NCBI GenBank assembly: GCA_035468985.1
Contig: DATISF010000038.1
Span: forward strand, 31,652 to 95,651
Origin: Thermoanaerobaculia bacterium
Lineage (GTDB): Bacteria > Acidobacteriota > Thermoanaerobaculia > Gp7-AA8
Length of the DNA stretch: 64,000 nt
Reading direction: 5' to 3'
Each line of letters opens with the position of its first letter. Within the stretch, counting starts at the first letter, position 1. The notes under the pieces were generated by a model. The model did not search any database, was not told where the DNA came from, and was given only the letters and a program-made list of their open reading frames with translations. Positions 1 to 64,000 of the stretch are shown one piece after another. The translations under genes and the position numbers were made by a program.

Positions 1-821
1 CTAATCAATCGAGGTTGCGGTCCACCGCGCGAGCCGCTACCCGAAGCACGACCGCCGCGACGACGTCGACTCCATGCCCGCGCGGGCGGATTTGCTCGAA
101 GACGCGGTGAACCAGGCGAACGCCTTCTCTGCAACGTCCGCCGGCGTCGGTGAGGTCCGCGGAACTCTTCGAAGCGAACGTCGTAGCCCGCCGATTGAAG
201 CCGCGAGACCATGCGCTTCGTGTTCTGGATCGGGAGCACCGTGTCTTCGGATCCATGGGAGATGAACATGCGCGGCGCGCCGTGCTGTGACGCCGGAGAG
301 GCGAACCCCGGCGAGAACGCGATGACGTGCGAAAAGAGATCGCCGTTCGTGATCCCGAGTGAGAGTGCGTACGAGGCACCGTCGGAGAAACCGGCGATGG
401 CAAGATGGTGCGGGTCGACGTCGTATCGATTGAACACGTGTGCGAGGGCGCCGTCGATGAAACGGACGTCGGGTCCGTAACCGGTGTGCACGAGGTCCCA
501 CGTCACGCCGCGCGAATCGGGAGCAAGGATCATGAATCCGAACTCGTCGGCGCGCGATCGATAGTTCTGGATGACGCGCTCGGCGTTGCCGCCGGCGCCA
601 TGCAGCATCAGCACGAGCGGCAGTCGCTCCGCCCGCGGCACGTAGAGCAGCGCGTCGCGACCGGTGGCCAGACCGAGCGGAAACATGCCCCCGCCACTCT
701 CCTCCGAATGAGGATGAGGGCGGGCGGTCAGGCGGCCGGGGCCGGGCCCGTCGTCCGCTGCGGACGCGCAGCGCACGGTGGCCGCAAGCGCAATGAGGCG
801 AAGGAGCTCGCGGCGTGTCAC
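1..821 (-). CDS. alpha/beta-hydrolase (phospholipase/carboxylesterase-type esterase) with Tat-like signal; 3' end frameshifted or running off the window
   Basis: Third minus frame, absent from the ORF track because it has no stop in the window. It reads VTRRELLRLIALAATV...LPLVLMLHGAGGN...AIAGFSDGAS...ISHGSEDTVLP...EEFRGPH. The GTG start at 819-821 overlaps the fahA stop (GTGA). After the catalytic His, the plausible C-terminus (TPADVAEKAFAWF, stop at 37) lies in another frame. Confidence 0.55.
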   Translation of the reverse strand, partial: MTRRELLRLIALAATVRCASAADDGPGPGRLTARPHPHSEESGGGMFPLGLATGRDALLYVPRAERLPLVLMLHGAGGNAERVIQNYRSRADEFGFMILAPDSRGVTWDLVHTGYGPDVRFIDGALAHVFNRYDVDPHHLAIAGFSDGASYALSLGITNGDLFSHVIAFSPGFASPASQHGAPRMFISHGSEDTVLPIQNTKRMVSRLQSAGYDVRFEEFRGPHRRRRTLQRRRSPGSPRLRANPPARAWSRRRRGGRASGSGSRGGPQPRLI

Positions 822-2071
822 TCGCCTCTCGCCGGAAGAACGATGCCCCGGCATTCGCCGAAGCCGATGCGCGGCAGGCCGGCGCGCTCGCACCACGCGC
901 GCATGATCACTTCGTCGCCGTCCTCGAGAAAACGGCGTTGCTCGCCGCTCGGCAGGTCGATCGGATCGGTGCCGCGCCAGGTCAGCTCGAGCAGGCATCC
1001 GCGCGATTGCTTGTCGCGGCCGGTGATCGTTCCGCTGGCCAGGAGATCGCCGGCGCACATCCGGCAGCCGTTCGACGTGTGATGGGCGATGAGCTGCGCG
1101 ATCGTCCAGTACATCTCTCGGAAGCTTCCGCGGCTCAAACGCAGCGGCTCGATGTTCTCCCCGCGCATGCGCTGCGAGGCGATCGACACCTCGACCGTGA
1201 TGTCGATGGCGCGATCTTCGTCGAAGTCGAGATACGGCAGCGGCGCCGGATCGCCCTCCGGCCGCTTTGTGGTCGGAACGCGATACGGCTCGAGAGCGTC
1301 GAGCGTCACGATCCACGGCGACATCGACGTGGCGAAATTCTTCGACAGGAACGGGCCGAGGGGCTGGTACTCCCATGTCTGGATGTCGCGGGCGGACCAG
1401 TCGTTCACGAGACAGAGTCCGAAGACGTGCTGCTCCGCGTCGTGAATCGGAATCGGCTCGCCGAGATCATTCCCCCGGCCGATGATCACGCCGACTTCGA
1501 TCTCGTAGTCGAGCCGCTTCGACGCACCGAATTGCGGCGGCCTTGACGACTCATCGCGGGTCTGACCCGATGGGCGGCGGACCGGCGTCCCGCTGATGAC
1601 GACCGTCGACGCGCGCCCGTGATAGCCGACCGGCAGGTACTTGTAATTCGGCAGCAGCGGATTATCGGGGCGGAACATCGACCCGACGTTGGTGGCGTGG
1701 TGAATCGACGCGTAGAAGTCGGTGTAGTCGCCGATCGAGCACGGCGTGAGCATCTCCACACTGGAGCGGGCCAGGAGATGCTTCGCGGCCTGCTCGCGCT
1801 CGGGCGCGTCTTCACGCAGGAGGTCGGTGAGTCGCGCCCTCAGGCGGGCGGTGTTCTCGCGACCGAGCGACATCAGGTCGTTGAGCGTCTCGCGCGTGCA
1901 CGCGAAGTTGTTGATCAACCCGGCGTCGTGGCAGGAAAACAGATCGAGCAGCTCATCGCCGATGGCCACGCAGATGTGCCCTTCCGGCCCGCGCCGGCAG
2001 ACGCCGAACGGCAGGTTCTCGATCGGAAAATCGGAATGACCGTTGGCCGATGACACCCAACTCAAAGCCAT
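818..2071 (-). CDS. fahA: fumarylacetoacetase
   Basis: 417-aa ORF with the N-terminal FPIENLPFGV motif, then PNYKYLPVGYHGRASTVV and C-terminal FAH-fold motifs. It sits in an operon with hpd and hmgA. Confidence 0.95.
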   Translation of the reverse strand: MALSWVSSANGHSDFPIENLPFGVCRRGPEGHICVAIGDELLDLFSCHDAGLINNFACTRETLNDLMSLGRENTARLRARLTDLLREDAPEREQAAKHLLARSSVEMLTPCSIGDYTDFYASIHHATNVGSMFRPDNPLLPNYKYLPVGYHGRASTVVISGTPVRRPSGQTRDESSRPPQFGASKRLDYEIEVGVIIGRGNDLGEPIPIHDAEQHVFGLCLVNDWSARDIQTWEYQPLGPFLSKNFATSMSPWIVTLDALEPYRVPTTKRPEGDPAPLPYLDFDEDRAIDITVEVSIASQRMRGENIEPLRLSRGSFREMYWTIAQLIAHHTSNGCRMCAGDLLASGTITGRDKQSRGCLLELTWRGTDPIDLPSGEQRRFLEDGDEVIMRAWCERAGLPRIGFGECRGIVLPARGE

Positions 2072-2832
2072 CCCAGCTCCCTCAAATCCGCAATGGGCTC
2101 CTCGAACGAGCAGGAGCCGAACGAGACCGCGTATTGCTGGCGTACGCGCGCCAGCTCGTCCGTCGTGACGCGCAGGTCGCGATACCAGATCCCGCCGTCA
2201 TCGAAGCCAAACGCGCGCGCGTTCTCCTCGCGCAGGATCTGCGACGCCGAGCCTGGCAACGCCGCGGCGAGAAACACGTTCACGAACCCGTGCATGAAGC
2301 CCGACGGCGAATCAGGCTCGTCCGTGAACGCTCTTGTGCAGCGAATCGGATGGTGCAGCCCGGCCGTGGCCTTGAACGGCACCTTCCTCTGGCGGCAGAG
2401 GCGGATGAACGTCGCCACTTTCTCGGGAGAGGGAAACGCGTCGGCCGTCACTCCGCCGGTGCGGATCTTCGCTCGAAGTTTGTAGTGGCCGAGGATGTCG
2501 ATCAGATCGAAGTCGCTGATCTCGACGTAGATCATCTGCCCGCTCGCCTGCTGTGCGATCAGATCGATCTGCTCCGCCGAGTCGGCCTTCACCTCGACGG
2601 CGTAGGCGTCCGGAATCGAGTCCGGCGTGGCCAGCACGCTCAACGGAAAATCGGCCGGCACTTCCTTGACCCGCGCGGCGGGAACGACGAAGCGCGCCAG
2701 CGCGAACGCGTACTCCCCGCGGCGGTACTGATCGTATTTGCGAACCGCTTCCTCCATCGGAAGCGACGCCGGCGCAAAGAGTCCGGCGTAATCGATGAGG
2801 GAGTCGAGAAGAACGCGAATGGACTGCTTCAC
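2062..2832 (-). CDS. conserved hypothetical protein embedded between hmgA and fahA
   Basis: Trimmed from the 381-aa track ORF, whose first ~125 aa overlap hmgA out of frame. The GTG at 2830-2832 overlaps the hmgA TGA (GTGA). Its stop overlaps the fahA start by 10 nt. No family motif was recognised by eye. Confidence 0.7.
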
Positions 2833-4133
2833 CGCTGATCCGGCCGGAAATTTTTCTGCAGCCCCTGCCAGCAGCGGTAGTAGTCGCGCTGCAGCTGCGG
2901 TGCGTCCATGGCCACCACGCTCGGCCGCAGCACGAAGCGCGTCTCGAACATGAAGGCCAGAGTGTCGGCGAGAAACTGCGGCTGCAGCTTCGCCGTCGAT
3001 GCGCGATCGAAGGTCGCCGCGTCCGGCCCGTGACCCGACATGCAGTTGTGCAGGCTGCCGCCGCCGGGAACGAATCCCTCCGCCTTGGCGTCGTACACGC
3101 CGAAGATCAGGCCCATGTACTCGTTCATGATGTTGCGGTGGAAGTACGGCGGGCGGAACGTGTGCTCCGCCACCATCCAGCGCGGCGGGAAGATCACGAA
3201 GTCGCAATTCGCCGTCCCGGCAACCTCCGACGGCGAGGTGAGCACGGTGAAGATCGACGGATCAGGATGGTCGAACGACACTGAATTCACGGCGTTGAAG
3301 CGGCGCAGATCGTACTTGCACGGCGCGTAGTTGCCGCGCCAGGCGACGACGTCGAGCGGTGAATGATCGATGCGCGCCGACCACAGATTGCCGAGGAATT
3401 TGGCGACGAGCTCGAAGTCGCCGTCGCGGTCCTCGTGCGCCGCGACCGGCGTCTGAAAATCATGCGGGTTGGCCAGGCCGTTCGCGCCGATGAGTCCCAG
3501 CTCGGGGAGCCGGAACAACTGGCCGAAGTTCTCGCAGATGTAGCCGCGCACCTCGCCGCCCACTTCGACGCGGAACTTCACTCCGCGCGGGATCAGGCCG
3601 ATCTCACCCGGCGCCACCGCGAGAACCCCGAGCTCCGTTCTGATCGTCAGCGGTCCCTGCTGCGGAACGATCAGCAGCTCGCCATCGGCGTCGTAGAAGA
3701 AACGCTCGGTCATCGAGCGATTCGCGGCGTAGACGTGCACGCGGATGCCGCTATGCACCGCCGGATCGCCATTGCCGCAGATGGTGACCACCCCGTCGAT
3801 GAAGTCGACCGGCTGCGCCGGTATCGGAAATGGATCCCATCGCAACTGGTTGGGCGTCCCTTCGCTCAGCACGTCGCCATGGCCGAGTTTCCGGAAGGGC
3901 TCCTGCGTCACCGACGGCCGGATGCGATACAGCCACGAACGCCGGTTCGCGTGCCGCGGCGCGGTGAACGGCGTGCCACTGAGCTGCTCGGCGTAGAGCC
4001 CGTACGCAACGCCCTGCGGCGAGTTCTGTTCCTGCGGCAACGCACCGGGGAGGGATTCGGAGGCGTGGTCGTTGGCGAAGCCGGATTGGTAATCCAGTTT
4101 CGTGCTGACCGGGCGATCGGTGATGCTGGTCAT
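2829..4133 (-). CDS. hmgA: homogentisate 1,2-dioxygenase
   Basis: 434 aa. The N-terminal [26 protein letters not shown]...[14 protein letters not shown] and the remaining sequence are typical of HGD. Confidence 0.97.
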
Positions 4134-4211
4134 GATTCGGGATCCGGGATTCGGGATTCGGGATTCGGGGCCTCGCTTCTACGAATCCCGAATCCCGAAC
4201 ACCGAATCCCG
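4134..4211. repeat. inverted arrays of heptamer GATTCGG (x5) and CGAATCC (x4) filling the whole hpd-hmgA intergenic gap; G3N4 G-quadruplex motif
   Basis: Read directly: gattcgg gatccgg gattcgg gattcgg gattcgg gg, then an 11-nt spacer, then cgaatcc cgaatcc cgaacac cgaatcc cg. Confidence 0.85.
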
Positions 4212-5345
4212 CTAGAGATTACCCCTCTTCGCCTGCTCTGCCTCAATGCTCTCGAACAACGCCCTGAAGTTCCCCTTCCCGAATCCCCGGCTCCCCTTCC
4301 GCTGGATGATTTCGAAGAACAGGGTGGGGCGATCCTCGACCGGCTTCGTGAACAGCTGGAGCAGATAACCCTCCGGATCTCGGTCGACGAGGATGTTCAG
4401 CTCGCGAATCCTTTCGATCGGCTCCTCGATCTCGCCGACGCGCGTCTTCAGCTCTTCGTAGTACGAGGCCGGCGCGCTGAGAAACTCCACCCCGTTCGCC
4501 CTCAGGCGCGTGACGGTCTCAATGATGTCGCCGCACAGCAGCGCGACGTGCTGCACGCCGGGACCGTGATACCAGTCGAGGTACTCGTCGATCTGGCTCT
4601 TCTTCCGTCCCGGTGCGGGCTCGTTGATCGGAAACTTCACGACGCGGTTGTCATCCGACATCACGATCGACATCAGCGCGCTGTACTCGGTCGAGATGTC
4701 CTTGTCGTCGAACGTGATGTAACGCGAGAAGCCCATCACCTTGCTGTACCAGTCGGCCCAGACGTTCATCTTGCCGAGCTCGACGTTGCCGACGATGTGG
4801 TCGACCACGAGCAGCCCGCCGTCGTCACCGCGCACTTCCGCGGCCTGATAGCCGGGCAGAAATACGCCGTTGTATCCGCGTGAGGAGATGAACGTGTGAA
4901 CCGTGTCGCCGTAGGTGTGGACGGCCGCGCGGCGGATGCTTCCGTGCTCGTCGTGGACATCATGCGGCTCGATGGCCGGCTTCGCCCCTCGGCGCACGGC
5001 CTCCGCGAACGCGAAATCGGCGTCTTCGACCTCGAGGGCGATGTCGCAGATGCCGTCGCCATGCTTGCGGATGTGCTCGGCAGCCGGATGATGTGGATTC
5101 AGCGGCGAGGTGATGACGAAGCGGACCTTCCCCTGCGCCAGGACGTACGAGGCCGTCGTGCGGTTGCCGGTCTCGAGCCCGCTGTAGGCGATCTGAGAGA
5201 AGCCGAACGCTTTGCGGTAGTAATACGCCGACTGCTTGGCGTTGCCGGCCCAGAATTCGACATGGTGGATGCGCTTGAGCTTGAGCGGGTTCTCTCCCCG
5301 CCCCTGCTGCTGCCGACCGGTCTCGTTTGCCACGGTCACTGACAT
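4212..5345 (-). CDS. hpd: 4-hydroxyphenylpyruvate dioxygenase
   Basis: 377 aa with [24 protein letters not shown], two VOC modules and a C-terminal [16 protein letters not shown] motif. A GGAGGA Shine-Dalgarno (SD) sequence lies upstream. Confidence 0.95.
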
Positions 5346-5378
5346 GGAATCCTCCGCACGCTCCGAGAGCGGAACAGT

Positions 5379-7865
5379 TTAGATGAAAGACGGATGCCTG
5401 CCGTAGATCTCGGCGGCCAGCCGGTGGATCGATTTCGCCTTCTCGAGCAGCCCCCGGAAACGGGCCGTATCACGGATGGGATCGAGCCACGGATCACGCT
5501 CCAACATGGGGACACAGGCGAAGCCGGGAATGGCCTCCTCGAAAAATTCGAAGCCGGTCTCCGTCTCGCCGCCCAGGATCATGGCCCGGCCGATGTAGTA
5601 CTGCGCCTCCGGATCGCGAATGGCGCGGAGCCGCGATGCCGCGCGCAGCAAATCGCCGCTGTCCTTTGCCAGGGCGCCGCGAAGCGATTCGAGATACGCG
5701 CGGAGCCGGGAGTCGGGAGTGCGCTCGATCGTGTCGCGGATCCGCGTCGCGGCCTCATCCGCTCTTCCGAGCATGATCAGAATCAGAGGCTCGATGTAGC
5801 CGATGTCGCCGCGAGGCTCCACGGAATCGAGGGCCTCTCGATACTTGCCCTGCATGATCCAGGTGTGCACGACGCTGCTGGCGATCTTCGGATCGAGCTC
5901 GCGCGCCCGGCGGTCCGCCGACAGCGACTCGTCCAGCAGTCCGCAGTAGCGGCAGGCCTTCACCAGCGCCACACAGAGCTCCGGGTCGTTCGGACGGATG
6001 CGGATCTGTTCGAGCAGCCGCTGCAGCGATCCCACGGCGCGCCCGAGGTCGATCTCCACCTCGGCGTAGAGGCGCTGGGCGAGCGGTAGATCGGGATTCA
6101 GCTCCAGAGCGCGTTGCAGCGACTGCTCCGCGAGCATCCAGTATTGATCTCCCTCCTCGCTGTACTTCGCCAGCAGCCATTGCACGCGCGCCAGCCGCGC
6201 GTGCGCGGGAGCGAAGGAGGGATCTTCTTCGATCGAACGGAGGTAGAGATCGCGCGCGACCATCCATTCCGTGACGCCGTGTCCCTGATGATTGGCGCGC
6301 AGAAACAGCTCGTACCCGAGAGCGCTCGAGGGAAGGTCGCGCCGAAGATTGCGGCGCTCGCGCTCCGTGGGAGCGGTGCTCAGCGAATTCACGATTCGGC
6401 GCGTCAGGTCGTCCTGGATCTTGAAGATGTCGTGAACCGGCGCCTCGACGCTGTGTGACCAGAGAACGGATCCGCATTGCGCATCCACCAGCTGCGCGTT
6501 GACGCGAAGCTGACCGCCATGCCCCAGCAGCGCGCCGGTGATGATCCAGTCGACCGCAGCCTCCTCGGCGATCACGCGCGGGTCGCTTGCCTCTGCGCTG
6601 AACCGTGCCGCGACGGCACTCGATCGCACGATCACGGAGTCGAGCGCGGAGAGAGACGTGGTGATCGCATCCGGGAGGCTGTTGGCGAGGAAGTCGAACT
6701 CCGGATCGGGTCGCAGCAGACGAAACGGCATCACGATGATGCGCTTCGCCTCGCGCGACTGAACGGCGGCCGCCGCGGCGTGTTCCGCACGTTCCGCCGA
6801 ACGGATGTTTCTCAGATCCGACAACACATCGCGGCCGGTGGGGCGCTGGGACGGAATCCTGGCAAGGCATCGTGTCGTGAGGCGCCGCATCGATTCAGCG
6901 ATGTCGCCGGGTAACGGAGGCGGATCCTCGGTCAGCACCGCTGCGAATGTCGCCAGCGGCGAGGGCCGCTCGAACGGCCGCACTCCCGCCAGCATCTCGT
7001 ACAGCAGGCAGCCGAACGCGAACACGTCGGCGGCGCCCGTCACCGGCTCGCCCCGAATCTGTTCGGGCGACATGTAGCCGACCGTCCCCATCACGGTACC
7101 CGGCATCGTGTGAAACGGCTCGGTCGTGATCGTGGAACCGGCAGGAGCTCCCGACCACATCAATGCCAGACCGAAATCGAGGATCTTCACCCGGCCGTCG
7201 CCAGTGAGAAAGATGTTTTCGGGCTTGAGGTCGCGATGAATTACGCCACGTTCGTGCGCCGCGGACAGCCCTTCTGCAATGGCTGTTGCGATTTCGCAAG
7301 CGGTTTCGACGTTCAGGCGCCCCGCGGCGAGCCGCTCCCCCAGCGTCTCCCCTTCCAGGAGCTCCGTGACGGCATAGAGCATCTGTCCGTCGTTCGAGTA
7401 GTCGTGAATGGCCAGGATGTTGGGATGCGAAAGACGCGCGACCGCTTTCGCTTCCCGTTCGAACCGCGCTGCGGCCGCGGCATCGCGTGCCAGCGCTTCC
7501 GGGAGGACCTTGATCGCAACCTCGCGGTCGAGCCGCGTATCGCGGGCACGGAACACCTCCCCCATTCCTCCGCTGCCGAGGAGGCCGACGATCTCGTAGG
7601 CGCCGAGGCGCGTACCGGGAGTGAGCGTTTGCCGATGATAATTCGGGGGTGCGAGTCCGCATAGTGCTTGTCGAGCCTCGGGAAGGCGGAAACGTCGGCG
7701 CCGCAGCGCGCGCGATGAAGAACTTCGGTTTCCGCGATCTGGTGATCGTCGGACGTGCACCGGAAGATCCCGACGAGAAGTCGGTGTGGTGGGCGGCGGG
7801 GGCGGAGGACGTTCTCCGCGAAGCGCGGCGCGTCGAATCCCTCGGCGAGGCGCTCGCGGATACAA
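5379..7865 (-). CDS. Ser/Thr protein kinase with C-terminal TPR-like region
   Basis: Gly-loop GLLGSGGMGEVF, VAIK, HRDLKPENI and DFGLA, with a helical-repeat C-terminal half. The start is uncertain. The track start (TTG 7865) gives an Arg/Pro-rich leader that overlaps trmJ. An alternative GTG lies at 7760. There is no canonical in-frame start closer to the kinase core. Confidence 0.85.
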   Translation of the reverse strand: MYPRAPRRGIRRAALRGERPPPPPPTTPTSRRDLPVHVRRSPDRGNRSSSSRALRRRRFRLPEARQALCGLAPPNYHRQTLTPGTRLGAYEIVGLLGSGGMGEVFRARDTRLDREVAIKVLPEALARDAAAAARFEREAKAVARLSHPNILAIHDYSNDGQMLYAVTELLEGETLGERLAAGRLNVETACEIATAIAEGLSAAHERGVIHRDLKPENIFLTGDGRVKILDFGLALMWSGAPAGSTITTEPFHTMPGTVMGTVGYMSPEQIRGEPVTGAADVFAFGCLLYEMLAGVRPFERPSPLATFAAVLTEDPPPLPGDIAESMRRLTTRCLARIPSQRPTGRDVLSDLRNIRSAERAEHAAAAAVQSREAKRIIVMPFRLLRPDPEFDFLANSLPDAITTSLSALDSVIVRSSAVAARFSAEASDPRVIAEEAAVDWIITGALLGHGGQLRVNAQLVDAQCGSVLWSHSVEAPVHDIFKIQDDLTRRIVNSLSTAPTERERRNLRRDLPSSALGYELFLRANHQGHGVTEWMVARDLYLRSIEEDPSFAPAHARLARVQWLLAKYSEEGDQYWMLAEQSLQRALELNPDLPLAQRLYAEVEIDLGRAVGSLQRLLEQIRIRPNDPELCVALVKACRYCGLLDESLSADRRARELDPKIASSVVHTWIMQGKYREALDSVEPRGDIGYIEPLILIMLGRADEAATRIRDTIERTPDSRLRAYLESLRGALAKDSGDLLRAASRLRAIRDPEAQYYIGRAMILGGETETGFEFFEEAIPGFACVPMLERDPWLDPIRDTARFRGLLEKAKSIHRLAAEIYGRHPSFI
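7637..7642 (+). promoter_or_regulatory. -10-like GATAAT 6 nt upstream of the trmJ GTG (possible leaderless transcript)
   Basis: GATAAT-tcgggg-GTG, with no spaced SD. Confidence 0.3.
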
Positions 7866-8350
7866 ATCTCAGCGTCGCGACCACAGCGGTACGCGGCCGC
7901 CACGTCTACGAGCAGCTCACGCCCGCCGACCTCTCCCGGCTCGCCCACCAATCCCTCGGCGACCGGGATCGGCTCGCAATCGTGTTCGGACGCGAGACGT
8001 GGGGACTGTCGGGACAGGAGATCGCGATGTGCCAGCGGACCGCGTCGATCCCGACATCGACCGATTACGAGACGATGAATCTGGCGCAGGCCGTGGGCAT
8101 CTTCTGCTATGAGCTCGGCAAGCGGCCCTCGGTTGCCGCGAAAAGCAGCGGCGCCGCGCCGGGCGATCTCATCGCGGCTCTCAATGCACACACGCGCGAG
8201 CTATTGATGGACGTCGGCTTCTTCGGCGACAAGAGTCCCGAGCGGATGTGCGCGGAACTGCAGGCGCTGGCGGGGAAACGGATGTTGACGACGCGGGAGG
8301 CGTCGTTGTTGTTGGCGCTGGTGAGGCAGGTGAAGGAAAAGACACGTTAG
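7649..8350 (+). CDS. trmJ: SPOUT-family tRNA/rRNA 2'-O-methyltransferase (TrmJ-like)
   Basis: RIVLVEPREGGNVGAAARAMKNFG, IVFGRETWGLS and NLAQAV motifs, plus a ~70-aa C-terminal extension as in TrmJ. GTG start. Confidence 0.8.
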   Translation: MRVRIVLVEPREGGNVGAAARAMKNFGFRDLVIVGRAPEDPDEKSVWWAAGAEDVLREARRVESLGEALADTNLSVATTAVRGRHVYEQLTPADLSRLAHQSLGDRDRLAIVFGRETWGLSGQEIAMCQRTASIPTSTDYETMNLAQAVGIFCYELGKRPSVAAKSSGAAPGDLIAALNAHTRELLMDVGFFGDKSPERMCAELQALAGKRMLTTREASLLLALVRQVKEKTR

Positions 8351-8491
8351 GAGAACCTCTGCGCAAGTCGTCATCCTGAGTCGGCGAAGCGCGACCAAGG
8401 ATCTCCGGATGCGAAAACGCCTGCGATTTCGAGATCCTTCGCCGTCTTCGCGGCTCAGGATGACGTGAACAACGACTTGCGCAGAGGTTCC
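8351..8491. repeat. MITE/REP-like palindromic element (full-length copy)
   Basis: Terminal inverted repeats GAACCTCTGCGCAAGTCG / CGACTTGCGCAGAGGTTC. Internal arms GTCATCCTGAGTCGGCGAAGCGCGAC.AAGGATCTC and GAGATCCTTCGCCGTCTTCGCGGCTCAGGATGAC. It starts right after the trmJ TAG. Confidence 0.85.
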
Positions 8492-8519
8492 GCGGCCCCG
8501 AGTCCTCGTGTCCCCCCAA

Positions 8520-9053
8520 TCACAACTTCAAGATCAGCTTCGTCATATCGTGCTGATTCCCGTCCGGATCCGTCCCATAACCCGGCTGGAGAAACGACTT
8601 GAATCCGAGGGTCTCGAGCGTTTTCACGGCGTCGGCTTCGAGGTCGGAGATCAGCATCGAATTCACATGGCGAAGTCCGCGGTCGCGGGCGATGTCGATC
8701 AGGTGATTCACGAGCAGCGTACCGAGGCCGACCCCACGAAATGCCGGTTCGATCATCCATTTGATGCGTCCGACGAGGCGCAGCGGTCCGCCGAGACGAT
8801 GCAGCGTGGCGTCGGCGACGACGCGCTTGCCGTCGAGCGCGATCAGGGGATAGACCTTCCCGTAATCGATGTTGCGGCCCCATGCGTCGATCAGCGCGCG
8901 GTTGTCGACGTTGTCCCAGGCGAAGCGCTTGTACTCGTTCGGCAGGGCGTGGAAGAACTGGTAGAGCGCGTCGACGTCATTGGAGGTGAAGGGACGGAGC
9001 AGAACGCGGCGGCCGTCGCGCAGGACGGCCTCTTGGGGATAGCGGTGCGGCAT
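8520..9053 (-). CDS. GNAT family N-acetyltransferase
   Basis: 177 aa with the acetyl-CoA motif A: FRGVGLGTLLVNHLIDIARDRG. Confidence 0.85.
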   Translation of the reverse strand: MPHRYPQEAVLRDGRRVLLRPFTSNDVDALYQFFHALPNEYKRFAWDNVDNRALIDAWGRNIDYGKVYPLIALDGKRVVADATLHRLGGPLRLVGRIKWMIEPAFRGVGLGTLLVNHLIDIARDRGLRHVNSMLISDLEADAVKTLETLGFKSFLQPGYGTDPDGNQHDMTKLILKL

Positions 9054-9080
9054 AGCGGCCGCGAAGCATACAACGAACGA

Positions 9081-9117
9081 GTCCTCGGTCCTCGGTCCCT
9101 CGGTTGTCGGTCGTCGG
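9081..9117. repeat. tandem heptamer array (TCCTCGG-like x5)
   Basis: tcctcgg tcctcgg tccctcgg ttgtcgg tcgtcgg, read directly in the intergenic region upstream of the GNAT start. Confidence 0.7.
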
Positions 9118-9192
9118 GATGCGACGTCTTGGATGACAACTGGTTGTCTTCGGTCTCGAGCGGCCTATCCTCCACAAAGGATAGGAGGAAAT

Positions 9193-9441
9193 ATGTCTAG
9201 AATGCTTCGCGTCACAATCCTTGCGGTGATGTTCTTCGCACTCTCGATTTCGAGCGATGCTGCGTGAGGCCCAGACAGTCACGATATCCAATGCGGTATG
9301 GATTGCACTTTTGACGGCTACTGCGCGATCGTTGTCACCCCAGAAGGGTCGACTCCGGCAACAACAGCATGCATCGAGTTGGCCGGCGGCTGCGCCAGCC
9401 ACCAGAATGATTGTCATTGCGATGGCGATGGCGGTTTCTGA
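9193..9441 (+). other. SD-preceded signal-peptide ORF interrupted by an in-frame TGA (9265-9267), followed by a Cys-rich open frame
   Basis: aggaggaaatATG, then MSRMLRVTILAVMFFALSISSDAA, TGA, then GPDSHDIQCGMDCTFDGYCAIVVTPEGSTPATTACIELAGGCASHQNDCHCDGDGGF and a stop at 9439-9441. That stop is 1 nt before ATG 9443. Confidence 0.35.
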
Positions 9442-9442
9442 A

Positions 9443-11671
9443 ATGCGCGGTTGGCGTCGGGCGCTGAGTCTCTCCTTCGCGATCCAAGTTCTTTTCCCTC
9501 TCCTTGCGGCGGCTGCCATCACAATGCCACCCGCGAGCTCCGGTGTGATCAACGGCAAGACCGCCTTGCTGCTCTGGCCAGTCAACGCGAGCAACGAGCT
9601 CCTGGAACCATCTCACTGCGCGGCTCACATGATTCCGTATGATCACCCGGACGACGAGTTGACCTTCGACTGCGGCGTCTGGTTTCAACCTCCCGTCGGC
9701 AAATACCGATACTGGCTCGAGAAGGATGAACGGCTCATCAGCCGCTATCCGACCATCGTCTATTACGCGGGCGCCCCGTTCGAGGGAAGCAGTCTGCGGG
9801 TCCTACTTCCCCTCGGCGCGGCCGGGCAGGTTGCCCTTCGAACTCCGCGGCCGAGTGATCAGTCACTTCGGTTTCTGCACATTCCGGCGTCGAGCGATCG
9901 TCCCGCGGCGCATCGATCGATGGATCGACGAGTTCGCGCTGACGCCGTGATCCCGGTGCTCATGCCTGAGGGTGAGGTCATCGGCGGAACATTCGACCGG
10001 CACAGCGGAGACGCAATCGCGATCACCAGGCCGGTTCATGTCACCGCCGGTCACCTGACCTATTTCGATCCCAAGCCACCGGCTGCGGGATCCGACATTC
10101 TCGCGATCCTCGAGCGGCCGGCAATTCGAAGTCCGGATCCGGCAGCGAATGCCCGTGTGGTGATGCGCGTCGACGACGTCGAGCGTTCGCCGGACGTCTT
10201 ATCGGACACGGCGAACCGCGTCGTCGCCGTGTGGTACGGCGTTACGGGCAGAAACGCTGAAGTCGTGGCTCAGACCAACAAGGAGTTCCTGTCACCGGAG
10301 TCTTTTCGTCTGGTGCCGGGGCGCGTGACGACGATCCGCCACAAGCTGTCGCCGCTTCCTTCGGCGGATATTCAGATTCATGCACCGCGCGACCTCTCAC
10401 GATTGACGCTCGAAATCACAAGTGAGTCCAGACGAACTGCTCCAATGGTTCGCGAGGTCGAGGCCGTCGCCGGCATGAATCACGTAGCGAACCTGCCCGC
10501 GGAACAATTGGCCATCACCTTGACAGCTGACAACTGGAAATTCGTGCGAAAGGTCGACTTGCGTTCCGGCATTGACGCCCACATCGACTTCGACATTGAG
10601 CCTTTCATCGTCGAGGGGAATGTCTTTGGGGGCGATCGAGGAACGCCGGCATCGTTGACGTTCGGCTTCGGAAAGCACGACCTCACAACGGTCACCGCCG
10701 CCAGCGACGGCCATTATCGAGTCATCCTCTGGAGCACAGGAAGCTACGTCGTGAGCGTCGCCACAGCCGGTGCCGAGCCGTATGTCGAGCCGTTTGTGGA
10801 AGTGGAGAGCGACGTTCACGACCTCGATTTTCACATTCCGTCAAATCAGATAGTCGTTCGCGTGGCCGACACCACGACCGGCGCGCCGATCAAAGACGCC
10901 CTCGTCATGGTCAAAAATGTCTCGGGGACTGAGGGAGAGAACAGTCAGGTCGAGTCGCGCCATACGGGTGACGATGGAAGCGCCACGTTGCCCCCTCTGA
11001 AACCAGGGCATGCCTCCATTCGGGCGAGCGCCGAGAAGTATCGAACCTCGGCCCCGATTGAGCTCGATGTCGACAACACGCTGCGCAATGAGAATCTCGA
11101 TATCGCGTTGAGCCGATTCGATCGCGTCCGTCGACTGCAAATCGTCGATGCGGCCGGCGCGCCTGCCATCGATGCAGAGTTGCTGCTCATTGCGAGCGAA
11201 ACGGACGAACGACCGCTGTGGCAGGGAGTCTATGGAGACCCGGCCGGCATCGACGTACCGGCGCTCGCGAGCCGCGGGCTCCTCCTGGTCCGGCATCGAG
11301 GGTCCGCCAGTGCTGTCGTGACTCTGACTCCAGACCTCGATCTGCCAGCCCTGCACCTCGAGAATGAAGCGCCTCCGTTGGTCGTTCGCGCGCGTACGAA
11401 CAGCGGAGACACCGCACCGTCTGCCCGGCTGGGCGTATGGTTCGGGTCGCACCGGATGACCACACTGGCGCTGGGATTCCTGACATGGTCACAACCGGCG
11501 ATCGCATCAAAGGAGGGAATCTGGATCGGACGAGGATTGCCGCCCGCGCAGACTCGAGTTGTGGCCTGGAGGCGAGCACTCATGGCCGCGATCTCCGGCG
11601 CCTTCGACGGAATGGCAACCGACGTGCGATATCCATGGCCGGCTGTTGTCGACGTCATTTCGGCTGACTGA
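9443..11671 (+). CDS. secreted multi-beta-sandwich protein (CarboxypepD_reg-like domain), function unknown
   Basis: Start moved to ATG 9443, giving the signal-like MRGWRRALSLSFAIQVLFPLLAAAA. It contains VRVADTTTGAPIKDALVMVKN...GDDGSATLPPLKPG. The track start at 9257 is also possible. Confidence 0.65.
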   Translation: MRGWRRALSLSFAIQVLFPLLAAAAITMPPASSGVINGKTALLLWPVNASNELLEPSHCAAHMIPYDHPDDELTFDCGVWFQPPVGKYRYWLEKDERLISRYPTIVYYAGAPFEGSSLRVLLPLGAAGQVALRTPRPSDQSLRFLHIPASSDRPAAHRSMDRRVRADAVIPVLMPEGEVIGGTFDRHSGDAIAITRPVHVTAGHLTYFDPKPPAAGSDILAILERPAIRSPDPAANARVVMRVDDVERSPDVLSDTANRVVAVWYGVTGRNAEVVAQTNKEFLSPESFRLVPGRVTTIRHKLSPLPSADIQIHAPRDLSRLTLEITSESRRTAPMVREVEAVAGMNHVANLPAEQLAITLTADNWKFVRKVDLRSGIDAHIDFDIEPFIVEGNVFGGDRGTPASLTFGFGKHDLTTVTAASDGHYRVILWSTGSYVVSVATAGAEPYVEPFVEVESDVHDLDFHIPSNQIVVRVADTTTGAPIKDALVMVKNVSGTEGENSQVESRHTGDDGSATLPPLKPGHASIRASAEKYRTSAPIELDVDNTLRNENLDIALSRFDRVRRLQIVDAAGAPAIDAELLLIASETDERPLWQGVYGDPAGIDVPALASRGLLLVRHRGSASAVVTLTPDLDLPALHLENEAPPLVVRARTNSGDTAPSARLGVWFGSHRMTTLALGFLTWSQPAIASKEGIWIGRGLPPAQTRVVAWRRALMAAISGAFDGMATDVRYPWPAVVDVISAD

Positions 11672-12554
11672 GATCGGTCACCGACGGAAGCCAGAGCATC
11701 GGTAGGAATGTCCCCAGCCCGTGCAACTGGTCGATGTGATCGGGCGCGCTGTTTCCGGCGAAGCCCATCACGATCAATCCGCCCTGGCTCGCCTGGCTGA
11801 GCTGCTGCATCCCGCGCGGGCCCCACTTCACGACGGGCGTTCGTTTGATTCCGAGTTGCGTCAGCAACCAGTCGCTCGTCTCGGTCGTGCTGGCGAACGT
11901 CCCGGGAAAAATCTCGGAGTGCGTGATCACGAAACGTTTCTCGCCGCGGACGGCGCGCTCGGCGTATCGCAGGAACGCCGTGAGGTTCGCCTCATCGAGA
12001 CGGCCGCCCTCGGAGATCACTTTCCGCTCCGGCACGTAGCTCGTGTGCATCCCGTCGATGAGGAGCACGCCGTCGATGGCGTCCGGCTGCTGCGTCAGGA
12101 TCGCGCGGACCGCGCCGTAACCCGCGCTGAAGCCCGACAGGTACATCGCACGGATCGGCGGCGACTGCGCTTTGATGCGCTCGACGAGGCGCGGGAACAC
12201 GGCCGGATCCTGAAACGGGATCGCGTATCGCGCGCTGCCGGCGCCGAGGTTCACGGCGGCGATGACGATGGGACGTCCGGTGTCTTCGGCCGCCTCCATC
12301 GGCAGCCACGATGCGCCGAGAAAATGGATCACCAGATCGGCCTGATTTGCGCTCTCCGCCGCGGGCGTGATCTCCACTTCCACCGGTTTCGGCAGAACGC
12401 CCTCGATCGTGAACCGTTTGCCGGCGAGCGGCCGCTGCAGCACGCGCTCGTGGACGCGCGTGTTCTCGACCATCGGCGACGGGTTCTGTGCCGCCGGTTT
12501 CGGCGCGCGTGTCGCACACGACGTCAGCAAAAGAACCGCGAGCAGCCGTCTCAT
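11655..12554 (-). CDS. lipoprotein, alpha/beta-hydrolase-like
   Basis: ATG 12552-12554 gives the lipobox MRRLLAVLLLTSC and overlaps the upstream GNAT stop (ATGA). It has a GFSAG nucleophile-elbow-like motif. Confidence 0.7.
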   Translation of the reverse strand: MRRLLAVLLLTSCATRAPKPAAQNPSPMVENTRVHERVLQRPLAGKRFTIEGVLPKPVEVEITPAAESANQADLVIHFLGASWLPMEAAEDTGRPIVIAAVNLGAGSARYAIPFQDPAVFPRLVERIKAQSPPIRAMYLSGFSAGYGAVRAILTQQPDAIDGVLLIDGMHTSYVPERKVISEGGRLDEANLTAFLRYAERAVRGEKRFVITHSEIFPGTFASTTETSDWLLTQLGIKRTPVVKWGPRGMQQLSQASQGGLIVMGFAGNSAPDHIDQLHGLGTFLPMLWLPSVTDLSQPK

Positions 12555-13090
12555 TCGACGATCTTCTCCATCCGCGTCAGCGGAAACGGCGTCCCGTCCT
12601 CCAGCTTCGCGGGAACGTTCTCGACCGGCCGGTAGCCGCACGCCAGGTACATCTTCTCGCCGCTGAGCATGGCCATCAGCTCGATGCGGCGAAAGCCGGC
12701 CGCATGCGCGTCGCGCTCGCAGCGTTCGAGGATCATGCGGCCGAGGCCGCGCCGCTCGAATCCGGTCACGACGAACATGGCCCGGATGCGCGCGGCCTCG
12801 GTCGCCGGATCGAGCATCCGCGCATCGTTCGCGGCCGATCCGCTGCCCGCGTAGAGGCGCGCCCGCCGGCTCCATCCGCCGCACGCCACGATCTTCCCGT
12901 CGCTTTCCACGACAAAGTACGTGCCGTCATCGACGAGCTCGCGATCGAGATGGGCGACGAAGTCGAGCGCGCTCGCCACCTGGCGCGGGTCGTACGACCG
13001 GCTGCTGATGCCGGAGATCGAGTCGCGCATCACGCCCTCGATCGTTTCGATGTCGTCTGCCGTGGCGGGGCGCAGCTCGAGATCTGTCAC
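12551..13090 (-). CDS. GNAT family N-acetyltransferase
   Basis: 179 aa with motif A: ERRGLGRMILERCERDAHAAG. Confidence 0.85.
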   Translation of the reverse strand: MTDLELRPATADDIETIEGVMRDSISGISSRSYDPRQVASALDFVAHLDRELVDDGTYFVVESDGKIVACGGWSRRARLYAGSGSAANDARMLDPATEAARIRAMFVVTGFERRGLGRMILERCERDAHAAGFRRIELMAMLSGEKMYLACGYRPVENVPAKLEDGTPFPLTRMEKIVE

Positions 13091-13135
13091 ACGTCCCTTC
13101 TCCGGCGAGTCTCAACGGGAGAAAGGAGCATCCGC

Positions 13136-13546
13136 ATGAAACTGCACGAGGTACGATCAATCGAGATCACCGCACCGTTATCGCACGTGTTCGACTTCAT
13201 CGCCGATCCCATGAATCTGCCGCGCTGGGCGGCCGCGTTCGAGCAAGTATCGCCCGATCGAGCGCGCCTCCGCACGCCGGACGGCGCAATCGACATCCGC
13301 CTTCGTGTCGACGCCTCGCGGAGTCAGGGTACCGTCGACTGGACGATGACGTTCGCCGACGGCTCGGTGGCCAGGGCGATGTCGCGCGTCACGCCGCTCG
13401 ATGCAAGCCGAGTCGTCTACAGCTTCATCCTCAACGCGCCGCCGGTGCCGCTCGAACAGCTCGAAGGGACGCTCGCACGGCAGGTGCGCACGCTGGAAGG
13501 AGAACTTCGCGAGCTCAAGCGCGTCGTCGAGGCCGAACATGGATGA
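13136..13546 (+). CDS. SRPBCC/START-like small protein
   Basis: An SD (gaaaggag) lies 8 nt upstream of ATG 13136. Only the last 136 aa of track ORF 12488..13546 look real. The fold assignment is tentative. Confidence 0.65.
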   Translation: MKLHEVRSIEITAPLSHVFDFIADPMNLPRWAAAFEQVSPDRARLRTPDGAIDIRLRVDASRSQGTVDWTMTFADGSVARAMSRVTPLDASRVVYSFILNAPPVPLEQLEGTLARQVRTLEGELRELKRVVEAEHG

Positions 13547-14354
13547 CCTTGCGCCGCTGGTCGAGCGCGCCCGCGCCGGCGATGCCGCCGCGCTCGAACA
13601 GCTCGTCACCGCGATTCAAGACGACGTCTACGGACTGGCCCTCCGGATGCTGTGGCACCCCGACGATGCCGCCGATGCCGCGCAGGAGATCCTGATCCGC
13701 ATCGTCACGCACCTCTCCGATTTTCGCGGCGAGAGCCGCTTTCGCTCGTGGTGCTACGCGATCGCGGCGAACCACCTCCGAACCGTCCGCCGCGGCCGGA
13801 TGGAATCGGCTGATCTCACGTTCGAGACCTTCGAACGCGAGCTGCACGAGACCGCGTCCGCCGCCGAGGATCTCGAATCCAATCCCGAATACGCCGTCGC
13901 CGTCGAGGAAGTCCGCGTCGGATGCACCCTCGGCATGCTGCTCTGCCTGGACCGCGAGCAGCGGCTGGCCTACATCGCCGGCGAGATCCTCGAGCTCGAT
14001 CACCACGAGGCCGCCGAAATCCTCGGCATCTCCCCGGCGGCGTTCCGGCAGCGGCTCGCACGCGCGCGGAAGGCGATCGTCGGATTCACATCGCGCGTCT
14101 GCGGAATTGTCGACCCGGCGAACGGCTGTCATTGCACGAAGCGCGTCGCCTACGCCATCGAGCGGGGCCGCGTGCACCTCGGCAAGCCGGTGTTCGGCGA
14201 TTGCCTGCGCACGACCGCGCCGAAATTCGCCCAAGTGCAGAACGCGGTGCGAAGACTGGAGGAACTGCGGCGCGCCGCCGCGCTCTATCGTTCACACCCG
14301 CGGTTCACCCCGCGAACCGATCTCGCTCCTGCAGCAATTGCGCGGCGACGCTGA
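13539..14354 (+). CDS. ECF-type RNA polymerase sigma-70 factor with a Cys-containing C-terminal extension
   Basis: Sigma-2 region (DAAQEILIRIV..FRGESRFRSWCYAIA) and sigma-4 region (LDHHEAAEILGISPAAFRQRLARARK). The ATG at 13539 overlaps the upstream gene by 8 nt. Confidence 0.85.
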   Translation: MDDLAPLVERARAGDAAALEQLVTAIQDDVYGLALRMLWHPDDAADAAQEILIRIVTHLSDFRGESRFRSWCYAIAANHLRTVRRGRMESADLTFETFERELHETASAAEDLESNPEYAVAVEEVRVGCTLGMLLCLDREQRLAYIAGEILELDHHEAAEILGISPAAFRQRLARARKAIVGFTSRVCGIVDPANGCHCTKRVAYAIERGRVHLGKPVFGDCLRTTAPKFAQVQNAVRRLEELRRAAALYRSHPRFTPRTDLAPAAIARRR

Positions 14355-15084
14355 TGGCGATCTCCTGCGGCGCGTCCGATCCGATCGAGAGCCCGATCGG
14401 ACAATGGAACGCGCTCTGCGCCGCTTCGGGTAATCCGGCGTTGGCGATGTCCTGCCGCAGCCGCTTCGCTTTCGAGTTGCTGCCGATGACGCCCAGGTAC
14501 GGGAATTGGCGCGTGCGAAGGATCTCCACGAGGATCGGGCTGTCGCTCGAATGTCCCATCGTCATCAGCACCACGAACGCGTTGTCGGGCGCCTTCGCGA
14601 CCTCCGCCGCCATGTTGCTCGTCTGCACTTTCCTCAGCTTCGGCGATTCGGGAAGCCGCGCCAGCCATTCCTCGCGCGGATCGATGCAGGTGATCCGGCA
14701 ATCGAGCCTGAGCAGCAGATCGACGAGCGATTGCGCCACGTGACCGGCGCCGAACACGACGATGTTCCATCGCGTCACGTTGAAGGCCTCGAAGTAGACG
14801 CGCACGATGCCGCCGCAGGTCATGCCGATATCTTTCTCCAGGCTCCACTGGAAGTACCGCGTCTTCGGCGCGGACGGGTCGGCGAGCAGCTTCTTCGCCT
14901 CCTCGAGGCAGCGAACCTCGATGCGTCCGCCGCCGGTCGTGCCGAAATACCGTCCCTCGGACGTCACGAGCATCTTCGAGCCGCGATCCTGCGGCGTCGA
15001 GCCGAGCGTGTCCACGACGGTGACCGAGACGAACGGCACCTTCGACGCCGCGAGCTCGTTGAGCGCCTCGAAGTACGTGGGCAT
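14305..15084 (-). CDS. xdhC: XdhC/CoxI-family molybdenum-cofactor insertion chaperone
   Basis: FVSVTVVDTLGSTPQDRGSKMLV in the N-domain and IVVFGAGHVAQSL in the Rossmann-like C-domain. Confidence 0.85.
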   Translation of the reverse strand: MPTYFEALNELAASKVPFVSVTVVDTLGSTPQDRGSKMLVTSEGRYFGTTGGGRIEVRCLEEAKKLLADPSAPKTRYFQWSLEKDIGMTCGGIVRVYFEAFNVTRWNIVVFGAGHVAQSLVDLLLRLDCRITCIDPREEWLARLPESPKLRKVQTSNMAAEVAKAPDNAFVVLMTMGHSSDSPILVEILRTRQFPYLGVIGSNSKAKRLRQDIANAGLPEAAQSAFHCPIGLSIGSDAPQEIAISVAAQLLQERDRFAG

Positions 15085-15090
15085 CGCGAT

Positions 15091-15096
15091 TAGTAT
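15091..15096 (+). promoter_or_regulatory. -10-like TAGTAT 6 nt upstream of the allB ATG, inside the 18-nt xdhC/allB divergent gap (possible leaderless start)
   Basis: cgcgatTAGTATcctcgcATG, with no SD. Confidence 0.35.
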
Positions 15097-15102
15097 CCTC
15101 GC

Positions 15103-16449
15103 ATGACCGTCCTCCGCTCAAAACGAGTGGCCACCAACGGGACCGTGGGCCCCGCGGACATCCACGTCGAAGACGGCCGAATCACGGGCGTGCAACCGAG
15201 AACTGAGAACCGAGAACCGAGGACTCTCGACTTCGGCGATCTCGTGATCATGCCCGGCGTCGTCGACTCGCACGTTCACGTCAACGAGCCGGGGCGTACG
15301 GAATGGGAAGGCTTCGAGACCGCAACCCGCGCCGCGGCGGCCGGCGGGATCACCACGATCGTCGACATGCCGCTCAACTCCATACCGCCGACGACGACGG
15401 TCGACGCGCTCTATGAGAAAGCGCACGCGATGGCGGGCAAGCTGCGCGTCGATGTCGGCTTGTGGGGCGGCGTGATCCCCGGCAACCTCCACGAGCTTCG
15501 GGTCATGCTCGAGCAGGGCGCCCTCGGCTTCAAGTGCTTCCTCGTGCATTCGGGCGTCGACGAGTTCCCGAATGTGAATGAACGCGAGCTGCGCGATGCC
15601 GCACGCGAGCTCGCCAGTACCGGCGCGCCGCTGCTGGTGCACGCAGAATTGCCCGAGCACGTAGGTCCGACTCTCCAGTCGGACCGGGCCGGCTCGAGAG
15701 CCGGCCCTACCTCGGAGTACGCGACCTACCTCGCCTCCCGCCCGCCAGCCGCCGAGGACGAAGCCATCAAACTCCTTCTGCGCGTCTGCGAAGAAACGGG
15801 TGCGCGCATTCACATCGTCCATCTCTCGTCGGCAAACGCACTCGACACGCTGCGCCTCGCACGTGGCCGCAAGTTGCCGCTGAGCGCGGAAACGACGCCC
15901 CACTACCTTCATTTCGAGGCGGAACAGATACCGCCCGGCCGCTGCGAGTTCAAATGCGCGCCGCCGATCCGCGAGCACGAGAATCGCGAGCGCCTGTGGC
16001 GCGGACTCGAGGAAGGCCTCATCGAGCTCGTCGTCAGCGACCACTCACCCTGCACACCGCATCTGAAAGGCAACGACTTCATGAAGGCCTGGGGCGGTAT
16101 CTCGTCGGTTCAATTCGTGCTGCCGATCGTTTGGACGGAAGCGGAGCGGCGCGGACACACGATCGGCGACGTCGCACGGTGGATCTGCGAAGGTCCGGCT
16201 CGCCTCGCGGGATTGCCCGGCAAAGGTGCGATCGCCGAAGGCAACGACGCCGATTTCGTCATCTGGTCGCCGGAGGAGTCGTTCGTCGTCGAGGCGTCGA
16301 TCATCGAGCACCGGCACAAGGTCACGCCGTACGCCGGCGAGACGCTGCGCGGGGTCGTGAAGGAGACCTGGCTTCGCGGGGAGCGCATTTTCGCCGGCGG
16401 CAGGCAAGTGGGCGACGGGCGCGGCGAATGGCTGCGTCGGCTACCATAA
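15103..16449 (+). CDS. allB: allantoinase
   Basis: Cyclic amidohydrolase HxH (VDSHVHVNEPGRTEWEGF), GFKCFL, and allantoinase-type length and context. Confidence 0.92.
   Translation: MTVLRSKRVATNGTVGPADIHVEDGRITGVQPRTENREPRTLDFGDLVIMPGVVDSHVHVNEPGRTEWEGFETATRAAAAGGITTIVDMPLNSIPPTTTVDALYEKAHAMAGKLRVDVGLWGGVIPGNLHELRVMLEQGALGFKCFLVHSGVDEFPNVNERELRDAARELASTGAPLLVHAELPEHVGPTLQSDRAGSRAGPTSEYATYLASRPPAAEDEAIKLLLRVCEETGARIHIVHLSSANALDTLRLARGRKLPLSAETTPHYLHFEAEQIPPGRCEFKCAPPIREHENRERLWRGLEEGLIELVVSDHSPCTPHLKGNDFMKAWGGISSVQFVLPIVWTEAERRGHTIGDVARWICEGPARLAGLPGKGAIAEGNDADFVIWSPEESFVVEASIIEHRHKVTPYAGETLRGVVKETWLRGERIFAGGRQVGDGRGEWLRRLP
15661..15712. repeat. GC-rich double-hairpin repeat unit lying in frame inside allB
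   Basis: gtaggTCCGACTctccAGTCGGAccgGGCCGGCTcgagAGCCGGCCctac. It has the same architecture as the intergenic copy at 27088-27150. Confidence 0.8.
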
Positions 16450-16456
16450 CCTCGCC

Positions 16457-17908
16457 ATGCCGGACTTTCGCGACCTGGTCGACCTTGCCGGCGAGCGGCT
16501 CGGCGCAAGCGTCGTCTACGCCAACGACGACTTCTTCGCCGAGAAAGAGAACCTCATCAAAGAGGCGAAGCCCGTCTGGAAAGAACACGAGTACACGGAC
16601 CGCGGCAAGTGGATGGACGGTTGGGAATCGCGCCGCCGACGCACTCCGGGGCACGACTTCGCCATCGTCCGCCTCGGCGCCCGCGGAGTGATCCGCGGCG
16701 TCGTGGTCGATACGAGCTTCTTTCGCGGGAACTTTCCCGAGGCGTGCTCGATCGATGCCGTGGCGCTGGATCCTGACGCGTCGGTCGATGATCTTCTTGT
16801 CGCGAATTGGCAGGCGATCCTTCCGAAGGTCAGCCTGAAGGGCGACTCGGAGAATCTTTTCGCGGTCGACAGCCCGAACGCCAGCGCGCACATCCGACTC
16901 AACATCTACCCCGATGGCGGCGTGGCGCGGCTGCGGATTCACGGCCAGCCCGTTCCCGACTGGCACCACTCCGGCGGCCTCGGCGGCGACGTTGATCTCG
17001 CCGCGGTCGAGAACGGCGGCGAAGTGCTCGCGTGCAGCGACATGTTCTTCGGCCCCAAGAACAACCTGATCATGCCCGGCCGTGCGCGCAACATGAGCGA
17101 CGGATGGGAGACACGCCGCCGCCGCGGGCCCGGACACGACTGGGTCATCGTCAGGCTGGCGGTGGAAGGCATCGTGGACCGTATCGAAGTCGACACGAAT
17201 CACTTCAAGGGCAACTACCCTGACACGGCGTCGATCGATGGATCGATCGATGGCGATTCATGGAGCGAGGTCCTTCCGCGCACGAAGCTTCAACCGCACA
17301 TGCGCCATTTCTTCGTCGAGGAGTTGTCTGCGCGCGGGCCGTTCACACAGCTTCGGCTGAACGTTTTTCCCGACGGCGGGGTGAGCCGGTTGCGCGTATG
17401 GGGAAAAGCGACGGAGAGCGGGCGGCGAGCCGCGGTCGTGCGCCACGTCGACACGCTCGCCGATCCCGATCGCGATCTGCGCAACTGCTGCGCGTCATCG
17501 AAATGGATCGCCATGATGGCCGAGGGACGGCCGTTCACCGACTGGAAAGAGATCATCGCGGCCTCGGACCGCATCTGGTCAGGGCTGAAGCCCGAAGATT
17601 GGATGGAAGCGTTTCGCGCCCATCCGCGCATCGGCGAGAAGCGCGACAGCGTGCGCTGGTCATCGGACGAACAGTCGGGAACCCGCGCCGCGTCGAACGC
17701 CACGATGGACGCACTCGCGAAAGGCAATCGCGAGTACGAAGAGAAATTCGGTCACGTGTTTCTGATCTGCGCGACCGGACGATCCGCCGATGAGATGCTC
17801 GCCACTCTCCGCGAGCGGATGAAGAACGATGCGGCGACGGAAATGCGCATCGCCGCCGAAGAGCAGCGCAAGATCACCGCGCTGCGGCTGGAGAAACTGG
17901 TGCTCTGA
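16457..17908 (+). CDS. bifunctional allantoicase / OHCU decarboxylase (fusion)
   Basis: Two allantoicase repeats (GWESRRRRTPGHD and GWETRRRRGPGHD), followed by OHCU decarboxylase motifs (HPRIGEK, FGHVFLICATGRSADEML). Confidence 0.9.
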   Translation: MPDFRDLVDLAGERLGASVVYANDDFFAEKENLIKEAKPVWKEHEYTDRGKWMDGWESRRRRTPGHDFAIVRLGARGVIRGVVVDTSFFRGNFPEACSIDAVALDPDASVDDLLVANWQAILPKVSLKGDSENLFAVDSPNASAHIRLNIYPDGGVARLRIHGQPVPDWHHSGGLGGDVDLAAVENGGEVLACSDMFFGPKNNLIMPGRARNMSDGWETRRRRGPGHDWVIVRLAVEGIVDRIEVDTNHFKGNYPDTASIDGSIDGDSWSEVLPRTKLQPHMRHFFVEELSARGPFTQLRLNVFPDGGVSRLRVWGKATESGRRAAVVRHVDTLADPDRDLRNCCASSKWIAMMAEGRPFTDWKEIIAASDRIWSGLKPEDWMEAFRAHPRIGEKRDSVRWSSDEQSGTRAASNATMDALAKGNREYEEKFGHVFLICATGRSADEMLATLRERMKNDAATEMRIAAEEQRKITALRLEKLVL

Positions 17909-18231
17909 TGGCCGGCATCACCACCCATGTGCTCGACACCGCAAACGGCCGCCCGGCTTCGGGCGTCGGCGTGACGCTGGCCATCCTTCACGACAACGAG
18001 TGGCGCGAGCTCGCTCACGGAGCAACCGACAACGAGGGACGCCTCCCCACGCTCACCGAAGGAATCGCCCTTCGTCGGGGGACGTATCGATTGACATTCG
18101 CGACCGGCGAGTACAACCAGGGGTTCTTCCCCGAGGTCTCGATCGTTTTCCGTGTCGACGACCCAGCTCAGCATTACCACGTTCCGCTGCTGCTGAGTCC
18201 GTTCGGATATTCAACGTACAGAGGCTCCTAG
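17908..18231 (+). CDS. uraH: 5-hydroxyisourate hydrolase (transthyretin-like)
   Basis: 107 aa with an N-terminal THVLD and the C-terminal YRGS tetrapeptide. The ATG overlaps the upstream TGA. Confidence 0.93.
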   Translation: MAGITTHVLDTANGRPASGVGVTLAILHDNEWRELAHGATDNEGRLPTLTEGIALRRGTYRLTFATGEYNQGFFPEVSIVFRVDDPAQHYHVPLLLSPFGYSTYRGS

Positions 18232-18233
18232 GC

Positions 18234-18416
18234 AGAACCTCTGCGCAAGTCGTTGTTCACGTCATCCTGAGCCGCGAAGACGGCGAAGGATCTCGAAATC
18301 GCAGGCAGGCCCGGGGCCGACTGAGAGTCGGCCCTACGTGATCGCAGGCGTTTTCGCATCCTGAGATCCTTCGTCGCGCTTCGCCGGCTCAGGATGACGA
18401 CTTGTGCAGCGGTTCC
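18234..18416. repeat. MITE/REP-like palindromic element (opposite orientation) carrying a nested GC hairpin at 18313-18340
   Basis: Same terminal and internal arms as 8351-8491. It starts 2-3 nt after the uraH TAG. Confidence 0.85.
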
Positions 18417-18466
18417 CTGACCGGCATCCGCGTTGCTACTCCTAATGATTGAAAGGAGTCGCGAAC

Positions 18467-18706
18467 ATGAACAACACAACTCGCCGTACTCCGGCCGAAG
18501 TGGCCGCGGACGCATCGATCGAGCACACCGGAAAAGGTCTTTTCAACCAGGTCAAGGGCACGGTCAAGCGGCTGTTCGGCAAGAATGTCGAAGGCCGTTA
18601 CGATCAGCTCAAAGGACGCGCGCAGGAGACGCTCGGCCGTTACGAAGCGAAAGAAGCACGACTGGAGAGCAGGGACGACGACGATACGAAGCGTTCGTCA
18701 TCCTGA
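18467..18706 (+). CDS. CsbD-like general stress protein
   Basis: An SD (aaaggag) lies 8 nt upstream of ATG 18467. Contains FNQVKGTVKRLFGKNVEG..DQLKGRAQE repeats. Confidence 0.8.
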   Translation: MNNTTRRTPAEVAADASIEHTGKGLFNQVKGTVKRLFGKNVEGRYDQLKGRAQETLGRYEAKEARLESRDDDDTKRSSS

Positions 18707-18766
18707 ATCGCGCAGACGACGAAGGATCTCGGTCGACGAGATCCTTCGCTTCGCTCAGGATGACGT
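18696..18766. repeat. short hairpin version of the REP family
   Basis: CGTCATCCTGAatcgcgcagacgacGAAGGATCTCggtcgacGAGATCCTTCgcttcgcTCAGGATGACG. It spans the convergent stops of the CsbD-like gene and the 18755 gene. Confidence 0.8.
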
Positions 18767-20074
18767 GTTCGCCCGATCCCGCCGTCCCTTCAGAATCTTC
18801 ACGAATGACCGGCTCCGCAGCTCCGCGAGCGTGAGCCCTGTGGCGAGCGCTTCGTCCTCGCTCAGCGCGCCGCTGTTGATCCCGCGAATGAAGTAGTTGA
18901 GAAGTCCCTGCCCCGTCGCCGCGTCATCGAACACGTCGCCGACAAGGGTGGCCTGCCCCGCCTTCTGCATGAAATTGCGGAGGCGGTCGGTGGCGAGGTC
19001 GAGCCCCTCGAGAAAGAACGCGTAGATTGCCGCGTACCGCGTCGGGAGCTGCGCCGGATGCAGATCCCAACCCTGGTAGTACGCGTGAACGAGCGAATGG
19101 CGGATGTGATCGACGTGCAGACGCCACGCGCGATGAACGGTCGCGACGTCGCCGGGATGAGCCGGGATGGGCATGATGTTCGTCGCGCCGTCGGACAGCC
19201 ACAGTCCCGTTCCGGCGTATGCGATCTGCATCATGTGCCGCGCGAAATCGCACGCCGGGTGATCCATCCGCTGTTCCGATGCCGTGATGTTGCAGCTCGC
19301 CGTGTAGTCGTACGTTCCGAAATGCGCGGCAACCGCACGTCCGCGCGCGGCATCGAGAAACTTCGGCAGATTCGACTCTCCGCGCGCATCGAGGATCGAC
19401 TGCGTCGTCTCGATCATGAATTCGAGGCGGAGCGTCCCCGCGGCGAGACCGAGCCGCGGCTCGATTCGGTCGTAGAGATCGGCCAGGACCGTGACCTGCT
19501 CCGGCAGCTGAATCTTCGGAAGGGTCACGACGAATCCGGACGGCAGCTTCCCTCCCGTCTCCTGCAGCAGCGTGGTCAGGAAAATGTCGAACGTGCGGAT
19601 CGAGCGCCGCATCAGCTCGAGTGTGAACGGCTTGATGCGGATCCCGATAAACGGCGGGAGCGTGCGGTCGCGCATCCCGCGCGCCACCTCGCGCGCCGCC
19701 GCTTCGGCGTGTCCGTCTTCTTCCTCGTCCGGACGATTGCCGTAACCATCTTCGAAATCGATGCGGAAGTCTTCGACCGCCTCCGATTGCAGCTTCCCCG
19801 TGACCCGCCCCCACACCCGTTCCGCGAGCGCCTCGGGTGTCCCGATCGCCGCCGCAAACGTGCGCGCATCGCGGCCGTACTCATGCAGAACACGAAGTGC
19901 GGTCTCGCCGAGCTTCTTCGCCGTATCCGACTTGAAGAGATGCGCGCCGCCGTACACGGTGTGCACAGGCTGACGCTCTCCTGCCGAACCGGGGAAGCGT
20001 TTGTTGAACGGGACGAGCGCGGATTCCAGCGCGCGCGTCGTGCTGGCGATCTCTTTTTCGTCGAGTGTCTTCAA
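18755..20074 (-). CDS. HpcH/HpaI/CitE-like TIM-barrel C-C lyase family protein (tentative)
   Basis: FRIDFEDGYG, LEFMIETTQS and FGTYDYTAS resemble the metal-ligand strands of that superfamily. The TTG start overlaps the puuD-like stop (TTGA). Confidence 0.6.
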   Translation of the reverse strand: MKTLDEKEIASTTRALESALVPFNKRFPGSAGERQPVHTVYGGAHLFKSDTAKKLGETALRVLHEYGRDARTFAAAIGTPEALAERVWGRVTGKLQSEAVEDFRIDFEDGYGNRPDEEEDGHAEAAAREVARGMRDRTLPPFIGIRIKPFTLELMRRSIRTFDIFLTTLLQETGGKLPSGFVVTLPKIQLPEQVTVLADLYDRIEPRLGLAAGTLRLEFMIETTQSILDARGESNLPKFLDAARGRAVAAHFGTYDYTASCNITASEQRMDHPACDFARHMMQIAYAGTGLWLSDGATNIMPIPAHPGDVATVHRAWRLHVDHIRHSLVHAYYQGWDLHPAQLPTRYAAIYAFFLEGLDLATDRLRNFMQKAGQATLVGDVFDDAATGQGLLNYFIRGINSGALSEDEALATGLTLAELRSRSFVKILKGRRDRANTSS

Positions 20075-20850
20075 TGGCTTCTCACGATGTGTGCTGCGAT
20101 CCAGCCGATCACGGTGAGCACACCGAGAACGGCCCAGTTGTATCGGCTTCCGTAGAGCGCGACCGGAAAGTGATTGCCGATCATGATGAGGAGCACGGGC
20201 ATGATCAGAAACGTGTTGTGCTTCGAGCGGTTCTTGGCGCGCTCGCCGAGGCGCTGATCGGGCTCGCCGCCTTCTCTGGCCACGCGGACCATCTGCCGCT
20301 GTGCGGGAAGAATGCGCACCCAGACGTTCGCGGCCATCATCGTTCCCATCGCCGCTCCCACGTGCATGAACGCGGCGCGCGGCGACATCAGCCGGTCGAG
20401 GCCATACGTCGCGGCCATGATCAGCAGCCAGCCGGCGAACATCGCCACGCGGTTGTCACGCGCGAGGACCAGGTCGTAGAGGAACCACGACACGACGAGC
20501 ATCGCCAGTCCGGCTCCGATCGCCTGGGCGTTGTTCAACTTCCCCGGCTCGCCGTCGCTCATCAGGCCGCCGAGGTAGTAGACGATGCCGAGAAGGACGA
20601 ACCCGCTGATCCAGGTCAGCGCCGCCTCCCATTTGAACCAGTGGAGATTGTGCGAGCCCGACGGCTTCGAGAGCTTCTCGACGCGATAGAAGCCGCCGCT
20701 GTGCACCATCCACACTTGATCGGGGTCGGTCGTGTGAAAGCGCCGGTCGAGCCAGGTGAAGTACCAGGTCGCGCCGATCCAGAGGATTCCGGCGAAGACA
20801 TGGAACCATCTCACGCTCAGGTTGAGCCATTCTTGAAGCGTGTAGTTCAT
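20071..20850 (-). CDS. puuD: membrane urate hydroxylase PuuD-like protein (Urate_ox_N-type domain only)
   Basis: WFHVFAGILWIGATWYFTWLD and a multi-TM profile. There is no Cys in the protein, hence no cytochrome c domain. Start moved to ATG 20848-20850. Confidence 0.7.
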   Translation of the reverse strand: MNYTLQEWLNLSVRWFHVFAGILWIGATWYFTWLDRRFHTTDPDQVWMVHSGGFYRVEKLSKPSGSHNLHWFKWEAALTWISGFVLLGIVYYLGGLMSDGEPGKLNNAQAIGAGLAMLVVSWFLYDLVLARDNRVAMFAGWLLIMAATYGLDRLMSPRAAFMHVGAAMGTMMAANVWVRILPAQRQMVRVAREGGEPDQRLGERAKNRSKHNTFLIMPVLLIMIGNHFPVALYGSRYNWAVLGVLTVIGWIAAHIVRSH

Positions 20851-20867
20851 ACGGTCGTGGGTCCCCC

Positions 20868-21623
20868 ATGTTATCGTCACACCCTCCCGTGACGGTACAA
20901 CTCGAGGTTCCGGACAACGTCCGCAAGGTCGTGGACGACGTCGTCGCCGGCGCGCGAGCGGCGTTCGGCGATGCGCTGCGCTCCGTCGTTCTCTACGGAT
21001 CGGCGGCGGAGGGGCGACTGCGTGCGTCATCGGACCTCAATTTGCTCTTCGTGCTCTCGAAGTTCGACGCCGAGCAGGCCAATCCTTTCCGCGAGCTGTT
21101 CCGGTTCGCGCAGTCGGCGATCAACCTGACCTCGATGTTCCTGCTGCAGGACGAGCTCTCGGCGGCGGAGGATGCGTTCGCGCAGAAGTTCGCGGACATC
21201 CGCCGCAGGCACGTCGTTCTCTTCGGCGAAAACCCCTTTCCCGAGAAGGCGATCGCACGCGATGCGATCATTCGCCGCCTCCGGCAGATCCTGCTCAATC
21301 TCTCGATCCGCTCGCGCGAGATGTACGTCTCGCGCAGTCTCCGCGAAGAACAATGTGCAGTGACGGCCGCGGAGATCGCGGGGCCGCTGCGAAGCGCCGC
21401 GTCGACGATCCTCGAGCTGGAGCGCGGCGAGATCGTTCCGCCGAAAGAAGCGCTGTCGAAAGTCGTCCAGGAGCTCGGCCGTCCGGAACTGATCGAGCTT
21501 CTTCCGCATCTCTCCGAGGCGAGGGAGCGGCGGAGTCTTCCGGCGGGACGGGCGGCGGCGATCCTGTTCCAGACCCTCCAGCTCGTGCGGACTCTCTATC
21601 AGAAGTCGCTCACGATCCGATGA
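20868..21623 (+). CDS. Pol-beta-fold nucleotidyltransferase-like protein with degenerate DxD (DLN)
   Basis: VVLYGSAAEG-x8-SSDLNLLFVL, plus a helical C-terminal half. The stop overlaps the next start (ATGA). Confidence 0.7.
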   Translation: MLSSHPPVTVQLEVPDNVRKVVDDVVAGARAAFGDALRSVVLYGSAAEGRLRASSDLNLLFVLSKFDAEQANPFRELFRFAQSAINLTSMFLLQDELSAAEDAFAQKFADIRRRHVVLFGENPFPEKAIARDAIIRRLRQILLNLSIRSREMYVSRSLREEQCAVTAAEIAGPLRSAASTILELERGEIVPPKEALSKVVQELGRPELIELLPHLSEARERRSLPAGRAAAILFQTLQLVRTLYQKSLTIR

Positions 21624-22552
21624 ATCCGTTCAACCTCACCGGCCCGGAGTTCCTCGCGTTCTACGCGATCCTCTCGCTGGTGACGATCGCCGCCGCATGG
21701 TTCATCCGGCGAAGGCAGGAGCTCGAGCTCGCTCGCGATTTGAGCCCGATCAAACGCGGCCTGATCGCATCGCATACGCGCAGCGCCGATTTCACGACGC
21801 CGACGACTGACCCGTATCTGATCGCTTTTCTTCGTGGCGGCAAGAATGAGCTGGTACGAGTGGCCACCGTTTCGCTCATCGATCGCGGCCTGCTGACGAT
21901 CGCCGGCGACACGATCGTGGCCTCGCACACTGGAAATTCGCTGGAAGCGAGAAAAAAGATCGAGCAGGACCTCATCCATTTTTTCCACACGCCCCAGTCC
22001 TACGACGCGGTGTTCTCGACGAGCCTGTTCAACGCCGATGCCACCGAATACGAGTATCAACTGGTGCAGCAGAGATTTCTGCCCGACGACGACATCGACC
22101 AGATCCGCAACACGATCTTCGGCATCGCCGCGGTGATCCTCGGCGGCGTCGCCGCGATCAAGCTGCTGGTCGCGCTGTCGCGCGGCCGGACCAACATCCA
22201 GTTCCTGCTCTTCTTCGGAGTGGGTGCGATCATCCTGCTGCGGAAGGCGGTGTTCGGCCGGCAGACTGCCATCGGCGAGAGGTTTCTCGGCGAGGTCCGG
22301 AATCTCTTTCGTTCGCTCGAGCTTCGCGCCGCGCAGATCCGGCCGGGCGGCTCGACCGGCGACGTCGCGCTCCTCGCCGCGGTCTTCGGAGTCACGGCCC
22401 TCACCGGAGCGGGATTCGCGTGGGCGAAGTCGATCTTCCCGCGGGCACAGACAGGATCGTCGTGGTCATCGTGCGGATCGTCGTGCGGATCGTCCTGCGG
22501 ATCGTCGTGCGGCGGAGGTTGCGGCGGCGGATGTGGAGGGTGCGGCGGATGA
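21620..22552 (+). CDS. polytopic membrane protein with a C-terminal Ser/Cys/Gly repeat tail (TIGR04222-like, from memory)
   Basis: MNPFNLTGPEFLAFYAILSLVTIAAAWFI and further hydrophobic segments. It ends SSWSSCGSSCGSSCGSSCGGGCGGGCGGCGG. There are ATGA overlaps at both ends. Confidence 0.75.
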   Translation: MNPFNLTGPEFLAFYAILSLVTIAAAWFIRRRQELELARDLSPIKRGLIASHTRSADFTTPTTDPYLIAFLRGGKNELVRVATVSLIDRGLLTIAGDTIVASHTGNSLEARKKIEQDLIHFFHTPQSYDAVFSTSLFNADATEYEYQLVQQRFLPDDDIDQIRNTIFGIAAVILGGVAAIKLLVALSRGRTNIQFLLFFGVGAIILLRKAVFGRQTAIGERFLGEVRNLFRSLELRAAQIRPGGSTGDVALLAAVFGVTALTGAGFAWAKSIFPRAQTGSSWSSCGSSCGSSCGSSCGGGCGGGCGGCGG

Positions 22553-23613
22553 GATTCGGCCTGAGCTGGCGTCCGGAGATCGGGTCGGGCATTCTCCGGC
22601 ACCTCGACGAGATCGACGCGGTCGAGATCATGGCGGAGGACTTCGTCGACGCCGATCGAGCGTCGCGCCGCGCGCTCCGCTTTCTCGGCGAGCAGGTGCC
22701 CGTCGTCGTCCACGCGACGACCCTCGGACTGGCATCCACGGAGCCGGCCGCGCGCAAGCGCCTCGACGCGATCGCGCGCGTCATCGAATGGCTGCGGCCG
22801 GAGTTCTGGTCGGAGCATCTGGCATTCGTGCGCGCGGGCGGAAGCGAGATCGGCCATCTCGCCGCGCCGCCGCGGAACGACGAGATGCTCGAAGGTCTCA
22901 CGCACAATGTCGAAGTCGCGCGGGGCGTGATCGGATCGGCTCCACTTCTCGAGAACATCGCCTCGCTCGTCGACCCGCCTTTCAGCACCTACGACGAGGC
23001 CGAGTGGCTCACCGCGGTCACGCGCACCACCGGATCGAAGCTGCTCCTCGACCTTCACAATCTGCACGCGAACGCCACCAACTTCGGATTCGACGCCCAT
23101 TCGGTGATCGCTCGGCTTCCGCACGAGCGCATCGGCGCGATTCACCTCGCCGGCGGAAAACGGATCGAAGGCGATCGCATCCTCGACGATCACCTGCACG
23201 CCGTTCCCGACGAGGTCTACACACTCCTCGGCGAACTCGATGCGGATGCGACGGTGATCATCGAGCGCGACGGGCAGTATCCGGAGTTCGGGGTGTTGCT
23301 TGACGAATTGAGAAGGGCGCGTGCGGTGGAGAAGACACGAGGACAGAGGGATTCGGCGACTTGGGGCGCCGCACTCCGAGGCCACGAGTCCTCGAGTCCT
23401 CAGGTCCTCCCCTTCCTGGCAAAGCTCTACACCGACCCAACGACGAGAGCGCAGTTCCTCGGGAGCCCGTTCGAAACAGCCCGGTGCGCCGGCTTCTCGG
23501 CGCAGGACGCGCGGACGCTCGCCTCCATCGATCTGGAGGCGGTCACACTCGCGGCGCGGAGCTACGAGAAAAAGCGTACTCGGAGATCCGCATCAGGATC
23601 TCTTCACACGTAG
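22549..23613 (+). CDS. DUF692 / multinuclear non-heme iron oxidative enzyme (MNIO)-family protein with a fused ~60-aa C-terminal helical domain
   Basis: MRFGLSWRPEIG, VVVHATTLGLAS, WSEHLAF, LLENIAS, LLLDLHNLHANA, IHLAGG and LDDHLHAVPDEV match the DUF692 TIM-barrel pattern. The tail is FLAKLYTDPTTRAQFLGSPFETARCAGFSAQDARTLASID. Confidence 0.85.
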   Translation: MRFGLSWRPEIGSGILRHLDEIDAVEIMAEDFVDADRASRRALRFLGEQVPVVVHATTLGLASTEPAARKRLDAIARVIEWLRPEFWSEHLAFVRAGGSEIGHLAAPPRNDEMLEGLTHNVEVARGVIGSAPLLENIASLVDPPFSTYDEAEWLTAVTRTTGSKLLLDLHNLHANATNFGFDAHSVIARLPHERIGAIHLAGGKRIEGDRILDDHLHAVPDEVYTLLGELDADATVIIERDGQYPEFGVLLDELRRARAVEKTRGQRDSATWGAALRGHESSSPQVLPFLAKLYTDPTTRAQFLGSPFETARCAGFSAQDARTLASIDLEAVTLAARSYEKKRTRRSASGSLHT

Positions 23614-25849
23614 CGGGGACGCGCAGCTTCGGGATGTCGCCGTTCGAAACGAACGACAGCGCGTGCTTCACCGCGCACCACACCGAGATCGACATCAAGA
23701 GAGGCGGCTCGCCGACCGCTTTGCTGCCGGCGATGTTCACCGGGTTGTCGTGCTCGATCCAGTCGACGTTGAACACCTCGGGAAGATCGTTGATGTTGGG
23801 GATTTTGTACGTCGTCGGCGAATGCGCCAGCAGCTCGCCGCCCGCGGTGTAGCGGAGATCCTCTGTCGTCAGCCAGCCCATGCCTTGAATGAAGCCGCCG
23901 GTCATCTGGCCGCGATCGACGCCGGGATTGATGGGCCGGCCGATGTCCATGAGCACATCGCTGCGCAGGACTTTCATCTCTCCGGTGAAGCGATCGATGA
24001 GCACTTCCGAGCACGCCGTTCCCATCGTGTAGTAGAGGAACGGATGGCCCTGGCCGCCTTCGCTCGTCCAGTCCCAGTCGATGCGAGCGGTGGCGTAGAA
24101 GCCCTTTTCGCCGAGTGGGATGCGGGACCGATAGCAGATGCCGACGAGGTCGGCGAAGGACATCTTCTTCGTCAAATCGTTCTTGTCCCGGACGAGACCG
24201 TCTCCGAAGACGACGTCGGCTGCACCCAATTCTTTCTTCGCCGCATCTGCCATCCGCGCTTTGATCTTGCGGCAGGCGTCGACGGCCGCGGCGCCGTTCA
24301 GATCGGCGGCGCTCGACGCGGCGGTGGCCGACGTGTTGTTGTTCTTTTCGGTCGAGGTGACCATCACCAGCACGCGATCGAGCGTCACGCCAAGTTCGTC
24401 GGCGACAAGCTGCCGGATCTTCGTGTTGACGCCCTGCCCCATCTCCGTGGCGCCGGTCGAGACCTGCACGCTGCCGTCGAGAAACACGTTCACGAGCGCG
24501 TTGGCCTGGTTCAGGAACTTCGTGTTGAACGAGATGCCGAACTTCACCGCGGTGAGCGCCATCCCCTTGAGGTGCGTTTTCGACGAGGCGTTGAAGCGAT
24601 TCACCTCGTCCATGCGGCGGTTGTATTCGCAGCGCTGCGGCAGCTCGGTGAAGAGGCGCGGAAGCGTGTTGCGCTCGACCACCTCACCGTATGGGGTGGT
24701 GTTGCGCGTCTCGACCTGATAGCAGTTCGTGCGGCGGACTTCGAGCGCGTCCTTCTTCAGGAACGCGGCGATCTCCTGCATCACGTTCTCGATCGTGATC
24801 ACGCCCTGCGGTCCGCCGAATCCGCGGAACGCCGTGTTGGGCGGCATGTTCGTCCGGCAGATCGTGCCGCGGATCTCGATGTGCGGGATGAAGTAGGCGT
24901 TTTCGGCGTGCGTCATGGCCCGCGCCATCACCGCCGGCGAGAGGTCGGCGTACGCTCCGCCGTCGGAGTAGAGATCGAACTTCGCCGCCACGATCTCGCC
25001 GCTGCGCCGGAATCCGATGCGATAGCGGTTGTGGAACGGGTGGCGCTTCCCCGTCACGTGCATGTCGTCGTCTTTGTTGTAGACCAGGCGTGCCGGCCGC
25101 CTGGTCTTCTGCGCGACGAGCGCCGCCATCACCGCGGGATGCGTGGCCTGGCATTCCTTGCCGCCGAATCCGCCTCCCATCCGCTTGGTGAGCACGACGA
25201 CTTCATTCATCGACAATCCGAGGAGGTGCGCGATGACCTCCTGCACCTCGGTCGGATTCTGCGTCGACGAGTGAACCGTGAGCTGCCCGCGCTCGCCCGG
25301 ATACACGATGACCGCCTGCGATTCGAGATAGAAGTGGTCCGCTCCCTGGTTCTCGAAAACACCTTCGAGGTAGTGATCCGCGGAAGCCATGGCCCGGTCT
25401 GGATCGCCGCGGCGAATCACGCGCGGATCGGGGAAGAAGTTGTTCGCGGCGATGGCCTCCTCGATCGTGAGGATCGGCTTCAACTCCTCGAGCTCGATGC
25501 GGATCGCTTTCTTTGCCTCGCGGATCGCGCGCGCGTTGTCGGCGGCAATGACCACAATCGGCTGCCCGCGGAACGTGCACTCCTCCTCGGCCAGCAGGAT
25601 CTCGTCCTTGTAAATCGGACCGAAGAGGTTCTGGTACAGATCGCGATACGTGAACAGCCCGACGATCCCGGCGATCGTGCGCGCCGCCTCGAGATCGAGC
25701 GAGCGGATGCGCGCATGCGCGAGTGGCGACCAGAGGAAGTCGACGACGAGCTCGTTTGGTAACGGCGCCATATCGTCGACGTAGATGGATTCGCCGGTCA
25801 CGTGGCCGATGGCGGAGTCGTGCGGGACGTTCTTGCCGACGACGGGCAT
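23543..25849 (-). CDS. xdhB: xanthine dehydrogenase, molybdopterin-binding subunit
   Basis: Start moved to ATG 25847-25849 (MPVVGKNVPHDSAIGHVTGES). Contains GGGFGGKE and other Mo-pterin domain motifs. 768 aa. Confidence 0.93.
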   Translation of the reverse strand: MPVVGKNVPHDSAIGHVTGESIYVDDMAPLPNELVVDFLWSPLAHARIRSLDLEAARTIAGIVGLFTYRDLYQNLFGPIYKDEILLAEEECTFRGQPIVVIAADNARAIREAKKAIRIELEELKPILTIEEAIAANNFFPDPRVIRRGDPDRAMASADHYLEGVFENQGADHFYLESQAVIVYPGERGQLTVHSSTQNPTEVQEVIAHLLGLSMNEVVVLTKRMGGGFGGKECQATHPAVMAALVAQKTRRPARLVYNKDDDMHVTGKRHPFHNRYRIGFRRSGEIVAAKFDLYSDGGAYADLSPAVMARAMTHAENAYFIPHIEIRGTICRTNMPPNTAFRGFGGPQGVITIENVMQEIAAFLKKDALEVRRTNCYQVETRNTTPYGEVVERNTLPRLFTELPQRCEYNRRMDEVNRFNASSKTHLKGMALTAVKFGISFNTKFLNQANALVNVFLDGSVQVSTGATEMGQGVNTKIRQLVADELGVTLDRVLVMVTSTEKNNNTSATAASSAADLNGAAAVDACRKIKARMADAAKKELGAADVVFGDGLVRDKNDLTKKMSFADLVGICYRSRIPLGEKGFYATARIDWDWTSEGGQGHPFLYYTMGTACSEVLIDRFTGEMKVLRSDVLMDIGRPINPGVDRGQMTGGFIQGMGWLTTEDLRYTAGGELLAHSPTTYKIPNINDLPEVFNVDWIEHDNPVNIAGSKAVGEPPLLMSISVWCAVKHALSFVSNGDIPKLRVPATCEEILMRISEYAFSRSSAPRV

Positions 25850-25870
25850 GGTGAGACTGGATTGTAGACC

Positions 25871-25948
25871 GGGACACCGGGACACCGGGATGCGCGGACT
25901 TGCGGTGCATCACTCCCACTCCCCGACTCCCCGTGTCCCCGCATCCCC
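25871..25948. repeat. G-rich/C-rich 7-8-mer arrays (GGGACACC x2, GGGATGCG; ...ACTCCCC GACTCCCC GTGTCCCC GCATCCCC); canonical G4N4 motif on the minus strand
   Basis: Read directly in the xdhB/methyltransferase divergent intergenic region. Confidence 0.8.
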
Positions 25949-26027
25949 TCTCTTTCAACACCCTTTCAAACGCCGATTACAACGGTCCGAGCCGATCGTA
26001 CTCGCACGAAAAAGGAGGAAGCACCCA

Positions 26028-27086
26028 ATGGAGCTCAACCAGGACAAACTCAACGATTTTCTCGGGAAGGCGGTCGTCGACATCGGGGCGACGCTGCATG
26101 CCGGGCTCGTCATCATCGGCGAGAAGCTCGGGCTCTACAAAACGCTCGCCCAGAGCGGCCCGCTCACGCCGGCCGAGCTGGCGCAGAAGACCGGCACGAC
26201 GGAACGCTACGTCCGTGAGTGGCTCAACTCGCAGGCCGCCGGCGGCTACGTCACGTACGAGGCGGCCACCGGCCGCTACTCGATGACGCCGGAGCAGGCC
26301 TTCACGCTGGCCGACGAGGACAGCCCCGCGTATCTCCCCGGCGCGTTCCAGCTCGTCACCTCCGCCATCAAGGCCGAGCCGAAGATCACCGAATTGTTCC
26401 GCAACGGCGGCGGGTTCGGATGGCACGAGCATGATCGCGGTCTGTTCGAGGGAACCGAGCGATTCTTCCGCCCGAACTACGTCGGCAATCTCGTCTCGTC
26501 ATGGATCCCGGCGCTGCAGGGCGTCGAAGAGAAGCTGAAGCGCGGTGCGAAAGTGGCCGACGTCGGCTGCGGCCACGGCGCGTCGACGATCCTCCTCGCC
26601 CAGGCCTATCCGAAGTCGACGTTCGTCGGATTCGACTACCACGGGCCGTCGATCGAAGCCGCACGCAAGGCGGCGGCGAAGGCCGGCGTGTCGGATCGCG
26701 TGAAGTTCGAGCAGGCCGCGGCGAAACAGTATCCCGGCAGCGGCTACGATCTCGTGGCGGTCTTCGACTGCCTGCACGACATGGGCGATCCGGTCGGCGC
26801 CGCGACGCATGTGCTGCGCTCCCTGGCCAAGGACGGCACCTGGATGATCGTCGAGCCGTTCGCCGGCGATCGCGTCGAGGACAACCTCAACCCGGTCGGG
26901 CGCGTGTTCTACTCGGCGTCGACGCTCGTCTGCACCCCCGCGTCGCGCTCCCAGGAAGTCGGCCTGGCCCTCGGCGCTCAGGCCGGTGAGACGCGCATCG
27001 CCGACGTGGTCAGGCGCGGCGGGTTCACGACGTTCCGCCGTGCGACGCAGACTCCGTTCAACCTCGTCTTCGAGGCCAAGGCCTAA
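26028..27086 (+). CDS. class I SAM-dependent methyltransferase
   Basis: An SD (aaaggagg) lies upstream of ATG 26028. Motif I is VADVGCGHGAS. The N-terminal region is winged-helix-like. Confidence 0.85.
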   Translation: MELNQDKLNDFLGKAVVDIGATLHAGLVIIGEKLGLYKTLAQSGPLTPAELAQKTGTTERYVREWLNSQAAGGYVTYEAATGRYSMTPEQAFTLADEDSPAYLPGAFQLVTSAIKAEPKITELFRNGGGFGWHEHDRGLFEGTERFFRPNYVGNLVSSWIPALQGVEEKLKRGAKVADVGCGHGASTILLAQAYPKSTFVGFDYHGPSIEAARKAAAKAGVSDRVKFEQAAAKQYPGSGYDLVAVFDCLHDMGDPVGAATHVLRSLAKDGTWMIVEPFAGDRVEDNLNPVGRVFYSASTLVCTPASRSQEVGLALGAQAGETRIADVVRRGGFTTFRRATQTPFNLVFEAKA

Positions 27087-27087
27087 A

Positions 27088-27150
27088 CATGTGGGGCCGA
27101 CTCTCAGTCGGTCCCACGGCCGGCCGGCTGGAGAGCCGGCCCTACGTGGC
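27088..27150. repeat. GC-rich double-hairpin repeat unit (intergenic copy)
   Basis: catgtggGGCCGACTctcAGTCGGtCCcacggccGGCCGGCTggagAGCCGGCCctacgtggcatg. Confidence 0.8.
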
Positions 27151-29928
27151 ATGATGACACCTTCAACCATGCTTGAACTTCGCCTTCTCGGCGAACCGGA
27201 AGTGTTGCGGGACGGCCATGCCGTCCCGCTTCCCGCGTCCAAGAAGTCGCGCGCGCTGCTCGCTTATCTCGCGGTGACCGGCCGGCCGCATCTTCGCGAG
27301 CGCCTCTGCGAACTTTTGTGGGAAGGGCCGGACGATCCGCGCGCCGCTCTGCGATGGAGCCTGACGAAACTGCGGCCGCTGATCGAGCCGCATCTCGTCG
27401 CCGGCCGCGATCACGTCGAGTTTCGAGCGGACGGCGCGGCGGTCGACATCCATCGGCTGTGCGCGCCCGCGAACGCGACGACCGAGCACCTCGAAGAATG
27501 CGCCGCGCTGTTCCGCGGCGAGCTTGCCGAGGGGCTCGATCTGCCCGGATGCTTTCGATTTCAGCAGTGGTGCGCCGCGGAGCGGGAACGCTTCCGCCAG
27601 AACCACGTCGCGATCCTCGCCGAGCTGACCGAACGCCTCGGCGCCGATGATCGAGCGCTCGTGTACGCGCGCCGGCGCGTGCAGGTCGACCCCTTCGACG
27701 AACAGTCGCACGCCGCGCTGATCCGCCTGCTCGCAACGCTGGGTGATCGTCAGCAGGCGATGCATCAGTACGAGCACTGCCGAATGTTGTTCGAGCGCGA
27801 GCTGGGCGGGCGGCCGGGGGAGATCGTTGAGGATGCGCGGCGGATGATCGGAAAGACCACTCCCCTCTCCCCGCCGCGGGGGGAGAGGGTGGCCGAAGGC
27901 CGGGTCAGGGGCGATTTCGTCGGCCGTGCGAACGAGCTCTCCATCATCGAATCGACCACCGATCCCATCCTGATCCTCGGCGAGCCCGGCATCGGCAAAA
28001 GCCGCCTGCTCGAGGAAGCGCGGCGCCGCACGCCGGGACTCTACGGCCGCGCATTCGCCTCCGAGATGGCCCGCCCCTACGGCGTCTGGCTCGACGCGCT
28101 GGAAGACTTTCCCGTCGAGAGCGATCGCCCGCGTCTGTTCGATGCGATCGTCGACAAGCTGAACGGCGTGGAGCTGCTCGAGCTCGACGACATCCAGTGG
28201 ATCGACGAAGCCTCGGCCGCCCTCCTCCATTACGTGGCGCGAAAAACATCGCTGCGCATCGTTTGCGCGGCGCGGCTCGGCGAGATCGACGACAACCCGC
28301 ACGCGTCGCGCCTCGTTCACGAGCTGCGCTTCACGCACGTCGATCTCGGTCCGATGTCGAGCGAGGAGATCGGCGCACTCGTCGCCGACTCGCCCGAGCG
28401 CAAGCGCGTGATCGAGGACAGCGGCGGCAATCCCCTCTTCGCGCTCGAGCTGGCGCGTTCGCAACAGGCGGGAACGCTCACGCAGGTCATCGCCGGCCGC
28501 CTCGGTCAACTCGAGGGGCGGGCGCGCGATCTCGTCTCCTGGGCCGCCGCCATCGGACGCCGCTTCGACGGCGACATCCTCGGACGGGCGACGGAGATGC
28601 CGTCCGGCGAGATGCTCGCCGCGCTGGAGAAGCTGGAGCGATCGGCGATCATCCGCGCTTCCGAAAGCGGCGGCTGCTACGACTTCACCCACGATCTCGT
28701 GCGCGATGCGGCGTACCAGGCCATCTCCGGGCCGCGGCGCGTGCTCGTGCACCGCAACATCGCCCGCGCTCTGCTGTCGGTTCACGATCCCGACAGCGCC
28801 CTCGCCGGCGATGTCGTCCGCCATGCCTCACTGGCCGGCGATCACGACACGGCGGTGAAGGCGGCGATCGCCGCGGGCCGGCGCTGCCTGCGCATGTTCG
28901 CGTGGGCGGACGCAATCGAGATCGCCCGTCTGGCTCTGCAGTTTGCGGAATCGCTGCCGCAGATCGAACGCGTCAAGCGCCAGATGCACCTGCTGGAGAT
29001 CATCGTCGTCTCGCGCGGACCGATCTCCGAGCGGCTGCCGTTTGCGACGCGTGTCACGGAGCTGATCGACGAAGCCTACAAGCTCGGACTGTCACAAATC
29101 GCGGCCATCGGCTCACACCTGTCGGCCTGTCTCTACGCCGACTCCGACAACCTTGGCGATGCGGCGCAGCAGTCGATCCGCTCGTCGGAGCTCATGCGCT
29201 CGGGCGATCCGCGCGCCGCCGCGTATACGATGGCCAACACCGCACGCTGCCTCCTGTTCATCGAGCGCGACATCCCGCGCGCGCAGTCTCTGCTCGGCGA
29301 AGTGGAGTCGATCATCCGCGAGGTCGGCGGCGAGCACGTCGAGATTCATCTCGGTCTCGGCTATCTCCACGCGCATCGCGGCGACAAGGAGCTTGCGATC
29401 TCCGAATTGCAGCGCGCGTTCGACATGGCCTCGCGAGCGCGGGATCACTGGCGCGAATGGTGCGCGGGCGCTCGCCTTCTGACGCTGGCCCTCGAATGGC
29501 GCGACTTCGATGCGGCACGGCGCTGGTGCGAACGCCTCGAGCCGGTGGCCGAGAAAATGCCGGGCGGAAGCGAAGGAGTGAAGACCGAAATGCTCGCCGC
29601 GGTCCTTCGATACGCGACACTGGGCGACGAAGCGAATTTGCGGGCGAAACTCGAGGAGCTGCGCATCGTCGACAGCAAGAGCGACCTGGCGTGGAGCCTC
29701 GCCTACGTCGCCGAGCTGGAACTCGAGCGTGGCGAGATGGAGAAGGCTCGCCGCGATGCGCAGGAAGCGCTCGCCGCGGCGGAGACCGTGGGCCGCCCCA
29801 GCGATGCCGCCATCGCCCGCCTGATCCTCGGATTACCGATCGATGAAGCGAAGCGCGACGACTTGAGTGATCGGGCCAGGAAGAAGGAGAGGAATCATGC
29901 CGAGCATGGTCGTGGAGCAAACGTTTGA
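27151..29928 (+). CDS. SARP/AfsR-type transcriptional regulator (BTAD + P-loop ATPase + TPR-like)
   Basis: LRLLGEPEVLRDG..., ALIRLLATLGDRQQAMHQYEHCRMLFERELG, Walker A LILGEPGIGKS, and a long helical C-terminus. Start ATG 27151 (27169 is also possible). Confidence 0.85.
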   Translation: MMTPSTMLELRLLGEPEVLRDGHAVPLPASKKSRALLAYLAVTGRPHLRERLCELLWEGPDDPRAALRWSLTKLRPLIEPHLVAGRDHVEFRADGAAVDIHRLCAPANATTEHLEECAALFRGELAEGLDLPGCFRFQQWCAAERERFRQNHVAILAELTERLGADDRALVYARRRVQVDPFDEQSHAALIRLLATLGDRQQAMHQYEHCRMLFERELGGRPGEIVEDARRMIGKTTPLSPPRGERVAEGRVRGDFVGRANELSIIESTTDPILILGEPGIGKSRLLEEARRRTPGLYGRAFASEMARPYGVWLDALEDFPVESDRPRLFDAIVDKLNGVELLELDDIQWIDEASAALLHYVARKTSLRIVCAARLGEIDDNPHASRLVHELRFTHVDLGPMSSEEIGALVADSPERKRVIEDSGGNPLFALELARSQQAGTLTQVIAGRLGQLEGRARDLVSWAAAIGRRFDGDILGRATEMPSGEMLAALEKLERSAIIRASESGGCYDFTHDLVRDAAYQAISGPRRVLVHRNIARALLSVHDPDSALAGDVVRHASLAGDHDTAVKAAIAAGRRCLRMFAWADAIEIARLALQFAESLPQIERVKRQMHLLEIIVVSRGPISERLPFATRVTELIDEAYKLGLSQIAAIGSHLSACLYADSDNLGDAAQQSIRSSELMRSGDPRAAAYTMANTARCLLFIERDIPRAQSLLGEVESIIREVGGEHVEIHLGLGYLHAHRGDKELAISELQRAFDMASRARDHWREWCAGARLLTLALEWRDFDAARRWCERLEPVAEKMPGGSEGVKTEMLAAVLRYATLGDEANLRAKLEELRIVDSKSDLAWSLAYVAELELERGEMEKARRDAQEALAAAETVGRPSDAAIARLILGLPIDEAKRDDLSDRARKKERNHAEHGRGANV

Positions 29929-30169
29929 AACGCCGCTGACCCCCGAAGACCTCAACGCGATGGCCAAGCGCGTCGATCCATGCCTCGAATCTCACGGCGC
30001 GAAGTGGGTGCGCAGCTACATCTCCGCCGACCGCAAGCGCGTCATCTGCGAATTCGAAGCGGCCGACGCCGAGAAAGTGCGCGAGTCGTACCGATCGGCG
30101 GGCGTGCAGTTCGAGCGCGTGTGGACGGCGCAGGTGTTCTCGCGGGATCACCCGACCGAAAGCTACTGA
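29897..30169 (+). CDS. DUF4242-like small protein
   Basis: An SD (aggag) lies upstream of ATG 29897. MPSMVVEQTFETPLTPEDL...WVRSYISADRKRVICEFEAADAEKVRE pattern. Confidence 0.7.
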   Translation: MPSMVVEQTFETPLTPEDLNAMAKRVDPCLESHGAKWVRSYISADRKRVICEFEAADAEKVRESYRSAGVQFERVWTAQVFSRDHPTESY

Positions 30170-30231
30170 CGTCTCCGCGCGCCGCCGGCGGCCGAGGATG
30201 GCCGCCGCTCCACGACTCGTCCCCTAGGGAC

Positions 30232-31113
30232 CTAAGGCGGGTCGTGGATGAGATAGAGGTACGCTGACGCGACCTCATCCTCGCTGAGGTAATCGAATAC
30301 CGGCATGCGACCGCGATAGGCGATGCGCAGCTGGCCCATGACGATCGGAGCGCCGTAACGGACCTTCCAGATGAAATCCGGCAGCGTCTTCTTCGACGTG
30401 AATCCGGCGATCGGCGGTGTCGATCCTTCGAGCAGCTCCTGCGGCCCCGGCCAGGTGCCGGTGGCATCGTGGCAGATGTGACACGTGCCCTTCACCAGAA
30501 GCTCGCCGGCGCGCATGGACGGCTCCGTGACCCTCGGCGGGGTTCCACTTGGCGGTACCGCGGCGAGCACCTCCAGATATCCGATCAGGGCGTTCACCTC
30601 ACCGGGGGTGAGATAGCCGAACGCCGGCATCTTCTGCCCGCCGTTCTTGATGCGATCGAGCAGATCTTTCTTCGAGCCGGCCGCAAGCTCGCGCGCGAAT
30701 GCCGGTTCGATCGGCCGGCCGCGCTCGGCCATGCGGCGCTCGAAGAGAATCGCCGACGTCGCCTGCACCGGACCGGCGATCGTCGGAATTTCCGGCGGCA
30801 TGCCGTTGCCGTCGGCTTTGTGGCAGCCCCGGCACGAGAGCCGGTAGATGTCGGCGCCCGTCAAGACGACGGCCGGCGTGGTTTGCACATACATGAAGCC
30901 GGCCGGCGGACCGGCGTACTCCTCCGGCGACGGTCCCCACTGACCCGTTCTGCCCATACCCGACGAGTCGAAGTCGAGGCCCAGCCGATGAAAGTTGCTC
31001 GGTCCTGCAACCGGCGTCACCACGGGCGATTGCGGCCGTGCCGTTCGAGCGGCCGCAGCGCACAACAGACACACGGCCGCGAATGCGACCAGCGATCCCG
31101 CAAAACTGCGCAC
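30232..31113 (-). CDS. dihaem c-type cytochrome
   Basis: Signal peptide and two CxxCH motifs (CRGCH, CHICH). GTG start. Confidence 0.8.
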   Translation of the reverse strand: MRSFAGSLVAFAAVCLLCAAAARTARPQSPVVTPVAGPSNFHRLGLDFDSSGMGRTGQWGPSPEEYAGPPAGFMYVQTTPAVVLTGADIYRLSCRGCHKADGNGMPPEIPTIAGPVQATSAILFERRMAERGRPIEPAFARELAAGSKKDLLDRIKNGGQKMPAFGYLTPGEVNALIGYLEVLAAVPPSGTPPRVTEPSMRAGELLVKGTCHICHDATGTWPGPQELLEGSTPPIAGFTSKKTLPDFIWKVRYGAPIVMGQLRIAYRGRMPVFDYLSEDEVASAYLYLIHDPP

Positions 31114-31117
31114 TGCT

Positions 31118-31696
31118 TTACTTCGCGATCCCGAAGTTCTGCTCCGTCGTGCCCTTCACCGTCACGCTACTCTGCGCGGGCTTCAGGCGCGGGTGCCACA
31201 CCTTCACCGTGTACGTCCCGTCGGGCACGTCCTTGATCTCGTATGAGCCGTTCGGTGAGGTCACCGCGAAATACGGCGTGGGGAGTGAAGCAACGAATCC
31301 CTCCATCTCCGGATGCACCTTGCAAAGCAGGTTCGCGAAGCACTCCTTCTTGAAGGTGTAGCTCTTGATCTGTCCCTGAGGCCAGGTGCCGAGATTCATG
31401 CGCTCGGCGCAGGCGTCGGGAGAGAAGACGTTGTGGAGTACGGAGTCGGAGTTGAGGAAGTCGACCGTTGTGCCGGCGAGGATCGGCAGAACGTGCGGCA
31501 TGAACTGCATGTTCTTCTGATCCATCCTGGCGTGGACGGATGGCGGCGGAAACGTCTTTCCCGCGATCTTGTCGACGTAGACGACGGCGTCTGACGAGTC
31601 GCGCACTCCTTTCGCGGTGACTTTCCCGTGGATCTCGCCGGCGATCAGCGGCGCGGCGGCGAGCGTGAGCATGAGCATGACAGCCAGGTTCTTCAT
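31118..31696 (-). CDS. secreted cupredoxin-like protein with C-terminal beta-sandwich
   Basis: MKNLAVMLMLTLAAAPLIAG signal. HNVFS...CKVHPEM type-1-copper-like ligand spacing. Start moved to ATG 31694-31696. Confidence 0.65.
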   Translation of the reverse strand: MKNLAVMLMLTLAAAPLIAGEIHGKVTAKGVRDSSDAVVYVDKIAGKTFPPPSVHARMDQKNMQFMPHVLPILAGTTVDFLNSDSVLHNVFSPDACAERMNLGTWPQGQIKSYTFKKECFANLLCKVHPEMEGFVASLPTPYFAVTSPNGSYEIKDVPDGTYTVKVWHPRLKPAQSSVTVKGTTEQNFGIAK

Positions 31697-31808
31697 GAAT
31701 CGAAAACATGCAGACGGCGAGCCAGCGTGTCGTGGCCGCTCTACTCGCTCAGGATCCTGATTCGCCGGCGGCAGGATCGATCCCTCCAGGAGCATCAACC
31801 TGTAGCAG

Positions 31809-32285
31809 CTACTTGTTGTCGTACGCGCGCTGCAGAGCGGGAATGTCGATCCTGCGCATCTGCAACATCGCTTTCATGACCCGCTGCGACTTTGCGGGAT
31901 CGGGATCGGACAGCAGTTTCCCCAGGATCGCCGGTACGACCTGCCATGACAGCCCGAACTTGTCCTTGAGCCATCCGCACATGCTCTCCTCGCCGCCGCC
32001 GGCGGTGAGCCTCTTCCAGAAGCCGTCGACTTCCTTCTGCGTCTTGCAGTTCACGACGAACGAGATCGCTTCGGTGAATTTGAACTTCGGGCCGGCGTTG
32101 ATCGCGACGAACTCCTGTCCGTCGAGCGTGAACTCGACGACCATGACCTTCCCCTTCGGGCCCGGCCCCGCGTCTCCGTAACGGGCGATCTTTCCGATCT
32201 TCGAGTTCTTGAAAATCGAGGTGTAGAACTTCGCCGCTTCTTCGGCGTTGTCATCGAACCAGAGGAACGGCGTGATTTTTTGCAT
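31809..32285 (-). CDS. VOC-superfamily protein (PhnB / 3-demethylubiquinone methyltransferase-like domain)
   Basis: [22 protein letters not shown]-terminus and ...[14 protein letters not shown]. Confidence 0.85.
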
Positions 32286-32856
32286 CGGCAGATTGTAGGG
32301 CGAGCCATGCCGCGGCCGCGGCCGCACGTTCGTCGGCCCTCCACGGAGGCCCCGCCGCCTTGCCGATCGCTTGGAGGTGGGACGCGATCCTGGACGCGGC
32401 GGCGCGCTCGCGGATGTCTTTTTCGGAGAACGTCCGGTACCGGATCCCTTCGTGCTCCGCCGCCGATTCGATGACGCGCCGGAAGAGAATGCCTTCCGCG
32501 GCATGCGCGCGGATGTGGGGGTTTCCGATCTTCTGCAGCGGCCGGTCGAGCGAGCCGACGATTCCGATCGCGCGGACGTGTCCTTTGCCCTCGATCACTT
32601 CGCGAACGAGCGAGGCCACGGCAGTTCGCGCCGCGCGCTCGATCAAAAGGAGCAGCGGCTGCACGGCGACGAGGCTCTCCTCCCACGGCAACTCCATGAC
32701 TTCGTGGTACGGCCCCGTGGTCGCGTCGCGGCGCGGGTCGACCAGTGAGGCCTCCCGCCGCCACAACAGCCGCGGGCCTTTCGACCCGTCCGCAAGAGCC
32801 ACGACGATGGCCCGCCCGGTCTTGGCGCGAAACCCCAATGCGACGGTGTCGCTCAC
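32251..32856 (-). CDS. hypothetical protein
   Basis: The GTG at 32854-32856 overlaps the racemase stop (GTGA). Only the last ~201 aa of track ORF 32251..33516 are non-overlapping. No motif was recognised. Confidence 0.5.
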
Positions 32857-33566
32857 GACTCTCTCGCCGTGGCTTCGCCCGAAACCGCGCGCCGCAACGC
32901 CGCCCGCGCGAGCAAACGAGTCGAATCGAGCGTCGGCAGCGGCGAATTGCCGTCGTTCATGATCAGCGGAATCTCCGTGCAGCCGAGGACGACCGCGTCG
33001 CAGCCTTCGGCTTTCATTTGGCCGATGACCTTCTGGAAGTAGGCGATCGCCTCCGGTTTGAACACGCCGTAAACCAGCTCGTCGAAGATGATGCGATTGA
33101 TCTCTTCGCGTTCTGCGGCGTTCGGACGGAGAAACTCGAGCCCGCGCTCGGTGAGTTTCTCGGGGTAGACCTCGCTTTCCACCAGCCAGCGCGTCCCGGT
33201 GAGTCCGACGCGCCGGAATCCGCGTTCCGCGGCGGTCGCGGCGACGACCTCGGCGATGTGCAGCCAGGGCCGCGGAGAGTGCGGCTTCACGAACGAAAAC
33301 GCCTGATGAATCGTGTTGTCGGGACAGATCAGAAAATCGGCGCCGATCGCGGCGAGCTTGTTCGCGGAAGAGAGCATCAGTTTGCCGACGCCCTCCCAGT
33401 CGTTGCGGTTGATGCACTTCATGTATTCGCCCAGCGAATGCGTGTGCATCGACACCTCGGGATGATCGTGAGGCCCGAGGAGCTCCGCGCCTTCGACACA
33501 GATCGTGCGATAGCACAGCGCCGCACCCTCGGCGGAACAGGCGACGATCCCGATGTGGTCAGGCAT
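32853..33566 (-). CDS. aspartate/glutamate racemase family protein
   Basis: IGIVACSAEG, ICPDNTIH and VLGCTEIPL motifs. Confidence 0.85.
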   Translation of the reverse strand: MPDHIGIVACSAEGAALCYRTICVEGAELLGPHDHPEVSMHTHSLGEYMKCINRNDWEGVGKLMLSSANKLAAIGADFLICPDNTIHQAFSFVKPHSPRPWLHIAEVVAATAAERGFRRVGLTGTRWLVESEVYPEKLTERGLEFLRPNAAEREEINRIIFDELVYGVFKPEAIAYFQKVIGQMKAEGCDAVVLGCTEIPLIMNDGNSPLPTLDSTRLLARAALRRAVSGEATARES

Positions 33567-33895
33567 GGCTCATCTCCAGGCGGACCTTCAGTGTAGCCTC
33601 CTCGCCGTGATCGTGCTCCAGACGGAACGGCTCCTCTTTCGTGACCATTCGACGGAAGACCTCGAGCCGTTCTGTGAGATGGAAGCGGACCCGGAGGGAC
33701 GCCGGTACGTGGGAGGCTTCCCTCGCACGCGCGAGGCGGCCGAGGAAAAGTTCCGATCCGTGTATCGGAAACCGGTCACGCGGGCTGGCAACGGAAGCGG
33801 CCGGCGCGTTCGTGCGCTTCCGCCACGAACCCGGCGAACGGCGCTCGTTCGATCATTTCGAACTGCGGCCGCCGAATGAGCGTCGCCTGCCTCGG
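33553..33895 (+). pseudogene. GNAT (RimJ-like) acetyltransferase remnant
   Basis: The N-terminal LQTERLLFRDHSTEDLEPFCEMEADPEGRRYVGG is in one frame. The motif-A-like RGLATEAAGAFVRF is in another frame, only ~25 codons later. The remnant ends at a REP element. Confidence 0.45.
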
Positions 33896-34078
33896 GAAAC
33901 TCTGCACAAGTCGTCATCCTGAGTCGGCGAAGCGCGACGAAGGATCTCAGCATGCGAAACCGCCTGCCATTTCGAGATCCTTCGCCGTCTTCGCGGCTCA
34001 GGATGACGTGAACTTTCGAGATCCTTCGCCGTCTTCGCGGCTCAGGATGACGTGAACAACGACATGTGCAGAGGTTCC
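33894..34078. repeat. MITE/REP-like element with one arm tandemly duplicated
   Basis: tttcGAGATCCTTCGCCGTCTTCGCGGCTCAGGATGACgtgaac occurs twice. The element ends exactly at the TonB-receptor stop codon (34079-34081). Confidence 0.85.
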
Positions 34079-36886
34079 TCAGAACGTGATTCTCACCCCC
34101 ACCCTCGCTGACGTCGGTGCCGTTCGCAGCACAGGCTGTTTGTAACCCGGGTTCACCGGTGTTGCCGATTCGTTATCCGATTCCTGGAAACCCCACCGCT
34201 CGTCGAGCAGCATCGGGCGTTGCGCATTGATGATGTTGAAGACGTCGAGCAGCAGATTGATCTTTGCCATCCCGGCGTCGATCGGATAGCCGAAGTGCAC
34301 GTCGGCGTCGTAGTTGGTCGGGGTCCGGCCTTCCGCGCCGCGCTTCGTCAGGAAGAACTCGTAGCGCCCGTATGCATCGGAGTAGCCGTAACGCGTGAGC
34401 GGCGTGCCGCTGCGCCAGTAGGCGGAGAGTCCCACCGCCAGCTTGAACGGAGTCTGATAGACGCCCGAAACCTTGAACTGATTGCGGCGGTCATTCGACA
34501 GCGGGCCGGTGTTGGTGATCTTGGTCAGGTCCTTCCCGTTGGTGAAGAAGTCGTAGTAGTCGTACGCGGCACTGATGTTCGGATCGGCGCCGACGTTCGT
34601 GAACGGCGCGTACTCGCCGTCGAAATTGCCGTCCAGCTTCGACCAGATGTACGACGCCATCCCCTGCCAGTTGTTCGAGAAACGCTTCGTGGCGTCGATC
34701 TGGATTCCCTTGTACGTCCGCTTCGGCTTCGGCGCCTCGAATGTCTGCGAGTAGTCGAGCGTGAAGATCCGCTGCATGATCCCTTCGCCAGGGTTGCCGA
34801 TGCAGTACGTGCCGTCGTCGGCGCACAGGAAGTCCTCGACCACGCGGCCGTAATTTCGATAGATGCCTTTGACGCCAACAGCGACATCCGGCATCAGCTC
34901 GCGCTCGGCGCCGACGATGAACTCGTTCATGTACTGGTTCTTGATGTTCGGATCCGACGGCTCGGTGAAGCCGCCCAGAATCGCGGACGCCGTGCCGTAA
35001 TCCGATTCTGCATTCGGATCAGGAGTCACGCTGGTCGGGCTGTAGTTGACGATGCGCGGCTGCCGCTCGTACGAGAACGAGCGGATGACGAGATCCATCG
35101 GGATCTCCTCATAGAACTGCCCGTACGAGCCGTAGACCTTCATCTTGTGCACGCCGGTCGGATCCCAGATGAAGCCGAGGCGCGGCGCGAAGTCCTTCTT
35201 CATGTCGATCTGCTTCACGCCGGAGGCGTCGATGATCTCCTGGCGGTCCCAGCGGATGCCGGCGGTGACCACCATCCGGTCGTTGAGACTCCAACGATCC
35301 TGGAGGTAAGCGGTCGTGACGTGATGCTCGGGCGATGCGATCAGCGCGCCGACCGGCGCGTTCGTCACGGTCGCGTCCGGCGTCGTCCAGTAGAAGTGCC
35401 GGTAGATCGGCTTGCTCGGATTCACCGTATTCGCAAACACATCCACCTGCTGTCCGCCCGACATCCTCTTCACCACCTCGGCCGACGCGTTCTCGTATTC
35501 GAGACCGCCCTTGAATTCATGTCCGCCGAAAATCAGCGCGAGCGATGACGCGTAATGCTTGCGGTCGAAGCTCTTGTTCTGAATGAGTCCGAAGCCGCCG
35601 GTCTGGAAGAAGTCGTTTCCCGCATCGCGATACTGGATGCCGTTGCCGGCGCTCGTCGATGGTCCCACCGAGTTTTCCTCGCGATGACGGGCGATCTGCG
35701 CGGAGGCGATCCACCGCGAGGCGAACGAGCCGTCGTAACGGAGCGCGTAATCGCGTCCGCCGAAGTCCTGACGGCCGAGGTACGTGCTCGCTTCGCCGTT
35801 GAGGGAGTGGTTGGCGTCGATGATTGCGCCCGTGTCGACGCGCGGGTCCTGCAGGAACGTACCGACCAGCGACTGATTCGGCGCGAGGTTGTACGTCAGC
35901 TTTGCCGAGCCGAGGTTGCGGCGGCTCTTTGAGGTGCTGATGGTCAACGGGATCGTGTCGCCGGGCAGGCTCGTGTCGAGCGAGTTGCGCACGCCGTCAT
36001 ATGCACCGAAGAACCACAGCTTGTCGCGCATGATGAAGCCGCCGAGGTCCGCGCCGTAGTCGGAACGCGTGAAGCCTTCCTGCGTTCCGGACGTCGAGAC
36101 CACGCGCTTCGCATTGGCCTGCAGCGAGTCGCTGTCGTGATAGCCGAAGACGTCGCCGGTGAACTGATTGCCGCCCGACTTCGTGATCACGTTGATGATG
36201 CCGCCGGTCGAGCGCCCGAACTCCGCCTCGTAGCCGCCGGTCTTCACGTCGACTTCGCTGATGAACTCGAAATTCAGCTCCTTCCCCTGGAATCCGTACT
36301 CCATGTTGGTGGTGTTCACGCCATCGATGTAGTAGGCGTTCTCCGCGCCGGAGGAGCCGTACACGCTGATCGTCGATTGCGTTGCGTTCGACGGATTCGC
36401 ATCGGACGAGACTCCGGGAGCGACCTGCACGATCGACGAGTAGTTGCGGCCGGTCGGCAGCGTCTCGATGGCGCGCGTGGAGAGATTCGTGCCCAGCGCC
36501 GTCGACGTCGTATCCAGCACCGGAGCCTCGGCGCTCACGGAGATTTCCGCGGTGACCGATGCCGGCCGCAGCACGACATCGATCGCTGTGTCCTTACCGA
36601 GCGACACGATCACGTTCTTGCGCTGCTCGGGCGCGAAACCGCTCAGGCTGAACGCCACGGTGTACTGGCCCGGCGGAAGCAGCGCGAAGCGGTACGAGCC
36701 TTCGGCGTCCGCGACAGACGTTCGCGTGCCCTGCATCGAGGGACTCTTCACCTCGACCGTCACGCCGGGAAGCGTGGCGCCGGTCGAATCGGAGACTTTG
36801 CCGAGGATGCCGCCGGTCGTTTGTGCGAGGAGGGGAAGGGCGAGCAGCGAGAGAAGGACGTAAAGAGTCCACCCGCGACGGGTCAT
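34079..36886 (-). CDS. TonB-dependent receptor with an N-terminal CarboxypepD_reg domain
   Basis: An SD (aaggaggtctc) lies upstream of ATG 36884-36886. Signal peptide; GKVSDSTGATLPGVTVEVKS...AEGSYRFALLPPGQYTV; C-terminal barrel ending RVGVRITF. Confidence 0.9.
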   Translation of the reverse strand: MTRRGWTLYVLLSLLALPLLAQTTGGILGKVSDSTGATLPGVTVEVKSPSMQGTRTSVADAEGSYRFALLPPGQYTVAFSLSGFAPEQRKNVIVSLGKDTAIDVVLRPASVTAEISVSAEAPVLDTTSTALGTNLSTRAIETLPTGRNYSSIVQVAPGVSSDANPSNATQSTISVYGSSGAENAYYIDGVNTTNMEYGFQGKELNFEFISEVDVKTGGYEAEFGRSTGGIINVITKSGGNQFTGDVFGYHDSDSLQANAKRVVSTSGTQEGFTRSDYGADLGGFIMRDKLWFFGAYDGVRNSLDTSLPGDTIPLTISTSKSRRNLGSAKLTYNLAPNQSLVGTFLQDPRVDTGAIIDANHSLNGEASTYLGRQDFGGRDYALRYDGSFASRWIASAQIARHREENSVGPSTSAGNGIQYRDAGNDFFQTGGFGLIQNKSFDRKHYASSLALIFGGHEFKGGLEYENASAEVVKRMSGGQQVDVFANTVNPSKPIYRHFYWTTPDATVTNAPVGALIASPEHHVTTAYLQDRWSLNDRMVVTAGIRWDRQEIIDASGVKQIDMKKDFAPRLGFIWDPTGVHKMKVYGSYGQFYEEIPMDLVIRSFSYERQPRIVNYSPTSVTPDPNAESDYGTASAILGGFTEPSDPNIKNQYMNEFIVGAERELMPDVAVGVKGIYRNYGRVVEDFLCADDGTYCIGNPGEGIMQRIFTLDYSQTFEAPKPKRTYKGIQIDATKRFSNNWQGMASYIWSKLDGNFDGEYAPFTNVGADPNISAAYDYYDFFTNGKDLTKITNTGPLSNDRRNQFKVSGVYQTPFKLAVGLSAYWRSGTPLTRYGYSDAYGRYEFFLTKRGAEGRTPTNYDADVHFGYPIDAGMAKINLLLDVFNIINAQRPMLLDERWGFQESDNESATPVNPGYKQPVLRTAPTSARVGVRITF

Positions 36887-36927
36887 CGTGAGACCTCCTT
36901 TGGGGACGTGGAGGAAAATATATCCTT

Positions 36928-37770
36928 TTACGCTGTCACCGGGCGGCCGTAGATGAGCCGGCGAAACCTCTTTCCCGAGACTCCTCCTCGAACGGCCGTA
37001 CGACCGTGCAGCCAGTGGCCGTCGTGCAGAAGGTATCCTTCGCCGCTCCTCAATTTGATCGACCAGCTTTCCCGGCGCATGTCCCGGGCAAGAGAACGCG
37101 TCCACGGATTCCGCGGTTCGTAAAGCAGGCCGTAGAACTCATCGAACGAGTCGCGGCCCGCCCGGTGATCGAGAAGCTCCCCGATCCGCCGGCGAGCCGA
37201 AGCGGGAAGATCAGCGCACGCCGCGGCGATGCGATCGAACGCCTCGCGGCTCAGGAACAGCGCCTTGCCCGAGCTTCCGGAGGGAACGTCGTCGAAGATC
37301 AGCCACAGGCGCTCGGTCAGAAACAGGTCGGCATGGAGGGGAAAACCGCTGTCGATCGCCTCGGTCTTGACGGGCGCATGCAGCGCCGCCCGCGGATCTC
37401 CGGTGATGCGCACGATCCCTGAGCGCAAAAGCGACATGCACCTGTGAAACACCGATGAAGATACGGGCGGCAGGAGCATCCCCGTGAAGAACATCAGTCT
37501 CCGTCTCACGCTCAGCGCCATGAGCTCCTCGGCCATGCGCACTGCGAGCTCCGCGAGAGACTTGCGTACGTGTGACAACGAATAGCTGTACGTTGCGCTG
37601 TAAGGATCGCAGCCGCGGACCGCGACGAGCGGTGGAGGCGGAAGCTCGAGGATGTCGTCCAGGTGCGCGGTGATCCGGCGAACCATCCCCGGCCTCCACG
37701 TGTACCAGGGAGCGGAATGCGCTGCTTGATTGGGGCGATGATGGGGTGGCGTTTCGGTTCGGGCAAACAT
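36928..37770 (-). CDS. hypothetical protein, possibly a Fe(II)/2OG-oxygenase-like fold
   Basis: FPLHAD (HxD) and GYLLHDGHWLHGR are suggestive only. The ATG at 37768-37770 shares 1 nt with the upstream stop (TGATG). Confidence 0.45.
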   Translation of the reverse strand: MFARTETPPHHRPNQAAHSAPWYTWRPGMVRRITAHLDDILELPPPPLVAVRGCDPYSATYSYSLSHVRKSLAELAVRMAEELMALSVRRRLMFFTGMLLPPVSSSVFHRCMSLLRSGIVRITGDPRAALHAPVKTEAIDSGFPLHADLFLTERLWLIFDDVPSGSSGKALFLSREAFDRIAAACADLPASARRRIGELLDHRAGRDSFDEFYGLLYEPRNPWTRSLARDMRRESWSIKLRSGEGYLLHDGHWLHGRTAVRGGVSGKRFRRLIYGRPVTA

Positions 37771-38342
37771 CAGTCGAGGCCGCTGGCTCTGCGCACGCGC
37801 GTTCGGATCCACGTGAGGTAAAGAACCAGGTAGATCAGGATGAGTGTCGAGACGACCGCCGAGAGTCCCTGAAAATCGCAGAGATAGAAAATCCACTCGA
37901 GCAGGAAGATCGCCACGACAGACGATTGCCAGAGCACGACCGTCGCGGTTTGCTTGCGCGTCTCGCCGCAGGCGATGTGCGTCCACAGCATGAGCAGGAG
38001 CCAGTAAATCGCCAGCAGGAGCCAGAACGACGAAGCTCCCAGCTTCGCGGCGATCTTAGGCAAAGCGACATCGAATACGTTCGTCTGAGGATTGATCACG
38101 ACCATTCCGAGGGCCAGAAGAACGAAATTGATCAGATCGATGATCATCAGAGGCAGCGTGTATTTCGTCTGAGCAGTGCTCTCGATCTCGTGAGATGTCG
38201 AAAGCATGTCGTTGAAGACCACCACCGCAAGACAGCCCGCCGCGGTGATCGCACCGATCCCCGCGGACGCTTCGAATGCCAGCAACAGCACGCGGAGCGA
38301 ACCGACAAAAAGGAGCGCTGACAGGACGTTGTAGAACGTCAT
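37770..38342 (-). CDS. integral membrane protein, unknown function
   Basis: 190 aa with 5-6 hydrophobic segments. GC is lower than the flanks. Confidence 0.6.
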   Translation of the reverse strand: MTFYNVLSALLFVGSLRVLLLAFEASAGIGAITAAGCLAVVVFNDMLSTSHEIESTAQTKYTLPLMIIDLINFVLLALGMVVINPQTNVFDVALPKIAAKLGASSFWLLLAIYWLLLMLWTHIACGETRKQTATVVLWQSSVVAIFLLEWIFYLCDFQGLSAVVSTLILIYLVLYLTWIRTRVRRASGLD

Positions 38343-38427
38343 GACTCGTAGCCTTGATTGAAATGCTGCTTGAGGGACCCAACCTGGGAGTGACGGCCGG
38401 GCTCCTTTCCCTACCTGAACGGCGGCG

Positions 38428-39483
38428 TTAGTGCCGCTTCACCGCGCGCCGCTTCGTCGTCTGCGGAGGAGGAGGCGGCGGTGGCGTGGAGCTCGTGCCG
38501 CACTTCGCAGTCAGACGCGTCGAGTTCCAGTCGTCGCAGGACGCGCCGCCGATTCCGAGAGAGCCTGTCGCTGGATACGTCACCTCGGCTCCCGTCGAAT
38601 CGATGAACGAGAAGTAGTAACGATGGCAGCCGCTTCCGACGCCGGTCGCCGTCGCGGACCATGCGCCGTTCTGAGGCGTGCCCCGCTGCAGCGACATCGA
38701 GGAACACTTGCCGTCCACGACGGCGTTCGCCGATTTCGGCGCGGCGCTGTCGTACCAGTTCGCCCAGAGCGCAACCGAATCGGCCTGCTTCGGATAGTGC
38801 GCGGCCGACGGAATCTTGTACGGCGGATCTCCGCCGCCGAAATCGCCGACGGCATTGCCGGTGACTCCGACGCCGACCGCGCTGCCCGGCCCGAGGATCA
38901 GATAGCGATGACCGTTCCCGGTGCCGAATCCGCAGGAGGGGCTCGCCGACGGCTCGTACAGCCAGAGGTAGAACGCGGCATTCGGCTCGGACGCGCCGGC
39001 GATGATCTCGCCGGAGGGGCCGTTGCCAAACATCGCCACGCGCGTGGTCCACGCGGTCGGCAGCCCCTCGGTGCACGAGCACGACTCGGATCCGTCGCAC
39101 GCGACCGGATACAGCGCGGCGATGTTCCGGACGAGCTGGCATTTCGAGTCGTGAGCGAAGAAGTGTTGCTTCGCCATCTCATCGGAATGAAATCGCGCGC
39201 TGTGATTGAGGGCCTCGTTCCATACGAGCGGAGCCGACGGCTTGTAGCACGCCGCCTCGGCGCACGCGCTGCCGCACGTCGCGAGCTCTTTCTGCGGATC
39301 GACGCGCGCGCGGTTCATCCATTCGAGGATGACGCGCTCGGCCCAGTTCGGAAACCCGTTGATCGACTCGCCGGCGCGCAGATTGTTCGCGAACGTCCGC
39401 GGATCCTGCGCGTGCGCGGACAGGGCGATGCTGCAGACGAGAAGCAGCGGGACGATCTTCACGAGGTCGAGATTAACGGGCAT
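38428..39483 (-). CDS. secreted CAP/SCP/PR-1-like cysteine-rich protein with a Pro-rich C-terminus
   Basis: Start at ATG 39481-39483 (MPVNLDLVKIVPLLLVCSIALSAHA). Contains WMNRARVDP...LVWNEALNHSARFHSDEMAKQHFFAHDS. Confidence 0.75.
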   Translation of the reverse strand: MPVNLDLVKIVPLLLVCSIALSAHAQDPRTFANNLRAGESINGFPNWAERVILEWMNRARVDPQKELATCGSACAEAACYKPSAPLVWNEALNHSARFHSDEMAKQHFFAHDSKCQLVRNIAALYPVACDGSESCSCTEGLPTAWTTRVAMFGNGPSGEIIAGASEPNAAFYLWLYEPSASPSCGFGTGNGHRYLILGPGSAVGVGVTGNAVGDFGGGDPPYKIPSAAHYPKQADSVALWANWYDSAAPKSANAVVDGKCSSMSLQRGTPQNGAWSATATGVGSGCHRYYFSFIDSTGAEVTYPATGSLGIGGASCDDWNSTRLTAKCGTSSTPPPPPPPQTTKRRAVKRH

Positions 39484-39515
39484 GGCGAGAGGCAGGCGTG
39501 ATCCTCGGCACAAAA

Positions 39516-39619
39516 GGGAGAACGAGGAATGGTGAATGTTCAATGTTGAATTGTGGATTGGTGATTTCGTTCAACATTCACCATTCAACATTGAACATTC
39601 AACATTCCTCGTCTCTCCC
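39516..39619. repeat. AT-rich heptamer-array palindrome (GAATGTT / AACATTC units)
   Basis: gggagaacgaggaatggtgaatgttcaatgttgaat...attcaacattgaacattcaacattcctcgtctctccc. It lies between the VIT1 stop and the CAP-protein start. Confidence 0.85.
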
Positions 39620-40744
39620 TCACGAAATCGATACTCCGACCAAACGACCAACCCCATACACCAAAGCCGCCGCCCCCAACCCGAAGAGAACCTGCCTCAT
39701 CGCTGAAAACAAGACGCCTCGTCCCGTGAACAGCGTGATCGCCGCGCCGACGATGAACAGCGCGAGGGTGCTGAAGGCCACGCTGAGCATCACGCCGGTC
39801 GAGAGGTCGGCGAAAAAGAACGGGCTGACCGGCACGATCGCGCCGGCGGTGAACAGGATGAACGACATCAGCGCGGCCTGCCACGCCGATCCGCCGAGCT
39901 CCGCGGGGTCGATGCCCAGCTCCTCGCGGGCCATCGTGTCGAGCGCGGTCTCATGATTGCTCATCACGCTCGCCGCGAATTTGCGCGCCTCCTCCTCTTC
40001 CAGTCCGCGCGCCTGGTAGATCAGGGCGAGCTCTTCCACTTCCTCTTCCGGCATCGTCTCGAGCTCTTCCTTCTCCATCTCGATCTGATGCGTGTAGAGC
40101 TCGCGCGAGCTCTGCACGGAGAGCCATTCGCCGAGGGCCATCGATCCGGCGCCGGCGAGCAGACCGGCCAGGCCGGTGATGAGGATCGTTTTCTCGGGCA
40201 TCGCCGCGCCGGCCACGCCCATGACCAGGCTGAGATTCGAGACCAGTCCGTCGTTGGCGCCGAGGACCGCGGCGCGGAGGGCGTTGCCGCCGGCGGTGCG
40301 GTGGCGGCCTTCGAGTTTCGCCACTTCGCTGCCGGCAAAGCCGCCGCGCATCGACGTCATCATGTTGATGACGCGCGCGTGCGACTGCTCGTCGCCGTGA
40401 AAGTCCTTGGCGTCGGCCTGCTTCGCGTACTTGCTGCTGTCGGCCTGCTCGAGCGACTGCACCGACGGAAGGACGACGCCGACGCCGAATCGCCGGGCGA
40501 TCAAGCCGAGCGTCTTCGTGCGCCACGAAACTTTCGGCGCCGGGATCTTCTCGCCGGCCGCCTCGAGCTTCTGCCGCCAGCGATCCGCATGCTTGCGCTC
40601 GACGTTCGCCAGCCTGCGATACACCTCGGCCAGACGCGAGTCTTTCTCGGCGGCGGCGAGCGAGTCGTACAGCGCGGCGCCGTTGGTCTCGTCGACGAGG
40701 TTCTCGAGGATGCGCTTCTTCTCCCGGGAAGTGAGTGGGGACAT
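39620..40744 (-). CDS. VIT1/CCC1-family iron/manganese transporter with an N-terminal ferritin-like domain
   Basis: LRAAVLGANDGLVSNLSLVMG and C-terminal TM helices. The N-terminus has rubrerythrin-like helices. Start ATG 40742-40744. Confidence 0.88.
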   Translation of the reverse strand: MSPLTSREKKRILENLVDETNGAALYDSLAAAEKDSRLAEVYRRLANVERKHADRWRQKLEAAGEKIPAPKVSWRTKTLGLIARRFGVGVVLPSVQSLEQADSSKYAKQADAKDFHGDEQSHARVINMMTSMRGGFAGSEVAKLEGRHRTAGGNALRAAVLGANDGLVSNLSLVMGVAGAAMPEKTILITGLAGLLAGAGSMALGEWLSVQSSRELYTHQIEMEKEELETMPEEEVEELALIYQARGLEEEEARKFAASVMSNHETALDTMAREELGIDPAELGGSAWQAALMSFILFTAGAIVPVSPFFFADLSTGVMLSVAFSTLALFIVGAAITLFTGRGVLFSAMRQVLFGLGAAALVYGVGRLVGVSIS

Positions 40745-40761
40745 GCCCGCGCGTATTATCA

Positions 40762-40836
40762 CGTCATCCTGAGCGCGGAGCGCGAAGGATCTCGTCGACC
40801 AGATTCTTCGCCGTCTTCGCGGCTCGGAATGACGTG
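40762..40836. repeat. short hairpin version of the REP family
   Basis: CGTCATCCTGAGCGCGGAGCGCGAAGGATCTCgtcgaccAGATTCTTCGCCGTCTTCGCGGCTCGGAATGACG, in a divergent promoter gap. Confidence 0.8.
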
Positions 40837-42510
40837 ATGAACATGCGCAGACTTCCTCTCCTGCTCCTGCTTCTGACCGCGTGCCGCACGGCCGCGCCGC
40901 AATACGACGTCGTCATCCGCAACGGCTCGATCTACGACGGGAGCGGCTCCGCTCCGCGGCGTGCCGATCTGGCGATCCGAGGCGATGCGATTGCCGCGAT
41001 CGGCGATCTCAGCCACGCGACCGGGAAGCTGGAGCTCGACGCGCGTGGGCTCGCCGTCTCGCCCGGCTTCATCAACATGCTCAGTTGGGCAGTGGACTCG
41101 CTCATCGTCGATGGCCGCTCGCAATCCGACATCCGCCAGGGCGTCACTCTCGAGGTGTTCGGCGAAGGGGAATCGATGGGACCCCTCACGCCGCCGATGA
41201 AGCAGTACGCCAAACAGCGCCAGGGCGACATCCAGTACGACATCGAATGGACGACGCTCGCCGAGTACCTCGACTGGCTGACGCGGCGCGGGATCTCGCC
41301 GAACGTGGCCTCGTTCGTCGGCGCGACCACCGTGCGCGTGCACGAGATCGGATTCGCCGACCGCCCGCCGACGCCGGAAGAGCTGGCGCGCATGAAGGAT
41401 CTCGTCCGCCAGGCCATGCGCGAAGGCGCCCTCGGCGTCGGCTCGGCGCTGATCTACGCGCCGGCCTTCTACGCGAAGACTCCCGAGCTGGTGGAGCTGT
41501 GCAAAGCGGCGGGCGAATTCGGCGGCATGTACATCTCCCATATCCGCAGCGAAGGAAACCAGCTCGAGCAGGCCGTCGACGAGCTGATCACGATCGCGCG
41601 CGAGGCGAACGTCCCCGCCGAGATCTACCACCTCAAGGCGGCCGGCCAGCCGAACTGGACCAAATTAGACAGTGTAATCAGTCGTATCAATGAAGCTCGT
41701 AATCATGGATTGAAAATTACAGCCAATATGTACACATATACGGCGGGGGCCACGGGCCTCGACGCCATGATGCCGCCCTGGGTGCAGGAAGGCGGCTTCG
41801 AAGCGTGGAGGAAACGGCTGCAGGATCCGGCTCTGCGCGAGCGGCTGCTCTCCGAGATCCGCACGCCGACCGGCAAGTGGGAGAACCTCTACCTTCTCGC
41901 CGGCGGCGCCGACCGCGTGCTGCTCGCCGGCTTCCGCAATGACGCCCTCAAGCCGCTGACCGGCAAGACGCTGGCCGAAGTCGCGCGCATGCGCGGCAAA
42001 TCGCCGGAAGAGACGGCCGTCGATCTGGTCATCGAAGACGAGAGCCGTGTCGACACCATCTACTTCCTGATGTCCGATGAGAACGTGGGCAAGCAGGTCG
42101 CGCTGCCTTGGGTCTCGTTCGGATCGGATGCCGCCTCCCCCGCGCCCGAGGGTGTCTTCCTGAAATCGAACGTCCACCCGCGCACGTACGGCAATTTCGC
42201 GCGTCTCCTCGCGAAGTACGTGCGCGACGAGCACGTGATCCCGCTCGAGGAAGCGATCCGCAAGCTGACCTCGCTCCCCGCGACGAACATGAAGATCGCC
42301 AAACGCGGACGCCTCGCGCCCGGCTACTTCGCCGACGTCGTGGTCTTCGATCCGGCGAAGATCCAGGATCACGCCACGTACGACCACCCCCATCAGTACG
42401 CGACCGGCGTCGTCGACGTGTTCGTCAATGGGGTGCAGGTTCTGCGGGACGGAGAGCACACGGGGGCGAAACCGGGGCGGGTCGTGCGGGGGCCGGGCTA
42501 CGCGCGCTAG
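40837..42510 (+). CDS. N-acyl-D-amino-acid deacylase (D-aminoacylase) family amidohydrolase, lipoprotein
   Basis: MNMRRLPLLLLLLTAC lipobox, DVVIRNGSIYDGSG, PGFINMLSW, and ITANMYTYTAG typical of the family. Confidence 0.9.
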   Translation: MNMRRLPLLLLLLTACRTAAPQYDVVIRNGSIYDGSGSAPRRADLAIRGDAIAAIGDLSHATGKLELDARGLAVSPGFINMLSWAVDSLIVDGRSQSDIRQGVTLEVFGEGESMGPLTPPMKQYAKQRQGDIQYDIEWTTLAEYLDWLTRRGISPNVASFVGATTVRVHEIGFADRPPTPEELARMKDLVRQAMREGALGVGSALIYAPAFYAKTPELVELCKAAGEFGGMYISHIRSEGNQLEQAVDELITIAREANVPAEIYHLKAAGQPNWTKLDSVISRINEARNHGLKITANMYTYTAGATGLDAMMPPWVQEGGFEAWRKRLQDPALRERLLSEIRTPTGKWENLYLLAGGADRVLLAGFRNDALKPLTGKTLAEVARMRGKSPEETAVDLVIEDESRVDTIYFLMSDENVGKQVALPWVSFGSDAASPAPEGVFLKSNVHPRTYGNFARLLAKYVRDEHVIPLEEAIRKLTSLPATNMKIAKRGRLAPGYFADVVVFDPAKIQDHATYDHPHQYATGVVDVFVNGVQVLRDGEHTGAKPGRVVRGPGYAR

Positions 42511-42650
42511 GGAACCTCTGCACCAGTGGTCATCCTGAGTCGGCGAAGCGCGACGAAGGATCTCAGGATCCGAAAACGCTGCGATTTCGAGATCCTTCGC
42601 CGTCTTCGCGGCTCAGGATGACGTGAACAACGACTTGCGCAGAGCTTCCC
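42511..42650. repeat. MITE/REP-like palindromic element (full-length)
   Basis: Begins at the nucleotide after the D-aminoacylase TAG. Same TIRs and arms as the other copies. Confidence 0.85.
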
Positions 42651-42791
42651 GCGTTCGCCGCAACCGCAGCGAGGAAGATACCACCCGCGATCATCGCGAT
42701 CACCCATAGATGATCGCCTGCTTCCTTGCGTCGGAACGGACCAAACCCGCCCGCCAGTCGCCGCGGCTCAGCCAAATGGTTGGCTTCTCCT

Positions 42792-43781
42792 TCATCGCGG
42801 CAAACGCTTCTTCTCGATCTTCACCATCACCGTGTACTCCGGATCCACCATCTCCACGACCGGCGCTTTCGCGTTCTGCGAGACGAACTCGTATGCGTCC
42901 ATCTCCGAGAGGCCACTCACATCCTGGACCCAGCGCACCATCTCCTTGAACGCGATCCGTGCCGCGTCTTCGAGCGGGCGGCCGGCGCCGACCGTCATCA
43001 TCCACTCGCCGTTCTCGATCCGCGGCCATGGCGTCGCGCGGCCCTTGATCAGATCGACGGTCAGCTCGACGTTCATCGCCCCTTCGATCGCGGTGCCGAT
43101 GATCTCGCCATCGCCCATCGCGTAGTGGCCGTCGCCGAACGACAGGAGCGCGCCCGGAGCGCGGACTCCGAGGTAGACGGTGTTGCCGGCGCGGATTTCG
43201 GGGCAATCCATGTTGCCGCCGAACGAGTCCGGCACGATCGTGGAGCGGACTTCCTGTCCCGGCGACACGCCCAGACATCCGAGGAACGGGGCGAGAGGAA
43301 CTTCCCAGGAGCGCTTGCCGTCGAGCGACGTCGTGCGCGCCACGTTCTTTGTCTTATCCACTGAATAGAACCACACCTTCTCCGGCAGATCGGGACCGAG
43401 GACGGCGGTGCGGTCGGTGCCGTTGAGCGCGCCGAATCCGGGGAAGAACGATGAGATGCCGTGATCGCGCGCGGGCTCGAGCTTCTCGATCCGGATGACC
43501 ACCGTGTCGCCCGGCTCAGCGCCGTCGATGTAGAACGGGCCGGTCTGCGGATTGTCGTGGCCCGGCGGCATGACTTTCGTCGGCAGCTGATCGGGGCTCG
43601 TGACCGCGCCGTCGTAGCAGTCTTCCGTCCACGTGACGATGCGGGTTCCCGGCTTGATGTGGTGAGTCGGCGCGACCCCGCCGAATGTGTACTTCAGCTC
43701 TTCATGCTTCGGGATGTAGTGAAGGACCGGCTGCGCCATCTGGGCGACAAGAATCAGTTCCAGCATTCGTGAATCGTACAA
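42792..43781 (-). CDS. acetamidase/formamidase family protein
   Basis: GPFYIDGAEPGDTVVIRI, FGGNMD and GDGHYAMGDGE motifs. The track start is TTG; ATG 43764-43766 or 43737-43739 is more likely. Confidence 0.85.
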   Translation of the reverse strand: MYDSRMLELILVAQMAQPVLHYIPKHEELKYTFGGVAPTHHIKPGTRIVTWTEDCYDGAVTSPDQLPTKVMPPGHDNPQTGPFYIDGAEPGDTVVIRIEKLEPARDHGISSFFPGFGALNGTDRTAVLGPDLPEKVWFYSVDKTKNVARTTSLDGKRSWEVPLAPFLGCLGVSPGQEVRSTIVPDSFGGNMDCPEIRAGNTVYLGVRAPGALLSFGDGHYAMGDGEIIGTAIEGAMNVELTVDLIKGRATPWPRIENGEWMMTVGAGRPLEDAARIAFKEMVRWVQDVSGLSEMDAYEFVSQNAKAPVVEMVDPEYTVMVKIEKKRLPR

Positions 43782-43782
43782 T
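43777..43782 (+). promoter_or_regulatory. -10-like TACAAT 5 nt upstream of the patatin ATG (possible leaderless start)
   Basis: gaatcgTACAATcagtcATG, with no SD. Confidence 0.35.
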
Positions 43783-43787
43783 CAGTC

Positions 43788-45041
43788 ATGCCAGAGCGCC
43801 GCCACGCATCCGATTTCAAGCGCGTCGCCTTCCGCGCCACCGGCGGCAAGATCAAAGCGATCTTCTGGCACCTCGGCGTGCGGGCGGCGTTGGAGGATCG
43901 CGGCTTCCGCTTCACCACCGGATTCGGACCGCTCGCGGAAACGGGGCCCGGCGAGATCGGGATTCTCATCGGATCGTCGGCCGGCAGCGTATTCGCAATG
44001 CTGGCGGCCGGCGGCTTCGACGTTCCGACGATCATCAGCTCGTTCATCGGGCGCGACTCCGCGCTTCCGCCGATCGATCACTCGACCATCTTTCGCAAAC
44101 GCAGCATCGCCATGGGCGGTTACTTCCGGCGCATCCGCAACGCCGTGAACCTGCGAGCCGGCGCAGAGCTGTTCCCGGGGAGCGGCATCGGCGTCGAGAA
44201 CGAACCGGAAGGCGACCCGCGGATCGAAGCATCGTACGAGCTGACGTTCGAGAAGCTCCGCCGCCATTTCAAGCTGAGCGACCTGCTCGTCCTGCGCTCG
44301 CACTACGTCCTCACCGGCATGGAGGAATGGTTCCGCAAACTCCTCGGCTCGCACGACCGGTTCGAGGACCTGCGCCCGTCGCTGTTCATTCTCGCCTCCG
44401 ATCTCGATCAGCCAATGACCGCGGTGTTCGGCCGGCGCGACGAGAATTGCCTCTGGTACCGCTACTTCGCGGGAGTGCGGCCGTCGCGGGCGGCGTCGGC
44501 GTCGATGGCCATCCCGTCGCTCTTCAATCCCGTTTCGATCCGGCTCAACGATCACAAGCACTACTTCATCGACGGCGATGTCTACAACCCGACCGAGCCG
44601 ATGATCGAGTCGGATCACGGTTGCGACCTGGCCATCATCTCGTCGTTCGAGGCTCCCTACCGCTTTCACCCGGCCATCGGATCGCTCCATCACCTCGGAC
44701 TGCCGTACGAGGTGTCGCAGGCGATCGCGCTGACCATCTACAACCGCTTCCTGCAGAGCCGCAACACCGCGCGCGCGAAAGAAGCCGGGCTGGCAGCGGC
44801 GCGCGACGCGCTGGCGAAACATCTCGATGAGGAGAGGCTCGAAGCCGAATGCCGCCGCATCGCCAAAGCGCTGGAGATGTCGATCGACATGAAGATCGTC
44901 CATCTCCATCCGTTCAAGAACTCGCTGCTGTTTTTCGAGAACCCGTTCGATCTCTCGTCGCGAACGCTCGGGAAGATGCTCGTGGAGGCGTCGCTGCAGG
45001 CCAGCGAGCTGCTCGATCAGGCGGGATTCACGACGTCGTAG
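43788..45041 (+). CDS. patatin-like phospholipase
   Basis: GxSxG (GSSAG), DGx (IDGDVYN), and an N-terminal Gly-rich oxyanion region. Confidence 0.85.
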   Translation: MPERRHASDFKRVAFRATGGKIKAIFWHLGVRAALEDRGFRFTTGFGPLAETGPGEIGILIGSSAGSVFAMLAAGGFDVPTIISSFIGRDSALPPIDHSTIFRKRSIAMGGYFRRIRNAVNLRAGAELFPGSGIGVENEPEGDPRIEASYELTFEKLRRHFKLSDLLVLRSHYVLTGMEEWFRKLLGSHDRFEDLRPSLFILASDLDQPMTAVFGRRDENCLWYRYFAGVRPSRAASASMAIPSLFNPVSIRLNDHKHYFIDGDVYNPTEPMIESDHGCDLAIISSFEAPYRFHPAIGSLHHLGLPYEVSQAIALTIYNRFLQSRNTARAKEAGLAAARDALAKHLDEERLEAECRRIAKALEMSIDMKIVHLHPFKNSLLFFENPFDLSSRTLGKMLVEASLQASELLDQAGFTTS

Positions 45042-45060
45042 CCAGCGGGCGACGGTCCGT

Positions 45061-45195
45061 GGCTCTGCAAGTCGTTGTTCACGTCATCCTGAGCCGCGAA
45101 GACGGCGAAGGATCTCGAAATCGCACGCGTTTTCGCATCCCGAGATCCTTCGTCGCGCTTCGCCGACTCAGGATGACGACTTGTGCAGAGGTTCC
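45061..45195. repeat. MITE/REP-like palindromic element (copy 1 of a direct pair)
   Basis: Nearly identical to 45255-45389 and to 18234-18416. Confidence 0.85.
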
Positions 45196-45254
45196 CTAAA
45201 CGTCACTCCGCGACCGGAGTCGCTCTAACGAAGGAAGGCGTTCCACACCTCTGG

Positions 45255-45389
45255 GGAACCTCTGCGCAAGTCGTTGTTCACGTCATCCTGAGCCGCGAGG
45301 ACGGCGAAGGATCTCGAAATCGCACGCGTTTTCGCATCCCGAGATCTTCGTCGCGCTTCGCCGACTCAGGATGACCACTTGTGGAGCTC
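45255..45389. repeat. MITE/REP-like palindromic element (copy 2 of a direct pair)
   Basis: Same orientation as copy 1, after a ~59-nt spacer. Confidence 0.85.
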
Positions 45390-45414
45390 ACACGACGATC
45401 GCGGCGCCGGTGCC

Positions 45415-46836
45415 CTACACGACGTCGTAATAGAACTTCTTCAGCACGTTTTCGGCGAGCAGCAGGCGGAACTCCTTCGAGCCGCGCACGTCGCGGATCG
45501 GCGTGATCTCTTCTTTCGCGATCGCACCGGCGTCTTCGAGTGATTCGATCGAGAACGGCTTGCCGGTGAGAAACGATTCTGTGCGCGGAAGGCGGAGCAC
45601 CACCGGGGCCACACCGCCGTAGGCGATGCGGATGGCGTCGATGCGATCGCCGGCGCGGCGCATGAGCATCGCCGCCGTGAACGACGAGATATCGAGATGC
45701 GAGCGCTTGGAGATCTTGTAGAGGCGGAGCGTGTCGCTGCGCGCCGGCAGCGGAACGACGATCCGCGTGATGATCTCGTCCGCGGCGAGGTCGAGCGTCT
45801 TGTAGCCGCGATAGAACGACGCGATGGGAACGGTGCGCGTGCCGCTCTTCCCCGTCAATTCGAGGCGCGCGTCGCTGACATAGAGGAACGGGAGCGTGTC
45901 GGCGATCGGCGAGGCGTTGGCGATGTTGCCGGCCAGAGTTCCCGCGTTCTTGATCTGCGGCGAGCCGAAGCGATCGAGCACGCGCGCAAGCTCCGGCACC
46001 TTCCCTTGAACGAATTCCTCGAGCCGCGTGAGCGTCACCCGCCCGCCCACGACGAGCTGCCCGTCGTCGATCCTCAACTCGTCGAGACCGGCGACGCCGT
46101 CGAGACTGAGCAGCGCGCCCGGCTCGAATCCGCGCTTATTGCACCACACGCCGAAGTCGGTCGCCCCCTGCACGATCGTGCACTTCGGATTGGAAGCCTT
46201 GAACGCCACTGCATGCCCCAGCTCGACGGGCTTGAAGAACGAACCGAAGCGCACGGGGTCGCGCTCGAGAGTCTCGAATTCGCGAAGCATTTCCGCGGAC
46301 GGATAAAGCTCATCGATCGCGGGCTGCTTTTCGACCTCGAGCGCGGCTTTGATGATCGGCTCGTATCCGGTGCAGCGGCAGAGATTGCCGGTCAGCGCGG
46401 CCCGAACGAATGAAGCCCCGGCTTCAGCCGGTCGCTTCCCCGGCTCAAGCCGGGGCTCCATCTCGTACATCGCCTGCATGGCCATGATGAACCCCGGCGT
46501 GCAGTACCCGCACTGCGCGCCATGGCAGCGCACCATCGCGTCCTGCAGGGGCGTGAGCTTTCCGTTGTGCGTCAGGCCTTCGACGCTGACGACGTGCGTA
46601 CAGTCGAGCTGAAACAGAAAGGTGATGCAGGAGTTGATCGGCCGGTAGCGCATCGCGCCGTTCTCGCGCCGGCCGATGAGAACCGTGCACGCGCCGCAGT
46701 CGCCTTCCTCGCAGACGATCTTCGTTCCGGTCTCGCGCAGGTCGTAACGGAGGTAGCGCGACAGCGACTGCATGGCCGTGGCGGCATCGACCGCCTGGCG
46801 CTTCCCGTTGAGGTAGAACGTGACCGATTCACGCAC
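45415..46836 (-). CDS. xdhA: xanthine dehydrogenase small subunit (2x[2Fe-2S] + FAD-binding)
   Basis: CEEGDCGACTV, CGYCTPGF and LCRCTGY, followed by a CO-dehydrogenase-flavoprotein-like domain. Confidence 0.92.
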   Translation of the reverse strand: MRESVTFYLNGKRQAVDAATAMQSLSRYLRYDLRETGTKIVCEEGDCGACTVLIGRRENGAMRYRPINSCITFLFQLDCTHVVSVEGLTHNGKLTPLQDAMVRCHGAQCGYCTPGFIMAMQAMYEMEPRLEPGKRPAEAGASFVRAALTGNLCRCTGYEPIIKAALEVEKQPAIDELYPSAEMLREFETLERDPVRFGSFFKPVELGHAVAFKASNPKCTIVQGATDFGVWCNKRGFEPGALLSLDGVAGLDELRIDDGQLVVGGRVTLTRLEEFVQGKVPELARVLDRFGSPQIKNAGTLAGNIANASPIADTLPFLYVSDARLELTGKSGTRTVPIASFYRGYKTLDLAADEIITRIVVPLPARSDTLRLYKISKRSHLDISSFTAAMLMRRAGDRIDAIRIAYGGVAPVVLRLPRTESFLTGKPFSIESLEDAGAIAKEEITPIRDVRGSKEFRLLLAENVLKKFYYDVV

Positions 46837-47977
46837 GAGGCGCTGATCTTATCGTGGTCGCGATCGCGGAGATGAGAATCGCGCCGGCGAGCGGGACGAT
46901 CATCGCCGCGCGCAGCGAGTAGGCCTGCGACAGATGGCCGATTCCCCACGGGAACAGCATTCCGCCGACGAGCCCCATGGCAAACAGCAGCCCGAAGATC
47001 GTGCCCGCCAGGCGCTCGTAACGGTCTGCAGCGATCGCCAGCGTCGTCGGATAGATGGCCGCGAACGAGATCCCGATGATCGCCGCGCCGATGGCCAGCC
47101 CGGCCACCGACGTCGACGCGACCATGACCGCCGCGCCCACGACCGATCCGATCCCGCTGCTCAGCACGAGCGCGTGTTTCGACATGAGGGCCAGGAGTTT
47201 CGCGCCGAGCACCCGCCCGATCATCAGCGCCGCCCAGTAGCCGGCGAGAATCCACGTTGCCGTGCGCGGCCGCGCGCCGATCGAACCGGCGTAGGTCGAC
47301 GTCCATCCGCCGATCGCCGCTTCATTTCCCGACTGGCAGAACAGAAGGATGCCGAACAGCAGCACGCCGGGAATGCGCACGGCCTTGATCGACGCCAGCA
47401 GCGAAAAGCCGATGGCCTCGCGCGGCGGAGGAAAGGTCAGGACGAGATAGAAGATCGTGCACAGCGCCGCGAGCGACGCCGCGATGAGCAGCAATTGCGT
47501 GATCGTGAAGAATCCCGTGATGATCGCCGCGAGCAGCGGGATGAACAGCGCGCCGAATCCGAAGAACGTTCCCAGGACGTTGAGCATCGGGCCGCGGTTC
47601 TCGGGATAGAGATCGGCGACGAGCGCGTTGGCCGATGTGTTCAGTCCTCCTCCGCCGAATCCGAGGATCACGGCGGCGAGCATGGCGCCGGGGAAGGAGT
47701 GCACGTATGCGAACACGACCAGCGCGATCGTCACCAGCGCCGCGGAAATCGTGAGCACGATCTTGTTCCCGAAGCTGTCGATCATCGGACCGACGACGAT
47801 CGTCGACAAAAACACGCCGAAGAACAGCGCCAGAAAAATGTCGCCCTGCTGGACGAGCGTGACTCCGAGCCGCTCGCGCATGGCCGGCAACCCGAACAGC
47901 GCGCCGAGGATCGCCAGCACGATGCCGAAGACGAACATCGCCGCGCACGCGCCGAGAAAGAGCCGGTTGCGATTCAT
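46829..47977 (-). CDS. MFS transporter (sugar-type)
   Basis: Hydrophobic 12-TM-like profile. ATG 47975-47977 overlaps the SIS stop (ATGA). Its stop overlaps the xdhA start by 8 nt. Confidence 0.85.
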   Translation of the reverse strand: MNRNRLFLGACAAMFVFGIVLAILGALFGLPAMRERLGVTLVQQGDIFLALFFGVFLSTIVVGPMIDSFGNKIVLTISAALVTIALVVFAYVHSFPGAMLAAVILGFGGGGLNTSANALVADLYPENRGPMLNVLGTFFGFGALFIPLLAAIITGFFTITQLLLIAASLAALCTIFYLVLTFPPPREAIGFSLLASIKAVRIPGVLLFGILLFCQSGNEAAIGGWTSTYAGSIGARPRTATWILAGYWAALMIGRVLGAKLLALMSKHALVLSSGIGSVVGAAVMVASTSVAGLAIGAAIIGISFAAIYPTTLAIAADRYERLAGTIFGLLFAMGLVGGMLFPWGIGHLSQAYSLRAAMIVPLAGAILISAIATTIRSAPRA

Positions 47978-48723
47978 CTTCGAAGCGCTTTCTCGTACGC
48001 CTCGAAGACCTGCCTGTTGTTCTCCGCCGGGACTCCCGGCACGTTCGGCGATACGAACGTCGGCAACGTCATCCCCCGCTTGGCCAGCTCCTTGGCCACC
48101 TCGGCCATGATCGACATGGCGATCGTCACGAAGGCCACCGTCGAGCCGGCGGCAACCGGCGCCGTCCACCCTTCGACGCTGACGAGCGCATCCTCTGCCG
48201 GAACACAGTTGTCGATGACGATGTCGGCAACGTCGGAGAGCTTCTTTCCGCTGGAGTGACTTGCCGTCGCCCTGCGCTGATTGTCCATCGATGTGATGGC
48301 CACGACCTTCACCTGCCGCGCCCGTGACTCCATCGCCACTTCGATTCCGACCGCATTCACCCCGCCATGCGAGAAGATCACCATCACATCACCGGCGCGG
48401 ATCGGCTCGTTCTCGAAGAGCACCTTCGCGTAGCCCTCCTGCCGCTCCAGCCAGAGCAGGCCTTGCGCGCCGCCCGATCCGATGACGCTCTGCCACATCA
48501 GCCGCGCGTCCATCAGCGGATGAAAGGCGGGAAAGCTTCCGTAGCGCGGGAAGACGTCCTGCACCGGAAGCACGGAGTGCCCGCTGCCGAAGAGATGGAC
48601 GAGGCCTTTCTTCGCGATGGAGTCCGCCATGGTCTGCGCGGCGCGGCGGATGTTGTCGGTCTGCGTCGACCAGATGCAGTCGAGCACTTCGGTGATGCGC
48701 TGGCGATAGGTGTCGCTGCTCAT
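47974..48723 (-). CDS. SIS-domain (phosphosugar-binding) protein
   Basis: VHLFGSGHS motif. ATG 48721-48723 overlaps the ROK stop (ATGA). Confidence 0.8.
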   Translation of the reverse strand: MSSDTYRQRITEVLDCIWSTQTDNIRRAAQTMADSIAKKGLVHLFGSGHSVLPVQDVFPRYGSFPAFHPLMDARLMWQSVIGSGGAQGLLWLERQEGYAKVLFENEPIRAGDVMVIFSHGGVNAVGIEVAMESRARQVKVVAITSMDNQRRATASHSSGKKLSDVADIVIDNCVPAEDALVSVEGWTAPVAAGSTVAFVTIAMSIMAEVAKELAKRGMTLPTFVSPNVPGVPAENNRQVFEAYEKALRR

Positions 48724-49577
48724 CGACTCTCCAGTGCCAGGCGGGCCACGCCCAGCAGATTTGCTTCGGTTCCGAGGGTGCTCACGACGATGTCGATGTC
48801 GGGGAACGACAGAGGCTGCGCGTACTCGTGCGCGGTGCGCTTCACGTCGTCGAGAAACAGGTCCGCCGCACTCGCCAGCCCTCCGGTGAGCACGACCACC
48901 TCCGGATCGAAGAGGCTCACGAGATTGGCGACCGCGCGGCCGAGATGGCGGGCGGCATCGGCGAACGTTTTCCGGGCGATGCGATCGCCGCTGCGCGCGA
49001 GCTCCGCCACGTGCGCGGCCGAAGGCGCGCCGAAGGCCCGGGCGATGGCAGGGCCCGCGGCGAGCGCCTCCAACGCGCCCTTCGATTTCGTGGCCACGTT
49101 TTCCTGATCGCCGACAATCATCCACCCCGCGCACCCGGAGAGCTCGTGCGCACCGCGCACGAGCGTTCCGCCGCTGAGGATCCCGGCCCCGATACCGGTT
49201 CCGACGATCAGAACGACGACGTCGGACTTCCCCCGCGCGGCGCCGGCCCAGCTCTCTCCCAGGGCAACGGCGTTGCGGTCACTCTCGACGAATGCCGGAA
49301 TGCGCAGCGCGCGCTTCAGTTCGCGCGCGAGCGGAACGCGATCCCAACCGGAAAGGTTCGGAGCCCAGACCGTTCCGTCGCGGCGAGCAAGACCGGGCAC
49401 TGCGACGCCGATGGCGTCGCCGCCGATCTGGTTCGCCATCCTCACGATCTGCTCGACGGTTGCGTCGACCGAGGTGTGGTCGACCGGTTCCTCGATGCGG
49501 CCGTGCAGCGATCCACGCGCGCTGACGGATGCGGCCGCGACTTTTGTACCCCCGAGATCGATGGCGATGACGCTCAT
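48720..49577 (-). CDS. ROK/ASKHA-family sugar kinase
   Basis: MSVIAIDLGGTKV, VGTGIGAGI. Start moved to ATG 49575-49577. Confidence 0.85.
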   Translation of the reverse strand: MSVIAIDLGGTKVAAASVSARGSLHGRIEEPVDHTSVDATVEQIVRMANQIGGDAIGVAVPGLARRDGTVWAPNLSGWDRVPLARELKRALRIPAFVESDRNAVALGESWAGAARGKSDVVVLIVGTGIGAGILSGGTLVRGAHELSGCAGWMIVGDQENVATKSKGALEALAAGPAIARAFGAPSAAHVAELARSGDRIARKTFADAARHLGRAVANLVSLFDPEVVVLTGGLASAADLFLDDVKRTAHEYAQPLSFPDIDIVVSTLGTEANLLGVARLALESR

Positions 49578-49607
49578 TGTGGCGGATGATAACGTGACGG
49601 TCCTCCC

Positions 49608-50711
49608 ATGATCCTCGGCGCAGCGCTCCTGATGCTCTCCGGCGACGTGATGCTCGGGCGAGGGATCGATCAGATCCTTCGACATTCCGTCGATCCCGTG
49701 CTTTACGAGCACTACATGCGGACGGCGAAAGGCTACGTCGAGCTCGCCGAGCAGAAGAGCGGACCGATCCCGCGCCAGGCCGGACCCGAGTACGTCTGGG
49801 GCGATGCTCTGGCCATCCTCAAAACGCAGAATCCGAGCGCGCGCATCGTCAATCTGGAAACCGCGGTCACGACCGTGAGCGAGCCGTGGCCGGGCAAGGG
49901 CATCAACTACCGGATGCATCCGGCGAACGTCGACCTCCTCGAGGCCGCGCACATCGACTGCGCGGTCATCTCGAACAATCACGTTCTCGATTGGGGGCGA
50001 AAGGGTTTCGACGAGACGCTGAAGACGCTTCACCGCGCGGGCCTGAAAACGGCCGGCGCCGGATCGAACGCCGCGGACGCGGCGGCCCCGGCGATCATCG
50101 ATGTGCCAGGAGGGCGCGTCCTCGTCTTCGCCATGGCCGATCGAAGCAGTGGCGTGCCCGCGGATTGGGAGGCACTGCCGGCGCGCTCGGGTGTTCGTCT
50201 CCTTCCCGATCTCTCGCGGAAGACGGCGGAGTCGATCGCGCGGCAGATCAAGACTCATCCGCGGAAAACGGGCGATCGCCTCATCGCGTCGATCCACTGG
50301 GGCAGCAACTGGGGTTATGACGTCGACTCCGACGAAGAACGGTTCGCGAAGACGCTCATCGATCAGGGCGGCGTCGACATCGTCCACGGCCACTCCTCGC
50401 ACCACCCGAAGCGGATCGAGATCTATCGCGGGAGGCTCATCCTCTATGGAGCGGGAGATCTCATCAATGATTACGAAGGCATCAGCGGATACGAGGAGTT
50501 CCGGCCGGATCTGTCGCTGCTCTATCTGCCGGTGTTGTCGCAAACGGGCGCGCTCGAGTCGATGACGCTCGTGCCGCTGCGGATGAAACGTTTCCGGCTC
50601 AACCGGGCGAGCACGGAAGAAACGCAGTGGCTGCTCCGGACGATGGAGAGGGAATCGCGCGGCGCGAAATTCACGCTGAGGAAGGATGGTCTGATCGAAG
50701 TCAAGCCATGA
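49608..50711 (+). CDS. CapA/PGA_cap-family metallophosphatase-like protein
   Basis: SGDVMLGRG, NLETA, SNNHVLD and HGHSSHH motifs. Confidence 0.85.
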   Translation: MILGAALLMLSGDVMLGRGIDQILRHSVDPVLYEHYMRTAKGYVELAEQKSGPIPRQAGPEYVWGDALAILKTQNPSARIVNLETAVTTVSEPWPGKGINYRMHPANVDLLEAAHIDCAVISNNHVLDWGRKGFDETLKTLHRAGLKTAGAGSNAADAAAPAIIDVPGGRVLVFAMADRSSGVPADWEALPARSGVRLLPDLSRKTAESIARQIKTHPRKTGDRLIASIHWGSNWGYDVDSDEERFAKTLIDQGGVDIVHGHSSHHPKRIEIYRGRLILYGAGDLINDYEGISGYEEFRPDLSLLYLPVLSQTGALESMTLVPLRMKRFRLNRASTEETQWLLRTMERESRGAKFTLRKDGLIEVKP

Positions 50712-51451
50712 ACATCGAACGCTATCTGCGCCGCATCGATTACCAGGGGCAGGTCGACACGACCGCGGAGACGCTGCGCAACCTGCACGAGCGTCATCTC
50801 TTCACGGTCCCTTTCGAGAACCTCGACATCGGCCGGCGGCCGATCGTCATCGATGAAGCCGCGTTCGTTCGCAAAGTGGTCGAGGAGCGGCGCGGCGGGT
50901 TCTGCTACGAGCTCAACGGCGCCTTCTCCGCTCTCCTCCGCTCCCTCGGCTTCGATGTGATGCTGCTCTCCGCCGGCGTGGCCCGCCAGGCCGGCGGATT
51001 CGGACCGGAGTTCGATCACCTGGCGCTGCTGGTCTCGGCGAATGGCGAGCGCTGGCTCGCCGACGTCGGATTCGGCGACTCGTTCGTTCGTCCGCTGCGC
51101 TTCGTCACCGATACCGATCTGCAGGACCCGGCCGGAGCCTTCCGCATCGAACGCGATGCCGACTCCTTCATCGTGAGATGGGCGGGCAAGCCGCAGTATC
51201 GATTCCTGCTGATCCCGCACGCGCTCGACGAATATGCCCCCCGGTGCCATTTCCATCAGACGTCGCCGGAATCGTCGTTCACGCAGAAAAGCGTCTGCAG
51301 CCTGGCCACGCCGGTGGGACGGATCACGCTCTCGGACCGCAGGCTCATCACGACTGAGAGCGGCGAGCGCACCGAGCGCGAACTGAGCGAAGCGGAGTGG
51401 ACGAACGTCCTGCGCGATGTCTTCGGCGTCACGCTTCCGCGCGGAGCCTGA
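50708..51451 (+). CDS. arylamine N-acetyltransferase
   Basis: LHERHLFTVPFENLD; catalytic Cys context RRGGFCYELN; His in EFDHLAL; Asp in LADVGFGD. The ATG overlaps the CapA stop (ATGA). Confidence 0.88.
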   Translation: MNIERYLRRIDYQGQVDTTAETLRNLHERHLFTVPFENLDIGRRPIVIDEAAFVRKVVEERRGGFCYELNGAFSALLRSLGFDVMLLSAGVARQAGGFGPEFDHLALLVSANGERWLADVGFGDSFVRPLRFVTDTDLQDPAGAFRIERDADSFIVRWAGKPQYRFLLIPHALDEYAPRCHFHQTSPESSFTQKSVCSLATPVGRITLSDRRLITTESGERTERELSEAEWTNVLRDVFGVTLPRGA

Positions 51452-51926
51452 TGGCCCGCAACCACATCCGCCGGATGAAGCCGCTGCCGGCGCGGATCGC
51501 GAGCCAGTACATCGCAAAGAGGCGCCTGGATCGTTTGTCGCTCGAATCGACCCGCGTCTCCGTCGACAGGTCGCAACCGCCGCGATCGTCCGGCGTGACC
51601 AGAAAGTTCATCGCCGCCGTCGTATGCGCGTCAATTCGGGTGGCCACGACCAGCTCGCGCGGCGAGTCGTCGGCGAGAACTTCGAATCCGCTGCGCGTGG
51701 CCACGTCGAGGATCGGTTCGTGCTTCGGCGGATTCAGGATGCTCTCCGGCCCGGAACGAAATCCCCGGCGGATCGCCGTCAGCGTGCGGAGGAAGAGGAT
51801 CTCCTCTGCCGTGACGGCGTGAATCGCCGCAAAGACCTTCTCGGGTGACGCAACCACGTGCGTGACGTGCCGTTCGCCGAACTGCCAGACCGGCATGATC
51901 TGGTCGAGCCGCGTCATCGCCGTCAC
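51429..51926 (-). CDS. hypothetical protein
   Basis: 165-aa ORF. The GTG start overlaps the upstream stop (GTGA). No motif was recognised. Confidence 0.5.
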   Translation of the reverse strand: MTAMTRLDQIMPVWQFGERHVTHVVASPEKVFAAIHAVTAEEILFLRTLTAIRRGFRSGPESILNPPKHEPILDVATRSGFEVLADDSPRELVVATRIDAHTTAAMNFLVTPDDRGGCDLSTETRVDSSDKRSRRLFAMYWLAIRAGSGFIRRMWLRAIRLRAEA

Positions 51927-52705
51927 CCATCCGTCCGTTGAATCAGGCTCTGCTCGAACGGCATCGGGATCCCGTTGAACTTCTCCTCTTCGGCGGCTTC
52001 ACGCTCATGTTCCTTCGCCTTGTCGGCCCGCCAGAACTCCGCAAATCCCTTCCCCATCACGCCCCGCATCCATTGCGGCGCCTCCTCGGGATCGTAGACG
52101 GGCAACTGCGACGCCGCGTCGGTCCAGAGCTTGAGGAACACAAACGAGATCAGCGTGACGCGCGGCAGGCCGAAGAATCCGGTGCCGACGACTCCGGCGA
52201 TGATCGCCAGCTGCACGAGGAACACGCGCCACAGCGCGCCCATGCTCATGTTGCGGATCCACGAGAACGGCCGCTCGCGCAGGCCGGCCATATCCATGGC
52301 GAACCCGATCACGAGAAAAATGGCGGCGGCGATGACACCGTGCAGCAGATTCGTCTTGTTGATCGTCTCGATGTCGTCGCCCAGCGCGAATTTGAGAAAG
52401 ACCACCTCCGCAAATGAGAAGATCAGCGCGAAGATGAGGAACGTCGTCGCGAAGTAACCGATTTTGCTGTCGTTCCTCGTGCGGCCGTTCGAGACCGACT
52501 TCACTTTCACTTCCAGGTAATGGCCGCGCTTTTTCGTTGCCAGCCGGTGCAGGTGAATGCGCACGAACACGAGGATGACGAACAGGACCGTCTCGCACCA
52601 GTACAGCGCCAGCGCGGTCGCGTTCGACCAGCCATCGAACATCACCCCGGCGACGGGAACGGAGTTGATCCCGATGAGCTGCGTCAGGCGGCCGAGACGA
52701 TTCAT
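51923..52705 (-). CDS. integral membrane protein (DUF6498-like, tentative)
   Basis: INSVPVAGVMFDGWSNATALALYWCETVLFV N-terminus and several TM segments. Confidence 0.6.
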   Translation of the reverse strand: MNRLGRLTQLIGINSVPVAGVMFDGWSNATALALYWCETVLFVILVFVRIHLHRLATKKRGHYLEVKVKSVSNGRTRNDSKIGYFATTFLIFALIFSFAEVVFLKFALGDDIETINKTNLLHGVIAAAIFLVIGFAMDMAGLRERPFSWIRNMSMGALWRVFLVQLAIIAGVVGTGFFGLPRVTLISFVFLKLWTDAASQLPVYDPEEAPQWMRGVMGKGFAEFWRADKAKEHEREAAEEEKFNGIPMPFEQSLIQRTDG

Positions 52706-52722
52706 GATGGGGTCGAGAGATG

Positions 52723-53157
52723 TTAGCCCAGGAAAGCGGCCGGATCACCGGTGCGGATCGTGCCGCCTTCGACGATCTCGCAGAACACGCCGCCCCGCCA
52801 GGCCGGCTTCAACGCGTTGCGAAGCCCTTCCTGCGCCTCGTCCATCCGCTCGCAGGGGCGGACCTCGCCGTCAACGCGCAGAACGGAGGTGCCGAGGCGG
52901 AGCATCCTGCCGCGGGAATCCGCGAGATCGAGGCCGCGAATCATCACATTCGCGCGCCGTGCCGCGGGATCGACGCCGATGCCCAACTCCGCCACCGCCG
53001 CGTCCCATGCCTCCTCGCTGATGATCGTGATCTGCCGCTTCCCGCCCTGATCCGCGCTGTCCTTCACTCCGCGGCCCGCAACAAGCTCGGCCTCATCGAC
53101 GCGATCCATGGGACCGCGATGCGCGCGCTTGATCCAGATCGAGGTGATCTGAGGCAT
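52723..53157 (-). CDS. MOSC-domain protein
   Basis: 144 aa with ...GEVRPCERM..., containing the conserved MOSC Cys. Confidence 0.85.
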   Translation of the reverse strand: MPQITSIWIKRAHRGPMDRVDEAELVAGRGVKDSADQGGKRQITIISEEAWDAAVAELGIGVDPAARRANVMIRGLDLADSRGRMLRLGTSVLRVDGEVRPCERMDEAQEGLRNALKPAWRGGVFCEIVEGGTIRTGDPAAFLG

Positions 53158-53165
53158 TCGTGCTC

Positions 53166-53243
53166 CGTCATCCTGAGCGAAGCGAAGGATCTCAGGTTGC
53201 GCGACCGAGATCCTTCGCCGTCCTTACGGCTCTGGATGACGTG
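53166..53243. repeat. short hairpin version of the REP family
   Basis: CGTCATCCTGAGCGAAGCGAAGGATCTCaggttgcgcgaccGAGATCCTTCGCCGTCCTTACGGCTCTGGATGACG, in a divergent gap. Confidence 0.8.
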
Positions 53244-53276
53244 AATGATAGGCTCTGGCGCGGAGGGTCCAAAGTC

Positions 53277-55679
53277 ATGCGCCGTTTCCTGCTTGCGCTG
53301 GTCTTCCTCGCCCCGGTCGCGGTGTTCGGCCAGTACCGAATGCCGCCGAAAGCGATCGCCGATGTGGTCGATGCGCCGCCGCCGCCGACGGCGAACGTCT
53401 CTCCCGACGGCAACTGGCTCCTGCTCCTGCAGCAGCCGCCTTTGCTGACGATCTCCGATCTCTCGCAGCCCGAGCTGAAGCTCGCCGGCATCCGCTTCGA
53501 TCCCGGGACGCACGACCAGTCGCGGCTCTTGTACAACACCGCGCTCACGCTGGTGCGCGTGAGCGACGGCCAGTCGCGTCCGGTCACAGGACTTCCGCCG
53601 TCGCCTCGCATGCGCTTCGCGACGTGGTCGCCCGACTCCGCGCACATCGCCTTCACCTTGTCGACGCGCGTCGCTGTCGAACTGTGGGTCGCCGACACCG
53701 CGACTGCCAAGGCCAGCCGGCTCTCATTTCTGATCCTGAACCAGACGCTGCCGCGGCGGCCCTACGAATGGATGCCCAACAGCCGCGCCATCCTCGCTCG
53801 CACGGTTCCGGGACAAGGAGCGCCGCCGGAAGCACCGCGCACGCCGTCCGGTCCGGCGATTCAGGAGAGCCGCGGCCGCAAAGCACCGGCGCGCACGTAT
53901 GAGGACATGCTGCGCGACGAGTCCGACGCGGCGCTTTTCGAGTACCACATGCAGTCCCGCCTTGCCCTCATCCCCATCTCCGGTGAGCCAACGCCCCTCG
54001 GCACCGCGGCGATGATCGTCCGCAATGTCCCCTCGCCCGACGGCCGCTTCATCGAGGTCGAGACCGTTCACCGCCCGTTCTCGTACACGGTTCCTGTCGA
54101 GCGCTTCCCGCGTCGCGTCGAGGTGTGGTCGTCTGCCGGACAGGTCGTGAAGCAGATCGCCGATCTTCCGCTCGCCGATCAGGTGCCGACCGACTTCGAC
54201 GCCGTGCGCACCGGACCTCGCAACGTCGAGTGGCGCGGCGACAAACCGGCCACGCTCGCCTGGGCCGAAGCGCAGGATCAGGGCAATCCGAGGAATGACG
54301 TGCCGAATCGCGATGCGATTTTCACGCTCGCCGATCCATTCACCGGCACGGCAGCAAAGCTGATGGATGTCCCGATGCGTTTCGAGCGCATCGACTGGGG
54401 AAGCGACTCCGTGGCGCTCGTCGACAGCCGCCGCTGGCGCGACCGCAAGATTCAGACCTGGCGGATCGATCCGAGCGGCAAGACAGCGCCGGAACTGATC
54501 TTCGACCGCTCATCCGAGGACCGCTACGGCGATCCGGGAGATCCGGTGACGAAGACCAACACCGCCGGTGTCGAGGTCCTTCGCGTGACGCCGGACGGCC
54601 GCGGCCTCTTCTTCGTCGGCGAAGGAGCTTCGCCGGAAGGCGCGCGCCCGTTCCTCTCGCGATTCGATCTGAACACGAAGAAGACGACGCGGCTGTTCCG
54701 CTCCGACGCGCCGTACTACGAGATGCCGGTCGAAATGCTCGACGATCGCGGCGAGAAAATCGTCACGCGGCGCGAGTCCGTCACCGAGCCGCCGAACTGG
54801 TTCGTGCGCGATCTGCGCAGAAAGCGGCCGCCGGTGGCGATCACCTCGATCCCGAATCCGACGCCGCAGATGGCCAACGTGAAGAAGGAGCTCATCCAGT
54901 ACAAGCGCAAAGACGGGGTCGATCTCAACGGCACGCTCTACCTGCCGCCGGGATACGACGCCCAGAAAGACGGTCCGCTGCCGGTGCTGATGTGGGCGTA
55001 TCCGGCCGAATTCAAGAGCGCCTCCGCGGCGAGCCAGGTGACAACCTCGCCCCATCGCTTCACCCGAGTGACCGGCACCGGATCGCCGATCGTGTTCGTG
55101 CTGCGCGGTTACGCGGTTCTCGACAACCCCACGATTCCCATCGTCGGCGAAGGAAAGTCGGAGCCGAACGACACGTACGTCGATCAGCTGGTGGCCGGCG
55201 CGCAGGCCGCGGTCGATGAGCTGGTGCGGCGCGGCGTCGGCGATCGCAATCGCATGGCCATCGCCGGACATTCGTACGGCGCGTTCATGACCGCGAACCT
55301 GCTCGCGCATTCCGATCTGTTCCGCGCCGGCATCGCCCGCAGCGGCGCGTACAACCGCACGCTGACGCCGTTCAGCTTCCAGGCCGAGGAGCGGACGTAC
55401 TGGCAGGCGCGCGACGTCTACACGACGATGTCGCCGTTCACCTACGCCGACAAGATCAACGAGCCGCTGCTGCTGATCCATGGGATCGACGACGACAACA
55501 CCGGCACGTTCCCGATCCAGAGCGAGCGCCTCTACCAGGCCCTCTCCGGCCTCGGCGGCACGGTGCGGCTGGTGATGCTGCCGAAGGAAGCGCACGGCTA
55601 TCGCGGGCGCGAGTCGGTGATGCACGTCCTGTGGGAAATGGACAACTGGCTGGAGAAGTATGTGAAAAACGCGAAATGA
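53277..55679 (+). CDS. S9 (prolyl oligopeptidase family) serine peptidase, secreted
   Basis: MRRFLLALVFLAPVAVFG signal; an N-terminal beta-propeller-like region; GHSYGAF (Ser), HGIDDDN (Asp) and EAHGY (His). Confidence 0.9.
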   Translation: MRRFLLALVFLAPVAVFGQYRMPPKAIADVVDAPPPPTANVSPDGNWLLLLQQPPLLTISDLSQPELKLAGIRFDPGTHDQSRLLYNTALTLVRVSDGQSRPVTGLPPSPRMRFATWSPDSAHIAFTLSTRVAVELWVADTATAKASRLSFLILNQTLPRRPYEWMPNSRAILARTVPGQGAPPEAPRTPSGPAIQESRGRKAPARTYEDMLRDESDAALFEYHMQSRLALIPISGEPTPLGTAAMIVRNVPSPDGRFIEVETVHRPFSYTVPVERFPRRVEVWSSAGQVVKQIADLPLADQVPTDFDAVRTGPRNVEWRGDKPATLAWAEAQDQGNPRNDVPNRDAIFTLADPFTGTAAKLMDVPMRFERIDWGSDSVALVDSRRWRDRKIQTWRIDPSGKTAPELIFDRSSEDRYGDPGDPVTKTNTAGVEVLRVTPDGRGLFFVGEGASPEGARPFLSRFDLNTKKTTRLFRSDAPYYEMPVEMLDDRGEKIVTRRESVTEPPNWFVRDLRRKRPPVAITSIPNPTPQMANVKKELIQYKRKDGVDLNGTLYLPPGYDAQKDGPLPVLMWAYPAEFKSASAASQVTTSPHRFTRVTGTGSPIVFVLRGYAVLDNPTIPIVGEGKSEPNDTYVDQLVAGAQAAVDELVRRGVGDRNRMAIAGHSYGAFMTANLLAHSDLFRAGIARSGAYNRTLTPFSFQAEERTYWQARDVYTTMSPFTYADKINEPLLLIHGIDDDNTGTFPIQSERLYQALSGLGGTVRLVMLPKEAHGYRGRESVMHVLWEMDNWLEKYVKNAK

Positions 55680-55688
55680 CGGGCGCGA

Positions 55689-56129
55689 ATGCTTGTCGCC
55701 GCAGTCACGTTGCTGTGGGCGATCGGGGCCTCCGCTGCCACCGACAAGCAGCTCGAGATCCGCGTTGACAAATACCTTGCGCCCTTGGTGAAGGCGCACG
55801 ACTTCAACGGCGTTGTCATCGTTGCGCGAGACGACAAGATTCTCGCGCAGAAGGCGTACGGACAGGCCGATTTCGACCTGAATGTGCCGATCGTGGTGCG
55901 GTCGCGTTTTCGGATCGCCTCCATGACAAAGGCGTTCACCGGCGCGGCGGTGGCGATGCTTGCCGAGCGCCCACGAGTTCAAGCGAGTTCCGTAGACTCA
56001 CTTCCAATGGTTCTGCGGAGCGCGACGCAGAATGTTCTCGTGTCACCACAAGAGGGTGACCCCCGCGCTATCACGGCCCCGCTCTTTCAGCCACGTTCGA
56101 CGATGCCGTTGCAAGGGCAGTCAACGTGA
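55689..56129 (+). pseudogene. truncated beta-lactamase-family serine hydrolase (N-terminal ~95 aa only)
   Basis: The signal peptide and SxxK (ASMTKAF) are intact up to AMLAER. After ~55968 the sequence loses family similarity and GC drops. Confidence 0.55.
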
Positions 56130-56150
56130 CCTGAAAGGAGGGCTGAGCCG

Positions 56151-57365
56151 ATGAAAGCATCCGACAGCATCCGCATCGTGGGGCATGTCCAAGCCGGCTT
56201 CGAGGCCGTGCGCGATGCGTTCGCTGAAAACTTCTCGCGCCGAAGGGAACTGGGCGGCGCGTGTTCCGTGTATCACCGCGGTGAAAAGGTCGTCGACCTG
56301 TGGGGCGGCGTGCGGAACAAGTCGACCGGCGAGCTTTGGCAAGAGGACACCATGGTCCTGGTCCACTCGACCACCAAAGGCCTCGCCGCGATGACTCTGG
56401 CGGTCGCCCATTCTCGTGGCTGGCTCGACTACGAGCAGCGCGTCTGCACGTACTGGCCGGAGTTTGCCCAGCAGGGAAAAGAAACGATCACGGTCCGCCA
56501 GCTGCTGGCGCACCACGCGGGTTTGTTCGCCCTCGATGAGCCGGTGAACAGGAGTGTGATCGCCGATCTCGACCGGCTGGCAGTCATCTTGGCGCGCCAG
56601 AAACCGGCCTGGGAGCCCGGCACGCGGCAGGCCTACCACGCCATCACTCTCGGCTACTACGAAAACGAACTGCTGCGAAGGGTCGACCCGCGCCATCGCA
56701 GCCTGGGACAGTTCTTTCAGGACGAAATCGCTTCGCCGCTGGGACTCGACTTCTACATCCGCTTGCCCGAGTCGATTCCGAACTCGAGGCTGGCCACGCT
56801 TGCGAGACCAGGTTGGATCGAAATACTGCGTGGGTTTCCCATCCGGTTCACGATCGCGGCGATCAATCCTCGTTCGAACATCCGTCGGGCGCTTGTTGGT
56901 TCCGAGCTCCCCGAGGCCGAGGAGCAGGGACGCATCTATGCCCGCAATCTCGAAATACCCTCGGGCGGCGGCGTCGGCACTGCCCGCGCAATCGCCCGCG
57001 CATACAGCGTATTCGCAACGGACGGAAGGGAACTGCAGTTGCGTCAGGCGACGCTGGATGCGTTGTCGGCACCCGCGATCCCTCCGACACACGGCTTCTA
57101 TGACCAGTGCATGCTGGGCGGCGACGTTCGGTTCTCGCTGGGCTTCATGAAGAACAGCCCCGATTGGCCGTTCGGAAGCGAGGGATCGTACGGAGCACCG
57201 GGATCCGGCGGTTCGATCGGCTTCGCCGATCCGCGGGCCGGAGTGAGCTATGCGTACGTGACCAGCCAGATGGGAACAGCGCTCACAGGAGACCCGCGAG
57301 ATCTCGCGCTGCGAGATGCGCTGTATTCCATCATCCCGCGCGCCAGGATCCAGGCGGCAGCGTAG
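56151..57365 (+). CDS. beta-lactamase-family serine hydrolase / esterase
   Basis: SD (gaaaggaggg); SxxK = STTKG; 404 aa. Confidence 0.88.
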   Translation: MKASDSIRIVGHVQAGFEAVRDAFAENFSRRRELGGACSVYHRGEKVVDLWGGVRNKSTGELWQEDTMVLVHSTTKGLAAMTLAVAHSRGWLDYEQRVCTYWPEFAQQGKETITVRQLLAHHAGLFALDEPVNRSVIADLDRLAVILARQKPAWEPGTRQAYHAITLGYYENELLRRVDPRHRSLGQFFQDEIASPLGLDFYIRLPESIPNSRLATLARPGWIEILRGFPIRFTIAAINPRSNIRRALVGSELPEAEEQGRIYARNLEIPSGGGVGTARAIARAYSVFATDGRELQLRQATLDALSAPAIPPTHGFYDQCMLGGDVRFSLGFMKNSPDWPFGSEGSYGAPGSGGSIGFADPRAGVSYAYVTSQMGTALTGDPRDLALRDALYSIIPRARIQAAA

Positions 57366-57485
57366 TGACGACGTCCATCTCGGCTGGAAAAAGACGCGAG
57401 CTCGCCGTCATGAATGCGTTGTCCGAGGTTGACGGGAAGGTAACAGCGCGCGTGGTAACGTCAGCACGCACGGGCCCGGATCGTC

Positions 57486-57887
57486 ATGCCTCATCACCTT
57501 CGCATTGCCAGGCCGGTCAGCGATATCGAACGCAGCAGGGACATGTACTGCCGCGGCCTCGGTCTCCGTGTCCTCGGGAGCTTCGAGAACCATGACGGAT
57601 TCGACGGCGTCATGATCGGCGTGGATGGAGCGAACTACCACTTTGAGTTCACCTACTCGCGCGGCCACCCGGTGCGTCCGGCGCCTACGGTCGAAGACCT
57701 GGCGGTGTTCTACATACCGCTGGCAGCAGAGTGGCAAGCCGCGTGCGCCAGGATGCTCGCTGCCGGGTTCAGACAGGTCACCGCGTTCAATCCCTATTGG
57801 GAAGCCAGAGGTCGCACATTTGAGGATCGGGATGGTTATCGGATCGTCCTGGAGCAAGCGGAGTGGATCAACATTGAGAACGATTGA
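57486..57887 (+). CDS. VOC/glyoxalase-family protein
   Basis: 133 aa with the pattern HLRIARPVSDIERSRDMYCRGLGL. Confidence 0.8.
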   Translation: MPHHLRIARPVSDIERSRDMYCRGLGLRVLGSFENHDGFDGVMIGVDGANYHFEFTYSRGHPVRPAPTVEDLAVFYIPLAAEWQAACARMLAAGFRQVTAFNPYWEARGRTFEDRDGYRIVLEQAEWINIEND

Positions 57888-58254
57888 GCGAGAAGACATC
57901 GAGACCTTCGCCGCGCAGTGGACGCAGTCCTGGAACAAACGGGACATCGAGCAGGTGCTCGCCCATTTCCATGACGACGTGGAGTTCACCAGTCCCACGG
58001 CACAGGCGGTCGTGGGCACGGCCACCGTGCGCGGCAAGCAATCCCTCCGCGATTACTGGATCAAGGCCTTGGCACGCCTTCAGTCGCTGCGATTCACCGT
58101 GGACAGGATCATGTGGGATGCGGCACGGCGCGAGCTGGCCATCATCTACACGTCCGAAACCGACGGGAAGACGAAGCGCGTCTCGGAAAACCTGACATTC
58201 GACGACGCCGGGAAAGTCGTTTCCGCCGAAGTCTTTCACGGCGTCGCCTCGTGA
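57874..58254 (+). CDS. SnoaL-like / NTF2-fold protein
   Basis: EDIETFAAQWTQSWNKRDIEQVLAHFHDDVEF. The start is uncertain (TTG 57874, a 14-nt overlap with the upstream gene). Confidence 0.7.
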   Translation: MRTIEREDIETFAAQWTQSWNKRDIEQVLAHFHDDVEFTSPTAQAVVGTATVRGKQSLRDYWIKALARLQSLRFTVDRIMWDAARRELAIIYTSETDGKTKRVSENLTFDDAGKVVSAEVFHGVAS

Positions 58255-59132
58255 CCTCCCATCCGACTCTGTTTCACGTCGATGTCTTCGCGACCGGCTC
58301 GCTGACCGGCAACGGTCTGACCGTGTTCTTGGATACGGACCATTGGCCTGCTTCTGCGATGCAACGGCTGGCGCAGGAGTCGAAGCAGTTCGAGTCCATC
58401 TTCTTGTCGTCGATCACGCCCAACAGCGCCAAAGCACGCATCTTCACTGTCGAAGAAGAACTGCCGTTCGCCGGGCACCCGGTCCTCGGCGCCGCCGCCA
58501 TCCTTCATCGCACGCAGGCTCCCTCAGCGGAGTCCCGCTCCTGGGTGCTCTCGCTTCCTCACGGAGAAATCGCCGTCACGACTGCCAAGCTGGAGACGCA
58601 CTACCTGTGCGAGATGAATCAAGGGAAGCCCATCGTGGGCCCGACGATTTCCGATGAAGCGGTGACTCCGATCCTGACCAGGCTTGGACTGCGCAACTCC
58701 GATGTCGCCAGCGGCTTGGATGCGCAAGTGATCTCGACGGGCTTGCCTTACCTGATCATCCCCGTCTCGCCCGCGGCATTGGCGAAAGCGAAAATCAGCG
58801 GGACCGATCTCGAAGCGCAGCTGAAGACGTTTGGAGCGAAGTTCGTCCTCGTTCTCGCCGTCGAAGCCCGCGAAATGAGAACCTGGGACAACCTCGGACA
58901 GGTCGAAGACGTCGCCACAGGGAGTGCTGCCGGACCGGCCGCCGCGTATCTCCTGAGCCGGGGTCTTGCCAGTCCGAAACTTCCGATCGAACTGGCGCAA
59001 GGCCGGTTTGCAGCCCGTCCAAGCAGGATCACGGTGACCGAGGATCAGAACCATGATCTTCTGGTTCGCGGCGAGGTCTGGCCCGTCAGTCACGGCACAC
59101 TCGATGTCGACCCGACGCAATCATGGAACTGA
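58251..59132 (+). CDS. PhzF-family isomerase
   Basis: LFHVDVFATGSLTGNGLTVF, PFAGHPVLG, EDVATGSAAG. The GTG start overlaps the upstream TGA (GTGA). Confidence 0.88.
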   Translation: MTSHPTLFHVDVFATGSLTGNGLTVFLDTDHWPASAMQRLAQESKQFESIFLSSITPNSAKARIFTVEEELPFAGHPVLGAAAILHRTQAPSAESRSWVLSLPHGEIAVTTAKLETHYLCEMNQGKPIVGPTISDEAVTPILTRLGLRNSDVASGLDAQVISTGLPYLIIPVSPAALAKAKISGTDLEAQLKTFGAKFVLVLAVEAREMRTWDNLGQVEDVATGSAAGPAAAYLLSRGLASPKLPIELAQGRFAARPSRITVTEDQNHDLLVRGEVWPVSHGTLDVDPTQSWN

Positions 59133-59437
59133 AGTGCCATCCACGTTCCCGGTCTGATCTGTTACCTGTGTGTCCGGTCAAAACCCGGTAGCATTTGCCG
59201 CCGCGCACGGACGGTCGTCTCTCGTTACGCGTTCCGGGGACTCGAACATCTCGTGATCTTCTTCTACTGTTTTCCTGGCGCTCATTCGATATCGGACGAT
59301 GATTCCCTTCCTGTTTGCGCTGCTCTTGCTGGAACACGTGGCCGGAAAACTGATTCTTCATTCCTGCCCATTGCAACGACTGGGTCGAGAAGGAAGAGCC
59401 CCGGCATCTCTCCAATTCCGTACGGGTTCGTCGCTCT

Positions 59438-59943
59438 GATCATCATTGGCCCGGCGCGATCGATGCGGAGCCAGGACAGGCAGGAGGTTCAATCCAATGC
59501 CATCGAATTCGACAACGAGCGCCACTGCAAAGACTTCATCCGGCTCAACGAGCTGTGGATCTCGGAACACTTTGCCATTGAAGAATCCGACCGGAACCTG
59601 GCCTAAGACCCATTCAGGATCGTCAGAGACGGCGGCCAGATCGTGAGTCTGATCGAAGGTGGCCGCGTTGTAGGCGTATGTGCTCTGTTCAAGGAGACCG
59701 ATCGACGTTATGAGCTTGCCCGAATGGTTGATCCGGTCGAACGGGCAAGGGCTACGGCGACACGCTGATCGTTGCGGCGATCGGGAAGGCCCGAGACAGC
59801 GGAGCAAAGACCATGTCCCCGCTATCCAATACGCGGCTCGCGCCCGCCATTGCTACCGAAAGCACGGGGTCAAACCGGTATCCGAGGGCCGGCACCCGGT
59901 CTATGCGCGCTGCAATATCGTCATGGAATTGAGTTTGGCGTAG
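59438..59943 (+). pseudogene. GNAT acetyltransferase pseudogene (one in-frame TAA plus two frameshifts)
   Basis: The reading frame has to be pieced together: ...WISEHFAIEESDRNLA-TAA-DPFRIVRDGGQIVSLIEGGRVVGVCALFKE..ELARM / GKGYGDTLIVAAIGKARDSGAK / YRKHGVKPVSEGRHPVYARCNIVMELSLA. Confidence 0.6.
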
Positions 59944-59952
59944 GGGGACGCA

Positions 59953-60282
59953 GTGGACATATCCGATACACCCTTCGGAACGACTGACTGGTCTCGTGTC
60001 GAACAAACCACCCGCAATGGCGAGCGCGGTCTCGCCCACTGGCGCACGCAGCACTTCGGCGGCATCCGCGTGCGCATGGTGGAGTACACGCCCGGCTATC
60101 TTGCCGATCACTGGTGCGTGAAGGGACACATCCTTCTATGCATCGAGGGCGAGCTTCACACGGAGCTCGAGGACGGCCGCACGTTCACGCTGCGGCCGGG
60201 CATGAGCTACCAGGTCGCCGACAATGCCGAGCCACACCGTTCCTCGACGGAGACGGGCGCGAAGCTCTTCATCGTCGACTGA
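59953..60282 (+). CDS. DHCW-motif cupin-fold protein
   Basis: 109 aa with ...GYLADHWCVKGHILLCIEGEL.... Confidence 0.75.
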   Translation: MDISDTPFGTTDWSRVEQTTRNGERGLAHWRTQHFGGIRVRMVEYTPGYLADHWCVKGHILLCIEGELHTELEDGRTFTLRPGMSYQVADNAEPHRSSTETGAKLFIVD

Positions 60283-60349
60283 CTCGCCGCGCGGTAGACC
60301 TCCGGGGGATTGGTGGGCCGGCGCTTCGCGAGTAGCATGAACGGCTCGT

Positions 60350-60637
60350 ATGGATCAGAAACAACGCAAGACCGCCCGCGGCCATCGCGATCAGCTGCTC
60401 ACTCTGGTGAACGGCTGGGACCCGGCCCGGCTGCTGCAGGCCGGCGCACCGCGCCACGAATACGGTCCTCTCGTCGACAAGCTGCTCGATCTCCTTTCGC
60501 GAAACGCGAGCAAAGAGGAAGTGGCCGGAATGCTCGATCGGGAAATCCGCGAGCACTTCGGCAAGACGGCCGAGGGCTCCGCTCAGTTCGCCGTGAAAGC
60601 GGTTACCTGGTACCAGACGCTGGCGTCCGAGTCGTGA
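60350..60637 (+). CDS. small hypothetical protein (DUF1871-like, tentative)
   Basis: NGWDPARLLQAGAPRHEYGPLVDKLLDLL pattern. Confidence 0.5.
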   Translation: MDQKQRKTARGHRDQLLTLVNGWDPARLLQAGAPRHEYGPLVDKLLDLLSRNASKEEVAGMLDREIREHFGKTAEGSAQFAVKAVTWYQTLASES

Positions 60638-60772
60638 AGGTCCAACTCACCGCCGGTTCCCCACCACCGCCCGCAGTTTCCGCAGCCGCAAATCCAGCTC
60701 CTCGGGCGTCATGCCTGCGTACTTCGTGGGTAGAAACCGGCGGCTGGACGCCTCGAATACGGCCACGCGCGG

Positions 60773-61100
60773 GTGTCGGCCGAGCCTCCGACGGGGATGC
60801 TCGACGACCTCGAGGCGTTTCAGCGGAAGCTGACTTCTTCGCCCGGCGTTGAGTCTCTGTCGGGCGTCATCCTTTCCGGCTCGACGTCACTTCCGGATCC
60901 CGATCCCGAACTCAACGATCTCGCGCAGCAGGGGAAGGCGGCCTTCATCCGAGCCTGCGCTCAATGCCACGGCGGCAGTCTTCATCCCGGCAGCTCGACG
61001 CCGGAAAACGAGCTTCGTGCGCCAGATCGTTCGCTATCACAACATTCAGACGGCCTGCCCGCATCCTGCGACTGACGGGTACGCCCCACTCCTGCAGCTT
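60773..61100 (+). pseudogene. c-type cytochrome/peroxidase-like fragment split across two frames
   Basis: AFIRACAQCHGG (CxxCH) is in one frame and FVRQIVRYHNIQTACPHP continues in another. No N-terminal part is present. Confidence 0.3.
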
Positions 61101-61396
61101 ACCGAAGCAAGCGTCATGTTGATATCCGCCCTGCCGGTTCGGCCCGTTCGGATCCTGGCCCATGGTCGGAGTTCGCGGAGCGCCGGGCGGCCACACCGCG
61201 ACCACCGCATGCGGGCCGGAGATCGCGACATTGAGCACCGGCATGACCGCGCGCCAGAGGTCGACGAACGTGTCGGAAGGCGCCACGTGGGTGATCGGAT
61301 CGACGAGCCGGACGTTCGCCGCCGATGGCATCGTCACGCGCAGGAGCGGCTGTTGCCGCCGAGATGAAGGTGATGTGAACAATTGCGCGAGCTGAG

Positions 61397-64000
61397 TTAG
61401 CGCGCGATTTGCACCGCCAGCCCATTGGATACGTTATTCGTCGCCACGCCATAGATCAGCGCGCTCCCTCGGTCGATCGCAATCTCAATCACTTCGCCAC
61501 CCGTCAGGGAGTACCCCAACAGATCCGTCGCGCTCACTTGTTCGAACGACCGCGCCTCGTAGAAACGAGTGATGCGGCCGAGCTCATGGCCGTCAAATCC
61601 TCGGGTCACGATACTTACGACCGCCGCCTCGTCGAACGTACGGACGCCGATGTTGAAGCGGTCCGCCTTTGCATCGACTGGGCTGAAGAGTACGGACCTC
61701 GCCCCAGCGCGGAGCACGTCGGACAACCGCATCGCCGGAATCATGGCGCCACCCGTGTCACTCCTGATCTGCACGGCGGCAATCGGCGCGTTACCACTCA
61801 AAGTGACGACATCGGCAGCACCAACCCCGCTACGACCCATGCTGCCAATCAAGTCCTCGACAAACAGGGTGCCATCGGGTGCAAGCACGTAACTGAAAGA
61901 AGGATCATTGTCCCCCGCTGGAGATCCCTGCGGATGAAAGAGGATCTTCCCTTGCGACGCCGACGGGAACGGGTTATGAAGCTGAATCGCCGTAGAGAAG
62001 CGTCCACGAGAGCTGATCAGCGAACCAACAACGGGAAGAATGGCTGTCTCTGACGTCTGCTCGACTGGCTGGGCATCCTGAAACAAGACATTGTTGCCGC
62101 TGTCGGTCGCCGCGCCGTACACGAGGGCCTCTCCCGCAACGATGCGAAGCCGCAGAACGGCATTCGGCGCGAGGTCGCCTCCCGCGAACTCGCTCGCGCC
62201 AGACTGAACAAATGTGCTCGCGTCATAAGAATGATCGATCTGACCCACCGGTCGCCCCTCGTCGACAACAGATACGGCGATTGCTGCCACTTGATCGAAC
62301 GTTCTGACGCCAATGTTGAAGCGCCACCGCGCCGGATCTGCCGGCGCGATGAGAACGACCTCGTCTCCCGAGCGGATGAGTTGATCGGGTCGAAGCACAT
62401 CCTCGACGGCAGAGGTCATGCCGCTGCAGATACGCACCATAGCCACAGGCAGCGGGTCGGCGGAGATCAGATCAAAGGAACCGATGCCGGAAGTTCCTAA
62501 TTCGACCACAACATCCTCGTAATCCTGGCCCGCGCCGGCATCGAGGGAGTATGGATGAATGCTCGGCTGCCTGTTGACGCCCTCAGGCTGAAATACCAAA
62601 ATTCCCTGCATGGGAGCCGAGGTCATGTTGTAGATGAGGAGAGCGGTCCGGAACGGCGAACCGGTTGCTCCGGTAAACGAACCCACCACTGGCACCGTGG
62701 CGCGATTTCTCTCAATGTTCACCACCACGGTTCCCGAGGCGGTCGTTCCATGCGAGTCGGAAACCGTGTAATCGAAATGGTCATTGTTCGCGAGCAGACT
62801 CGTCGAGCGATACGAACATTCACCGGTGGACGAACAATTCACAACACCATGCGCTGGTTTAGTGTGGGACAGCAGCGTAAGCGAATCGCCATCCACATCG
62901 CTGTCGTTCGACAACACATTGAACGTCGCATCGGAAAGGGCCTTCACGGACGTCAGGTCATCGGCAGCGTCTGGGCGATCGTTGACTGGATCGACCGCGA
63001 CGGTCACAGTCGCCGGGAGCTGGCACTGTGAAGCGCCAGGCCGTTGGACGTCGTACGTAAACGAATCCTGACCATTGACATTTTGTGTTGGCGTGTAGAC
63101 ACAGTCCGGACCAGAGCACTGCAAGACACCGAGTAGGGGCTTCTCGCAGATCACATACGCTGTCGGCGCCGGGAGACCCACGTAAGTGAGCGTAATCGAG
63201 AGAGGCGTGTCTTCTGGCGTGGCGAGATACTGATCGCCGGCACGCGCTCCCATAACGATGAGTTGGAACGAGCTCCAAGCAGTAACGCCGCAATCGTCAA
63301 CAGCAGAAACGGTGACGGCATAGTTGCCGGGAAGCGCAACATTGCCAACATAAACGTCGCCTGTGTCGCGATCAATCGTGAGCGCACCCGGAAAACCACG
63401 AGCGCCGACCGTGAGTTGCGCGACGGAGCCATTGTCCGTGGGCGCTGCTGACGGCTTGACGACAGCACTGCTGCCTGTGCGGACCGCCGTCGACGGATAA
63501 TGACCGAGTTGGGGCGGGGAATTGGCAGTCACGTTGACGGTGATTATTGCCGTGATCGTCACGCCGCTGCTATTGCGCACCTGCAGTTCCACCGGATTCG
63601 CACCCGTTATCGCGCTGCATCCAACCTCAATGGTCGCCGTCACCGTGCCGTTGGTGTTTGTCAGGTTGGTGATCGTCAGACTGGCAGGGACCGAGCCGAG
63701 GGTCACGGCCAGCGCGCCGGGAACATCCTGGCCATCTGACACCGTGGCCAACGTGAAGGTGGCCGGACGGCTGCCCTGCATGCGGTCGATCGTGGTGCCG
63801 ACGAAAACGTCTGGCGCCGAACGATTCAAGCAGTACCAGTACTTCCACTTCTGAGTGTTTCCTCCCGAGTAAGGATCATTCGGGTCCGAAGCGTACTCCT
63901 TGGTCACAATGTCGGGATATCCATCTCCGTCGAGATCACCGACCGCGATCACATCGCCGGGCAATTGAAGGTCTCTTAGCTGAAACGTTCCATTGCTATT
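61397..64000 (-). CDS. large extracellular FG-GAP/VCBS + cadherin-like repeat protein with two tandem C-terminal ~215-aa domains; 5' end outside the window
   Basis: The frame stays open to nt 64000 (…NSNGTFQLRDLQLPGDVIAVGDLDGDGYPDIV). Contains DPVNDRPDAADD...NVLSNDSDVDGDSLTL. The duplicated C-terminal domains each contain RFNIGVRTFD. Confidence 0.8.
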   Translation of the reverse strand, partial: NSNGTFQLRDLQLPGDVIAVGDLDGDGYPDIVTKEYASDPNDPYSGGNTQKWKYWYCLNRSAPDVFVGTTIDRMQGSRPATFTLATVSDGQDVPGALAVTLGSVPASLTITNLTNTNGTVTATIEVGCSAITGANPVELQVRNSSGVTITAIITVNVTANSPPQLGHYPSTAVRTGSSAVVKPSAAPTDNGSVAQLTVGARGFPGALTIDRDTGDVYVGNVALPGNYAVTVSAVDDCGVTAWSSFQLIVMGARAGDQYLATPEDTPLSITLTYVGLPAPTAYVICEKPLLGVLQCSGPDCVYTPTQNVNGQDSFTYDVQRPGASQCQLPATVTVAVDPVNDRPDAADDLTSVKALSDATFNVLSNDSDVDGDSLTLLSHTKPAHGVVNCSSTGECSYRSTSLLANNDHFDYTVSDSHGTTASGTVVVNIERNRATVPVVGSFTGATGSPFRTALLIYNMTSAPMQGILVFQPEGVNRQPSIHPYSLDAGAGQDYEDVVVELGTSGIGSFDLISADPLPVAMVRICSGMTSAVEDVLRPDQLIRSGDEVVLIAPADPARWRFNIGVRTFDQVAAIAVSVVDEGRPVGQIDHSYDASTFVQSGASEFAGGDLAPNAVLRLRIVAGEALVYGAATDSGNNVLFQDAQPVEQTSETAILPVVGSLISSRGRFSTAIQLHNPFPSASQGKILFHPQGSPAGDNDPSFSYVLAPDGTLFVEDLIGSMGRSGVGAADVVTLSGNAPIAAVQIRSDTGGAMIPAMRLSDVLRAGARSVLFSPVDAKADRFNIGVRTFDEAAVVSIVTRGFDGHELGRITRFYEARSFEQVSATDLLGYSLTGGEVIEIAIDRGSALIYGVATNNVSNGLAVQIAR

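Follow-up and report, generated by a model that had tools for sequence, protein, structure and literature searches.

The homogentisate operon of this Thermoanaerobaculia bacterium encodes a 256-amino-acid protein (P0001, here called X) that is probably a glutathione-independent maleylacetoacetate cis-trans isomerase, acting through an invariant cysteine, Cys241, together with the lysine pair Lys122/Lys154. We infer the reaction (EC 5.2.1.2), its substrate and the roles of these residues from synteny, the phyletic pattern, gene fusions and a hole in the pathway. The first-pass annotation had put the same gene forward as a candidate non-orthologous isomerase, a proposal that is supported by the absence of maiA, by the fahA context, by the fusions and by an enzyme-like TIM-barrel model.

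The operon lies on the minus strand of the window, i.e. the stretch of 64,000 nucleotides that was analysed, in the order hpd-hmgA-X-fahA (Table 1), and hpd, hmgA and fahA each score above their own NCBIfam equivalog cut-off. The 3' end of hmgA reads ...CAG CGG TGA, and this TGA overlaps the GTG start codon of X (GTGA, 2832). X in turn ends with ...TGG CTT TGA at 2062, and because the ATG of fahA is at 2071 the two genes overlap by 10 nt. X is translationally coupled to both neighbours. Gene order, coordinates, strand, starts and overlaps had all been given in the first-pass annotation and were found unchanged when the sequence was re-read. The predicted complex of FahA and X received a score of 0.00, which weighs neither for nor against binding.

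Table 1 Genes of the homogentisate operon, with positions in the window and the basis of each assignment.
Gene	Product	Length	Position	Strand	Basis
hpd	4-hydroxyphenylpyruvate dioxygenase	377 aa	4212..5345	-	TIGR01263 456.6 bits, cut-off 277; two Glyoxalase domains
hmgA	homogentisate 1,2-dioxygenase	434 aa	2829..4133	-	TIGR01015 672 bits, cut-off 511; HgmA_N + HgmA_C
X	candidate maleylacetoacetate isomerase, predicted TIM barrel	256 aa	2062..2832	-	synteny, phyletic pattern, model
fahA	fumarylacetoacetase	417 aa	818..2071	-	TIGR01266 540.7 bits, cut-off 375; FAA_hydrolase_N + FAA_hydrolase

For the isomerase of the textbook homogentisate pathway, glutathione-dependent GSTs are the only known form. 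The genome-wide search for maiA that had been suggested earlier gave 0 matches to TIGR01262 in the genome carrying the window, which is 98% complete. The operon and the window had been described as lacking any GST-like ORF, and this extends to the whole genome, where no GST genes were found; its sole match to GST_N_3 is weak and falls in a glutaredoxin-like::pterin-4a-carbinolamine dehydratase fusion. The glutathione synthetase gene gshB was likewise not found in this genome.

The open reading frame of X is a real gene, as judged from the size of its family and from an AlphaFold2 model with a pLDDT of 97.5. Its relatives form at least 7,899 clusters at 90% identity and at least 4,697 at 50%, and the GTG start is consistent with many homologues of 256 aa that align across 100% of the length. 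Nothing in Pfam or NCBIfam matches X at E ≤ 1, and 59 family members likewise match nothing in these collections, GST, DinB and MDMPI_N domains included. Single-sequence and profile searches of PDB sequences returned chance-level matches only (the profile search found no aldolase), a protein language-model search gave no usable named neighbour, and a full-text literature search found no description of the family. The earlier remark that X has no recognisable family motif agrees with Pfam, NCBIfam and the PDB sequences. The family has a signature of its own, comprising D14, Y15, E80, E104, K122-x-R124-T-G-G, F-K154-A-T156-A-G-L-H160-H161-P-x-R164, N185, R231 and F-G-S-C241-S-F-x-E245-P. About 15 invariant polar residues are placed at strand ends on the catalytic face of the TIM-barrel model, a pattern that is typical of an enzyme. 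Paralogues encoded away from fahA have lost R124, H160, H161, R164, C241 and E245.

Gene neighbourhoods were compared at 80 loci carrying a homologue of X, drawn from about eight phyla (Acidobacteriota, Gemmatimonadota, Planctomycetota, Bacteroidota, Cyanobacteria/Obscuribacterales, Latescibacterota, Verrucomicrobiota and others). In 37 of them hmgA lies upstream of X. A canonical maiA elsewhere in the genome, combined with orthologues mostly outside hmg contexts, had been named as evidence that would speak against an isomerase; neither was found, and fahA directly follows X in 71 of the 80 loci. The family is tied more closely to fahA than to hmgA. A role of X as an HmgX-like helper of HPPD was rejected because the family follows fahA and not hpd.

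The phyletic pattern was determined in 423 genomes of Acidobacteriota, Bacteroidota and Planctomycetota. X is present in 51 of the 84 genomes that encode fahA versus 1 of the 339 that do not, so that 51 of its 52 occurrences fall in fahA-positive genomes, although kinship among genomes within a phylum means that such counts overstate independence. In Acidobacteriota, the phylum of the organism described here, the corresponding values are 16/19 versus 1/102, and in Bacteroidota they are 27/57 versus 0/94. In Planctomycetota (8/8 versus 0/143) the sets of genomes with X and with fahA are identical, and the two genes are unlinked in four of the 8 pairs. The conventional isomerase gene maiA exceeded the cut-off in a single genome of the 423 and in none of the 84 with fahA, so that annotation pipelines leave the isomerase step of these genomes as a gap. 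The distributions of X and maiA are confounded with phylogeny, and no sampled phylum held both solutions. Among the 50 other X-carrying genomes, neither maiA nor gshB was above cut-off in any; the missing gshB speaks against a use of glutathione, though it cannot replace an assay. Being nearly confined to fahA-positive genomes of bacteria that lack glutathione, X is the most promising candidate for the isomerase missing from them. The pathway-hole logic is weakened by 33 of the 84 fahA-positive genomes, which contain neither X nor maiA and therefore have other solutions for this step or can dispense with it. A family HMM found no X at 20 fahA loci of X-less Bacteroidota, so the gene is truly missing near fahA there.

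Fusions of X to other domains keep every signature residue. An X::FAH fusion (P0280) was found in two assemblies, and fusions of acetoacetate-CoA ligase (AACS) to X form six clusters. In one operon with the gene order hpd, hmgA-like, aminotransferase, AACS::X, fahA, all domains except X have an assigned function, and the isomerase is the one step that lacks an enzyme. A CAAX protease::X fusion is overlapped by fahA downstream. An HmgA::X fusion (P0274) was discounted, since a single-base assembly error where the two genes naturally overlap (GTGA) would be enough to produce it; it lies on a contig with fragmented neighbouring genes and its HmgA is truncated.

Structure prediction followed by a Foldseek search, both proposed in the first-pass annotation, yielded a DERA-like TIM barrel. 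The model is a (beta/alpha)8 barrel, and chains of DERA, a class I aldolase (TIGR00126/PF01791) that shares this predicted fold, occupy the top six VIA-align rows with Z of 13.1–14.8 and an rmsd of 2.6–3.7 Å across 178–198 residues; the Foldseek TM-scores were only 0.4–0.5. A fold search of the ESM Atlas gave unnamed clusters only, one bearing the automatic label 'transaldolase family protein'. The invariant K122 (KxRTGG) and K154 (FKATAG), which the model puts on consecutive strands, align weakly with VKTSTG and VKASGG of the DERA encoded in the same genome (local alignment score 35), with a spacing of 32 residues in X versus 30 in DERA. Sequence similarity between the two is not significant (hhalign probability 0.3%), and DERA lacks the invariant cysteine, the His-His pair and the three arginines of X. 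The metabolic contexts differ as well, being tyrosine catabolism for X and nucleoside catabolism for DERA. A conserved lysine pair of this kind suits aldolase, decarboxylase or tautomerase chemistry equally.

We propose the following mechanism for X. At the C-terminal face of the barrel, the invariant cationic residues R124, R164, R231, H160 and H161 would grip the dianionic substrate. The thiolate of Cys241 would take over the role that glutathione plays in MaiA: it would attack C2 of the enone, the C2-C3 bond would rotate, and Cys241 would depart. Meanwhile Lys122 and Lys154, at the putative positions of the Schiff-base lysine and the helper lysine of DERA, might activate the 4-oxo group, by forming an iminium or through electrostatic effects. 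The product fumarylacetoacetate would then pass to the translationally coupled FahA. Because glutathione synthetase is missing from carriers of X, Cys241 of the enzyme itself would have to serve as the nucleophile. We know of no cis-trans isomerase built on a DERA-like barrel. Tentatively, and with less confidence than in the isomerase assignment itself, we speculate that X represents a cis-trans isomerisation that is new at the superfamily level, in which a DERA-like barrel uses its own cysteine and a lysine pair (by iminium or electrostatic catalysis) instead of a thiol cofactor, and that it provides the main tyrosine/phenylalanine route in Acidobacteriota, Gemmatimonadota, Planctomycetota and part of the Bacteroidota, glutathione-free phyla of soil and aquatic habitats.

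X could instead catalyse another FAH-linked reaction, with the isomerisation being spontaneous or carried out by another protein. We regard this as unlikely. On this reading X might tautomerise maleyl- or fumarylacetoacetate between keto and enol forms, act on acetoacetate through a Schiff base, or repair or detoxify a reactive by-product, for instance succinylacetoacetate. The fold, closest to class I aldolases and with two invariant lysines in DERA-like spacing, would fit such a role, as would the repeated fusion to acetoacetate-CoA ligase, the tighter linkage to fahA than to hmgA, and the fahA-positive genomes that manage with neither X nor maiA. However, the isomerase is the sole textbook step without a gene in these operons, and an acetoacetate-consuming side activity makes little sense when fused to a ligase that needs acetoacetate. 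A dicarboxylate enone also fits the invariant cysteine of X and its many positively charged side chains.

The thiol-dependent maleylpyruvate isomerases belong to the DinB superfamily, and one protein of the MDMPI_N/DinB type is encoded in the genome under study, on contig C46 (G000 C46:11211-11621). It is improbable, in our judgement, that this protein is the real isomerase, working with a low-molecular-weight thiol, and that X only partners or regulates FahA without catalysing a reaction, or has nothing to do with tyrosine catabolism. A DinB-superfamily gene does follow fahA in one relative without X, but the DinB gene of the present genome adjoins pyruvate kinase and not the hmg genes, and the invariant polar face of the X barrel is that of an enzyme. 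BLAST with the G051 DinB protein found no relatives in this genome or at the other loci.

Maleylpyruvate hydrolases cleave their substrate directly in some gentisate pathways. An analogous scheme, in which FahA would cleave maleylacetoacetate directly to maleate and acetoacetate and X would be a maleate isomerase or hydratase, fits the co-occurrence of X with fahA even where the genes are unlinked and the invariant cysteine (maleate isomerase uses a Cys nucleophile), but it is the least probable of the readings, as FahA scores as a true fumarylacetoacetase equivalog (TIGR01266, 541 bits) and the location of X between hmgA and fahA, and its fusion upstream of FAH, give the order expected of a pre-FAH enzyme.

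MaiA/HmgC/GSTZ1 (GST zeta, TIGR01262, EC 5.2.1.2) occupies the same operon slot as X, between or beside hmgA and fahA. X would catalyse the same reaction by the same logic, in which thiolate addition to the enone is followed by rotation about the bond and release of the thiolate. The two are nevertheless unrelated in sequence, X having no match to TIGR01262 or to the N- and C-terminal GST domains. MaiA has a thioredoxin-like GST fold with a helical domain and uses glutathione, whereas X is a predicted TIM barrel and its carriers lack glutathione synthetase. The DinB-superfamily maleylpyruvate isomerases (mycothiol-dependent MDMPI, PF11716, and the L-cysteine-dependent BagL type) are likewise non-GST replacements in glutathione-free bacteria, and a DinB gene takes the place beside fahA in the X-less relative mentioned above. 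They are, however, helical bundles with a metal site in contrast to the modelled barrel of X, which matches neither PF11716 nor PF12867, and those that have been characterised use maleylpyruvate as substrate and depend on a free thiol as cofactor. Maleate cis-trans isomerase of the Asp/Glu racemase superfamily is cofactor-free and acts on a cis-enedioate with an enzyme cysteine as nucleophile. This is the mechanism that we propose for X, while fold and substrate are unrelated.

Glutathione-independent maleylacetoacetate isomerase activity was reportedly described in Gram-positive bacteria by Hagedorn and Chapman (J Bacteriol 1985), and to our knowledge no gene has been assigned to it. If our assignment of X as a maleylacetoacetate isomerase is correct, the family, with its several thousand clusters at 50% identity and no Pfam or NCBIfam model, would fill the isomerase gap in about 60% of the fahA-positive genomes sampled. 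Metabolic reconstructions of abundant soil phyla would improve as well, and the catalytic repertoire of the TIM barrel would be extended.

Four closely packed genes, hpd, hmgA, an unknown gene designated X, and fahA, occupy positions 818-5345 of the window on the minus strand. As read from the sequence, the GTG start of X overlaps the hmgA stop (GTGA), and the stop of X overlaps the fahA ATG by 10 nt. This gene order, the coordinates and both overlaps had been reported in the first-pass annotation and agree in every detail with the ORF coordinates, the Pfam domains and the sequence. Upstream of hpd, and on its strand, lies a gene for a Ser/Thr protein kinase with TPR repeats; 34 bp separate its end from hpd.

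Coordinates of the homogentisate operon genes and of related features in other loci
Feature	Location	Strand	Length	Remarks
hpd	window 4212-5345	-	377 aa	TIGR01263, 457 bits
hmgA	window 2829-4133	-	434 aa	TIGR01015, 672 bits
X	window 2062-2832	-	256 aa	best family match: none
fahA	window 818-2071	-	417 aa	TIGR01266, 541 bits
Ser/Thr protein kinase	window 5379-7865	-	828 aa	TPR repeats
Glutaredoxin-like::pterin-4a-carbinolamine dehydratase	L001:1396-2064	+	222 aa	own genome, contig C3; PF05768/PF00462::PF01329
Flavin_Reduct gene	L086:6123-7061	-		PF01613
Flavin_Reduct gene	L088:8801-9697			PF01613
Flavin_Reduct gene	L092:5622-6461			PF01613
Flavin_Reduct gene	L093:5086-6021			PF01613
Flavin_Reduct gene	L094:8336-9271			PF01613
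DinB_2/DinB protein	L120:8124-8732	+	203 aa	G051, directly after fahA
X paralogue	L110:3089-4063			Bacteroidota, away from fahA
X paralogue	L111:3038-4066			Bacteroidota, away from fahA
X paralogue	L112:3080-4060			Bacteroidota, away from fahA
Divergent HgmA-like cupin	L117:3565-4785			
X::FAH fusion (P0280)	L115:3769-5875		771 aa	
CAAX-type protease::X fusion	L123:5001-6812			fahA overlaps downstream

The earlier failure to recognise a family in X was borne out, as neither Pfam nor NCBIfam gave a match even at E ≤ 1 and a sequence search of the PDB returned none. X is nevertheless a genuine protein that is widespread but lacks annotation. At least 7,899 related 90%-identity clusters, called "hypothetical protein" where the source gives a name, came from a word-indexed search, and HMMER, run exhaustively over 1.84 billion cluster representatives, gave 4,697 clusters at E ≤ 1e-3, of which 1,275 reached E ≤ 1e-30. 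No credible Pfam match occurred among 59 diverse members, and a literature search found no description of the family. In the alignment of these 59 members D14, Y15, E104, K122, R124, K154, T156, H160, H161, N185, R231 and C241 are invariant, E80, R164, S240, S242 and E245 nearly so, and the motifs are DYAGLxPP, KxRTGG, a stretch of 12 residues and FGSCSFxEP.

The first-pass annotation had proposed a genome-wide search for maiA, the gene of the glutathione-dependent isomerase, a phylogenetic profile, and structure prediction with Foldseek. In the window's own genome (98% complete, 2.6% contaminated) neither maiA (TIGR01262) nor the glutathione synthetase gene gshB (TIGR01380) was matched. The sole GST_N_3 match is weak and lies on a fusion of a glutaredoxin-like domain with pterin-4a-carbinolamine dehydratase, an enzyme that serves phenylalanine hydroxylase, upstream of tyrosine degradation. 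One MDMPI_N/DinB protein is a rival isomerase candidate; its gene adjoins pyruvate kinase on contig C46. In 50 further X-carrying genomes from all phyla of the synteny set, maiA had no match at E ≤ 1e-20 and gshB none over the cut-off.

Profile searches for X, fahA (TIGR01266) and maiA (TIGR01262) covered the same evenly drawn genome samples. X occurred in 51 of the 84 fahA-positive genomes vs 1 of the 339 fahA-negative ones, and maiA in 1 of 423, in samples whose genomes are related to one another and whose centres (G000, G146 and G147) were picked as X carriers. The sampled group as a whole is thus shown to be without the textbook isomerase, which is almost absent from all three phyla, and X tracks fahA within it; 33 of the fahA-positive genomes have neither X nor maiA.

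Occurrence of fahA, X and maiA in the sampled genomes
Phylum	Genomes	True fahA	X	X in fahA+	X in fahA-	maiA over cut-off
Acidobacteriota (own phylum)	121	19	17	16	1 (G060)	1 (G078, without fahA)
Bacteroidota	151	57	27	27	0	0
Planctomycetota	151	8	8	8	0	0
Total	423	84	52	51	1/339	1

The lone X copy of the fahA-negative genome carries T156A and H161N. In the own phylum all 16 pairs of X and fahA are at most about 0.75 kb apart. In four Planctomycetota genomes the two are on separate contigs or over 0.7 Mb from each other, and therefore the association rests on more than adjacency.

The synteny survey, a scan of one genome per GTDB species with two X-family motifs, confirmed 599 relatives. Its 80 best loci belong to Thermoanaerobaculia, Terriglobia, Blastocatellia, Bryobacterales, Gemmatimonadota, Phycisphaerales, Brocadiaceae, Bacteroidota, Latescibacteria, Opitutaceae, Obscuribacterales/Cyanobacteria and one bin labelled Saccharimonadales. 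By tblastn with the window's four proteins, fahA is the constant partner of X in these best 80 of 599: in 71 it follows X in the same orientation, mostly at ≤150 bp; hmgA is upstream in 37 and hpd present in 25. Nine loci lack fahA, some of which stop right after X and cannot be judged. A divergent HgmA-like cupin (23-27% identity to the window HmgA, weak HgmA_N, TIGR01015 at 36 bits) replaces canonical hmgA in L004, L050, L051, L064, L069, L086, L088, L102 and L117, and probably represents a separate homogentisate dioxygenase subfamily.

Among longer proteins X is joined to four partner types, and all fusions keep its signature residues. P0280 carries X N-terminal to FAH, and two assemblies show it as an intact ORF; the neighbours of its gene are a type III polyketide synthase and a gene resembling cysteine dioxygenase rather than hmgA or hpd. 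Six clusters carry X C-terminal to acetoacetate-CoA ligase (AACS). One such operon reads hpd, hmgA-like, aminotransferase, AACS::X, fahA, so that, if X is taken as the isomerase, no step between tyrosine and the products fumarate and acetoacetyl-CoA is left without a gene. In five clusters (P0275-P0279) X follows a CAAX/Rce1-like membrane protease domain. An HmgA::X protein (P0274) was discounted as a probable frameshift artefact on a fragmented contig.

Loci with fahA that lack X offer other candidates. The X-family HMM found nothing in 20 such Bacteroidota loci, five of which have a Flavin_Reduct gene of ~310 aa beside fahA; several of these also carry hpd and a divergent hmgA-like gene. The Flavin_Reduct protein may be another isomerase analogue or an unrelated partner. 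Three Acidobacteriota genomes have fahA without X. In G083 hmgA adjoins fahA with no gene between them, and G051 has the order phhA-like, hmgA, fahA, DinB_2 protein, CoA-transferase. DinB proteins belong to the superfamily of thiol-dependent maleylpyruvate isomerases; the G051 protein, for which BLAST found no relatives in other loci, may be a thiol-dependent isomerase taking the slot of X and is an apparent, single example of its displacement.

The AlphaFold2 model of X is confident (pLDDT 97.5, pTM 0.93, with the 59-member alignment as input) and shows alternating strands and helices. Foldseek against the PDB gave only weak TIM-barrel matches (TM 0.3-0.5: IMPDH, deoxyribose-phosphate aldolase (DERA), tagatose-bisphosphate aldolase and homocitrate synthase), and the ESM Atlas look-alikes are unnamed clusters from Acidobacteriota and Planctomycetota. 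In an exhaustive VIA-align search the top six were DERAs (Z 14.8-13.1, rmsd 2.6-3.7 Å, 178-198 residues), followed by PdxJ, KGPDC/HPS, TIM and other barrels (Z 10-12.7). The invariant residues of the model lie at or just past the C-terminal strand ends (13-15, 78-82, 100-104, 120-124, 153-156, 177-180 and 235-240), where a TIM barrel usually has its catalytic face. The DERA of the own genome (P0298, found with TIGR00126) has lysine motifs VKTSTG and VKASGG spaced by 30 residues, and X has AKIRTGG and FKATAGL spaced by 32. Local alignment pairs both motifs at a low score of 35, and hhalign pairs the second at a non-significant probability of 0.3%. In shape, and possibly also in the lysine pair, the modelled X therefore resembles DERA, but it stands outside the DERA sequence family. 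X is also neither a GST nor a DinB protein.

Nine Bacteroidota copies lying near fahA retain all signature residues. Three weakly scoring paralogues away from fahA (in G237, G265 and G305) retain D14/Y15, E80, E104, K122, K154, N185 and R231, that is, the barrel core, and form a sister subfamily. R124, H160, H161, R164, C241 and E245 have been lost in them, so that these six residues are peculiar to the function linked with fahA.

The first-pass view of X as a candidate non-orthologous isomerase gains support from the absence of maiA, the tracking of fahA, and the FAH and AACS fusions, and we consider it probable, with moderate confidence, that X is a glutathione-independent maleylacetoacetate isomerase. 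In MaiA the glutathione thiolate adds to C2 of the cis-enone, the bond rotates and the thiolate is eliminated; maleate isomerase performs the same chemistry with an enzyme cysteine. X has one invariant cysteine, on a loop past the last strand, and five invariant or near-invariant cationic residues suited to a dicarboxylate. Because of the hosts without glutathione, this cysteine, the cationic residues and the DERA-like lysine pair, we propose that Cys241 may be the covalent catalyst; K122 and K154 could assist through iminium activation of the 4-oxo group or through stabilisation of the enolate. The same lysine pair leaves room for the main rival, another FAH-linked reaction (aldolase, decarboxylase or tautomerase), which we regard as rather unlikely. 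A role in maleate processing, as a non-catalytic FahA partner or outside tyrosine catabolism jointly takes up the small remainder.

If X is indeed the isomerase, the thiol-type cis-trans isomerases for ring-cleavage products would gain a third family, non-homologous to the others and the first of them on a TIM barrel. A large unannotated family would then, as a candidate isomerase, fill a gap in a textbook pathway.

Follow-up and report, generated by a model that had tools for sequence, protein, structure and literature searches.

Three genes on the plus strand (ORF1 to ORF3) follow one another in the window, the 64,000-nucleotide stretch of DNA that was analysed (Table 1). The original prediction described them as chained by ATGA start/stop overlaps, and the re-checked coordinates agree throughout: ORF1 and ORF2 share 21620-21623, ORF2 and ORF3 share 22549-22552. 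An independent gene caller run on the source contig returned the same three genes. In another record ORF1 begins at a GTG codon at 20889, which gives a protein of 244 aa and may be an alternative start. Scanning 20300-24000 for promoters and terminators gave no signal beyond the shuffled expectation, and no paralogue of ORF1, ORF2 or ORF3 occurs elsewhere within the 64-kb window. The GC and GC3 of the cassette equal those of the neighbouring genes and give no hint of recent transfer. ORF1 and ORF3 had no tblastn match among 72,556 plasmids. A functional link to xanthine dehydrogenase or urate oxidation was rejected because the purine-catabolism neighbourhood is not kept in relatives.

Table 1. 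Positions in the window of the cassette genes and of the features within them.
Feature	Positions	Strand	Description
ORF1	20868..21623	+	251 aa; AadA-like two-domain nucleotidyltransferase-fold protein
ORF2	21620..22552	+	310 aa; TIGR04222 membrane protein, candidate substrate
ORF3	22549..23613	+	354 aa; DUF692/MNIO enzyme with C-terminal helical domain
ORF2 tail, Ser/Gly/Cys low-complexity, residues 277-310	22448..22549	+	predicted modification site
12-nt tandem repeat GGATCGTCGTGC, 5.2 copies	22454..22512	+	Tandem Repeats Finder score 83; encodes tail GSSC repeats
ORF3 catalytic domain, residues 1-260	22549..23328	+	DUF692/MNIO TIM-barrel
ORF3 C-terminal NHLP/LigA-like helical module, residues 286-343	23404..23577	+	

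ORF3 belongs to the DUF692/MNIO enzymes, a fast-growing family of peptide-modifying enzymes. It scores 211 bits on the Pfam profile MbnB_TglH_ChrH (PF05114; cutoff 25), with profile positions 2-261 of 263 aligned to residues 3-260, and every motif on which the original prediction had based this assignment is present. Among 28 homologues the columns H55, H90, E135, D168, H170, N171 and H199 are invariant, as are D213, D214, H215, H217 and E239. These columns line up with motifs of the solved structures 3bww and TglH (8hi7); we take them to be the published iron-ligand positions, and all of the putative ligand columns are thus kept in this set. The NCBIfam model for BufB (NF050167) gives 176.4 bits against a cutoff of 310, and that for HvfB (NF003818) gives 123.3 bits against a cutoff of 360. 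Judged by these scores, ORF3 is closest to the BufB/HvfB clade, related to both equivalogs and a member of neither; since it falls below both cutoffs, its chemistry could differ. The claim that no MbnC-, TglI- or DUF2063-like gene is present holds, as none of the three cassette proteins has a Pfam or NCBIfam match to DUF2063 (PME-type 1), MbnC or TglI. To our knowledge every characterised MNIO has a partner of the DUF2063, MbnC or TglI type and a small precursor peptide.

ORF2 is a member of the TIGR04222 family, which the original prediction had named; the profile scores 76.3 bits (cutoff 43) over residues 14-261. Four hydrophobic segments, in keeping with the N-terminal and several internal ones described before, are located at residues 11-29, 166-184, 195-213 and 249-267, and the protein has a central soluble domain that includes a winged-helix-like element. 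A Foldseek search of the PDB with the AF2 model (pLDDT 86.5) found no relative (best E 0.7). The winged-helix-like element was considered as a possible RRE; among the 25 families most often listed for 60 homologues, none is a PqqD-type Pfam family.

The C-terminus of ORF2 reads ...SCGSSCGSSCGSSCGGGCGGGCGGCGG. The length of the protein, the seven Cys within its last 27 residues and the position of its stop codon inside the start of ORF3 are all as first reported. Residues 281-310 have a pLDDT below 50 in the AF2 model, indicating a disordered tail. The Cys-Gly character of the tail is kept across 73 orthologues: they contain 3-8 tail Cys (median 6), mostly spaced by 4 or 3 residues, the residue after Cys is Gly in 440 of 458 cases (96%), and CGGCG[S/G] forms the end of the tail in 50 of the 73. 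ORF2 is translationally coupled to the enzyme gene and fits the subset of TIGR04222 proteins proposed as MNIO substrates, which have a Cys-rich C-proximal tail and an adjoining MNIO gene. The sequence makes the Cys/Gly tail an obvious substrate candidate for ORF3.

The cassette recurs across phyla, as a comparison of about 200 related loci anchored on the MNIO, ORF1 or the small module made clear. Of 80 MNIO-anchored loci, drawn from many phyla, about 60 have the same gene order, an arrangement far beyond chance; profiles of ORF2 and ORF1 match in 77 and 59, respectively, of 82 such loci. The cassette is present in Acidobacteriota, Myxococcota, Chloroflexota, Verrucomicrobiota and some Proteobacteria; one of its carriers, Cupriavidus sp. 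YAF13 (locus L068), is culturable.

Cys-tailed TIGR04222 proteins were already proposed in 2025 as MNIO substrates without a DUF2063 partner, in a survey by Jacob-Dubuisson and co-workers (Microb Genom 2025) that catalogues TIGR04222-MNIO gene clusters (PMC12452194). The central idea, a TIGR04222-MNIO pair in which the Cys tail is modified without DUF2063, is therefore not new. The text of the survey and those of its supplements that were examined make no mention of a nucleotidyltransferase, LigA or an NHLP-type module (PMC12452194), and the two dedicated helper modules of the cassette, one NHLP/LigA-like and one NTase-like, appear to be previously undescribed. The literature searched holds no biochemical characterisation of this architecture, in agreement with the original prediction.

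ORF1 has the fold of a Pol-beta-type nucleotidyltransferase. Its AF2 model (pLDDT 91.5) matches AadA and ANT(9) best in the PDB (Foldseek E about 2e-7, TM 0.62-0.64), and across AadA, ANT(9), ANT(4') and HalB the E-values lie between 2e-7 and 1e-4, TM reaching 0.64. Going by the model, ORF1 is a member of this superfamily. Its Pfam and NCBIfam matches all lie below cutoff, including Polbeta and NTP_transf_2; of the families named for the three proteins at the outset, PF05114 and TIGR04222 were the ones matched above it. The ORF1 segment LYGSAAEGRLRASSDLNLL aligns with LYGSAVAGGLKPNSDIDLL of AadA. The motif G44-S45...S55-D56-x-N58 (D56-L-N58) carries Asn at the position of the second catalytic Asp, leaving the G-S...D-x-D/E carboxylate pair incomplete as D-x-N. 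This substitution, noted in the original prediction together with the fold, is found in 60 of 60 orthologues in one set and 77 of 77 in another.

The genomic context of ORF1 is equally constant. TIGR04222 lies downstream in 64 of 64 informative ORF1-anchored loci and the MNIO in 62 of 64; one ORF1-ORF2 pair (locus L159) has no adjoining MNIO. ORF1 is missing from 12 MNIO-anchored, otherwise complete loci with at least 2 kb of upstream sequence, and hence is not essential everywhere. These associations mark the ORF1-type protein as a dedicated component and not an incidental neighbour. It could be an active nucleotidyltransferase, working by a one-metal or otherwise altered mechanism, that nucleotidylates Ser hydroxyls of the tail or its C-terminal carboxylate in an obligatory step before or after the MNIO. 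The conserved GS...SD motif and E96 and the many invariant Arg and Lys residues of the helical domain could reflect real catalysis instead of a scaffold role, the AadA and ANT enzymes matched by the fold use ATP, and the tail is Ser-rich with a conserved extreme C-terminus. In Pol-beta nucleotidyltransferases, however, loss of the second metal-binding Asp to Asn normally abolishes two-metal catalysis. With that change in all 77 orthologues, and with ORF1 absent from 12 otherwise complete cassettes, we consider an obligatory catalytic role unlikely.

The C-terminal module of ORF3 has the sequence pattern FLAKLYTD...IDLE..LAARSYEKKR, after which a short basic tail runs to the stop at 23613. The original prediction spoke of a helical domain fused to the enzyme. 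The fusion is present here and in 29 of 82 MNIO-anchored loci, but in most relatives (46 of 82) the module is a separate gene of 66-100 aa. This split and fused distribution, a Rosetta-stone pattern, points to physical association of the module with the enzyme. The MNIO lies directly upstream of the module gene in 43 of 44 small-module-anchored loci and TIGR04222 is present in 42 of the 44, in a set gathered with a narrow alignment and biased toward close relatives. A single-sequence search of 1.84 billion representatives gave 180 matches, mostly stand-alone proteins of 60-120 aa, and the four longer matches inspected (193-261 aa) are N-terminally truncated MNIO fusions.

The module resembles in sequence the leader domains of NHLP/LigA-type RiPPs (SonA, Os1348/PflA) and not DUF2063. 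NF038399 matches 32 of 33 members of the module family (best E 3.4e-9), Pfam LigA 23 and Frankia_peptide 18. The match of ORF3's own module to NF038399 is weak (18.3 bits, E 0.0019, cutoff 40), the likeness being one of recurrent sub-threshold matches across the family. A search of the PDB with the module profile found the LigA domain of SonA at E about 0.003 and, with the limit set at E 10, no chain of 3dee, 8hi7 or MbnC. After a distant MNIO (locus L002) there is a protein of 250 aa without a Pfam match, to which hhalign aligns the module profile with 0.5% probability; it is possibly a PME-type 2 partner. The module itself could correspond to one of the PME-type 2 or adjamnio-V groups of the 2025 survey (PMC12452194), and a link with DUF2063-like partners may exist. 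The cassette does have partner candidates, namely the module and the NTase-like protein, both dedicated by synteny.

The likeness of the module to RiPP precursors (the NHLP clan, Os1348/PflA, Frankia_peptide, SonA) allows that the module is itself the true precursor, a leader with a short C-terminal core that, like an OphMA-type borosin, is modified by its own enzyme when fused. In that case the Cys tail of ORF2 would be an unmodified thiolate site for metal or redox, or ORF2 would be the receptor or exporter of the product. The split and fused forms do parallel SonA/SonM and OphMA, and some MNIOs act on non-Cys C-terminal residues (PMC12452194). Beyond an invariant K-R, however, the module ends after 3-36 Arg-rich residues that share no conserved residue or end, and 23 of 33 of these ends have no Cys. 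ORF3 itself falls in the Cys-modifying BufB/HvfB clade, and this reading gives no account of the highly conserved Cys-Gly tail that the gene just before it encodes. We regard this possibility as quite unlikely.

The tail of ORF2 was predicted to be accessible from the cytoplasm. The charge distribution instead favours, by the positive-inside rule, an N-out/C-out topology, so that the tail of the mature protein is probably on the periplasmic side and accessible from the cytoplasm only before insertion. A periplasmic tail would mean that a cytoplasmic enzyme has to act before insertion. Exposure of TIGR04222 tails to the periplasm has also been suggested (PMC12452194). The topology is uncertain because AF2 models the fourth hydrophobic segment as a pair of short helices (246-256 and 264-272); a re-entrant fourth segment is the alternative, and would keep the tail cytoplasmic.

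In the ORF2 family a nearly invariant L-F-P-x-A motif lies after the last hydrophobic segment and before the tail. Cleavage there would free the modified tail to act as a soluble metallophore rich in Gly and Ser, comparable to methanobactin, with the TIGR04222 body as a very large leader or a platform for docking or export; a part for the N-terminal moiety of TIGR04222 proteins in biogenesis has been considered possible (PMC12452194). No cleavage motif other than LFPxA is recognisable, and no further conserved neighbour, in particular no protease or transporter gene, was found near the cassette in 81 loci, which makes release of the tail improbable. Least probable of all is that the tail undergoes no enzymatic modification and that the genes are together for a shared metal or redox function, the MNIO acting on another substrate: an MNIO is missing from one third of the genomes with TIGR04222, and C-proximal Cys from over a quarter of the TIGR04222 proteins (PMC12452194), and the L159 pair has no adjoining enzyme, but within the subfamily nearly every locus keeps the genes in synteny and translationally coupled, and no alternative Cys-containing small ORF is conserved nearby.

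Gene structure, family and fold assignments, synteny, the split and fused modularity and the conservation of the tail are what the analysis shows. We propose, at odds only a little better than even (roughly 55%), that the cassette consists of four dedicated modules and that, on a tail tethered to the membrane, its iron enzyme forms copper-binding groups of the thiooxazole type. The NTase-fold protein, the TIGR04222 membrane protein, the MNIO and the NHLP/LigA-like module, here fused to the enzyme, would form a self-contained set. In the (S/G)-C-G repeats with which ORF2 ends, a cytoplasmic MNIO of the BufB/HvfB clade would oxidise the 6-7 Cys, giving 5-thiooxazole-type heterocycles or the isomeric oxazolone-thioamide, two products that recent labelling methods can tell apart (bioRxiv 10.64898/2026.06.05.730506). 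The NHLP/LigA-like module would take the role of the DUF2063, MbnC or TglI partners by docking on or activating the enzyme, and may link it to the soluble domain of ORF2. The NTase-like protein would be a dedicated accessory of ORF2, probably non-catalytic and at most able to bind nucleotide. Once modified, the last hydrophobic segment and the tail would enter the membrane, and a thiophilic tail, most likely binding copper, would be displayed on the periplasmic face while still tethered. What we infer here is the chemistry, which residues are modified, which metal is bound, how the protein lies in the membrane and what both helper modules do.

A more specific form of this proposal is a RiPP pathway with its roles exchanged, which we put forward only tentatively. 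The leader-type NHLP/LigA docking domain would sit on the side of the enzyme, fused to the MNIO or as a small protein without a core, while the tail of the membrane protein would be the core, recognised through the cytoplasmic winged-helix-like domain and escorted by a family-specific pseudo-nucleotidyltransferase. Six to eight thiooxazole metal-binding groups would remain permanently tethered to the membrane on its periplasmic face, and this, if true, would amount to a novel type of metal buffer in the cell envelope.

The 2025 survey left the question of whether and how TIGR04222 proteins are modified without a visible partner gene (PMC12452194). The cassette offers a concrete and testable answer in the form of two named, dedicated helpers, a leader-like helical domain repeatedly fused to the enzyme in nature and a pseudo-nucleotidyltransferase, and its compact three-gene construct could be expressed as it stands. 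If the tail is modified, RiPP-type chemistry would reach a bona fide integral membrane protein, and a membrane-tethered metal-buffering device would probably be widespread in soil phyla.

The closest known systems are the TIGR04222-MNIO clusters of the survey, in which a Cys-tailed TIGR04222 gene likewise lies just before an MNIO of the BufB/HvfB cluster without a DUF2063 gene; that dataset is mostly from Actinomycetota, whereas the carriers of the present subfamily are mostly Acidobacteriota and other soil phyla (PMC12452194).

The MNIO families nearest to ORF3 are those of the bufferins (BufA/BufB/BufC) and of oxazolin (HvfA/HvfB/HvfC). BufB converts Cys to copper-binding 5-thiooxazoles (PMC11626156), and HvfB forms copper-binding 5-thiooxazoles on oxazolin; an engineered HvfB-HvfC fusion is active, and the active iron state needs HvfC (bioRxiv 10.64898/2026.07.17.739211). 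The EGKCG repeats of oxazolin and the tail of ORF2 both place Cys in a Cys-Gly context, and the products of these systems end outside the cytoplasm, as proposed for the tail. Bufferin and oxazolin substrates are soluble peptides or proteins with Sec signal peptides, whereas the candidate substrate ORF2 is polytopic in the membrane and has no signal peptide. A DUF2063-RRE protein serves as partner in both systems, and the candidates in the cassette are the NHLP/LigA-like module and the NTase-fold protein.

Borosins (SonA/SonM and OphMA) have a LigA-type helical bundle, separate or fused to the enzyme, that docks on the modifying enzyme; the putatively LigA-like module of the cassette occurs in the same two forms and is proposed to dock likewise. 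The five-helix LigA-type domain of SonA provides the main enzyme binding and is homologous to the fused region of OphMA (PMC8429565). In borosins the bundle forms the substrate's own leader and a methyltransferase does the modifying, whereas the module in the cassette has no conserved core. The named family that best matches the module (NF038399) comprises PflA/Os1348-type NHLP-clan precursors, which also belong to an MNIO pathway through the MNIO-nitroreductase PflD. At its C-terminus PflA bears a Gln-rich/ARMD core that is conserved, and it clusters with HEXXH and GNAT enzymes, whereas the module matches this family below the cutoff.

The aminoglycoside adenylyltransferases AadA / ANT(3'')(9) resemble ORF1 in combining an NTase domain with a helical domain and in the G-S...S-D motif. 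ORF1 differs in having D-x-N instead of D-x-D, with a sequence identity of 13-17%, and in a genomic context tied to a membrane protein and not to resistance.

The cassette consists of three plus-strand genes chained by ATGA overlaps at 21620-21623 (ORF1/ORF2) and 22549-22552 (ORF2/ORF3). On the source contig (a 209-kb ENA metagenome assembly, and a Logan contig), independent gene calls give the identical three ORFs, with the coordinates of the original prediction; one record has an alternative GTG start for ORF1 at 20889. ORF3 is a DUF692 enzyme (multinuclear non-heme iron oxidative enzyme, MNIO), as had been proposed from its motifs, and matches PF05114 (MbnB_TglH_ChrH) at residues 3-260 with 211 bits. 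ORF2 scores 76.3 bits against TIGR04222 (cutoff 43), the family that had been suggested for it.

Genes of the cassette and its surroundings (window coordinates)
Feature	Position	Strand	Remarks
ORF1	20868-21623	+	251 aa
ORF2	21620-22552	+	310 aa
ORF3	22549-23613	+	354 aa
XdhC	within ~14500-25900		purine-degradation cluster
Amidohydrolase	within ~14500-25900		purine-degradation cluster
Fused allantoicase-OHCU decarboxylase	16457-17908		purine-degradation cluster
HIUase	17908-18231		purine-degradation cluster
DUF6986 malate-synthase-like TIM barrel	18755-20074		purine-degradation cluster
Urate_ox_N protein			purine-degradation cluster; Pfam scan gave Urate_ox_N only, cytochrome c domain not detected
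XDH large subunit	within ~14500-25900		purine-degradation cluster
Winged-HTH methyltransferase	25785-27086
BTAD/AAA_16 regulator, then small SCO4226-like protein	26986-29928		regulator large, SARP/LuxR-like, about 920-980 aa

Purine-degradation genes surround the cassette, which sits centrally in their cluster (locus L083). At its 3' end, ORF3 and the convergent xanthine dehydrogenase molybdopterin-subunit gene (minus strand, 23543-25885) overlap by 71 nt (23543-23613), an overlap kept by both source-contig gene calls; the ORF3 portion inside it is an unconserved basic tail. On the other side lies, in divergent orientation, the Urate_ox_N membrane-protein gene, for which Met61 of the long ORF, at 20850, is the most likely start. 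The start-to-start gap to ORF1 is 17 nt, or 38 nt with the GTG start (window 20848-20889), promoters must therefore sit within neighbouring coding sequences, and a promoter scan around the divergent starts found no sigma-70-like site. The purine-degradation neighbourhood is not conserved among relatives. No other gene family reaches more than 8/81 loci, which makes the cassette self-contained and its location among purine-catabolism genes incidental.

The nearest relatives of ORF3 are found in Thermoanaerobaculia (Acidobacteriota) MAGs. Among 80 MNIO-anchored loci from many phyla, the gene immediately before the MNIO is nearly always an ORF2 homologue, and in 59 of them an ORF1 homologue precedes it; ORF1 is absent from 12 loci with sufficient upstream sequence. 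Anchored on ORF1 (64 loci with sufficient downstream sequence), TIGR04222 comes next in 64/64, the tightest linkage of ORF1, and an MNIO is present in 62/64. Carriers include Acidobacteriota, Myxococcota, Chloroflexota, Methylomirabilota, Binatia, Verrucomicrobiota, Planctomycetota, Omnitrophota, Elusimicrobiota and some Proteobacteria, for example Cupriavidus sp. YAF13. Two ORF1-TIGR04222 pairs are without an adjacent MNIO, one in a deltaproteobacterial MAG (locus L159, 4742-5662), where the TIGR04222 protein retains a normal Cys tail, and one in Omnitrophica (locus L120, 4733-7357), where the reading frame with the TIGR04222 match extends to 874 aa. In both the MNIO may be encoded elsewhere in the genome or be dispensable.

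BufB converts Cys to copper-binding 5-thiooxazoles (PMC11626156) and HvfB performs the same chemistry on oxazolin (bioRxiv 10.64898/2026.07.17.739211). From the combined analysis, the most likely reading is that ORF3 would oxidise each Cys of the (S/G)-C-G repeats of ORF2 in a BufB/HvfB-like manner to a 5-thiooxazole-type copper-binding group. A small NHLP/LigA-like helical module would be the partner of the MNIO and ORF1 a dedicated accessory, the product being a membrane-tethered metal-binding tail.

By sequence ORF1 gives only sub-threshold NTase matches. Its AlphaFold2 model (pLDDT 91.5) matches AadA/ANT(3'')(9), ANT(9), ANT(4') and HalB in the PDB (E 2e-7 to 1e-4, TM up to 0.64), its G-S...S-D-L-N aligning with G-S...S-D-I-D of AadA. 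Orthologues invariably carry LYGSaAEGrlRxtSD[V/L]N, and D56, E96 and many Arg residues of the helical domain do not vary either. The second carboxylate, noted as Asn in the original prediction, is Asn in 60/60 and in 77/77 orthologues. In Pol-beta NTases D-x-N is expected to cripple two-metal catalysis, which favours a nucleotide-binding or scaffold role for ORF1. An unusual active NTase that nucleotidylates Ser residues of the tail or the conserved C-terminus is unlikely, though it is the strongest of the alternatives.

The module occupies residues about 286-343 of ORF3 (conserved FLAxLYTDxxARxRFLAxPxxEAxxAGF...IDxxxLxLAARSFxxKR). It was described as a helical domain fused to the enzyme, which is true of the window and 29/82 loci in all; in 46/82 it stands alone as a 66-100 aa gene, usually with an ATGA overlap with the MNIO stop codon. 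In 44 loci anchored on the small protein, the MNIO is immediately upstream in 43 and TIGR04222 is present in 42. The split or fused arrangement argues for physical association with the MNIO. The family matches the NHLP-clan model NF038399 (32/33 members, best E 3.4e-9), Pfam LigA (23/33), Frankia_peptide (18/33) and the NHLP-related TIGR04509 (15/33). The window's own domain reaches only 18.3 bits against NF038399, its membership of the NHLP clan is therefore taken as likely but unproven. A PDB profile search with the module matched SonA, a RiPP precursor, at its LigA-type domain, as well as nitrile hydratase alpha chains, and no DUF2063, TglI or MbnC chains. This domain of SonA, a five-helix bundle homologous to a fused region of OphMA, is the leader and supplies most of the enzyme binding (PMC8429565). 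Another MNIO pathway has precursors of the PflA/Os1348 family, to which NF038399 apparently corresponds (PMC12636437). The module could in turn be the real precursor; its tail after the invariant K-R is short (3-36 residues), Arg-rich and unconserved, and is without Cys in 23/33 sequences, which argues against a core-bearing role. This alternative is unlikely. Many stand-alone modules (L040, L052, L053, L058, L067, L073, L074 and L077) have an Arg/Trp/Leu/Phe-rich C-terminal stretch that resembles an amphipathic membrane-binding helix (e.g. ...WFAAFKTRLSRLRFFRFVP). Such a stretch would fit a module recruited to a substrate in the membrane; it is missing from the fused module of the window.

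The Cys-Gly tail is conserved. In 73 ORF2 orthologues it contains 3-8 Cys (median 6), with Gly making up 50% of the residues, Ser 24% and Cys 21%. The residue after Cys is Gly in 440/458 cases, successive Cys mostly lie 4 or 3 residues apart, and 50/73 tails end in CGGCG[S/G]. A 12-nt tandem repeat encodes the tail in the window, which accounts for the varying copy number. Release of the modified tail as a metallophore is improbable, and that it is not modified at all is the least probable alternative.

The AlphaFold2 model of ORF2 (pLDDT 86.5) leaves the tail disordered (residues 281-310) and folds the centre into a soluble domain with a helix-helix-hairpin, winged-helix-like element (residues 65-101); no structural relative was found in the PDB. 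Past the first hydrophobic helix lies an insertion of about 18 residues (41-58, window 21740-21793), missing in most orthologues and of low confidence (residues 52-56, pLDDT <50). On family average K+R is 0.4 before the first hydrophobic segment, which is directly followed by an RRR cluster, then 1.6 for the second loop (6 residues), 6.5 for the third and 2.1 for the tail. By the positive-inside rule this distribution favours an N-out/C-out protein, its central domain facing the cytoplasm and its tail the periplasm. This is contrary to the cytoplasm-accessible tail first envisaged and, as regards the tail, agrees with a 2025 MNIO survey (PMC12452194). In the model the fourth segment is not continuous but consists of two short helices (246-256, 264-272), so it may form a re-entrant hairpin that keeps the tail cytoplasmic. 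Being without a signal peptide, the MNIO would need to act on the tail ahead of insertion of the last segment, which is plausible as the last 30-40 residues would exit the ribosome only at termination.

The survey lists over 1,000 Cys proteins that lack a signal peptide and are encoded directly before MNIO genes, and assigns about 40% of them to TIGR04222, with Ser/Gly/Cys-rich C-terminal regions predicted to be periplasmic (PMC12452194). The linked MNIOs share a large sequence cluster with bufferin and oxazolin enzymes, and the clusters have no accompanying DUF2063 gene; at least 10% contain 'PME-type 2' helical proteins and many others have no visible partner (PMC12452194). The core of the original prediction has therefore been put forward in print before, likewise as a hypothesis, and the literature searched contained no biochemical study of it. 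The TIGR04222-MNIO pair is a published, uncharacterised class of which the cassette is a new member. The survey does not mention an NHLP-type module, and the words nucleotidyltransferase and LigA are absent from its text and supplements as searched. With the cassette, a question expressly left open can be put directly to the test. The cassette's four-module anatomy differs from every characterised MNIO system and appears to be undescribed in the literature searched; this concerns above all the leader-like module, which belongs to the enzyme side, and the NTase-fold protein with its invariant D-x-N. The module has a parallel in HvfC, which is required for the active mixed-valent diiron state of its enzyme, and its fusion to the MNIO in the engineered HvfB-HvfC fusion, which is active (bioRxiv 10.64898/2026.07.17.739211).
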